Assembly: GCA_050125095.1 (NCBI GenBank)
Contig: JASFEA010000017.1
Span: 1-31,762, forward strand
DNA: 31,762 nt
Origin: a bacterium
GTDB lineage: Bacteria; Arandabacterota; Arandabacteria; Arandabacterales; JALGWA01
Reading direction: 5' to 3'
This document shows, one piece after another, positions 1 to 31,762 of the stretch; the stretch's first letter is position 1, and each line of letters opens with the position of its first letter. A program made the position numbers and the translations under genes. The notes below the pieces were generated by a model that did no database searches, was not told where the DNA came from, and worked only from the letters and a program-made list of their open reading frames with translations.

Positions 1-1396
1 CCTCGTAAGCATACAGCGGCGAACCGTCCGGCTTCTTCATGACTATCGAGAACCTGTTCCAGGGGCGTGACGGATCGCCATGCCTCCGCGAGAACACCAG
101 CGGCATATACTCATAAGAGAGGCGGACCAAGTCGGCGTGTCCGGTTTCCCTGGCGCGCCGGTGGAGTTCGGGCAGCCGGAGCGGGGACGGGAGGTCTTCC
201 AGCCAGCCGGCATGTCTCTCCGCGACACTGCGGTTACGGTTGTTGAGGAAGTCCGCCAGGTCCATTGCATCCAAGTTGTATTGATCCGGGAGAACACCGC
301 CTCTACCGATGTTGTATAGAACATTCGAAACATGATGGGCGGCACCTATGCGGTCCCCGGTAGCCTGGAAGGCGTCGGCTCCGGCAAGCAGCCGGGACAG
401 CCGATCCCGCCCCCTGGCCAGGTCGGCCTCTATATCAGGGCCCATATCCTTATCCAGCAACCGCCGGAGTCCGACAACGCCGGCCTGGTCCACTGGAGTA
501 TCGAGGGCGATGTGCCACGAGAGGTCCCCGCCTGGAGCCAGTGTCAGTCCATCCCTCAGAAGAAATGATCCCCGGCGCCCGTGCAACTCGCATTGCGGTG
601 AGATAGGTCCACCCAGTATGAACTCGTCCCAATTCCCGGAATACAGCAACAAGGTAGGCCGGGGCAGGCCCGACTGCCAGGCTACCGTCGCCCGCAGGGA
701 TTCACTCGCCTCTGCGCGGTCGATGATGTTCGACGTTAATCTGTAAACAGCCATCTTCTCTTCGGGATAGCACTCTGCCGTCTTGTAGGCATCGACAAGG
801 CAGCTGAGGGAATCCTGCAGGCCGGTGCCGATACCGGCTGGAAGAAGGTTCTGGACCCCGTCGAGTATCTCCAGACGCGCCTCACCAGGGCCTTCATTGA
901 TTAGCTCTGCCGTCCGGATCCACCCGAAGCGGTCGCTGGGTCGCCAGCCATAGCGGAATATTAGGCCCAGGGAGGTATTCCTCTCCTCGAACCAGACCTC
1001 GCACCCGAGAAGGTGCTTGAAGACAGAGCGCTCGATTTCATACCTGAGTCTGCCGTCCTCGGCGAATGGCTGCCAGATGAAGATCTCTTCCCCACCCACA
1101 TACCGGATGACCGACTTCGGCCCTGTGTGGGGATGGGAGACGTGAAGCTTGTCCACGGTCTCATAAGGGAACAGGGACTGGTACGGGTTTTCCCTGCCGG
1201 CGGTGAGCCCGCCTCTGGAAGAGATATACATCCAGAGATCCGAATCGCTCATTACATTTATGAGGAAAGCATCCATGGTGTCATAGGCGGCAATCCTGTA
1301 GTAGGTGTCCCGCCGCCAATCCAAGAGGTCTCCCTCCACCCTGGCACTCTTCTTCGGGATCGCGGCGAGCCCGAGCCGTATCGGCAGGTCCGTCAT
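1..1396 (-). CDS. GH149-family beta-1,3-glucan phosphorylase, N-terminal ~465 aa (continues beyond the left edge)
   Basis: Manual minus-strand translation from ATG 1396 (GGAG upstream; in-frame GTG at 1411 is an alternative) is open to base 1: MTDLPIRLG...INVMSDSDLWMYISSRGGLTAGRENPYQSLFPYETVDK...EILDGVQNLLPAG...NVLYNIGRGG...YEYMPLVFSRRHGDPSRPWNRFSI...YAYE. These motifs match what I recall for GH149. Absent from the ORF track because no stop codon lies in the window. Confidence 0.85.
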   Translation of the reverse strand, partial: MTDLPIRLGLAAIPKKSARVEGDLLDWRRDTYYRIAAYDTMDAFLINVMSDSDLWMYISSRGGLTAGRENPYQSLFPYETVDKLHVSHPHTGPKSVIRYVGGEEIFIWQPFAEDGRLRYEIERSVFKHLLGCEVWFEERNTSLGLIFRYGWRPSDRFGWIRTAELINEGPGEARLEILDGVQNLLPAGIGTGLQDSLSCLVDAYKTAECYPEEKMAVYRLTSNIIDRAEASESLRATVAWQSGLPRPTLLLYSGNWDEFILGGPISPQCELHGRRGSFLLRDGLTLAPGGDLSWHIALDTPVDQAGVVGLRRLLDKDMGPDIEADLARGRDRLSRLLAGADAFQATGDRIGAAHHVSNVLYNIGRGGVLPDQYNLDAMDLADFLNNRNRSVAERHAGWLEDLPSPLRLPELHRRARETGHADLVRLSYEYMPLVFSRRHGDPSRPWNRFSIVMKKPDGSPLYAYE

Positions 1397-1454
1397 GGGT
1401 ATGCGCTCCACATATCTTCCCGGATTAACAGAGTCCGGCAGGCGGTACACTCGC

Positions 1455-1483
1455 AACCTAACACCAGGCCAAGCGCCTGTCAA
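1455..1483 (-). promoter_or_regulatory. Putative sigma70 promoter for the GH149 gene
   Basis: Minus strand reads TTGACA (1483-1478), 17 nt, then TAGGTT (1460-1455) preceded by TGn; about 60 nt upstream of the start. Confidence 0.55.
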
Positions 1484-1535
1484 TCGGGTCGACGCCGGAA
1501 GGACCGGCGGCCTGAGCCCGGCAGGTACAACCTTC

Positions 1536-1556
1536 TTGACAATCAATTCATGATTG
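1536..1556 (+). promoter_or_regulatory. TTGACA -35 box overlapped by palindrome CAATCA-N5-TGATTG (candidate operator)
   Basis: TTGACA at 1536-1541 and a perfect 6-bp inverted repeat at 1540-1556, in the divergent intergenic region. No convincing -10 box. Confidence 0.4.
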
Positions 1557-1660
1557 GCGAGCTTATTTCGGGATGCGGGCCGGGCGCACCGACACCGCCC
1601 GGCGTATTTTGATGTGCGGTGGATCCCCAGACCGGGACTTCCCCAACCGGGAGGATTGAA

Positions 1661-3034
1661 ATGAACATTAAGAGCTCCATCAGCCTCATATCTATAGGAC
1701 TGCTGGTGGCCATGGCCGCCGGGGGCTGCGGCAGGGACACCGGCACACTGCCTGAGGCTTCCGCGAGCACGAACCCGGTGGTCTTTGACGACGACTTCAG
1801 CGAAGGCCTCGACTTCCAGGCATTCCAGTGGTCGGACGAGTACGCCCTTGACATGGACTCCGAGGTGGTGTATCGCGGCAGTGCTTCCCTCAAGGTTGAC
1901 GTCCCCGGTCCCGGCAGTTTCGCCGGGGGAGCCTTCGTCACCTTCGCCGGGCGTGACCTGTCCGGTTACAACGCGCTCACATTCTGGGCGGTGGCAAGCA
2001 GGACGGATACGCTGGACATCGCTGGATTCGCCAACAATAACACAGGCACATCGCTCTATGACGCGAGCTGGAGCACGATTCCGGTCGGGACGGCATGGAA
2101 GAAATACACTATACCCATACCCTATCCACCGAGGCTGGCTTTCGAGCAGGGCCTATTCTTCTTCGCCGAGGCGGTGGAGGCAGGAAAAACGGGTTATCAG
2201 ATCTGGTTTGATGATGTCATGTTCGCGGATGTGGACAGCATCTCCAATCCGCGGCCGTCGATGACCACGGAAACCCTGGAGCCCTATGTAGGCTCCACCG
2301 TAGCTGTCAGCGGTACCAAGACGGTATTCCGGGTGGGCAATAAAGACATGACGGTGGACCACCTTCCCGGGCACTTCACGTTCACTTCTTCGGACGAGGA
2401 AGTGGCTGACATAGTCGACAACCAGATCGTGGTCACGGGTGTCGGAACGGCGACTATTACGGCGAAGCTCGACACGGTCACAGTCGACGGGGTGGTGACG
2501 CTCAACACGACCGCGGCGCCCACTACGGCGGCGCCGACCCCCACCGAACCTGCGACTGACGTAATCTCGCTTTTCAGCAATGCTCCCGGCTACGTCAATT
2601 TCCCTGTGGATACCTGGGCGGCACCGTGGGCCGGCGCTTCCCAGGAAGTCGAGGACATCGAGATTGCCGGCGATGAAGTCAAGGTCTACACCAACCTCAC
2701 GTATGCCGGCATCGAATTCGCAACACAGACTCTCGACGTGTCCGAGATGACGCACTTCCGGATGGACATCTGGGTCCCATCGGGAACTTATTTCAAAATC
2801 AAACTGGTCGATTTCGGTGAGGACGGCGTTTACGGGGGCGCCCCGGACGCCGAACACGAGCTCACTTTCAACGCAAGTTCGACTCCGCCGCTCGTAACCG
2901 GCGAATGGGTCACTCTGGACAAGAGCCTCGCGGATGACTTCACGGGTCTGGTGACCAGGGAGCACATGGCCCAGATCATCATCTCGGGCAACACCAGGAC
3001 AGTCTATGTAGACAACATCTACTTCCACAAGTAG
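1661..3034 (+). CDS. Putative glucan-binding lipoprotein: CBM-like domain, Ig-like (Big_2-type) domain, Thr/Pro linker, second CBM-like domain
   Basis: ATG 1661 follows GGAGG. Signal MNIKSSISLISIGLLVAMAAGG-C. Contains RDLSGYNALTFW...WKKYTIPIP, FTSSDEEVA...GVGTATITAKL, and PTTAAPTPTEPATDVISLFSN...LDVSEMTHFRMDIW...VYVDNIYFHK. No catalytic motif seen. Confidence 0.7.
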   Translation: MNIKSSISLISIGLLVAMAAGGCGRDTGTLPEASASTNPVVFDDDFSEGLDFQAFQWSDEYALDMDSEVVYRGSASLKVDVPGPGSFAGGAFVTFAGRDLSGYNALTFWAVASRTDTLDIAGFANNNTGTSLYDASWSTIPVGTAWKKYTIPIPYPPRLAFEQGLFFFAEAVEAGKTGYQIWFDDVMFADVDSISNPRPSMTTETLEPYVGSTVAVSGTKTVFRVGNKDMTVDHLPGHFTFTSSDEEVADIVDNQIVVTGVGTATITAKLDTVTVDGVVTLNTTAAPTTAAPTPTEPATDVISLFSNAPGYVNFPVDTWAAPWAGASQEVEDIEIAGDEVKVYTNLTYAGIEFATQTLDVSEMTHFRMDIWVPSGTYFKIKLVDFGEDGVYGGAPDAEHELTFNASSTPPLVTGEWVTLDKSLADDFTGLVTREHMAQIIISGNTRTVYVDNIYFHK

Positions 3035-3079
3035 AATGTCTCCGTAGTCGGTGATTGCAGGCAGCAAGGAGCCCTGAGA

Positions 3080-3973
3080 ATGAACGAGAATATTGGTGTC
3101 GCAAGGGTGACCCGGCGCACCTTCTGGCGCCGGTGGTTCCTGCTGCTGGCTCTCGTCTCATTGGCGCTGACGGGCTGGGGCGGGCGCTGCAACGGCGGCG
3201 ATCCCCTGGAGCTTGAACCCGATGGCCCCGGGGACGGGGATCTCGAGCTGGTATGGGAAGATGAGTTCGAGGGACCGGCCGGACAGCTTCCCGATGCGGA
3301 CAAGTGGGGCTATGATATCGGCGGCAGCGGCTGGGGAAACGCCCAGCTGGAGTACGACACCGACCGCCCCACCAACGTCTCCCTGGACGGCGAGGGGCAC
3401 CTGGCAATCACCGCGCGAGAAGAGGAGTACCTGGGACGCGAATATACCTCGGCGCGCATAAACACAAAAGGGCTCTTCCAGCAGACGCGCGGGCGTTTCG
3501 AGGCCAGGATAAAACTGCCAATTGGCCAGGGCATCTGGCCCGCGTTTTGGATGCTGGGCGCCGACTTCGAAACCGTGGGCTGGCCCGACTGCGGAGAAAT
3601 AGACATCATGGAGTACCGCGGCCAGGAGCCCAACATCCTCCACGGAAGCCTGCACGGCCCTGGCTATTCCGGCGGGGGCGCGTTGACGCGGAGTTACACG
3701 CTGCCCGGAGCCGAGGGTTTTAACGACGACTTTCATGTCTTCGCCGTCGAGTGGGAATCCGACGCCCTGACCTGGTTTGTGGACAGCACTTCCTATTACG
3801 TCGTCACTCCAGGCAGCCTTCCGGACGGCGGGAGCTGGGTGTTCGACCACCCGTTCTTTATAATACTGAACGTCGCGGTCGGAGGTTATTTCGTCGGCTC
3901 GCCGGACGCAACCACGACTTTCCCGCAGACCATGCTGGTAGACTGGGTGCGGGTCTATCGGAGCGCGCCTTGA
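3080..3973 (+). CDS. GH16 endo-beta-1,3-glucanase (laminarinase type)
   Basis: WEDEF, GWGNAQLEYDT, YTSARINT, GIWPAFWMLG, catalytic GEIDIME, DFHVFAVEW, FDHPFFIILNVAVGG, MLVDWVRVY; N-terminal signal containing TRRTFW. Confidence 0.93.
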   Translation: MNENIGVARVTRRTFWRRWFLLLALVSLALTGWGGRCNGGDPLELEPDGPGDGDLELVWEDEFEGPAGQLPDADKWGYDIGGSGWGNAQLEYDTDRPTNVSLDGEGHLAITAREEEYLGREYTSARINTKGLFQQTRGRFEARIKLPIGQGIWPAFWMLGADFETVGWPDCGEIDIMEYRGQEPNILHGSLHGPGYSGGGALTRSYTLPGAEGFNDDFHVFAVEWESDALTWFVDSTSYYVVTPGSLPDGGSWVFDHPFFIILNVAVGGYFVGSPDATTTFPQTMLVDWVRVYRSAP

Positions 3974-5643
3974 TCCTGGGCGCCCGGACAAGGGCTATGG
4001 CCCTTCTCGCACTCTTGCTTCCCGCCCTCATTGGGCCCGCGTGCGTCAGAGATGTCCCCTACGCACCGGAGGGTGTACTCGTGGTCTCCCAGGAGCAGCA
4101 GGCCTCCTGGGTGCGCAATTTCAATCCTCTGACAACGGCGACGGCTGCAAGATGGCCCACGCTCGCCGGGGTTTACGAGCCCCTCTACGTCTTCAACAGC
4201 GTGAAATCCGAATTCGTGCCATGGCTTGCGGTTGCCCACGAGTGGCGCGAGAACAACCGCGTATTGAGAATGACTACTCGCGACGGCGTGCTGTGGTCTG
4301 ACGGCCAGCCTTTCAGCGCGCATGACGTGGCCTTTACCTTCAACCTGATAAAGAGGCACCGGGCGCTCGATGGAGGCAACGTGTGGGGTTTTCTCGAAGA
4401 CGTTCGCGCCATGGACGACCGCACAGTCGACTTCAGATTCCAGCGCGTCTTCATACCCGGCCTGGATGAGGTTGTGGCGGCGAGAATCGTTCCCAGGCAT
4501 GTCTGGAGCGAGATAGAAGACCCGGTGGCTTTCCCGAACGAGAATCCGGTAGCGACGGGCCCTTTCACCGAAGTCCGCCTGTTCCGGAATCAGGTCTACG
4601 AGCTGGGGCGCAACCCGAACTACTGGCAGGAGGGTTTGCCGAAGGTCGAGGCGATACGTTTTCCCGCCCTACCGGGAAACGACCGGGCTAACCTCGCGCT
4701 GGTTTTTGATGAGGTGGACTGGGCGGGCAACTTCGTTCCCGCGATAGATCGCGTCTATGTCGATAAGGACCCCACCTACCACCATTACTGGTTCCCGCTG
4801 ACCGGGAGCAGCATATTCCTCTATGCCAATACACGGCGCGCCCCCTTCGACGACGTGCGCGTTCGCAAGGCGCTCAGCATGGCCATCGACCGGGACCTGC
4901 TTGTCGAAGTGGCCATATACCGCTACTCCCGCCCCTGCGACGCGACAGGACTGAGTGACGCATACGCGGCATGGCACAGTCCCGAGATCGCCGCAAGCGG
5001 TGACTGGGTTGACTACGACATCGCCCGCGCCAACAATCTGCTGGACGAGGCCGGCTTCCTGCGCGGCCCCGACGGCATCCGGCGCCTGGCCGACGGGTCT
5101 CCGTGGAGTTACGAGATCCTGACAGTCTCGGGGTGGTCGGACTGGGTGCGAGCCTGCCAGGTCATCGCCAGGGGATTCCGGGATGTCGGCATCGATGCAT
5201 CTGTCCGGACATACGACTTCAGCGCCTGGTTCCAGCGTGTCCAGGAGGGAAGATTCGATCTGTCGCTGGGCTGGTCCTTCGAGGGACCGACCCCGTACAT
5301 ATTCTACCGGTGGCTCATGTCTTCGGAGACGGTGAAGCCGGAGGGCACGCCATCGGTGGGCAACTGGCACCGCTTCGGCAGCGCTTCGGCCGACGAGGCG
5401 CTGGCGGCCTTCGAGGCCGAGCCCGACCCCGGACGCCAGAAACTCCTCGGTGAAGAACTGCAGCGGACGTTTGTCGAGGAGGCACCGGCGATTCCGCTTT
5501 ACCCCAACCCGTCCTGGGCGGAGTATAATACCAGAAGATTCGAGGGGTTTCCCTCGGCGGAGAACCCTTATGCCGACCCCTCGCCCAACAAATTCGGGCG
5601 GGGCGAAGTCTTGCTGGTCCTTACTAACATTGCGCCACGCTAG
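3970..5643 (+). CDS. ABC transporter substrate-binding protein, family 5 (OppA/DppA fold), probably oligosaccharide-binding
   Basis: RNFNPL, YEPLY, PWLA, WSDGQPFSAHDVAFTF, PVATGPF, RNPNYW, VRKALSMAIDR. Start is likely TTG 3970 overlapping the GH16 stop (TTGA), or ATG 3997; hydrophobic signal followed by Cys. Confidence 0.88.
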   Translation: MILGARTRAMALLALLLPALIGPACVRDVPYAPEGVLVVSQEQQASWVRNFNPLTTATAARWPTLAGVYEPLYVFNSVKSEFVPWLAVAHEWRENNRVLRMTTRDGVLWSDGQPFSAHDVAFTFNLIKRHRALDGGNVWGFLEDVRAMDDRTVDFRFQRVFIPGLDEVVAARIVPRHVWSEIEDPVAFPNENPVATGPFTEVRLFRNQVYELGRNPNYWQEGLPKVEAIRFPALPGNDRANLALVFDEVDWAGNFVPAIDRVYVDKDPTYHHYWFPLTGSSIFLYANTRRAPFDDVRVRKALSMAIDRDLLVEVAIYRYSRPCDATGLSDAYAAWHSPEIAASGDWVDYDIARANNLLDEAGFLRGPDGIRRLADGSPWSYEILTVSGWSDWVRACQVIARGFRDVGIDASVRTYDFSAWFQRVQEGRFDLSLGWSFEGPTPYIFYRWLMSSETVKPEGTPSVGNWHRFGSASADEALAAFEAEPDPGRQKLLGEELQRTFVEEAPAIPLYPNPSWAEYNTRRFEGFPSAENPYADPSPNKFGRGEVLLVLTNIAPR

Positions 5644-5652
5644 GAGGCTGAA

Positions 5653-6633
5653 TTGCGGTTCATACTGAGGCGGCTTGGCTTTTACCTCCTCGCTGCGTGG
5701 GCCGCCCTGACGCTCAACTTCTTTCTGCCTCGGCTCATGCCCGGCGACCCGGCGGCGGCGCTCTTCGCGCGCTTTCAGGGCCAGCTCAGCCCCGAGGCTC
5801 TGAAGGCGCTTCGGGAGACTTTCGGCCTCACCGAGCAGCCTCTGATCGGCCAGTATTTCACCTATCTTGCACATGTTCTCAAGGGCGACTTCGGAATCTC
5901 GGTTGCCTACTTCCCCGCGCCCGTATCGGAGGTCATAGGCTCGGGTCTTGTGTGGACCATCTTCCTTGCGGGCACGGCCGTTGTGATCAGTTTTGTAATC
6001 GGTACGCTGCTCGGGGTCGCGGCCGCGTGGTGGCGGCGCGGCTGGCTTGACAATTTCCTACCCTCCGCTTTCATCTTTCTTGGTGCGTTCCCTTACTTCT
6101 GGCTGGCAATGGTGGCGCTTTATGTCCTGGGCTTCACTCTTGGCTGGTTTCCGTTGGGCCACGCCTACGGAGACGACCTGACGCCCGGACTCTCGGCCGC
6201 CTTCGTCGGCGATGTAGTGCGCCACGCCGTGCTGCCCATAGGAACGATAGTGCTGGTCACTCTGGGGGGATGGTTACTTTCGATGCGTAACACAATGATC
6301 GCGGTGCTCGGCTCGGACTACGTGAATCTGGCACGGGCCAAGGGGCTCAGCCCTGCAAGAGTGGCGCTGCGCTACGCCGCGCGCAACGCGCTGCTGCCCA
6401 GCGTCACGGGATTCGGCATGGCGCTCGGCTTCGTGCTCGGCGGCGCTCTGCTCACCGAGATCGTTTTCTCATACCCGGGGCAGGGATATTTGCTCGTTCA
6501 GGCAGTGAGAAATCAGGACTATCCCCTCATGCAGGGCATATTCCTTGTAATCACTCTTGCGGTGCTCGGCGCCAATCTGCTGGTGGACTTCATCTACCTC
6601 TGGCTCGACCCGCGCACAAGGGAGAGGCGCTGA
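5653..6633 (+). CDS. ABC transporter permease (OppB/DppB type)
   Basis: TTG start after GGAGG; RLMPGDP, QYFTYLAHVLKGDFG, EAA-like loop DYVNLARAKGL, DYPLMQG, LDPR. Confidence 0.92.
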   Translation: MRFILRRLGFYLLAAWAALTLNFFLPRLMPGDPAAALFARFQGQLSPEALKALRETFGLTEQPLIGQYFTYLAHVLKGDFGISVAYFPAPVSEVIGSGLVWTIFLAGTAVVISFVIGTLLGVAAAWWRRGWLDNFLPSAFIFLGAFPYFWLAMVALYVLGFTLGWFPLGHAYGDDLTPGLSAAFVGDVVRHAVLPIGTIVLVTLGGWLLSMRNTMIAVLGSDYVNLARAKGLSPARVALRYAARNALLPSVTGFGMALGFVLGGALLTEIVFSYPGQGYLLVQAVRNQDYPLMQGIFLVITLAVLGANLLVDFIYLWLDPRTRERR

Positions 6634-7571
6634 TGGCCAAGCCGGCTGAAACAAGGGCTACCGGCATTTCGGTCTGGTTGAAAGCGATACGCCGTGACCG
6701 CAAGGCCAACGTTGGCGCGGTAATTATCACCGTCTTCGTGGTCATTGCAATCATAGGTCCCTGGCTTGCCGGCAGCCCTGATGAGCTGGTCGGCATGCCG
6801 CTCCAGCCACCCTCCACAGAGCACTGGCTGGGGACCACCGGCCAGGGACAGGATGTCCTGGCCCAGCTGGTGGCAGGCTCACGCATCTCACTGGCCATAG
6901 GCTTCGCCGTTGGCCTCACCGTCGTCCTGGTCGGAGCCATCGTCGGAGTCACGGCAGGTTACTTCGGAGGCTGGGTGGATTCGGTCCTATCGCTCCTGTT
7001 TAACGTCTTTCTTGTAATACCCGGACTGCCGCTCGCCATTGTGATCGCCGCCTATCTCCCGACCGGTCCCTTTACGCTTGGATTCGTTCTTGTAGTTACC
7101 GGCTGGGCCTGGAACGCGCGTGTCCTCAGGGCTCAGACACTGTCACAGCGCAGGAGAGACTTCGTGGCTGCGGCGGTCGTGGCGGGCGAATCCAACTTCC
7201 GCATCATAACCCGCGAGATCCTCCCCACCATGACCTCGCTTATGGTCGCGCAGGTGATAGGCAGCACTGTGTATGCGATCGGCGCACAGGTAGGGCTTGA
7301 GTTCCTGGGCCTGGGCGACGTGTCGTCCGTGACCTGGGGAACCAACCTCTACTGGGCGCAAAACGACGCCGCGCTGCTCACGGGCGCATGGTGGACGTTC
7401 GCCCCCACCGGCCTCTGCGTTGCCCTGGTGGGATTCGGACTTACGATGCTCAACTCGGGTTTCGACGAGATCACAAATCCACGGCTCCAGCTTGAGCGCA
7501 TCTGGCGAATGTTCCTCGGCCAGCGGAGGATCAAGCCTGGTCGATCAACACCGGTGGTGAGTCATGATTGA
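6633..7571 (+). CDS. ABC transporter permease (OppC/DppC type)
   Basis: PPSTEHWLGTTGQGQDV, GSRISLAIGF, RDFVAAAVVAGES, FLGLGD..TWG; TGATG overlap with the upstream permease. Confidence 0.92.
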   Translation: MAKPAETRATGISVWLKAIRRDRKANVGAVIITVFVVIAIIGPWLAGSPDELVGMPLQPPSTEHWLGTTGQGQDVLAQLVAGSRISLAIGFAVGLTVVLVGAIVGVTAGYFGGWVDSVLSLLFNVFLVIPGLPLAIVIAAYLPTGPFTLGFVLVVTGWAWNARVLRAQTLSQRRRDFVAAAVVAGESNFRIITREILPTMTSLMVAQVIGSTVYAIGAQVGLEFLGLGDVSSVTWGTNLYWAQNDAALLTGAWWTFAPTGLCVALVGFGLTMLNSGFDEITNPRLQLERIWRMFLGQRRIKPGRSTPVVSHD

Positions 7572-8523
7572 GCCCGTACTCTCGATACGCGAACTCTGCG
7601 TCGACTACATCAGCGACAGGGGGCCCGTTCGCGCAATCGACAGCGTCTGCCTTGATGTCGCACCCGGGGAGATCATGGGCATTGCAGGTGAGTCGGGATG
7701 CGGCAAGTCCACCATGGCCAAAGCCATCATGCGCATTCTGCCGCCGCCGGCAGTCATATCGGGCGGCGAGGTCTGGTTCGAAGGGCTGGATATTCTCACC
7801 CTGGGAGAGCCGGAGCTCAGAGAGCTTCGTTGGAAGCGCATCGCCATGGTTTTCCAGAGCGCAATGGACGCCCTGAACCCGGTGATCAGCGTGGGTGAGC
7901 AGATAATCGACACTCTCGAGGCCCACGACGCACCGACTCCTGACGGGGCACGCGAACGCGCCGGGGAACTCCTGGATATGGTGGGGATTTCCCGTGACCA
8001 CCTGGACAGCCATGCGCATCAGCTCTCGGGCGGCATGCGCCAGCGGGTCAATATAGCTCTCGCGATGGCTCTCGATCCCACCATGTTGATACTGGACGAG
8101 CCGACGACGGCGCTTGATGTCATCGTGGAGAAGGAGATCCTCGAGGAGATCCGTGAGCTCCACAGCCGACTGGGCTTTGTCGTGCTCTTCATCACGCACG
8201 ATCTTGCCCGCATGCTGGAGTTCACAGACAGGGTGGCTATCTTCTATGCGGCCCGCATCGTGGAGGTTGGACCCTCGGCCGAGCTCCGCCGCGCACCCCA
8301 ACACCCTTACACACAGGGCCTGCTGCGATCCTTCCCGTCTCTTCGAGCGGATCCGGGAGAAAGGTCCAGCATTCCGGGCGCGCCACCCAGCCTCCTCAGC
8401 CCCCCAACGGGCTGCCGCTTTCACCCCCGGTGTGACAGGGCGATGGAAATCTGCTCCAGACGGAATCCTGACCCGGTCGAGATCGGACCCGGCCACGTAG
8501 CGGCCTGCCATCTTCTGACATAG
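7564..8523 (+). CDS. ABC transporter ATP-binding protein (OppD/DppD type)
   Basis: Walker A GESGCGKS, LSGGMRQR, Walker B LILDEP, HPYT and Cys-rich C-terminus GCRFHPRC...AACH. Confidence 0.93.
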   Translation: MIEPVLSIRELCVDYISDRGPVRAIDSVCLDVAPGEIMGIAGESGCGKSTMAKAIMRILPPPAVISGGEVWFEGLDILTLGEPELRELRWKRIAMVFQSAMDALNPVISVGEQIIDTLEAHDAPTPDGARERAGELLDMVGISRDHLDSHAHQLSGGMRQRVNIALAMALDPTMLILDEPTTALDVIVEKEILEEIRELHSRLGFVVLFITHDLARMLEFTDRVAIFYAARIVEVGPSAELRRAPQHPYTQGLLRSFPSLRADPGERSSIPGAPPSLLSPPTGCRFHPRCDRAMEICSRRNPDPVEIGPGHVAACHLLT

Positions 8524-8541
8524 CGTCCGAGTCCCCGCCTC

Positions 8542-11500
8542 CTATAGCGAGATATGCATGTAGGTCCTTATCTCCCACTCGGAACCGTCGTCTGTCGACC
8601 CCGCGCCAGGTTCATACCGATTCGAGTACTGATCGAGCGAACGCCAGAGGCCGCGGAGTCCGATTCGGGTCTGAGACCATCCGAACCAGCGCGGTTCACC
8701 CAGCGAGTAGGACACATCTCCCATGAGGTGCACGGGGAAGGTGAAGTTCCAGTCGCGGTGGTAGTCGTATGGGCCCCAGTCATTGAACCTCGCAAACGCC
8801 TCGAAAGCGGCCGGCCCCCATGTCAGTCGGGCGTCGGCTCCGAAACGATTGATGAACCTGGTCCGCACCGAATCCGGATCATCGGGGGCATAATCCCAAC
8901 CATTGGGCTCGGCTGTCCCGAAATACACATGCGCCACCAAACGTGACCGGGCGGACAGCCTGGAGACCAGCCTGCTTCGCACTTCCCACAGGTCCTTGGC
9001 CGGTGGAGCCCCCCCGAGGCTGCAGATAAAGAGGTTCTGGGATCCCTCATCCTGGCAGAACGCGAGGGCGGCGTCAGCCGTGGTTGGCTGATGCCTGAAG
9101 ACAAATCCCATGCTCAAAGCCAGGCGCGCGTCTTCACGAACGTCATTGTCCCAGGCCCACATCCATGTTGCCGGCGTCGGGTCATAGGTTATCGTCAGCT
9201 CCCCCCCGACTGTCTCCCTGTTGGCGCGCACCGCGAATGGATCATCAAAGGTATTACGGGGCCTTCCGGGAGGGTTGACGAACCCGGGTACCGGTCCCAC
9301 GATGGGTTTCTGCCAGAGGAAGTTGGGCGCAATCTGGAAGTTCCCCACGTCCACCGCAAGCCCCGTCAGGAAGTTGGTCTGGTTGCCCGCATTGCTGTCC
9401 TTGAGGGTCCAGCCGGTATAGGTGGTGGTAGCGGTCGGGCCGCCGTCCGCCACAATGCCGGCGTATGCCGCCTGGGCATACCAGTGCCAGTACCCACGCT
9501 CGACTGCGACTTTGGCCTTGGCGCCGAAAGCATCGGACGCCCTTACCTTGTCTACGAGTATCCTGTAGTTATCCGGCGTCCCCTCATATATCTGGAATTC
9601 CTCGCCCTCCTTGGTGGAGCCTGCCCATAGACCGCCCACCTCTATATCAACGGGTCCCTGCCTGGTCTTGAGATAAAGCGAGGCCCTCCGCGTGGGAGGC
9701 AGCGGGATGGCGCCGGACGAGGTGATTTCTGTCTGCTGCGCGAATTCCTCCTGAAACAGTCCCGCCACTTCGTAATCGCCGAATGTCTTCTGGTATTTCA
9801 GGAAGAGCGACGGATTGGCTCCCCACCAGAGCTGCGGACCGAAGGCCAGCTTGAAGCCCTCGAAGTGCTTCTTTCCAATCAACTCGGCACCAATCGGCGC
9901 ATCGGCGTTGTATATGTCTATGTTCTCGCCGTAAAAGGCCTCCCGGTATATGCCGAAAAAGTCCCCTTCGTATCCCCAGTGGTAATGGCCGGTACGGTAG
10001 AAGCCCTCGAGCCGGAACCACCGGTCGTCCCAGGAGACACCGCCCTGGTAAACCTTCACCCGCTCGATCCCCCGCACCAAAGTGAACTCGCCGTCCTGCA
10101 ACCGGAAATTGTCACCGGCCGACCACAGCAGCCGGGGGACGCCGCGGTTTTCGTAGAATATCTCATCAATCTGGTTCATCCCGACATTGCCGAGGATGTT
10201 GAGTGAGAGGAGGCCGTTGAAGTTCTGGGACGGCTGCACCTCGAAATCCACGTAGAACGACTGCTGGTGGCCGAATCCCAGATAGAGCGGCAGCCCCACC
10301 AGTACATCACCCTCCTGCACTTCACCAGCTTCGGGCGTGACTATGTTCGTGCCCCCGGTGTTGTAGGTTTCAAACTCGGCACGCACATTGGACACGCGCA
10401 CGCGGCTTATGGCGTTTGCGAGCCGGCTGGCTTCGTCGCCCCTCGCCTCAAGCTCTGCCACCACCGGGTCGATTTCGCCGAATTCTTCCCGGATTGTCTC
10501 CAGGTCCGTCTCGGGTGCATACGGGTCAAGCTGGAAAGCGCGTCGCAGAGCATAAAAGGCAGCCCGCGGGTAGACGGCGTATTGACCGGTGAAATCGGGT
10601 GGCCCCTTTGCGGTGATCCCCCACCACTCCTCGTTCATGTTGTTCTCGCCTTCGACGTAGTCTTCGACATAGCCCCCGTTGGGCCACGATGCGTTGGTGT
10701 CGTGGATATCCAGGCGTTCATCCTGCAAGAACTTCCACCAGCCGTCGCTCCACTGGAATATGAAACCGCCGATGGCGTTTCCGACGCGGCCCTTGCCGCT
10801 GGACTGCTCGTAGATCTCCTGCCACTGCCCGAGAAGGTAGCGCGCCTGGGTTATCTGGTCCTCACGCATCTCCCTGGCGTTCCAGGCATCCGCGCCGAAC
10901 TCGGTGAACATGACCGGGATGCCCAGCTTGTCATGGACGACCTGGAAGAGATCTCGGGCGGAGATCCCCCTGTAGACGTTTGTTCCCAGTACGTCCAGGT
11001 TCCTGCACTCTTCGGCTATTATGTCGATATACTGGATATCACCGTTCGAGATGGCTACGGGCCTGTGCGGGTCACGCTCCTTGATCGCCACTGTGATCTC
11101 TTCATAAAGTGAGTAAAGGTACCGGGCCCTCGCCGCCTCGCGCTCGCCCTCCGGCAGTGCCTGAATCTCGAATGATGTCCAGGTAAGGCCGTAGTTGTTC
11201 TCGTTTCCGAGAAGCCACATGAGCACACCCGGCACGCCGTCGAACTCCTCGACCAGGGCCGAGGCCTCTTCAATGAGCACCTGCCGAAGGCGCGGATCCG
11301 AGTAGTCGACCGACGGCATCCAGACGCCGTCGAGCGTGTAGCCATAGCGCGCGACAAGGTGATTGACGACTGTGTAGATGCCGTAACGTTCGTAGATATG
11401 CCGGACCCAGCGGGGCGGTATGCCGGCATACTGCCTTATCGCATTGACTCCCATGTTCTTAAGGAGCGGCATCTCCCTGGACAGCACTTCCTCAATGAAC

Positions 11501-11763
11501 TCGTCCGGCTGGTCCCAGAGATTGTACATGTGGTTCTCGCCGATCGGCATGTAGCCCCAGTTCATGCCGAAGACCATGAAGTCCCTGCCTTCGACCTCAA
11601 GTTTGAGCCCCCCGGGGTCTGTAGCGTCCACGACTACCCGAACGGGGGTCACCGGAGCGGCCGTCGCGGCTGGAACCGGCAGCAGCGCAAGAACTGCTGC
11701 GACCAGGGCCAATGCCGGGAACTTCGGACCGTGCCGGAATATTCCATACGTTTTGAATCTCAA
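8542..11763 (-). CDS. Clan GH-A (GH2/GH158-like) TIM-barrel glycoside hydrolase fused to a predicted outer-membrane beta-barrel, ~1073 aa
   Basis: In-frame TTG 11763 lies 5 nt after GAGGAGG and gives a Sec signal (MRFKTY...LALVAAVLALLPVPAATA). GH-A motifs MGVNAIRQY, WLLGNENNY (acid/base), MFTEFGAD (nucleophile), GGFIFQWSDGWWK. The C-terminal ~620 aa are amphipathic aromatic-rich strands ending WEIRTYMHISL. Confidence 0.75.
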   Translation of the reverse strand: MRFKTYGIFRHGPKFPALALVAAVLALLPVPAATAAPVTPVRVVVDATDPGGLKLEVEGRDFMVFGMNWGYMPIGENHMYNLWDQPDEFIEEVLSREMPLLKNMGVNAIRQYAGIPPRWVRHIYERYGIYTVVNHLVARYGYTLDGVWMPSVDYSDPRLRQVLIEEASALVEEFDGVPGVLMWLLGNENNYGLTWTSFEIQALPEGEREAARARYLYSLYEEITVAIKERDPHRPVAISNGDIQYIDIIAEECRNLDVLGTNVYRGISARDLFQVVHDKLGIPVMFTEFGADAWNAREMREDQITQARYLLGQWQEIYEQSSGKGRVGNAIGGFIFQWSDGWWKFLQDERLDIHDTNASWPNGGYVEDYVEGENNMNEEWWGITAKGPPDFTGQYAVYPRAAFYALRRAFQLDPYAPETDLETIREEFGEIDPVVAELEARGDEASRLANAISRVRVSNVRAEFETYNTGGTNIVTPEAGEVQEGDVLVGLPLYLGFGHQQSFYVDFEVQPSQNFNGLLSLNILGNVGMNQIDEIFYENRGVPRLLWSAGDNFRLQDGEFTLVRGIERVKVYQGGVSWDDRWFRLEGFYRTGHYHWGYEGDFFGIYREAFYGENIDIYNADAPIGAELIGKKHFEGFKLAFGPQLWWGANPSLFLKYQKTFGDYEVAGLFQEEFAQQTEITSSGAIPLPPTRRASLYLKTRQGPVDIEVGGLWAGSTKEGEEFQIYEGTPDNYRILVDKVRASDAFGAKAKVAVERGYWHWYAQAAYAGIVADGGPTATTTYTGWTLKDSNAGNQTNFLTGLAVDVGNFQIAPNFLWQKPIVGPVPGFVNPPGRPRNTFDDPFAVRANRETVGGELTITYDPTPATWMWAWDNDVREDARLALSMGFVFRHQPTTADAALAFCQDEGSQNLFICSLGGAPPAKDLWEVRSRLVSRLSARSRLVAHVYFGTAEPNGWDYAPDDPDSVRTRFINRFGADARLTWGPAAFEAFARFNDWGPYDYHRDWNFTFPVHLMGDVSYSLGEPRWFGWSQTRIGLRGLWRSLDQYSNRYEPGAGSTDDGSEWEIRTYMHISL

Positions 11764-11785
11764 GGGAGCCTCCTCATGTTTTTGG

Positions 11786-13150
11786 CTACGATTCATCGTC
11801 CACGGCATTCGCCGCGACGACATCCCTGTACCAGAACGCGCTGTCCTTGGGGATGCGCTTCTGGCTATCATAATCGACCCAGTATAGGCCGAAGCGTTTG
11901 GTATACCCGTGAGCCCACTCGAAGTTGTCAAGAAGAGACCAGATAAAGTAGCCCCGTAGCGGCACGCCGTCGGCAAGTGCTCGGCGGGCCTCCTTTAAGT
12001 GACTGCGCAGATACTCGACCCGGCGCCGGTCGGCGACGCGGCCGGCTCTATCGGGCCGGTCGGAGTATGCAGCGCCATTCTCAGTAATGTAAATCCTCGA
12101 AGGCGCATACTCGGTCTTGAGCCGAACCAGCGTATCATAGAGCCCTTCCGGGTAGACTTCCCAGCCCATGTCCGTCAGTTTCTCCTCGCTTACAGCGCAG
12201 ATCCCCGTGGGATCTCCACCGTCGCCCGCGCGAACCACTGTGCGGCTGTAATAGTTGAGCCCCAGAAAATCAAGTGGGACCGAAATGGCCTCCATGTCCC
12301 CGCTGCGAACGAAAGGCAACTCGGGTCCTTTGAGGTGCCCGCAGCGTACGCGGTCTGCGATAGTGTCTGCGGGGTACACTCCCCGGAAAATGGGGTCAAG
12401 ATACCAGCGGTTGAAGAATCCGTCGAAGCGGCGCGCCGCCTCGCGGTCGGCGTCACTTTCGGAGGCCGGCCAGCTCGGAGAAAGGTTGAGCACTATGCCG
12501 GCTTCAGCCTCAGGTGCGAACTCTCGCAGAGCGCCCATCGCCTGCCCATGCGATAACAGGACGTGATGCGCCACTCTAAGGGCCTCCGCGGGATCGCGGT
12601 GACCGGGAGCGTGCTCCCCCGACTCATGGCCGAGGGTGGCAATACACCACGGCTCGTTGTGGGTGGCCCAGTGACGTACGCGGTCGCCCAGCCGCCTGAC
12701 TACCGCAGTCGTGTAATGGACGAAGGCCTCGGCGGTATCCCGCTCGCTCCACCCCCCTCTGTCCTGGAGAGCCTGGGGCAGGTCCCAGTGGTAAAGGGTG
12801 ATGAAGGGCTCTATGCCTGCCTCCAGGAGGGCATCCACAAGATTGTCGTAGAAATCCAGGCCCGGTGCGTTCACACGGCCGCGGCCCTTGGGCAGAACCC
12901 GCGGCCATGCTATTGAGAATCTATAGGCGTTGATGCCGAGCTTCTTCATGAGCTCTACATCATCCTTATAGCGGTGGTAGTGATCGCAGGCCACGCTGGC
13001 GTCGGAACCGTCTTCAATACTGCCCGGTGTAGCCTCCAGACGGTCCCAGATGGATTCGCCGCGGCCATCCTCGCCGAACGCGCCCTCTATCTGATGCGCC
13101 GAAGTTGCAACCCCCCATAGGAAATCGTCAGGAAAAACTCGCTCCGGCAT
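11786..13150 (-). CDS. GH1 beta-glucosidase (cytoplasmic)
   Basis: FLWGVATSAHQIEGA, ACDHYHRY, YRFSIAWPR, TLYHWDLP, THNEP, GLNYYS, YITENGAA, WSLLDNFEWAHGY; no signal peptide. Confidence 0.95.
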   Translation of the reverse strand: MPERVFPDDFLWGVATSAHQIEGAFGEDGRGESIWDRLEATPGSIEDGSDASVACDHYHRYKDDVELMKKLGINAYRFSIAWPRVLPKGRGRVNAPGLDFYDNLVDALLEAGIEPFITLYHWDLPQALQDRGGWSERDTAEAFVHYTTAVVRRLGDRVRHWATHNEPWCIATLGHESGEHAPGHRDPAEALRVAHHVLLSHGQAMGALREFAPEAEAGIVLNLSPSWPASESDADREAARRFDGFFNRWYLDPIFRGVYPADTIADRVRCGHLKGPELPFVRSGDMEAISVPLDFLGLNYYSRTVVRAGDGGDPTGICAVSEEKLTDMGWEVYPEGLYDTLVRLKTEYAPSRIYITENGAAYSDRPDRAGRVADRRRVEYLRSHLKEARRALADGVPLRGYFIWSLLDNFEWAHGYTKRFGLYWVDYDSQKRIPKDSAFWYRDVVAANAVDDES

Positions 13151-13156
13151 TGAAGC

Positions 13157-14161
13157 CTACCTCCCGGGCGCCGGGGCGCCCCGGGCATAAAGGTGACATC
13201 GCACGCGGCGGCCGTCCACCTCACAATACGCCGGCTCGCGCGAGCGGCAGATATCGAATGCGTCGGGACAGCGGAAAGCAAACGGACATCCCCCTGACTC
13301 CTCCTCACCGACCGTCTCCACGGCCTCCAGGGGGGGCGGCTCCGCGCCACCGATATCCGCTATTGAGCTGAGCAATGCTCGTGTATAGGGATGAGCCGGT
13401 CTCTCCACAACGGCGTCCCCGGGCCCGTCCTCCACCACCCGCCCCCGGAAGAGAACCAGGATGCGGTCGGCAATATAGCGGGCCGAGGCGAGGTCATGGG
13501 TGATAAGGAGAATCGCAAGCCGCCGCTCACGCTTGAGCCGGGCAAGCAGATTGAGAATGCCCATGCGAATCGAAACATCCAGCATCGAAGTGGGCTCGTC
13601 GGCCACGAGAAGGTCGGGATCAACTGCCAGGGCGCGCGCAATTGCCACACGCTGCCTCTGTCCTCCGGAAAGCTCATAGGGACGCCGATAGACGAACTCC
13701 TCGGCGGGTTCAAGGCCCACTGTCCGCAGTAGCTCAACAGCCCGGGAATGGGCGTCTCTGCGGCTCGCCCTGCCGTGACGAAGCAGGGGCCGGACCAGGT
13801 GATGCTCGATATCGTGCACGGGATTCAGCGAGCCGAATGGATCCTGAAACACCATCTGCACCCGGCCGCGGTAACCAAGCGAAGCCCGCCGCGGCTCGCG
13901 AACCAGCACATCCTCGCCGTCCAATAGGATCTCACCACCGTCCGGTAGTTCGAGCCTCAGAAGGAGCCGCGCGATTGTGCTCTTTCCGCTTCCCGACTCC
14001 CCCACGAGCGCCACCGCCTCACCCCGCTTTATTCGGAAGGAGATGTCGTCCGCGGCTACCACCTTCCGGGTCGCCGCGAAGAGCCCGCCCGATCTGAAGG
14101 TCTTGGTCAGGCCGCGCACTTCAAGAAGGGGCTGGTGGACAAGTGTGGAGTCAGATTGCAA
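13157..14161 (-). CDS. ABC transporter ATP-binding protein (OppF/DppF type)
   Basis: [67 protein letters not shown]; exact start uncertain. Confidence 0.92.
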
Positions 14162-14204
14162 TCGAAATCCCGTCGGTTAAGAGAATGCAAGCCGTCTGAC
14201 CCTT

Positions 14205-14233
14205 AAGATGACAAACGCACGCGGTATTGTCAA
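14205..14233 (-). promoter_or_regulatory. Putative sigma70 promoter for the OppF-GH1-GH/barrel operon, with internal inverted repeat
   Basis: Minus strand TTGACA (14233-14228), 17 nt, TGn-CATCTT (14210-14205). TGACAA-N12-TTGTCA (14209-14232) spans the promoter. Confidence 0.55.
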
Positions 14234-14282
14234 GGACGGCAAAACGTCCGTGAATTGCTGGCCTTTTGCGTAGGCGGTTTGC

Positions 14283-14311
14283 TTGATTTCGCCCTGCGAA
14301 TGTGGTATTAT
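14283..14311 (+). promoter_or_regulatory. Putative sigma70 promoter for the secreted CBM/GH16 genes
   Basis: TTGATT (14283-14288), 17 nt, TGG-TATTAT (14306-14311). Confidence 0.55.
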
Positions 14312-14382
14312 CCAACAGGTGGAGGGCCGTGTTACATGGTCCGACGACGGAGCGGGCTGCTCTATTGTACCGGTTAATTGCG

Positions 14383-15990
14383 ATGCTAGGCAAAGTACCA
14401 TACTTCGCGGTCTTGATCCTGCTTCTTTCCTGCGTGGTGGGGACCTACGACGCTCTCGGCGGGTGCATGCTCGCCAACCCCAGCTTTGAGATCGGAGATT
14501 CGGGCGCGAACGTATTCGGCGGCTGGAATCAGTTCGGGTCGGTGGGCTCGACTTCAGAGGCCACCCACGGTTCTGTTGCCGCAAGAGTGTCCGGCCCCGA
14601 TTACGGCGGCTGGGACGTATCGGGCTACTGGCAGAGCCTGGACACCGCACCCGGTGATCGCTGGGCTGCCTCGGTTCGCGGATGGCACACCGCAACCAAT
14701 CCACTAACCGGCCAGTCAAAAGCGATTCTTAACATAGAGTGGCGTGACGCCGCGGGTTCGATGATCAGCTTCGAGTCTCACACGGTTGCGGACGCGTCCA
14801 CACCTGTGGACGAAGTGCAGCACTTCCAGGTGGAAAGCGGCCCGGCTCCTTCGGGAACGGTGACCGCGCACTTCCTGCTTGGTGTGCTGCAGGCCCCGGG
14901 TGAACCGGCGCCGGATGTCTATTACGACGAGGCCACTTTCGATAACCTGGGCCCGCCCACTCTAAACGACCTACAGTGGTCGGATTTTCCCGGCGGACGG
15001 ACCTTGAACTTCAGCGGCCTGACCTGGAGAGTCAAGGGCCCTGGGTGGTACGGCCCCGGGCCGAGCCTTTTCTGCGACGACCCGGGCTGCGTCTGGGTGG
15101 ACGGCGACGGCCGCCTCCACATGACTATTCAGAACATCGGCGGATCCTGGTACAGCACAGAGGTGGTGCCCGAAGAAGCGCTCGGATACGGCGACTACGT
15201 CTTCACGACGCTGGGGCGGCTGGACAACCTCGACGTCCACACAGTGCTCGGCATCTTCATCTGGCAGTATGGAGCGTGCTGGGCTCCTGAATACTTGTGG
15301 TGGAACCCTTATAACGAAATAGACATCGAGTACAGCCGCTGGGGTGATCCTGGTAACGAGGTGGGCCAATTCGTCGCCCAGCCCTATGACTGGCCCGGCA
15401 ACATTGACCGCTTCGAAGCCGCGTTCAGCGACGGGGAGCTTACGAGCCATGCCTTCCGCTGGCTTCGCGACCGGGTGGAATTCAGAGCCTGGCGCGGAGG
15501 GCCCCAGGACGAGGCGCTGGGAGACTACATCCATACATGGACCTATACCGGACCGCACATACCGCGGCCCGAGCAGCCGCGGGTGCACATCAACCTGTGG
15601 CAGTTCAGCGGCCCGCCGAGCACGTACCAGGAAGTCGTATTCGACCAATTCACATTCGTACCCGGAGACGGGGCGGCCGGAATTCCAATTCCAACGGAAG
15701 TCCAGGTGCCTGAAGGGGAGAGCCTCTCGGCTGCCTGGCCCAACCCGTTTAGCCCAAAGACAACCATAACCTATTCAATGAGGAAAGGAGGCCATGTAGA
15801 GATCCTTGTCATTGACGTGCTTGGACGGCGAATTCGGACTCTCGCCAGTGAGTTCGTCCAGGCCGGGGAACACGATGTCGTATGGAATGGGCGCGACGAC
15901 TCGGGCGAGCGGGTCGCACCCGGCGTATATCTATACAGATTCAGCACAGACGATGCCGTGGAAACAAGGAAGTTGGTATTGTTGAAGTAG
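14383..15990 (+). CDS. Secreted modular protein: CBM-like module, GH16-like domain (ExDxE), FlgD/T9SS-like C-terminal domain
   Basis: Signal MLGKVPYFAVLILLLSCVVG; LANPSFE...YYDEATF module; FSGLTWRVK, VWVDGDGRLHM, LGYGDY, YNEIDIEYSRWG, VHINLW; tail WPNPFSPKTTITY...VWNGRDDSG..APGVYLYR...ETRKLVLLK. Confidence 0.8.
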   Translation: MLGKVPYFAVLILLLSCVVGTYDALGGCMLANPSFEIGDSGANVFGGWNQFGSVGSTSEATHGSVAARVSGPDYGGWDVSGYWQSLDTAPGDRWAASVRGWHTATNPLTGQSKAILNIEWRDAAGSMISFESHTVADASTPVDEVQHFQVESGPAPSGTVTAHFLLGVLQAPGEPAPDVYYDEATFDNLGPPTLNDLQWSDFPGGRTLNFSGLTWRVKGPGWYGPGPSLFCDDPGCVWVDGDGRLHMTIQNIGGSWYSTEVVPEEALGYGDYVFTTLGRLDNLDVHTVLGIFIWQYGACWAPEYLWWNPYNEIDIEYSRWGDPGNEVGQFVAQPYDWPGNIDRFEAAFSDGELTSHAFRWLRDRVEFRAWRGGPQDEALGDYIHTWTYTGPHIPRPEQPRVHINLWQFSGPPSTYQEVVFDQFTFVPGDGAAGIPIPTEVQVPEGESLSAAWPNPFSPKTTITYSMRKGGHVEILVIDVLGRRIRTLASEFVQAGEHDVVWNGRDDSGERVAPGVYLYRFSTDDAVETRKLVLLK

Positions 15991-16043
15991 TTTCCCGGAT
16001 CCACCCGGCAGTGAATCGGTTCACCGCCCGGCAGCCGGGGAAA
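15991..16043 (+). other. Intergenic stem-loop
   Basis: TTTCCCGG...CCGGGGAAA outer stem with inner GTGAA-TCGG-TTCAC, between the stop at 15990 and the GAGGAG RBS of the next gene. Confidence 0.4.
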
Positions 16044-16066
16044 ACAGGTACAGAGGAGGAAAGACA

Positions 16067-16702
16067 ATGCAGTCTAGCTATCGTATTGTAACTCTCATGT
16101 GCGCCTGCCTGTTGCTCATAGCGACGGCGGCGGCGGCCAATTTACTGGTCAACCCCGGGTTCGAGGGCGGTGATGGTCTCCCGGGCTGGGGGGTCTTCGG
16201 AAATGCCTATGCTGAAGACCGGATTCCGGAAGAGCCCGGCAACATCGAGCCCTATGAGGGCGACTGGCTCTGCAAGATGTTCGGTAACTTCTGGTGTGAG
16301 AACTGCTTCAACGTCACCGGCATCTTCCAGGAGTTCCCGACCTGCGAGGGCGACGAGTGGACGTTCTCATGCAAGTCAAGGCACACGGGCTACGACCCCA
16401 TGCAGAGTCCCAATTGGATGGTTCAGAAGATAGCCTGGTTCGATGCGGGCGGCAATGAGATAAGCGGGGTCGAGTCGATGATTCTGGACGCCTCGTATCC
16501 AATCGACACCTGGTTTGACAATGCGCCCGTAGTCGGCATCGCTCCGGCCGGCGCGGTCAAGATGCAGGCGCTGATTCTGTTCCTCCAGCCTTCGTTGGAA
16601 GGCGGCGCGGGTCAGGTCGACAATGCCGAGCTGCTCTACATCGGCGGGCCTTCGGCCAATGAGGTTTCGACCTGGGGCCAGATCAAGTCGCTTTACAGGT
16701 AG
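16067..16702 (+). CDS. Small secreted single-CBM-like protein with C-terminal STWGQIKSLYR tail
   Basis: RBS GAGGAG; signal ending AAAA; NLLVNPGFE...GWGVFGN...TGIFQEF...APAGA...QVDNAEL module homologous to both neighbours. Confidence 0.8.
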   Translation: MQSSYRIVTLMCACLLLIATAAAANLLVNPGFEGGDGLPGWGVFGNAYAEDRIPEEPGNIEPYEGDWLCKMFGNFWCENCFNVTGIFQEFPTCEGDEWTFSCKSRHTGYDPMQSPNWMVQKIAWFDAGGNEISGVESMILDASYPIDTWFDNAPVVGIAPAGAVKMQALILFLQPSLEGGAGQVDNAELLYIGGPSANEVSTWGQIKSLYR

Positions 16703-16871
16703 TCAATCTAGCGGGAAGACGGGCATTGCGACAAATGGCACTTGGGTTTGTCTAGCTGAAAGAGGTTGTGAACCTATGGTGGGCCAAGTAGCCGGCGCCT
16801 GCTGACACAGGGTGGCCTCGCCTGGTCTGCGCACTTGTCGGCGTGGTGACTCGTCATCCAGGAGGTTAAGA

Positions 16872-18287
16872 ATGAAAAGCACTGTTCTCACATTCTGTCT
16901 CATGGTGGCGCTTGTTGCGCTGTCCGGAGCGGGCGCGCCGTCGCTTGCCCTGGATAACTTGCTCGCCAATCCCGGATTCGACGCCAATGGCGGTTCTTAC
17001 GACGGCTGGTTCACATTCGGAGACGGCGTGCAGCTCTCCACAACTGAGACTGACAACATCATCCGCTCGGGTGCAGCAGCTTCCAAGATCTACGGGGAGT
17101 TCACCGACTGCCCCGGCTCGAACTTTTACAAGGTAGGGGGCTACGGCCAGGCATTCACCCCCACCCCGGGCATGGTATACCGGTTCAGCGGTTACTCGTA
17201 TGTTTCCAGCAGCGATGCGATTCCCGGGACTGATACATGTAACAAGAACCGTTGCATCGCGAAGGTTGTATTCTGGAACGCCGACTCGGCCGGTACCGAA
17301 ATCTCCTCCAGCGAGGTCGTTATTGGCGACGGAAACTCAATAACGGATCAGTGGAACGAGTTCACCGTATCGGCGCCGGCACCGGTTGGGGCCTTGCGTG
17401 TGGAGGCTCTTGTCCTCTTCCTCCAGCCGGAGTGTGATACGGGCTCGGTCTTCATCGACGACACCAGGTTTTTTGAGCTGTCGCCGACGGCGGAGCCCAA
17501 TCTGCTCGCCAACCCGAACTTCGACGGGGGCCTGACCGGTTGGAACACCTTCAGCAACGTGTACTACGACGCGCGTAACTGGGCGGTGCGGACACCTATG
17601 GGTAGCGCCAAGATGTTCTCGTCCTTTGACGACAGCTCGGACACGGGAATGTTTCAGACGTTCGCAGCTACGGCCGGACTATGCTACCAGCTCGACGTCC
17701 ACACTTTGAACACCTGCCGGGAGGACCCGATATACGGGACCAACGACAATTTCGCGATCGCTCAGATCCTCTTCGTCGACGTGAATGGTGATAGCATCGG
17801 CGGGGATCAGATCGTGATCGCTGATAACACTTCGCCCCTTGGCAAGTGGACAAAGACGACGCTTATCGCCGGTGCTCCTGCGGGAACGGACTCGGTGCAC
17901 GCCTTCTTCCTTTTCATTTCGCCGACTCTTCAGAATGGGGCCTTCTGGTTCGATGACGCCTCCTTCCGGGAGTTGCCAGGCGCGGGCGTTCCGGTAAAGC
18001 CGAACCCCGTGGGCGCCACACTCTACCAGAATGCGCCGAATCCATTCAGCCCGACGACAAAGATCAGGTTCGATCTGGCGCGGGCTGGACATGTGAAGAT
18101 CTGCGTCTACAATGTGAAGGGTGAGCTCGTTTCCACCCTCGTCGACGGTGAAATGGCCCAGGGACTGCAGGAGGTCAGCTGGACCGCGATGGACGACAAT
18201 GGCGAGGAGGCAGCAAGCGGCATCTACTTCTATCGCCTCGTGACCGAAGACTCGGTACAGACGATGAAGATGATGCTATTGCACTAG
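16872..18287 (+). CDS. Secreted protein with two tandem CBM-like modules and a FlgD/T9SS-like C-terminal domain
   Basis: ATG 16872 after AGGAGG; signal peptide; repeats NLLANPGFD...FIDDTRF and NLLANPNFD...WFDDASF; tail LYQNAPNPFSPTTKIRF...ASGIYFYRL...QTMKMMLLH. Confidence 0.82.
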   Translation: MKSTVLTFCLMVALVALSGAGAPSLALDNLLANPGFDANGGSYDGWFTFGDGVQLSTTETDNIIRSGAAASKIYGEFTDCPGSNFYKVGGYGQAFTPTPGMVYRFSGYSYVSSSDAIPGTDTCNKNRCIAKVVFWNADSAGTEISSSEVVIGDGNSITDQWNEFTVSAPAPVGALRVEALVLFLQPECDTGSVFIDDTRFFELSPTAEPNLLANPNFDGGLTGWNTFSNVYYDARNWAVRTPMGSAKMFSSFDDSSDTGMFQTFAATAGLCYQLDVHTLNTCREDPIYGTNDNFAIAQILFVDVNGDSIGGDQIVIADNTSPLGKWTKTTLIAGAPAGTDSVHAFFLFISPTLQNGAFWFDDASFRELPGAGVPVKPNPVGATLYQNAPNPFSPTTKIRFDLARAGHVKICVYNVKGELVSTLVDGEMAQGLQEVSWTAMDDNGEEAASGIYFYRLVTEDSVQTMKMMLLH

Positions 18288-18319
18288 TACTCACCGCTTC
18301 TATGCAAGCGGTTCTTGAG

Positions 18320-18364
18320 GGAACCCGGTTGCCGAGCCTCAGAACGGCTGGGCGGCCGGGTTCC
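18320..18364. terminator. GC-rich hairpin between convergent genes (probable terminator)
   Basis: GGAACCCGGTTGCC (18320-18333) pairs with GGCGGCCGGGTTCC (18351-18364) with two G-U pairs, plus inner AGCC/GGCT. No long U-tract. Confidence 0.55.
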
Positions 18365-18468
18365 TGCTTCCCGGCGCGAAACGTTCCAGGTAGTGGCCGG
18401 CGTGTGCAACGGCCCGGTCGGCAAGAGACCTGTATCTTATAGGATACGGGGAAAATGCTGCTGATGTG

Positions 18469-19464
18469 TCAAAGGACACGCGTAATCTCGTCCACCCCTG
18501 CCGGAGGTAGGGGACGCGCTTTGCCTCCTTTCAAGAGCCGGAGCCGGGTCCCGGCAATGCGCCCTATTTCGGCGCATTCGATGTGTTTACGCCTGATAGC
18601 CATGGATATGCGCTTAGCGCTCCTGGGCGAAGCGACTATAAGAAGCGAGCCGGAGGCGATGAGACCGAGGGGATCGAGGCCGAAGTCCTTACATATCTCC
18701 TTCGTTTGCTCATATACCGGAATCCTGTCTTCATGAATCTCGACTCCCAAACCCGTTACAAAGGACAGCTCGCGGACAGCGGATATCAGTCCGCCCTCGG
18801 TGGGGTCGTGCATGGCGTGGACGGGTGCGGTCTCCACAGCCGCCATGGCCTCGGGGACAACGCTTATGCCGGGACGAAAGAGCATCGACCTCGCCCTTGC
18901 CGCTCGGCGCATGCCCAGAATTCGCTCCGCCCTGCGGCGCCTCTCCCGGGCGATGATGGCCGTTCCCTCCACTGCCAGGCGCTTGGTGAGAAGCACCACA
19001 TCCCCTTCCCGCGCCCTCTCGGGACGCACGAGCTTCCTGCGGGACACCGTCCCCAGCATGGTTCCCACCATGACCGGCCTGGTGACGCCCGAAGTCACTT
19101 CGGTATGTCCGCCCGCCAGCGAAACACCAATCGACCTGCAGGCAGCGGCAAGGCCCTCGAAGATGCCGGCGACCTTGCGGCTGTCGAACCCATCCGGAAG
19201 CATGAGCGACGCCAGAAACCACCTCGGCCGCGCGCCCATGGTCGCGACGTCATTGGCATTCACATGAACGGCATAGTAACCCAGGTTCTCGGATGTGAAT
19301 GTGATGGGATCGGTAGAGGCGACAAGCACTTGACCGCGCGTATCGAGCGCGCAGGCGTCTTCACCCAGAGCGGGGCCCACAATGACGCCGGGCCCCCCCG
19401 GCGCCTTGGCCAGAAGCCGCCTGAGGGCGGCATGGGGGAGTTTGCCTACTACGAGCCGCGCCAT
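18469..19464 (-). CDS. AIR synthase-related (HypE/PurM-like) protein
   Basis: VGKLP, GPALGEDACAL, STDPIT, VNANDVATMGARPRW, LAGGHTEVT, AMHDPTEGG, GLDPLGLIASGSLL. Confidence 0.85.
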   Translation of the reverse strand: MARLVVGKLPHAALRRLLAKAPGGPGVIVGPALGEDACALDTRGQVLVASTDPITFTSENLGYYAVHVNANDVATMGARPRWFLASLMLPDGFDSRKVAGIFEGLAAACRSIGVSLAGGHTEVTSGVTRPVMVGTMLGTVSRRKLVRPERAREGDVVLLTKRLAVEGTAIIARERRRRAERILGMRRAARARSMLFRPGISVVPEAMAAVETAPVHAMHDPTEGGLISAVRELSFVTGLGVEIHEDRIPVYEQTKEICKDFGLDPLGLIASGSLLIVASPRSAKRISMAIRRKHIECAEIGRIAGTRLRLLKGGKARPLPPAGVDEITRVL

Positions 19465-19465
19465 G

Positions 19466-19717
19466 CTAGTCTTCGTCTAGCCTTATCTCAAACGTGAGCC
19501 CCGTATCATCCGGGCAGCAGGCGTACCCGACCTTGGGATTGTCTTCCCAGAAGAACTCGCCGCCGCAGGCAAGGGTAAGTATCTGGGGAAAGAGCGCATT
19601 GAAAGCCGAAGTGCAGATGCCTTCAGGCGTGAGTTCATCCACCACCCACGAGTCCCCCACCTTGTGGAAGTTCTGATTGCATTTGCCTTCCGTCACCGTG
19701 ATTCTGACCTTCTTCAT
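19466..19717 (-). CDS. Small Cys-containing protein, TIGR04076-like
   Basis: 83 aa: KVRITV..GKC...HKVGD...PEGICTSAFNALFP....L..GG.F.W...ACCPD....FEI; RBS AAGGAG upstream. Confidence 0.75.
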   Translation of the reverse strand: MKKVRITVTEGKCNQNFHKVGDSWVVDELTPEGICTSAFNALFPQILTLACGGEFFWEDNPKVGYACCPDDTGLTFEIRLDED

Positions 19718-19762
19718 TACCGCTCTCCTTCTTTAGAGGACACCGGGCCGCGGCGCGCCCCC

Positions 19763-21145
19763 TTACTCGGACTTCTGGATGAAAGCCTTGGACTTCCACC
19801 CGCCGCGCCTGAAGATCACGTACATGACCACAGCCCGGCCTATCCAATCCAGCAGTGTACCGTACCACACTCCCTTGAGTCCAAGACCAAATGGTATGGC
19901 CAGGAGATAGACAAGCGGCAGCCTGAACAGGAATGTCCCCACAAGGGCTACGATCATCGGGCTGCGCGTGTCGCCGGCCCCGCGGAGACCGCCTGCATAA
20001 GTGAAGATGAAACCGAGCGGCACGAGCTCGAATGCGGCGATGACGAGGCAGGCGAGCGCGAGGCCGTATACCTCGGGCTCGGGATTGAAGATCTCGAGCA
20101 CCGGTTTTCTCACCAGGAGGAGTATCACGCCCATGGCGGCCATGGCGGAGACCGAGAGCTGAGCCGTGACGTTGGCCTTCTTTTCCGCCTCCACGTAATC
20201 TCGCCGCCCCACCGCCTGGCCCACCAGGGTCGTGGATGCAACCGTAAACCCGAATCCCACGTTAAGCGCCACTGACTCGAGGCGCATGGCCATCACATTT
20301 GCCGCCAGCGCAATGGTGCCGAGTGAGGAAACCACGCGCATGTAGAAAACGAATCCCATCCTCATGATTATCTGTTCACCCGCGACAGGCATGGCGAGCG
20401 CGAACAGACGCTTCAAGAGGTCGCGCCGGGGGCGGAACAGAGCCGGGCGCTTGAGGCTCATGCCATCAAATCCGTGCACCAGCTTGGCAGAGACCATGAG
20501 CGCGTTGAGGCTGTATCCAACCACGGTGGCGAGCGCAGCCCCCTTGACTCCAAGCGCGGGGAAGCCCATGAGACCGAAGACGAGCACGGCGCTCAAGAGA
20601 ACCTTGACCGAATTGGCTATTGCGGTGAACACCATGGGCGTCCTGGTGTTGCCGACACCTTTCATGATCCCGCCTCCGGTCAGGGCGAGGGCATAGAGGG
20701 GCGCCGAGAGCAGCACAATGCCCATATACGTTGCACCCGCGCGCGCCTCCTCCCCTGTGAGGCCCATCAACTTCATGGTGAGTCCCGCCGCCGCAAACCC
20801 GGCGATGCCCGTCAGGAGACCGATGGCTACCGCGAGAAGCAAAGACTGGGCTGCCCCCTCCTCGCCCGCCCCCGGTTTTCCAGCGCCGGTGGCCTGGGCG
20901 ACTACCGTAGTTGACGCGATCGCAACCGAGTTGAAGAGCCCGACAAACATGAAGATGAGAGTGAAGGCCACGCTGACCCCTGCGACCTCCTCGGTACCCA
21001 CCCGCGAGATGAAAATGGTGTCGGCGAGCATGATGCCCGTCATCACGATGTATTCGATGGTCGCCGGCCAGGCTATGCCGATGGCGTGGGCTCTGATTCC
21101 CCTGGGCGGCCTCGGGGCCTGCACCGGCCCGGCTGTGTTCTCCAT
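19763..21145 (-). CDS. MATE family efflux transporter/flippase
   Basis: IAWP, ADTIFISRVG, KGVGNTRTPM, LGVKGAALAT, LRGAGDTRSPM, GLGLKGVW; about 12 hydrophobic segments. Start taken at MENTAG. Confidence 0.92.
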   Translation of the reverse strand: MENTAGPVQAPRPPRGIRAHAIGIAWPATIEYIVMTGIMLADTIFISRVGTEEVAGVSVAFTLIFMFVGLFNSVAIASTTVVAQATGAGKPGAGEEGAAQSLLLAVAIGLLTGIAGFAAAGLTMKLMGLTGEEARAGATYMGIVLLSAPLYALALTGGGIMKGVGNTRTPMVFTAIANSVKVLLSAVLVFGLMGFPALGVKGAALATVVGYSLNALMVSAKLVHGFDGMSLKRPALFRPRRDLLKRLFALAMPVAGEQIIMRMGFVFYMRVVSSLGTIALAANVMAMRLESVALNVGFGFTVASTTLVGQAVGRRDYVEAEKKANVTAQLSVSAMAAMGVILLLVRKPVLEIFNPEPEVYGLALACLVIAAFELVPLGFIFTYAGGLRGAGDTRSPMIVALVGTFLFRLPLVYLLAIPFGLGLKGVWYGTLLDWIGRAVVMYVIFRRGGWKSKAFIQKSE

Positions 21146-21258
21146 ATACCTATCCCCGCAAAGACCCGCCAAACTCCCCCCAGAATAACCACCCGTTGCG
21201 GAGGAAGCAAGGACTCAGGGTCTTGCAGCCCGGCCCCGATTGCTTTATCCTTATGCTC

Positions 21259-21750
21259 ATGAAGCCTGTTCATGTAGAAAAGCCCGTATCCCTGGTTCTG
21301 GCGTGCGTGCTCGCGGCGGCATTGCCCATGTGCGACTGCTCCAGAGAGGCGCCGAAAGATCTCCGGCAGGCCAGGGCCAGATACGAGGCGGGCGCGAGCC
21401 TTATCAATCAGCGGCAATACGACAGAGCTATAGAGGAGTTCGAGCGGGCACTAGAGTTCGATCCCGATTACGCCGAGGCCTACTGCGACAGGGGCATCGC
21501 GCGCTACATGAGAGGCGAGCACGAGAAGGCCTTCGAGGACTTCGAACTGGCCATCGAGAAGGACCCGACACTCGGCAAGGCCCACTTCCACCGGGCCATG
21601 CTCCTTGACATGAATGGGAAAACGGGTGAAGCGATTGAAGCCTACGAGAGTTTCATCCGCCACTCACAGCGTTCGCCTGAGGTGTATGTCAAGAGGGCCA
21701 ACAAGCGCCTGACCGAGCTCAAACAGGGCGCTACGCCACTCGAGCGTTAA
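21259..21750 (+). CDS. Exported tetratricopeptide-repeat protein
   Basis: Hydrophobic N-terminus with Cys, then three TPR-like units (YDRAIEEFERALEFDP, AEAYCDRG...AIEKDP, KAHFHRA...EAIEAYESFI). Start uncertain. Confidence 0.8.
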   Translation: MKPVHVEKPVSLVLACVLAAALPMCDCSREAPKDLRQARARYEAGASLINQRQYDRAIEEFERALEFDPDYAEAYCDRGIARYMRGEHEKAFEDFELAIEKDPTLGKAHFHRAMLLDMNGKTGEAIEAYESFIRHSQRSPEVYVKRANKRLTELKQGATPLER

Positions 21751-21822
21751 GTTTCGGGGCAGATACCCGGTGCAGACTTCCGGAATCTTCGGGCCGGACT
21801 CGATTCCCGGGGGCCAGCCCCC

Positions 21823-21859
21823 TGTGCATTTCAAGACCTGACCCCTAAGACCTGACCCC
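21823..21859 (+). repeat. 23-bp repeat copy 1 (TGTGCATTTCAAGACCTGACCCC) with tandem duplication of AAGACCTGACCCC
   Basis: 21823-21845 is identical to 24765-24787; the 13-mer occurs at 21833-21845 and again at 21847-21859. Confidence 0.85.
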
Positions 21860-21964
21860 ATCGACTCATACCATTGACTTTCAAACCGGGGCGTGGTTGA
21901 ATATTGCCTGTCTGCTAACCATCAATCTCCCTGATACCGACTTGGTTTTGGAAGGAGGCGGCAT

Positions 21965-23395
21965 TTGAAGAACGCGCTGAAGAACGTGCTTGACGCGATC
22001 AAGCAGAAGGTTGACTACGCTGACGTGAGGCTGCTCACATCGCGCATAGAGAGGCTCAAGGTCAAGAACGGGTCGGTTGACTCGATCAGCGACTCATCCT
22101 CGAAGGGCTTCGGCTTCAGGGTCATCGTCGACGGCTGCTGGGGATTTTCCTCGAGCTCGGTGCTTTCGGAGGAGGAAGCGGCAAGGGTGGCTGAGGAGGC
22201 GATAGAGATTGCCAGGGCGACCAGGCTCGCCAAGACTTCCGACGTCGACCTCGGCGAGCCCGAGACCGCGGTAGACACTTATGAGACGAGGATCGCGAGG
22301 GACCCGTTTGCCGTTCCGCTGGAGGATAAGATCGCGGTGCTTCTCGAGGCCGACAGGATCATGGGGGCGAATCCCGCAATCAAGACGCGGGAGTGTTCAT
22401 GCAATTCGTTCCTCACGGACAAGGTCTTCCTGAGCACCGAGGGCGCCGATATAACGCAGAAGATCATTGAATGCGGCGGCGGCATCACGGCGATAGCGGT
22501 CGGGGACGACGACGTGCAGAAGCGGTCGTACCCCAACTCCTGGGGCGACACGGCCACGCGCGGCTTCGAGTTCTTCGAGGGGCTCGACCTGGCCGGAAAC
22601 GCCGAGCGCACGGCGGAGGAGGCGGCAGCGCTTCTCAAGGCCCCCGTCTGCCCGTCAGGCGAAACAACACTCATAATAGGCGGCTCGCAGCTGGCCCTCC
22701 AGGTGCACGAGTCATGCGGGCACCCCGTCGAGCTCGACAGGGTGTTCGGCATGGAGGCCAGCTTCGCCGGCACCAGTTTTCTCACGGTAGAGAAGATGGG
22801 CAACTTCAGGTACGGCTCCGACAAGGTGTTCATGACGGCAGACGCCACATGCGAGGGCGGCCTGGGCACGTTCGGCTACGATGACGAGGGCGTGCCGGCC
22901 CAGCGGACGCCCATAGTCGAGGCCGGGAACTTCTCAGGCTATATCACGTCGCGCGAGACGGCCTCGAAGCTCAAACAGCGGAGCAACGGCTGCATGCGTG
23001 CAGACGGCTGGAACCGCATCCCTCTCATAAGGATGACCAACATCAACCTTGAGCCGGGCGACTGGGACTACGACGAGCTCATAAAGGACACCAGGGACGG
23101 CATACTGGTCGACACCAACAAGAGCTGGAGCATCGACGACAAGCGGCTCAACTTCCAGTTCGGCACCGAGGTCGCGTATAAGATCAAGAACGGCAAGATA
23201 AAGGAAATGCTGAAGAACCCCGTCTACAGCGGCATCACACCGCAGTTCTGGGGAAGCTGCGACGCTGTCTGCAGCGACAAACACTGGCATATCTGGGGAG
23301 TCCCCAATTGCGGCAAGGGCGAGCCCATCCAGCTCGCGCATGTCGCCCACGGGACTTCGCCGGCGAGGTTCAGAAACGTAAGGGTAGGTGCATGA
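21965..23395 (+). CDS. tldD: TldD metalloprotease subunit
   Basis: TTG after GGAGG; DYADVR, GFGFRVIVDGCWGFSS, metal motif HESCGH, FGYDDEG, PLIRMTNINLEPG, CGKGEP. Confidence 0.9.
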   Translation: MKNALKNVLDAIKQKVDYADVRLLTSRIERLKVKNGSVDSISDSSSKGFGFRVIVDGCWGFSSSSVLSEEEAARVAEEAIEIARATRLAKTSDVDLGEPETAVDTYETRIARDPFAVPLEDKIAVLLEADRIMGANPAIKTRECSCNSFLTDKVFLSTEGADITQKIIECGGGITAIAVGDDDVQKRSYPNSWGDTATRGFEFFEGLDLAGNAERTAEEAAALLKAPVCPSGETTLIIGGSQLALQVHESCGHPVELDRVFGMEASFAGTSFLTVEKMGNFRYGSDKVFMTADATCEGGLGTFGYDDEGVPAQRTPIVEAGNFSGYITSRETASKLKQRSNGCMRADGWNRIPLIRMTNINLEPGDWDYDELIKDTRDGILVDTNKSWSIDDKRLNFQFGTEVAYKIKNGKIKEMLKNPVYSGITPQFWGSCDAVCSDKHWHIWGVPNCGKGEPIQLAHVAHGTSPARFRNVRVGA

Positions 23396-24738
23396 TGCTA
23401 GGTGAAGCCAAGGCAATAGAGCTCCTGAAGAAGGTGATCTCGCTGACGGAGGCCGATCAGGCTGAGGCCCTGGTGATGTCCGATAAGACGGGCCTTACGC
23501 GGTTCGCCAATTCGACGATACATCAGAACGTCTTCGAGAAGGACGCCGTAGTATATCTGCGCGCGGCTGTCGGCAAGAAGATAGGCGTGGCATCATCCAA
23601 TCTTCTGGACGAGGACTCGCTCAAGAAGCTCGCGCGCACGGCTGTGGAGATCGCCAGGTCCCAGGTAGACAACCCGGACTTCGAGGCCTTCCCGGCATCC
23701 CCCAGGGCGGAGAAGGTGGACGCCTATTTCGAATCCACCGGCGAGTGCCCACCCAAGCGGCGGGCTGAGAATGTAAAGGCCGTGATAGACGCCGCCAACA
23801 AGATGAACTTCCTGGCCGCCGGCTCTCACTGGACGGCTGCGAAGGAACTGGCGGTGGCCAACTCGGCAGGCACAGAGCAATACCACAAGTACAGCGCCGG
23901 GTACCTCAACACCGTCATAATGTCGCCTACGAGCTCGGGATACGCCGACGGTTCGTTCCTCGACATCGACGATTTCGATTCGGCGAGCCTGGGAGACGAG
24001 GCCGCACGCATCTGTGCGGCCAGCCAGGACCCCCGGGAGATCGATGAGGGCGCGTACGACGTTGTTATCTCCGAGGCGGCCCTGAACTCCATACTCGACT
24101 GGCTGGGATACATAGGCTTCGGCGCAGACTGGTTCCAGGAGGGCCGGAGCTTCATGGCCGGCAATATCGACGAGAAGATAATGGGGAACAACATCTCCAT
24201 GTGGGACGACGGATTCGATCCTGCCGGGCTTCCCATGCCGTTCGACTTCGAGGGGGTGCCGAAGCAGAGAGTCGACCTCATTCACAAGGGCGTCGCAAAG
24301 AGCGTCGTCCACAATACCGTGTCCGCCAAGCGCGGTGGAGTCCGCTCCACCGGCCATGCGCTCCCCCCGGGCGAGCAGGTAAACGCGCTTCCGCTCAACA
24401 TGTTCGTGGGGACCGGAGACAGCACCAGAGAAGAGATGGTCCAGTCCATGGACCGGGGCATACTGGTGACGAGGTTCCACTACATCAACGGGCTCCTGGA
24501 CCCCAAGCGCGCATTGTTCACGGGGATGACCAGGGACGGCACGTTCTTCGTGGAGAACGGCAAGATCGCTTATCCCTTAAAGAACATGAGATTCACGCAC
24601 AGCATGCTCGAGGCTCTTTCGAATGTGGAGATGATCTCGAAGCAGGCCAAGCTCAATATCTCGACCTGGCAGGGCGCGGCCGTGGTGCCCGCCATGAAGA
24701 TAAAGGGCTTCAATTTCAGCGGAAAGACGGAGTTCTAG
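23392..24738 (+). CDS. pmbA: TldE/PmbA subunit
   Basis: ATGA overlap with tldD; LTRFANSTIHQN, PFDFEGVP, STGHA, TGMTRDGTFFVENGKI, PAMKIKGFNFS; lacks HExxxH. Confidence 0.85.
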   Translation: MMLGEAKAIELLKKVISLTEADQAEALVMSDKTGLTRFANSTIHQNVFEKDAVVYLRAAVGKKIGVASSNLLDEDSLKKLARTAVEIARSQVDNPDFEAFPASPRAEKVDAYFESTGECPPKRRAENVKAVIDAANKMNFLAAGSHWTAAKELAVANSAGTEQYHKYSAGYLNTVIMSPTSSGYADGSFLDIDDFDSASLGDEAARICAASQDPREIDEGAYDVVISEAALNSILDWLGYIGFGADWFQEGRSFMAGNIDEKIMGNNISMWDDGFDPAGLPMPFDFEGVPKQRVDLIHKGVAKSVVHNTVSAKRGGVRSTGHALPPGEQVNALPLNMFVGTGDSTREEMVQSMDRGILVTRFHYINGLLDPKRALFTGMTRDGTFFVENGKIAYPLKNMRFTHSMLEALSNVEMISKQAKLNISTWQGAAVVPAMKIKGFNFSGKTEF

Positions 24739-24764
24739 GTGAGCACGGAGCTCCAGGCCGTGAT

Positions 24765-24787
24765 TGTGCATTTCAAGACCTGACCCC
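24765..24787 (+). repeat. 23-bp repeat copy 2 (TGTGCATTTCAAGACCTGACCCC)
   Basis: Exact direct copy of 21823-21845, in the short gap between convergent genes. Confidence 0.85.
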
Positions 24788-24801
24788 GTTTTGTGCTCGG
24801 C

Positions 24802-27339
24802 CTACTTGAGAAGGATGACCTTCTCGGTCTCCTCGGATCCCGCTACCCTGGCGAAGTAAATGCCCGGGCTGAGCGGCCTGCCGTTCTCGTCTTCCGCGTT
24901 CCAGGTCGCCGTGACCCTGTTGCCGGACATCTCGGAGCGGGCTTTGCTCACCAGACGGCCCCGGATGTCGAAGAACTCGACCTCCGTCTGCGGGCTCACC
25001 CTGCCGGCCAGCTCCACCGTAGCGCCGCCGATGCAAGGGTTAGGAAGAACCCTGATGCCCGCAGCCGCGAACTCGCCGGGCACGCCCGCGGACGTGGAGT
25101 CGATCCGGGCCAGCTCGGCCAGCGTGGCTACGGCGGCCTTGACGACGTCCTCGTAGAAGTCGAAGTCTATGTATATATACCTGTCGGTGGTGCGATGGTA
25201 ATAGGGGTAAACCGGCGGGGCATCTTCGATGCTGCAGAACGCCGCATAGCCCTGGTCCCAGAAAGACGCATGGTCGCTGGACCTCGAACCCGGGCTGTTG
25301 CGTATGCGGCAGTCCAGAGACGGGACGTAAAGCGCGGCGGCATCGCCGTATGCAGTGCCGAGGTACTCCGAAGCCTCGTCATGGAGTATCTCGATCTCTT
25401 CCGGGGCCACGTCGACGTAACCTATCATGTCGAAATTGAGCACGCCGAGAATGCTGTCGCCGCGGTTCGCGCAGAACCTGGCGTAGGCGTTGCTGCCGAC
25501 GAGCCCCTGCTCCTCCCTGGAGAAGCAGACGAACCTTATGGTTGCTTCGTAATCCTGGTCGAGAAGTACGCGGGCGGCCTCGAGCGCCGCCAGGGATCCG
25601 GTGGCGTTGTCATCCGCGCCGGGGGCGTCGTAATACGGATTATTGGAGATGGAATCGTAATGGCCGCAGATGATATAGATCTCGTCGGGGCTTACCGTGC
25701 CTGGCTTGGTGGCAATGATGTTCATGTCGCCGTCCTGCACGTCAATGATCTGATTGTCCCAGTCGACCGCGCCGTTGACGCTGTAGAGCAGGATCGCGCT
25801 GCCGCAGACCCACCCCTCATTGTTGTCCACGAAGTAGATGTCCCAGAGCACCGGCTCGCTGTATATGCTCAGGTCAGACCATGTATCTCCGCCGTCGTGG
25901 GTCTTAACGACCCCGCCGCTCAGGCCGGCAGCCCAGCCCGTAAGGCCGTTGGGGGCGAAGCAGACCGAACGCAGCGAAGTCGTAACCGGGGTCGAGACCT
26001 CCAGCCAGGTCCCGCCGTCCTCCGTTTTGAGCACATTGCCGGTCGCCGTCGATATCCAGCCGTTCGTCACTCCCACGAATGTGACGTCCATAAGGTCGTC
26101 GGACGTCGGCGAGGAAGCGTTACTCCAGGATGACCCCGCGTTTTCGGTACGGATTATCTTGCCGCCTTCCCCCACGGCCCAGCCGTCGGTCGAGTTGACG
26201 AATACCACGCTGCTCAAGTCATCGCCGGTCCCGCTGGAAAGCGAGAACCAGCTGGCGCCGCCATCTGTGGTCTTGAGCATCACGCCGCCGTCGCCGCATG
26301 CGTAGCCCGTGTTGGCGTCGGTCATATAGACCTTATTGAGATCCACCCCGGTGGGCGTGATTGCCTGCTGCCAGTTGTCCCCGCCGTCTAGCGTGTAGAG
26401 CATCTCGCCGCCATTCGCGGCAACGCATCCGGCATAATCATCTATCATGAAGACGTCATTCAACGCGATGTCGAGGCCCGAGTCCTGGGGCCACCACGTA
26501 TCCCCCCCGTCGTCGGTGTGGATAATGACACCGCCCCTTCCGACGGCCCAGCCGCTCTGATTGCCCGCCGGGAAGTAGATAGACTTGAGAGTCCTAAGGA
26601 AGTTGAAGTAGTGGATTTCGGTCTCGAGCCCGAGCTCCTCGAACCTCTCCTTAAGGTAGAAGCCCGCGATCTTGCAGAGAGCAGTAGGCGAGTAACGCGT
26701 GTCGAGCCTGTAGGTCTCGCCTCCTACGACGACATTGACTTCACCGCTGAGCTCCAGTATGCGATCATACAGCCTGGTCTGGTCCACCTCGTCCACCATT
26801 GCCTGGACTGCGGGGCTGTAGGTGAAAGCCGGGGCCGGAGTCAGGGTCTCTGCCATGGCGCTCGCTCCCAGTCTCAGCGGCACAGCCGGGCCCGTCACCG
26901 GGCTCAGGCGCCGCTCGGAATCGAGCAGGTGCAGACTGTAGGAAGTCTGCGGGCTCACGGCGACTACATAGAAGAATGCGCGGTCAACAAGGATGTCGGC
27001 CTCCGCCGCCTCAAGCGCGTCCTCCACGCCCAGGCCCTTTCCGACAATGTAATACTCGACATCGTGGCTCTCCTCCGCCACAACGTCGAATTCGATGCCG
27101 AGGCGGTTGAGAGTCTCGAGGTCTTCACCCGAGGCGTGAAGCAAGGCCGCGCCCGCGGTACGGCCGGCGAGCTTCAGGGTCTCGCTGCCTGCGCCCTCAA
27201 GGGCGCGCAGCGCCGGCGCCTCCATGCCTTCAAGGTCGATCTCTATAAGGTAAGCCGGCCCTCCCCGGGCGGCGAGAATCACAGGGGTAAGCATAATACA
27301 TGCTAACAAAGACAAAAAAACACAAATCTTGACCACCAT
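24802..27339 (-). CDS. Secreted M28-family metallopeptidase with inserted YCF48/BNR-like beta-propeller and C-terminal FlgD/T9SS-like domain
   Basis: RBS AAGGAGG; signal peptide; M28 motifs CGHYDS, PGADDNATG, FSREEQGLVGS, LNFDMIG, SSDHASF, YYHRTTD; seven T-x-DGG-x-x-W-type repeats; tail VLPNP...LSPGIYFAR...TEKVILLK. Confidence 0.88.
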   Translation of the reverse strand: MVVKICVFLSLLACIMLTPVILAARGGPAYLIEIDLEGMEAPALRALEGAGSETLKLAGRTAGAALLHASGEDLETLNRLGIEFDVVAEESHDVEYYIVGKGLGVEDALEAAEADILVDRAFFYVVAVSPQTSYSLHLLDSERRLSPVTGPAVPLRLGASAMAETLTPAPAFTYSPAVQAMVDEVDQTRLYDRILELSGEVNVVVGGETYRLDTRYSPTALCKIAGFYLKERFEELGLETEIHYFNFLRTLKSIYFPAGNQSGWAVGRGGVIIHTDDGGDTWWPQDSGLDIALNDVFMIDDYAGCVAANGGEMLYTLDGGDNWQQAITPTGVDLNKVYMTDANTGYACGDGGVMLKTTDGGASWFSLSSGTGDDLSSVVFVNSTDGWAVGEGGKIIRTENAGSSWSNASSPTSDDLMDVTFVGVTNGWISTATGNVLKTEDGGTWLEVSTPVTTSLRSVCFAPNGLTGWAAGLSGGVVKTHDGGDTWSDLSIYSEPVLWDIYFVDNNEGWVCGSAILLYSVNGAVDWDNQIIDVQDGDMNIIATKPGTVSPDEIYIICGHYDSISNNPYYDAPGADDNATGSLAALEAARVLLDQDYEATIRFVCFSREEQGLVGSNAYARFCANRGDSILGVLNFDMIGYVDVAPEEIEILHDEASEYLGTAYGDAAALYVPSLDCRIRNSPGSRSSDHASFWDQGYAAFCSIEDAPPVYPYYHRTTDRYIYIDFDFYEDVVKAAVATLAELARIDSTSAGVPGEFAAAGIRVLPNPCIGGATVELAGRVSPQTEVEFFDIRGRLVSKARSEMSGNRVTATWNAEDENGRPLSPGIYFARVAGSEETEKVILLK

Positions 27340-27371
27340 AGGTTGTCCTCCTTATCGGTAAAACCCCTGTA

Positions 27372-27380
27372 ATTATAACA
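27372..27380 (-). promoter_or_regulatory. Extended -10 element for the M28 gene
   Basis: Minus strand TGtTATAAT about 30 nt upstream of the start; no clear -35. Confidence 0.5.
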
Positions 27381-27550
27381 CATTAGGCATGCCTCAACCA
27401 GTGCCAAAATAGTGACCCCCGGCGGAAGAAAGGTGACTTTACAGGTAGAGCAACAATTTCTGCTAAAGCGAAATCGACGCATGCCGAAAACCCTTCATAG
27501 AAAAACCTTTTGGCAAACAAATCCCGCTATCCGGAATGGGAGGTGGATAG

Positions 27551-27748
27551 ATGGACGTCATCTTCGACATAACGGGCGCCGCTGAATACCTGCATATCAA
27601 AAAGTGGACGCTCTACCGGCTTGCCAAGAAGGGCAAAGTGCCGGGCATCAAAGTCGGAGGACAGTGGAGATTCAAGAAAGATGTCCTCGACAGCATGTTC
27701 TACGGCAAGTCGGCCAAAGCAAAGAAAGCCCAACGACCGACAGACTAA
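27551..27748 (+). CDS. Excisionase-family (HTH_17-like) small DNA-binding protein
   Basis: RBS GGAGGT; FDITGAAEYLHIKKWTLYRLAKKGKVPGIKVGGQWRFKKDVLD. Confidence 0.88.
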   Translation: MDVIFDITGAAEYLHIKKWTLYRLAKKGKVPGIKVGGQWRFKKDVLDSMFYGKSAKAKKAQRPTD

Positions 27749-27751
27749 TCA

Positions 27752-27927
27752 GCCCACAGTAATAGACAGCTGCGGGTTGTGAACGGTGGCACTTTGAAGT
27801 GCGTTCAGAGTCAGGCATGGGGCTCCGATAAACCAGTTCACAACCCGCAGTTGCTGTCTATTATGCGGGCCTCATTTGAGGCAGGCCTCATCTTCCGGAT
27901 CACGGCCCCGGGGCCAGGGCCTGCCTT
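27752..27927. other. Two adjacent long branched stem-loops (candidate structured RNA or MITE-like element)
   Basis: 27770-27784 pairs perfectly with 27836-27850 (15 bp); 27760-27769 with 27854-27863 (10 bp); 27752-27758 with 27864-27870 (one mismatch). Second stem: 27878-27887 with 27918-27927. Confidence 0.6.
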
Positions 27928-28109
27928 CTCGCTTTGGGGCCCTCTCCACCGCACCTCACTGACCGCGCCCGGACGGGGCCCGCAAGGCCTCCCGCCGGCT
28001 ATCCGCCCGCCCTCTTATATATTAAGGCCCGGGGATGCATTGCCGATATTTATTATGGTTGGGGGTGCACTCCGCTTAAGGAGCATCTCCGCCCAGAGAA
28101 GGGGGCGGC

Positions 28110-29726
28110 ATGCCTGATACTGTTACCGTCGATGTAGACGCTCTAATCGACAAGCAAGTAAGAGACATTGTCGGCCTGTTTTCCAAGGCCGCCAAGAACT
28201 ACCAGGTATACCTTCCCAATAACCGCATGTTCCTGTCTTCGCTTACCGAGTTCGCCGGCGCGCTGCAGAAGTTCCTCTATGATCATGAAACCCTGTCGCT
28301 GATCGTCTCGGAATTCGACCTCTACTACGGCGGCAAAGCCGTATATGAGAATCCCGACAAGCATCAGAGCCTGGCCTTCAGGATGTACCGCGACGGCGTG
28401 AGATTGCTCTCATTCCACAAGGGCGTGTCGACCAAGGAGCTCCTGGACCTTCTCGAGGCCCTCAGCCAGTGCATGGAGATAGACAATCTCGAGGAAGACT
28501 TCGTGACGCTCCTCTGGGAAAAAGATCTCAAGCGCATCACTTACTACGAAATCGAGGACTACGAAGAAGAGCTGGAGGTGCAGCGCCCGAGGGAGGAGTC
28601 GGCCGCGGGCGTGCAGGACGACGTCTTCGGGCCCGACGCTGAGGCAATGCCGCCGGAGCAGCTTCAGGACATAGAAGAGATGAAGAACATGCTCCAGTTC
28701 ACCAACGACGAACTCGACCAGGCCAAGGCCATGGTGGAGTCGGGCGACGACGACCTCCTAATATTGAGAGCCTGGCATGTCATCCAGTCCACCATAGATA
28801 TCAAGAAGTCACCCGACGCGTTCATGGACCTTTCGAACGCCGTCGGGCACCTCATAGACATGGCCGTGCAGAGGGGCCGTATAGGAGACGCCGCCACGGT
28901 AATCAAGGAAGCCAAGGCGGTGTACGGGAAGAGCGAGAGCCCCGAGATCAAGGCGGCGCTCGGCAGAATCGTGGACGCCGGCCACGCCGACCGGAACATC
29001 ATGCAGATCGCCGAGATCATATCGACCAATCTGGGCATGCAGGCGGATGACATCCTGAGGTATCTCTCCGAGCTCTCGCCGCGCGCCATCAAGCCCATAC
29101 TGGGACTCATTTCTGTTTGCAAGCACAAGATGTCGCGGCAGGTCATCGCGGGGGCCCTGGCCTCCATCGCGGCCGACGACCCGCCGCTAATACTGCAGAA
29201 CTCGAACAACGACGCCCCGCTCGAGACCGAGATGTGCCTCGACGTACTCGAGGCGATAGGGTCGGAACAGGCCATGAGGGAAGTGCTCAGACTCAAGAAT
29301 CACGCCTCGCCGAAGGTCCGCGCCCGCGTCGTATCGCTGGCCGCCAAGATGGGCGATTCCCATGCCGTGGACATCGCGAAAAGCCTCATAGACGACGAAG
29401 ACCCTCTGGTGCGGCGCCGCGCGCTCGTTACCATAACCGATATCGAGGGGGAGAAATGCGAGGACTTTCTCACTGAGGTATTCACATCCAAGCAGTTCGC
29501 AATGCTCTCGCATGACCAGAAAAAGGGAATGCTCCTTGTGATCAGAAGGCTGCCCGATGAGGTACAGGACCGCGTCGCCAACACCATTCTCGCGATGGGC
29601 GGCATCTTCCAGAGGAAATCCACACAGGACACCAAGAAGGCGCTTACCGAGGTGCTCAATATGAAGTCCGAGCCCCAGGATTCCGAGCGTCCGTGGAGAC
29701 GGAGGGAGGAACGTGGATCAGAGTGA
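28110..29726 (+). CDS. HEAT-repeat protein with uncharacterised N-terminal domain
   Basis: Helical protein with HEAT-like units (LKNHASPKVRARVVSLA, LIDDEDPLVRRRALVTI) and an acidic linker after ~aa 150. Confidence 0.8.
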   Translation: MPDTVTVDVDALIDKQVRDIVGLFSKAAKNYQVYLPNNRMFLSSLTEFAGALQKFLYDHETLSLIVSEFDLYYGGKAVYENPDKHQSLAFRMYRDGVRLLSFHKGVSTKELLDLLEALSQCMEIDNLEEDFVTLLWEKDLKRITYYEIEDYEEELEVQRPREESAAGVQDDVFGPDAEAMPPEQLQDIEEMKNMLQFTNDELDQAKAMVESGDDDLLILRAWHVIQSTIDIKKSPDAFMDLSNAVGHLIDMAVQRGRIGDAATVIKEAKAVYGKSESPEIKAALGRIVDAGHADRNIMQIAEIISTNLGMQADDILRYLSELSPRAIKPILGLISVCKHKMSRQVIAGALASIAADDPPLILQNSNNDAPLETEMCLDVLEAIGSEQAMREVLRLKNHASPKVRARVVSLAAKMGDSHAVDIAKSLIDDEDPLVRRRALVTITDIEGEKCEDFLTEVFTSKQFAMLSHDQKKGMLLVIRRLPDEVQDRVANTILAMGGIFQRKSTQDTKKALTEVLNMKSEPQDSERPWRRREERGSE

Positions 29727-31203
29727 CGGCTCGAGCACGTTGACAAGAAACAGGACGGAGTATCAGGAGCAGGATGAAGAGCTTTCCCACATCCTGAGGG
29801 CCGGGATCGCCGTGGTAAGCCAGATGGTGGCCATGGAGAAGCTCCTGAAGATATACAACGCCGATAACGACACCGTGCGCCAGGCCGCCGACACCCTGGT
29901 CGCCAATCTCAAGGCGCTGGCGGAGGAGCACCCCGAGATAGAACTGCGCTTCTGGAGAGACTGCATATATGTAAACGACGCCCGGCTCAGATGCGACATA
30001 TCCAATTTCTCGTCTTACAAGCATCTGCTCAAGAGGGCCGTCGACCTGGAAATGGAGAAGATGCTCATTAACGAAAAGGTGGACGCCAAAGAGCTCATCG
30101 ACTTCTTCGTGGCTCTGAACCAGGCCGAGGTCGACGAGCTCACCGGGGGCGAAGCCATCGAAGCGGTCGAAGAAGCGGGTATCAAGAATATAACCCTCTC
30201 CCCTGCCTCCGAAAGCCAGGACCTGGAGCTCCTGGGAATCAAGCCGCCTTCGAAGCGCGAGCGCGCCAAGAAGGTGTTCTACTCAACGCTGCGGGCGGCC
30301 AAGGCGGCCATGCTCTCACAGCGCCCGGGCGGGGTGCCCAACCTGAGGAAGGCCAAGCGCGCCGTGCAGGCGACGGTCGACGTCCTCCTGGACGACGAGG
30401 CGTCGCTTCTCGCCATGTCGGCCATCAAGGACCACGACGAATATACCTTCACACACAGCGTCAACGTATGCATGTTCTCGCTGGCGATCGGCCACAGGGT
30501 CGGCCTGTCGCGGACTCAGCTGGCCGAGCTGGGCATCGCGGCTCTCTTCCACGACATAGGCAAGGTGTCCGTCCCGGCTTCGGTCTTGAACAAGGTGGGC
30601 ATGCTCGATGTCGACGAGTGGAAGACGCTGAGGAATCACACAATCACCGGCGTCCAGCTCCTCTCACAGATGCCCCGCTGCAACCAGCAGATAATCCGCT
30701 CTCTGGTGGTGGCGTTCCAGCACCACATCAACATGGACCAGACGGGCTATCCCAGCGCCGAGGACGAGGTCCCGCTCGACCTCTACAGCAAGATCGTCCG
30801 TATTTCGGACACCTTCGACGCCATGACCACGGAGCGGCCTTATATGAACAAGGTCCACTCGCCCCACGAGGCCCTGCAGTACCTTCTCTCGCAGGCCGGA
30901 ACCAAGTTCGACCCGGTGCTGGTTAAGGCCTTCGCGGCGTCGCTGGGGATATTCCCGGTCGGCACGGTCGTCAGGCTCAACACGGGCGAGGCCGGCATAG
31001 TGGTAAAGCATGACGCCAATGACGAGCCCGACCGTCCGGTCGTCAAGATCGTCAAGAACGCCGACGGCACCCAGGCCCCGGGCGAGAAGATCGTGGACCT
31101 CAAGGAGAAGAATCCCGATACCGGGGACTATATCTACAGCGTCGTCGAGGCCCTGTCCTGCAAGGACGTGGGGGAGAATCCCAGGTACCACCTCCTCCCA
31201 TAG
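29713..31203 (+). CDS. HD-GYP domain protein (putative cyclic-dinucleotide phosphodiesterase)
   Basis: GTG after GGAGGA; HDEYTFTHSVNV, LFHDIGK, HHINMDQTGYP, DTFDAMTTERPY, FDP; C-terminal FPVGTVVRLNTGE module. Confidence 0.9.
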   Translation: MDQSDGSSTLTRNRTEYQEQDEELSHILRAGIAVVSQMVAMEKLLKIYNADNDTVRQAADTLVANLKALAEEHPEIELRFWRDCIYVNDARLRCDISNFSSYKHLLKRAVDLEMEKMLINEKVDAKELIDFFVALNQAEVDELTGGEAIEAVEEAGIKNITLSPASESQDLELLGIKPPSKRERAKKVFYSTLRAAKAAMLSQRPGGVPNLRKAKRAVQATVDVLLDDEASLLAMSAIKDHDEYTFTHSVNVCMFSLAIGHRVGLSRTQLAELGIAALFHDIGKVSVPASVLNKVGMLDVDEWKTLRNHTITGVQLLSQMPRCNQQIIRSLVVAFQHHINMDQTGYPSAEDEVPLDLYSKIVRISDTFDAMTTERPYMNKVHSPHEALQYLLSQAGTKFDPVLVKAFAASLGIFPVGTVVRLNTGEAGIVVKHDANDEPDRPVVKIVKNADGTQAPGEKIVDLKEKNPDTGDYIYSVVEALSCKDVGENPRYHLLP

Positions 31204-31241
31204 CCCTCGGGCCCCGGCGGTCCCTCACACCCCGTTTCCCC

Positions 31242-31269
31242 TTGACTACGGCGCTTTTTGCAATATGCT
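31242..31269 (+). promoter_or_regulatory. Putative sigma70 promoter for the aminotransferase
   Basis: TTGACT (31242-31247), 16 nt, TATGCT (31264-31269). Confidence 0.4.
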
Positions 31270-31308
31270 GGGATAGAAGTAATCTGCCCCTTCCAGGAGG
31301 TGCCCTAA

Positions 31309-31762
31309 ATGGAAAATAACACCAATCGCCAGCCGGTGATGACGGACGTCACCACTCAGTGGGATACGCTCTTCTGCGGCCGGACCAAGTGCATGTCCAG
31401 CTCCATAATCAGGGAGATTCTCAAGTTCACGCAGATGCCGGACGTCATATCCTTCGCCGGGGGCCTGCCCGCGCCCGAGCTGTTCCCTATTCGCGAGTTC
31501 GAAGAGGCCTCGCGGCATGTCTTGAACACCGACGGACAGCGCGCATTGCAGTACGGCCTCACGGAGGGCTACCTGCCCTTGCGCGAGGCTCTAGCGGAGA
31601 AGATGCAGAAGTACGGGGTCGACGCCGAGCCCCAGAACATACTGCTTACAAACGGCTCCCAGCAGGCTCTCGACCTCATCGGCCGCATATTCATAGACGA
31701 GGGCGATGTCATCATAACGGGCAAGCCCACCTACCTCGGAGCATTGCAGGCCTTCAAGGTCT
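31309..31762 (+). CDS. PLP-dependent class I aminotransferase (LysN/2-aminoadipate transaminase-like), truncated by the right edge
   Basis: ATG 31309 after AGGAGG; manual translation gives SSIIREILKFTQMPDVISFAGGLPAPELFP...ALQYGLTEGYLPLRE...ILLTNGSQQALDLIGRIFIDEGD...PTYLGALQAF. Not in the ORF track. Confidence 0.9.
   Translation, partial: MENNTNRQPVMTDVTTQWDTLFCGRTKCMSSSIIREILKFTQMPDVISFAGGLPAPELFPIREFEEASRHVLNTDGQRALQYGLTEGYLPLREALAEKMQKYGVDAEPQNILLTNGSQQALDLIGRIFIDEGDVIITGKPTYLGALQAFKV

Follow-up and report, generated by a model that had tools for sequence, protein, structure and literature searches.

A GH158-like glycoside hydrolase fused to a predicted outer-membrane β-barrel of about 26 strands in putative β-1,3-glucan utilization loci

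Laminarin accounts for one of the ocean's largest carbon fluxes and, to our knowledge, the uptake of glycans across the outer membrane has been explained almost entirely by TonB-dependent transporters of the SusC/SusD type and a few small sugar porins. In the DNA analyzed here (a stretch of 31,762 nucleotides, hereafter the window), one gene pairs a laminarin-type enzyme with what is predicted to be a very large, undescribed outer-membrane barrel in a single secreted protein. This fusion sits at the position expected of the transporter in β-glucan loci, yet databases label it and its relatives only as GH2 TIM barrel, the sole annotation that a preceding sequence-only reading had named, or as glycosidase, and a literature search did not find a description of such a GH-barrel fusion.

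The β-1,3-glucan utilization locus of B. uniformis comprises SusC/SusD, SGBP-B, GH16, GH158, and GH3 (PMC7157763). Its enzyme set and the gene order after the transporter (binding lipoprotein, GH16) are the same as in the fusion loci, but the fusion has no plug, TonB box, or SusD and about 26 rather than 22 strands, carries the GH158-like enzyme built into its barrel protein, and is spread far beyond Bacteroidota. Formosa sp. Hel1_33_131 possesses an MFS transporter–GH17 fusion, suggested by its authors to speed consumption (PMC6246565). Here too a laminarin-pathway glycosidase is covalently tied to a transporter, although that transporter is an inner-membrane MFS protein, the enzyme family is another one, and an outer-membrane barrel is absent.

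Other barrels share single aspects with the fusion. The porins LamB, ChiP, CymA, and OprB, with their structured and conserved inward loops, permit TonB-independent passage of oligosaccharides, and sugar porins were found among the structural matches of the fusion barrel; they differ in having 14–18 strands, no fused enzyme, and no sequence kinship to it. LptD (a 26-strand C-terminal barrel following an N-terminal periplasmic domain), MtrB, and FimD/PapC are very large barrels of 24–26 strands for bulky cargo and resemble the fusion barrel in size, whereas their cargo and direction are others and sequence similarity is lacking. Type Va autotransporters exhibit the same succession of N-terminal functional domain, helix, and C-terminal barrel in one chain, but have 12 strands, form a defined Pfam family, and serve secretion rather than uptake. 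The exopolysaccharide export porins (AlgE, PgaA, BcsC, and PelB) are characterized by 16–18 strands, a periplasmic TPR scaffold, and an adjacent synthase; the fusion has about 26 strands, and TPR proteins and glycosyltransferases are absent from the Pfam-annotated representatives of its conserved neighbor clusters.

Architecture of the fusion and its hydrolase domain

A single minus-strand ORF spans 8542..11976 in the ORF list of the window, within which ORF call, translation, and start-site comparison placed the fusion gene at 8542..11796 (minus strand; stop codon at 8542–8544). Translation from the ATG at 11796 yields 1084 residues (P0001; coding 8545–11796), the version that the residue numbering follows throughout. 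The alternative TTG at 11763, which gives 1073 residues and agrees with the database gene call P0002, is probably the true start because GAGGAGG precedes it at 11775–11769 with a spacing of 5 nt. The protein extends from a signal peptide through a TIM barrel of clan GH-A and a pair of linker helices to a C-terminal barrel domain of 619 residues; the joining of a GH domain to a long C-terminal β region proposed in the sequence-only reading was thereby confirmed in architecture and coordinates from the translation, in which every peptide quoted there is present. The type I signal peptide (11659..11796, minus), read by eye from the translation with no predictor, has the basic n-region, hydrophobic core, and A-T-A site of the Sec signal previously claimed and no lipobox cysteine, and well-called homologues also carry SPI-type N-termini without a lipobox. 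The linker (10402..10506, minus) consists of two helices (residues 432–441 and 444–463) in the full-length structure model, the second of which stops 2 residues short of the first barrel strand; the pTM of this model is only 0.55, and it does not fix the arrangement of the GH domain relative to the barrel.

The GH domain, a GH158/GH157-like (β/α)8 domain of clan GH-A, occupies residues about 50–430 (10507..11649, minus) according to Pfam, HMMER, the model, Foldseek, and profiles. Pfam detected in the fusion solely a weak GH2 TIM-barrel match (residues 102–307, E = 1.2e-7). Foldseek returned GH158 (E = 2.3e-12) and GH157 (E = 1.3e-10) as the best folds, and over residues 119–346 of the full-length model strands and helices alternate as in the (β/α)8 fold of GH158. 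At the sequence level, a single-sequence search against the GH158 structures 6pal and 9oro produced E values of 0.0066 and 0.013 at an identity of ∼15%, and a profile built from close homologues reached GH158 at 3.9e-4, with GH2 ranked slightly better. In the GH2/GH158 comparison proposed at the outset, a deep, diverse profile favored BuGH158 (9.8e-12) over GH2 (3e-5). The domain appears to be nearest to the GH158 and GH157 β-1,3-glucanases.

E199, the acid/base glutamate of the GNEN motif, is encoded at 11200..11202 and the nucleophile glutamate E299 (motif TEFG) at 10900..10902, both on the minus strand. HMMER alignment to 6pal and 9oro matched N198, E199, and E299 with N136, E137, and E220 of BuGH158, the catalytic roles of which have been described (PMC7157763, PMC13195107). 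All 46 aligned homologues keep these three residues, which include both glutamates judged intact from the letters near 11200 and 10900. The TIM barrel and catalytic residues are alike in BuGH158 (PDB 6pal), GH158(Pro) (9oro/9p26), LaGH157 (9fz9), and the fusion, and both enzyme families occur in laminarin loci, as the fusion's GH domain probably does. Unlike these enzymes, the fusion has a large conserved insertion (residues 349–410) and bears the 619-residue membrane barrel; the eight-stranded Ig-like domain C-terminal in GH158 is absent, and in the model the TIM barrel is followed by two helices that lead into the membrane barrel. The β-glucan substrate first guessed at is strengthened by the proximity to GH158/GH157 and by the GH16, GH149, GH3, GH1, and GH17 neighbors described below; from these enzyme families and conserved neighbors we infer that the substrate itself would be β-1,3-glucan.

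Fold and conservation of the C-terminal barrel

Strand analysis, modeling, and structure searches lead us to assign the C-terminal 619 residues (466–1084; 8545..10401, minus) confidently to a predicted transmembrane β-barrel of about 26 strands. A barrel-only AlphaFold model reached a pLDDT of 88.1 and a pTM of 0.87, in which DSSP delimited 26 long strands in consecutive hairpins, a closed-barrel-type fold such as the sequence-only reading had anticipated. The median connection measures 19 residues behind odd-numbered strands and 2 behind even-numbered ones (Mann–Whitney p = 1.7e-4), and the hydrophobic alternation of 2.54, against 1.56 ± 0.23 in within-strand shuffles, was reached by none of 2000 shuffles, which bears out the alternating pattern noted over ∼620 residues. 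In a Foldseek-independent structure search of 48,161 chains, the best 50 entries were all membrane β-barrels, and with this the alternative of soluble β-sandwiches failed. AlgE was the top match (Z = 14.8), and further examples are FimD (13.1), PapC (11.7), and MtrB (10.4), the last three aligning across the whole barrel model; PgaA and PelBC were also among these 50, and LptD was not. Foldseek with the barrel retrieved TonB-dependent transporters and porins. The generic traits of BAM-assembled outer-membrane proteins are present as well: a signal peptide, an even strand number, amphipathic antiparallel strands, and short turns with long loops.

No match to the barrel domain was found in Pfam, NCBIfam, or PDB sequence families, and DUF5916 (a CBM9-linked barrel) and DUF6029, tried as relatives, were rejected with an hhalign probability of 0.1 for both. 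Pfam, at E values up to 1, detected neither Plug (PF07715) nor a TonB-receptor domain in the fusion, in agreement with the earlier failure to recognize a plug or TonB box. Identity with a SusC/TonB-dependent transporter was rejected given the N-terminal GH domain, the absence of PF07715, PF00593, and TIGR04056, 26 strands instead of 22, and a Z of only ∼11. Likewise, a type Va autotransporter barrel was rejected since Pfam found no PF03797 and the ∼26 strands exceed the 12 of that class, as the length of the region had already implied.

The last strand (8545..8586, minus; translation and strand analysis) is amphipathic, as proposed for the β-signal-like WEIRTYMHISL, but the resemblance ceases at its terminal residue, which is Leu and not aromatic. 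Among homologues the last residue is L, I, M, or W, or the chain, in many of them, closes with G-K, G-N, or G-M; distant relatives have F, W, or Y at the end. The non-aromatic C-terminus, compared with the canonical aromatic β-signal, is counted against our preferred explanation, as is the link from strand 18 to strand 19, which has 21 residues though strand parity puts it on the periplasmic side.

Among 50 diverse relatives, 55 barrel positions reached a consensus of ≥80%, distributed over long loops (27), the lumen face (15), turns (8), the lipid face (4), and the linker before strand 1 (one). Judged by sequence conservation, this concentration in loops and lumen appears to be the opposite of what characterizes a passive anchor. 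The aromatic-rich long loop after strand 5 (residues 601–634; 9895..9996, minus) ranks with the best-conserved regions of this domain, and the conserved segment that runs from the loop behind strand 17 through strand 18 to the unusually long, Trp-rich connection 18–19 (residues 831–892; 9121..9306, minus) contains the majority of the charged residues that are nearly invariant. One relative (P0184, 588 residues) consists of the barrel alone, has a signal peptide of its own, and lacks the linker helix; its existence suggests that the barrel is an autonomous unit; counted against this, close relatives of P0184 have fusion-length ORFs (1007–1077 residues) in 8 of the 9 loci examined.

Gene neighborhoods and distribution

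In the window, the fusion follows an Opp-type ABC ATPase (13157..14161), with which the minus-strand operon begins, and a GH1 β-glucosidase (11786..13150) directly upstream in the same operon, which is presumed to be cytoplasmic because no signal peptide is visible. The plus strand encodes a lipoprotein with two CBM-like domains around an Ig-like domain (1661..3034; no Pfam match) and a laminarinase-type GH16 endoglucanase (3080..3973), both conserved partners of the fusion, and an Opp/Dpp-type ABC importer (3751..8523) made up of an ATPase, two permeases, and a binding protein of family 5; the listed binding-protein ORF overlaps GH16, and its true start is therefore probably later. The N-terminal part of a GH149 β-1,3-oligosaccharide phosphorylase (2..1546, minus) is cut by the contig end, and the missing part is encoded at the end of another contig of this genome, C21. 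The host is a diderm, as indicated by 10 Omp85-family matches.

Relatives of the fusion are spread through at least 591 genome stretches in many diderm phyla, from which 80 loci were kept (Gemmatimonadota, Krumholzibacteriota, Eisenbacteria, Fibrobacterota, Ignavibacteria, Calditrichota, Myxococcota, Rhodothermales, and Bacteroidota). Cultured Flavobacteriia are among the carriers of the gene. Based on crude ORF calling and many short contigs, tblastn located GH16 in 55, the lipoprotein in 47, and GH1 in 17 of the 80 loci, and neighbor clustering yielded MFS_2 (21), GH149 (21), GH3 (18), ROK (13), and GH17 (8). The clustering placed the fusion gene in its own cluster in 68 of the 80 loci, and in at least 9 of the other 12 a longer ORF on the opposite strand had taken its place. 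The representatives annotated by Pfam were GH16, an MFS importer, GH3, ROK, a sensor regulator, and GH17, while the recurrent cluster without a Pfam match corresponds to the GH149 phosphorylase. The tie to an ABC binding protein suggested by the sequence-only reading proved to be local, not general, the Opp-type system being found beside the fusion in only 6–8 of the 80 loci. Bacteroidota loci exhibit the order fusion, lipoprotein, GH16, in which the fusion, by analogy with the B. uniformis locus, stands where SusC would be.

Genes for TonB-dependent transporters hardly ever adjoin the fusion. Within 8 kb of it, such ORFs were detected in 4 of the 80 loci, in a phmmer screen whose sensitivity is limited (six queries from one genome; a receptor-like protein in locus L075 was missed). 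This scarcity stands despite the presence of transporters elsewhere in the genomes examined: the window contig has none and the rest of its genome six, and five Bacteroidota genomes harbor 31–60 Plug domains each, none within 20 kb of the fusion among the matches listed (150 of 202). One locus (L035), with a TonB-dependent-type gene 1.2 kb downstream of the fusion, is counted against our explanation.

Candidate roles of the fusion

Fold, conservation, and gene context together make it fairly likely that the barrel imports β-1,3-gluco-oligosaccharides as a channel independent of TonB, channel function and TonB independence being what we infer from them, and the fusion probably serves a widespread β-glucan feeding gene cluster as its entry gate in the outer membrane. 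It would constitute the outer-membrane component of a laminarin-type β-1,3-glucan locus without SusC/SusD or TonB-dependent transporters. The surface CBM lipoprotein and the GH16 endoglucanase would bind and nick the glucan, and chain ends or oligosaccharides would cross through the barrel without TonB energy. At its periplasmic mouth the N-terminal ∼400 residues, acting as a GH158-like β-1,3-glucanase of endo- or processive mode, would trim them to importable size, this cutting maintaining a steep inward gradient. Uptake would be completed by the ABC importer with its family-5 binding protein, or by MFS importers in other lineages, and breakdown by the cytoplasmic GH149 phosphorylase and GH1 β-glucosidase. 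If the fusion is such a gate, it would account for β-glucan feeding in phyla without SusC/SusD, the recognition of metagenomic glycan-utilization loci would have to change, and a compact enzyme-channel module would be at hand for engineering.

The placement of the tethered glucanase is probably periplasmic, as suggested by the turn/loop asymmetry (strand 1 begins on the short-turn side), the type I signal peptide, and the lack of any signal for surface export, Pfam having found no T9SS C-terminal domain in the fusion. N-terminal soluble domains ahead of C-terminal barrels, as in LptD, BamA, PgaA, and BcsC, are periplasmic. A bolder version, which we consider rather unlikely, is a self-powered glycan translocon, in which the GH158-like domain, acting processively where the chain emerges into the periplasm, would grip and cleave the incoming β-1,3-glucan, hydrolysis would rectify diffusion through the barrel, and the CBM lipoprotein would serve as extracellular lid or feeder. 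Selfish uptake of long glucans without TonB, SusC, or SusD would follow and, if true, a third, enzyme-coupled outer-membrane nutrient route besides porins and TonB-dependent transporters.

An opposite orientation, in which the barrel anchors and perhaps autotransports the hydrolase to the cell surface as a covalent counterpart of the Bacteroides utilisome, with cleavage outside the cell and entry of the products through the same barrel, appears unlikely. The helix ending 2 residues before strand 1 also fits the linker geometry of type Va autotransporters, an observation counted against our preferred explanation, and a 26-strand lumen could in principle admit a polypeptide. BuGH158 itself has been regarded as a cell-surface enzyme (PMC7157763). 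Such display is opposed by the lack of any Pfam autotransporter domain in the fusion, by homologues with type I signal peptides that have neither lipobox nor T9SS domain, by a surface GH16 and lipoprotein already encoded alongside, and by the passenger-free barrel P0184. Moreover, the autotransporters known to us have no more than 12–16 strands, and we know of two surface-export routes in Bacteroidota (lipobox and T9SS domain).

We consider improbable that the barrel is a mere anchor, or plugged, holding a periplasmic glucanase at the inner face of the outer membrane while oligosaccharides enter via general porins or TonB-dependent transporters encoded elsewhere. All genomes examined do possess such transporters outside the locus, and the long structured loops predicted by the model might fill the lumen; however, 619 residues and 26 strands would be extravagant, conserved positions favor loops and lumen over the lipid face, and the fusion holds the SusC position in loci otherwise without an outer-membrane component.

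Compared with these readings and with the preferred import channel, a barrel secreting a β-1,3-glucan exopolysaccharide that the hydrolase clears or trims, as in AlgE/AlgL, PgaA/PgaB, BcsC/BcsZ, and PelB/PelA, is very improbable: AlgE heads the structural matches, with PgaA and PelBC in the list, and periplasmic hydrolases are standard components of such exporters, but the Pfam-annotated representatives of conserved neighbors include no glycosyltransferase, synthase, or TPR scaffold, Pfam finds neither TPR nor glycosyltransferase in the fusion itself, and the neighbors, GH149, GH1, and the ABC importer among them, are all catabolic or uptake genes. Equally improbable is a translocon like Neisseria Slam that would bring the adjacent CBM lipoprotein, possibly along with GH16, to the cell surface, since although Slam genes typically adjoin their substrates and the lipoprotein gene directly follows the fusion gene in Bacteroidota loci, Pfam reveals no sequence or family tie to Slam/DUF560, the fused and catalytically intact glucanase would be left unexplained, and Bacteroidota have a general surface-lipoprotein route.

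The fusion gene and its enzyme domain

The fusion is encoded by a single open reading frame on the minus strand (8542..11976 in an ORF scan), within which an ATG at 11796 yields a protein of 1084 aa (P0001, the translation used here for all residue numbering) and creates an 11-nt overlap with the GH1 gene upstream. A TTG at 11763 yields 1073 aa and is the start adopted both in the database gene call (P0002) and in the sequence-only reading of this DNA. Given this usage and the GAGGAGG at 11775-11769, which precedes the TTG with a 5-nt spacer, the TTG appears more likely than the ATG to be the true start. Read by eye, the N-terminus comprises a basic stretch, a hydrophobic core of 20 residues and an A-T-A site; it contains no cysteine, which marks it as a predicted type I signal peptide. 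The peptides and both motifs quoted in the sequence-only reading were all recovered in the translation where that reading had placed them.

Pfam returned a weak match of the fusion to the GH2 TIM barrel (residues 102-307, E 1.2e-7) and nothing else, and the LacZ-type matches in NCBIfam were all sub-threshold. A PDB sequence search with the single fusion protein gave weak matches to GH158(Pro) (E 0.0066) and BuGH158 (E 0.013), and in these alignments the glutamate of the GNE motif (E199) falls on the GH158 acid/base and that of the TEFG motif (E299) on the nucleophile; PMC13195107 names this pair as E143/E229, and PMC7157763 gives the catalytic residues of BuGH158 as N136/E137/E220. N198, E199 and E299 were invariant across the aligned homologues (46/46). 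With a profile of close homologues, GH2 beta-galactosidases (1.5e-4) and BuGH158 (3.9e-4) scored about equally well, and with one built from 50 diverse relatives, BuGH158 (9.8e-12) and GH158(Pro) (4e-11) scored much better than GH2 (3e-5). The full-length AlphaFold model was of middling quality (pLDDT 72, pTM 0.55); in Foldseek, it matched GH158 structures best (E 2.3e-12 to 2.3e-11) and GH157 next (1.3e-10), both being families of beta-1,3-glucanases. Together, the alignment of the glutamates, the Foldseek ranking and the profile matches point to the enzyme domain being a clan GH-A member distantly related to GH158. The domain differs from GH158 in lacking the Ig-like domain of that family and in carrying a conserved, poorly modelled insertion (residues 349-410) that includes an invariant NMNEEWW motif.

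Fold and conservation of the C-terminal barrel

Neither Pfam nor NCBIfam had a family matching the C-terminal domain (residues 466-1084) or the barrel regions of its distant relatives, and in a PDB sequence search with a barrel-containing profile all matches (52/52) fell within enzyme-region positions 69-340, leaving the barrel part unmatched. Folded alone with 50 diverse sequences, the domain gave a confident model (pLDDT 88.1, pTM 0.87), in which DSSP counts 26 long strands arranged as successive hairpins, with two further short hairpins in loops. In a Foldseek-independent structure search of 48,161 chains, the best 50 entries were all membrane beta-barrels, with which the Foldseek search agreed; Z was 14.8 against AlgE, 14.0 against OccD2 and Campylobacter MOMP, 13.1 for FimD and 11.7 for PapC (both aligned across the whole model), about 11 for TonB-dependent transporters and 10.4 for MtrB (386 residues aligned). 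The model and these all-membrane-barrel matches rule out a fold of soluble beta-sandwiches, which the sequence-only reading had named among the outcomes that would refute its proposal, and the membrane barrel that it had proposed is supported. No structural match stands out as a relative, as fits a barrel of unusual size outside the known families.

Kinship of the barrel to two domains was considered and rejected, each at an hhalign probability of 0.1: DUF5916, a CBM9-linked barrel found in one related locus (L043), and DUF6029, a lead from the ESM Atlas (score 0.93). The L043 protein (2054-5080 of that locus, 1008 aa, CBM9 plus DUF5916) comes from a Gemmatimonadales genome, where its gene lies a few kb away from the fusion, and is a further case of a carbohydrate module joined to a large C-terminal domain without assigned function.

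Hydrophobic alternation along the barrel strands exceeds that of every one of 2000 shuffles, and the connections are long where they follow an odd strand (median 19 aa, total 269) and short where they follow an even one (median 2 aa, total 60; odd vs even p 1.7e-4). Both features fit a lipid-embedded barrel. In outer-membrane proteins, short turns as a rule lie on the periplasmic side, so that both predicted barrel ends, including the one bearing the enzyme, would face the periplasm.

In the C-terminal query (630 residues), a consensus of at least 80% across 50 diverse relatives is reached at 55 positions, with 27 in long loops, 15 facing the lumen, 8 in turns, 4 facing lipid and 1 in the linker before strand 1. 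Conservation is highest in three elements: the loop that follows strand 5 (residues 601-634), which is rich in aromatic residues; the loop that follows strand 17; and a Trp-rich stretch of 21 residues joining strands 18 and 19 (residues 872-892), which strand parity would place at the periplasmic mouth. The external loops of ordinary porins are usually their most variable parts. The pattern seen here speaks for a barrel with a specific task, performed in its interior or at its mouths, and against a passive anchor.

Gene neighborhood and proposed role

Two operons of the window converge on the fusion, one on the minus strand (ABC ATPase, GH1, fusion) and one on the plus strand (lipoprotein, GH16, family-5 binding protein, two permeases, ATPase). 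The gene that diverges from that of the lipoprotein (2-1546, minus strand) encodes the N-terminal portion of a GH149 beta-1,3-oligosaccharide phosphorylase; it matches the solved GH149 structure, 6hq6, against which a full-length homologue reaches 1638 bits. The rest of this gene lies at the end of another contig of the same genome (G000:C21:27402-29258), an assembly split from which the two contigs are probably adjacent in the genome.

For comparison, 80 of at least 591 related loci were kept, many on short contigs. Searches by tblastn with the window proteins found GH16 in 55 of these, the lipoprotein in 47, GH1 in 17 and ABC components in only 6-8. Crude ORF clustering recovered an MFS_2 sugar importer (21 loci), GH149 (21), GH3 (18), a ROK regulator (13), a Y_Y_Y sensor regulator (12) and GH17 (8), and GH81 and CBM4_9/PKD proteins each occurred in single loci. 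The GH149-homologous protein, of about 1160 aa, was found in 21/80 loci and also in a further metagenome locus, L100. The Bacteroidota gene order (fusion, lipoprotein, GH16) mirrors that of the B. uniformis beta-glucan locus (SusC, SusD, SGBP-B, GH16, GH158, GH3; PMC7157763), with the fusion in the SusC position.

After GH16, the most faithful gene neighbor of the fusion is the lipoprotein (1661-3034, plus strand), in which two CBM-like domains surround an Ig-like domain and for which Pfam gave no match. Its single sequence returned no matches in the PDB, and its profile found the middle Ig-like domain and nothing else. A conserved acidic stretch directly after the lipid-anchor cysteine recalls the Bacteroidota surface-export signal, and the family may be an undescribed laminarin-binding module. 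Two FlgD-Ig/T9SS-tail proteins are also encoded on the plus strand (14302-15990 and 16812-18287), in each of which the C-terminal sorting domain is the sole recognized part, the N-terminal regions of about 400-490 aa belonging to no family. The former protein had no matches in a PDB sequence search, recurs beside the fusion in 11/80 loci (tblastn) and could be an unrecognized secreted glucanase or binding protein. Elsewhere in the window, an M28 peptidase (24802-27339, minus strand) with BNR/sortilin-like repeats bears a T9SS sorting tail, from which this non-Bacteroidota genome uses type IX secretion.

Imperfect inverted repeats occur at both promoter regions of the locus, at 1535-1561 (upstream of the lipoprotein operon) and 14147-14170 (where the minus-strand operon starts); as a candidate shared operator, they resemble each other only loosely. 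No ROK gene was found among the window ORFs scanned. In 12 Bacteroidota loci, one being L078:4894-7791, the fusion has as its neighbor a regulator of some 965 aa that carries Y_Y_Y and propeller sensor repeats; in size and domains this regulator fits BguR, a one-component beta-glucan regulator described in a 2026 preprint (10.64898/2026.01.10.698779).

The neighborhood of the fusion outlines a probable catabolic route for beta-1,3-glucan that combines a lipoprotein and GH16 at the surface with importers in the inner membrane and enzymes in the cytoplasm. No outer-membrane transporter other than the fusion barrel was recognized in it, which is the reason for reading the barrel as a putative outer-membrane passage for laminari-oligosaccharides. 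Passage would be TonB-independent, since plug and TonB box are absent from the barrel, and the tethered glucanase would act as a trimmer, cutting incoming chains to importer size and so keeping the inward gradient steep. By non-exhaustive screens, TonB-dependent-type ORFs are rare near the fusion: they were found in 3/80 loci by phmmer with six receptors of the window's genome and in one more by Pfam, and the window contig has none. In five Bacteroidota genomes with 31-60 Plug domains each, none lay within 20 kb of the fusion among the matches listed (all but 52 of 202), the nearest of these being about 22 kb away. An exception to this usual absence is a Longimicrobiales locus with a TonB-dependent-type receptor gene 1.2 kb downstream of the fusion (L035:12407-15418).

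The enzyme is most likely periplasmic, because strand 1 begins on the short-turn side, homologues carry plain type I signal peptides (lipobox-pattern matches in 3/68, all three in over-extended ORFs), Pfam detects no T9SS tail on the fusion, and the N-terminal soluble domains known on other C-terminal barrels are periplasmic. The main rival, in which the enzyme is displayed at the surface through the barrel, has in its favor that the helix ends two residues before strand 1, a geometry also found in autotransporter linkers; we consider this rival unlikely. As for the barrel itself, passage of oligosaccharides is preferred over three less likely roles, namely a mere anchor for the enzyme, which the conservation pattern speaks against, a channel for export, and a translocon for the lipoprotein. 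A complex prediction of the barrel (466-1084) with lipoprotein domains 1-2 scored 0.52 vs 0.57 for an unrelated-chain control and thus lends weight to neither side.

Distribution and relatives

A word-indexed protein search with the fusion, in which 8000 candidates were scored, retrieved 4799 proteins at E <= 0.001, the best 120 of which show 94-100% query coverage and 60-100% identity. Where these 120 are named, they are called 'glycosidase', 'GH2 TIM barrel domain-containing protein' or 'beta-galactosidase', which agrees with the remark in the sequence-only reading that similar proteins are annotated only as GH2 TIM-barrel. An exhaustive search with the barrel region alone gave 435 cluster representatives at E <= 0.001 (E <= 1e-30 for 133), and in species-representative genomes at least 591 of at least 599 candidate stretches encode a relative of the fusion. 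The 80 loci compared come from Gemmatimonadota, Krumholzibacteriota, Eisenbacteria, Fibrobacterota, Ignavibacteria, Calditrichota, Myxococcota, Rhodothermales and many Bacteroidota, lineages that are all diderm; the window's genome itself has 10 Omp85-family matches.

Full-text literature searches turned up no account of a glycosidase-barrel fusion. The nearest printed precedent is the MFS-GH17 protein of Formosa (PMC6246565), which is likewise a fusion but is an inner-membrane protein. The genes labelled 'GH2' that PMC11345257 mentions for the laminarin loci of Croceitalea and Croceivirga may be members of the fusion family, and published proteomes may already list fusion homologues as laminarin-induced 'GH2' proteins.

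A second, more distant subfamily is 35-46% identical to P0184, a 588-aa relative of the barrel. ORFs related to P0184 were of fusion length (1007-1077 aa) in 8/9 metagenome loci examined, and the one ORF checked with Pfam, that of L100, is a GH-barrel fusion; its locus also encodes GH30, a CBM4_9 protein, a family-5 binding protein with a permease and the GH149 homologue. The other short barrel representatives were rejected as stand-alone barrels, being gene fragments, one of which begins inside the enzyme motif. P0184 is the sole short representative with its own signal peptide and, without the linker helix, constitutes a stand-alone barrel.
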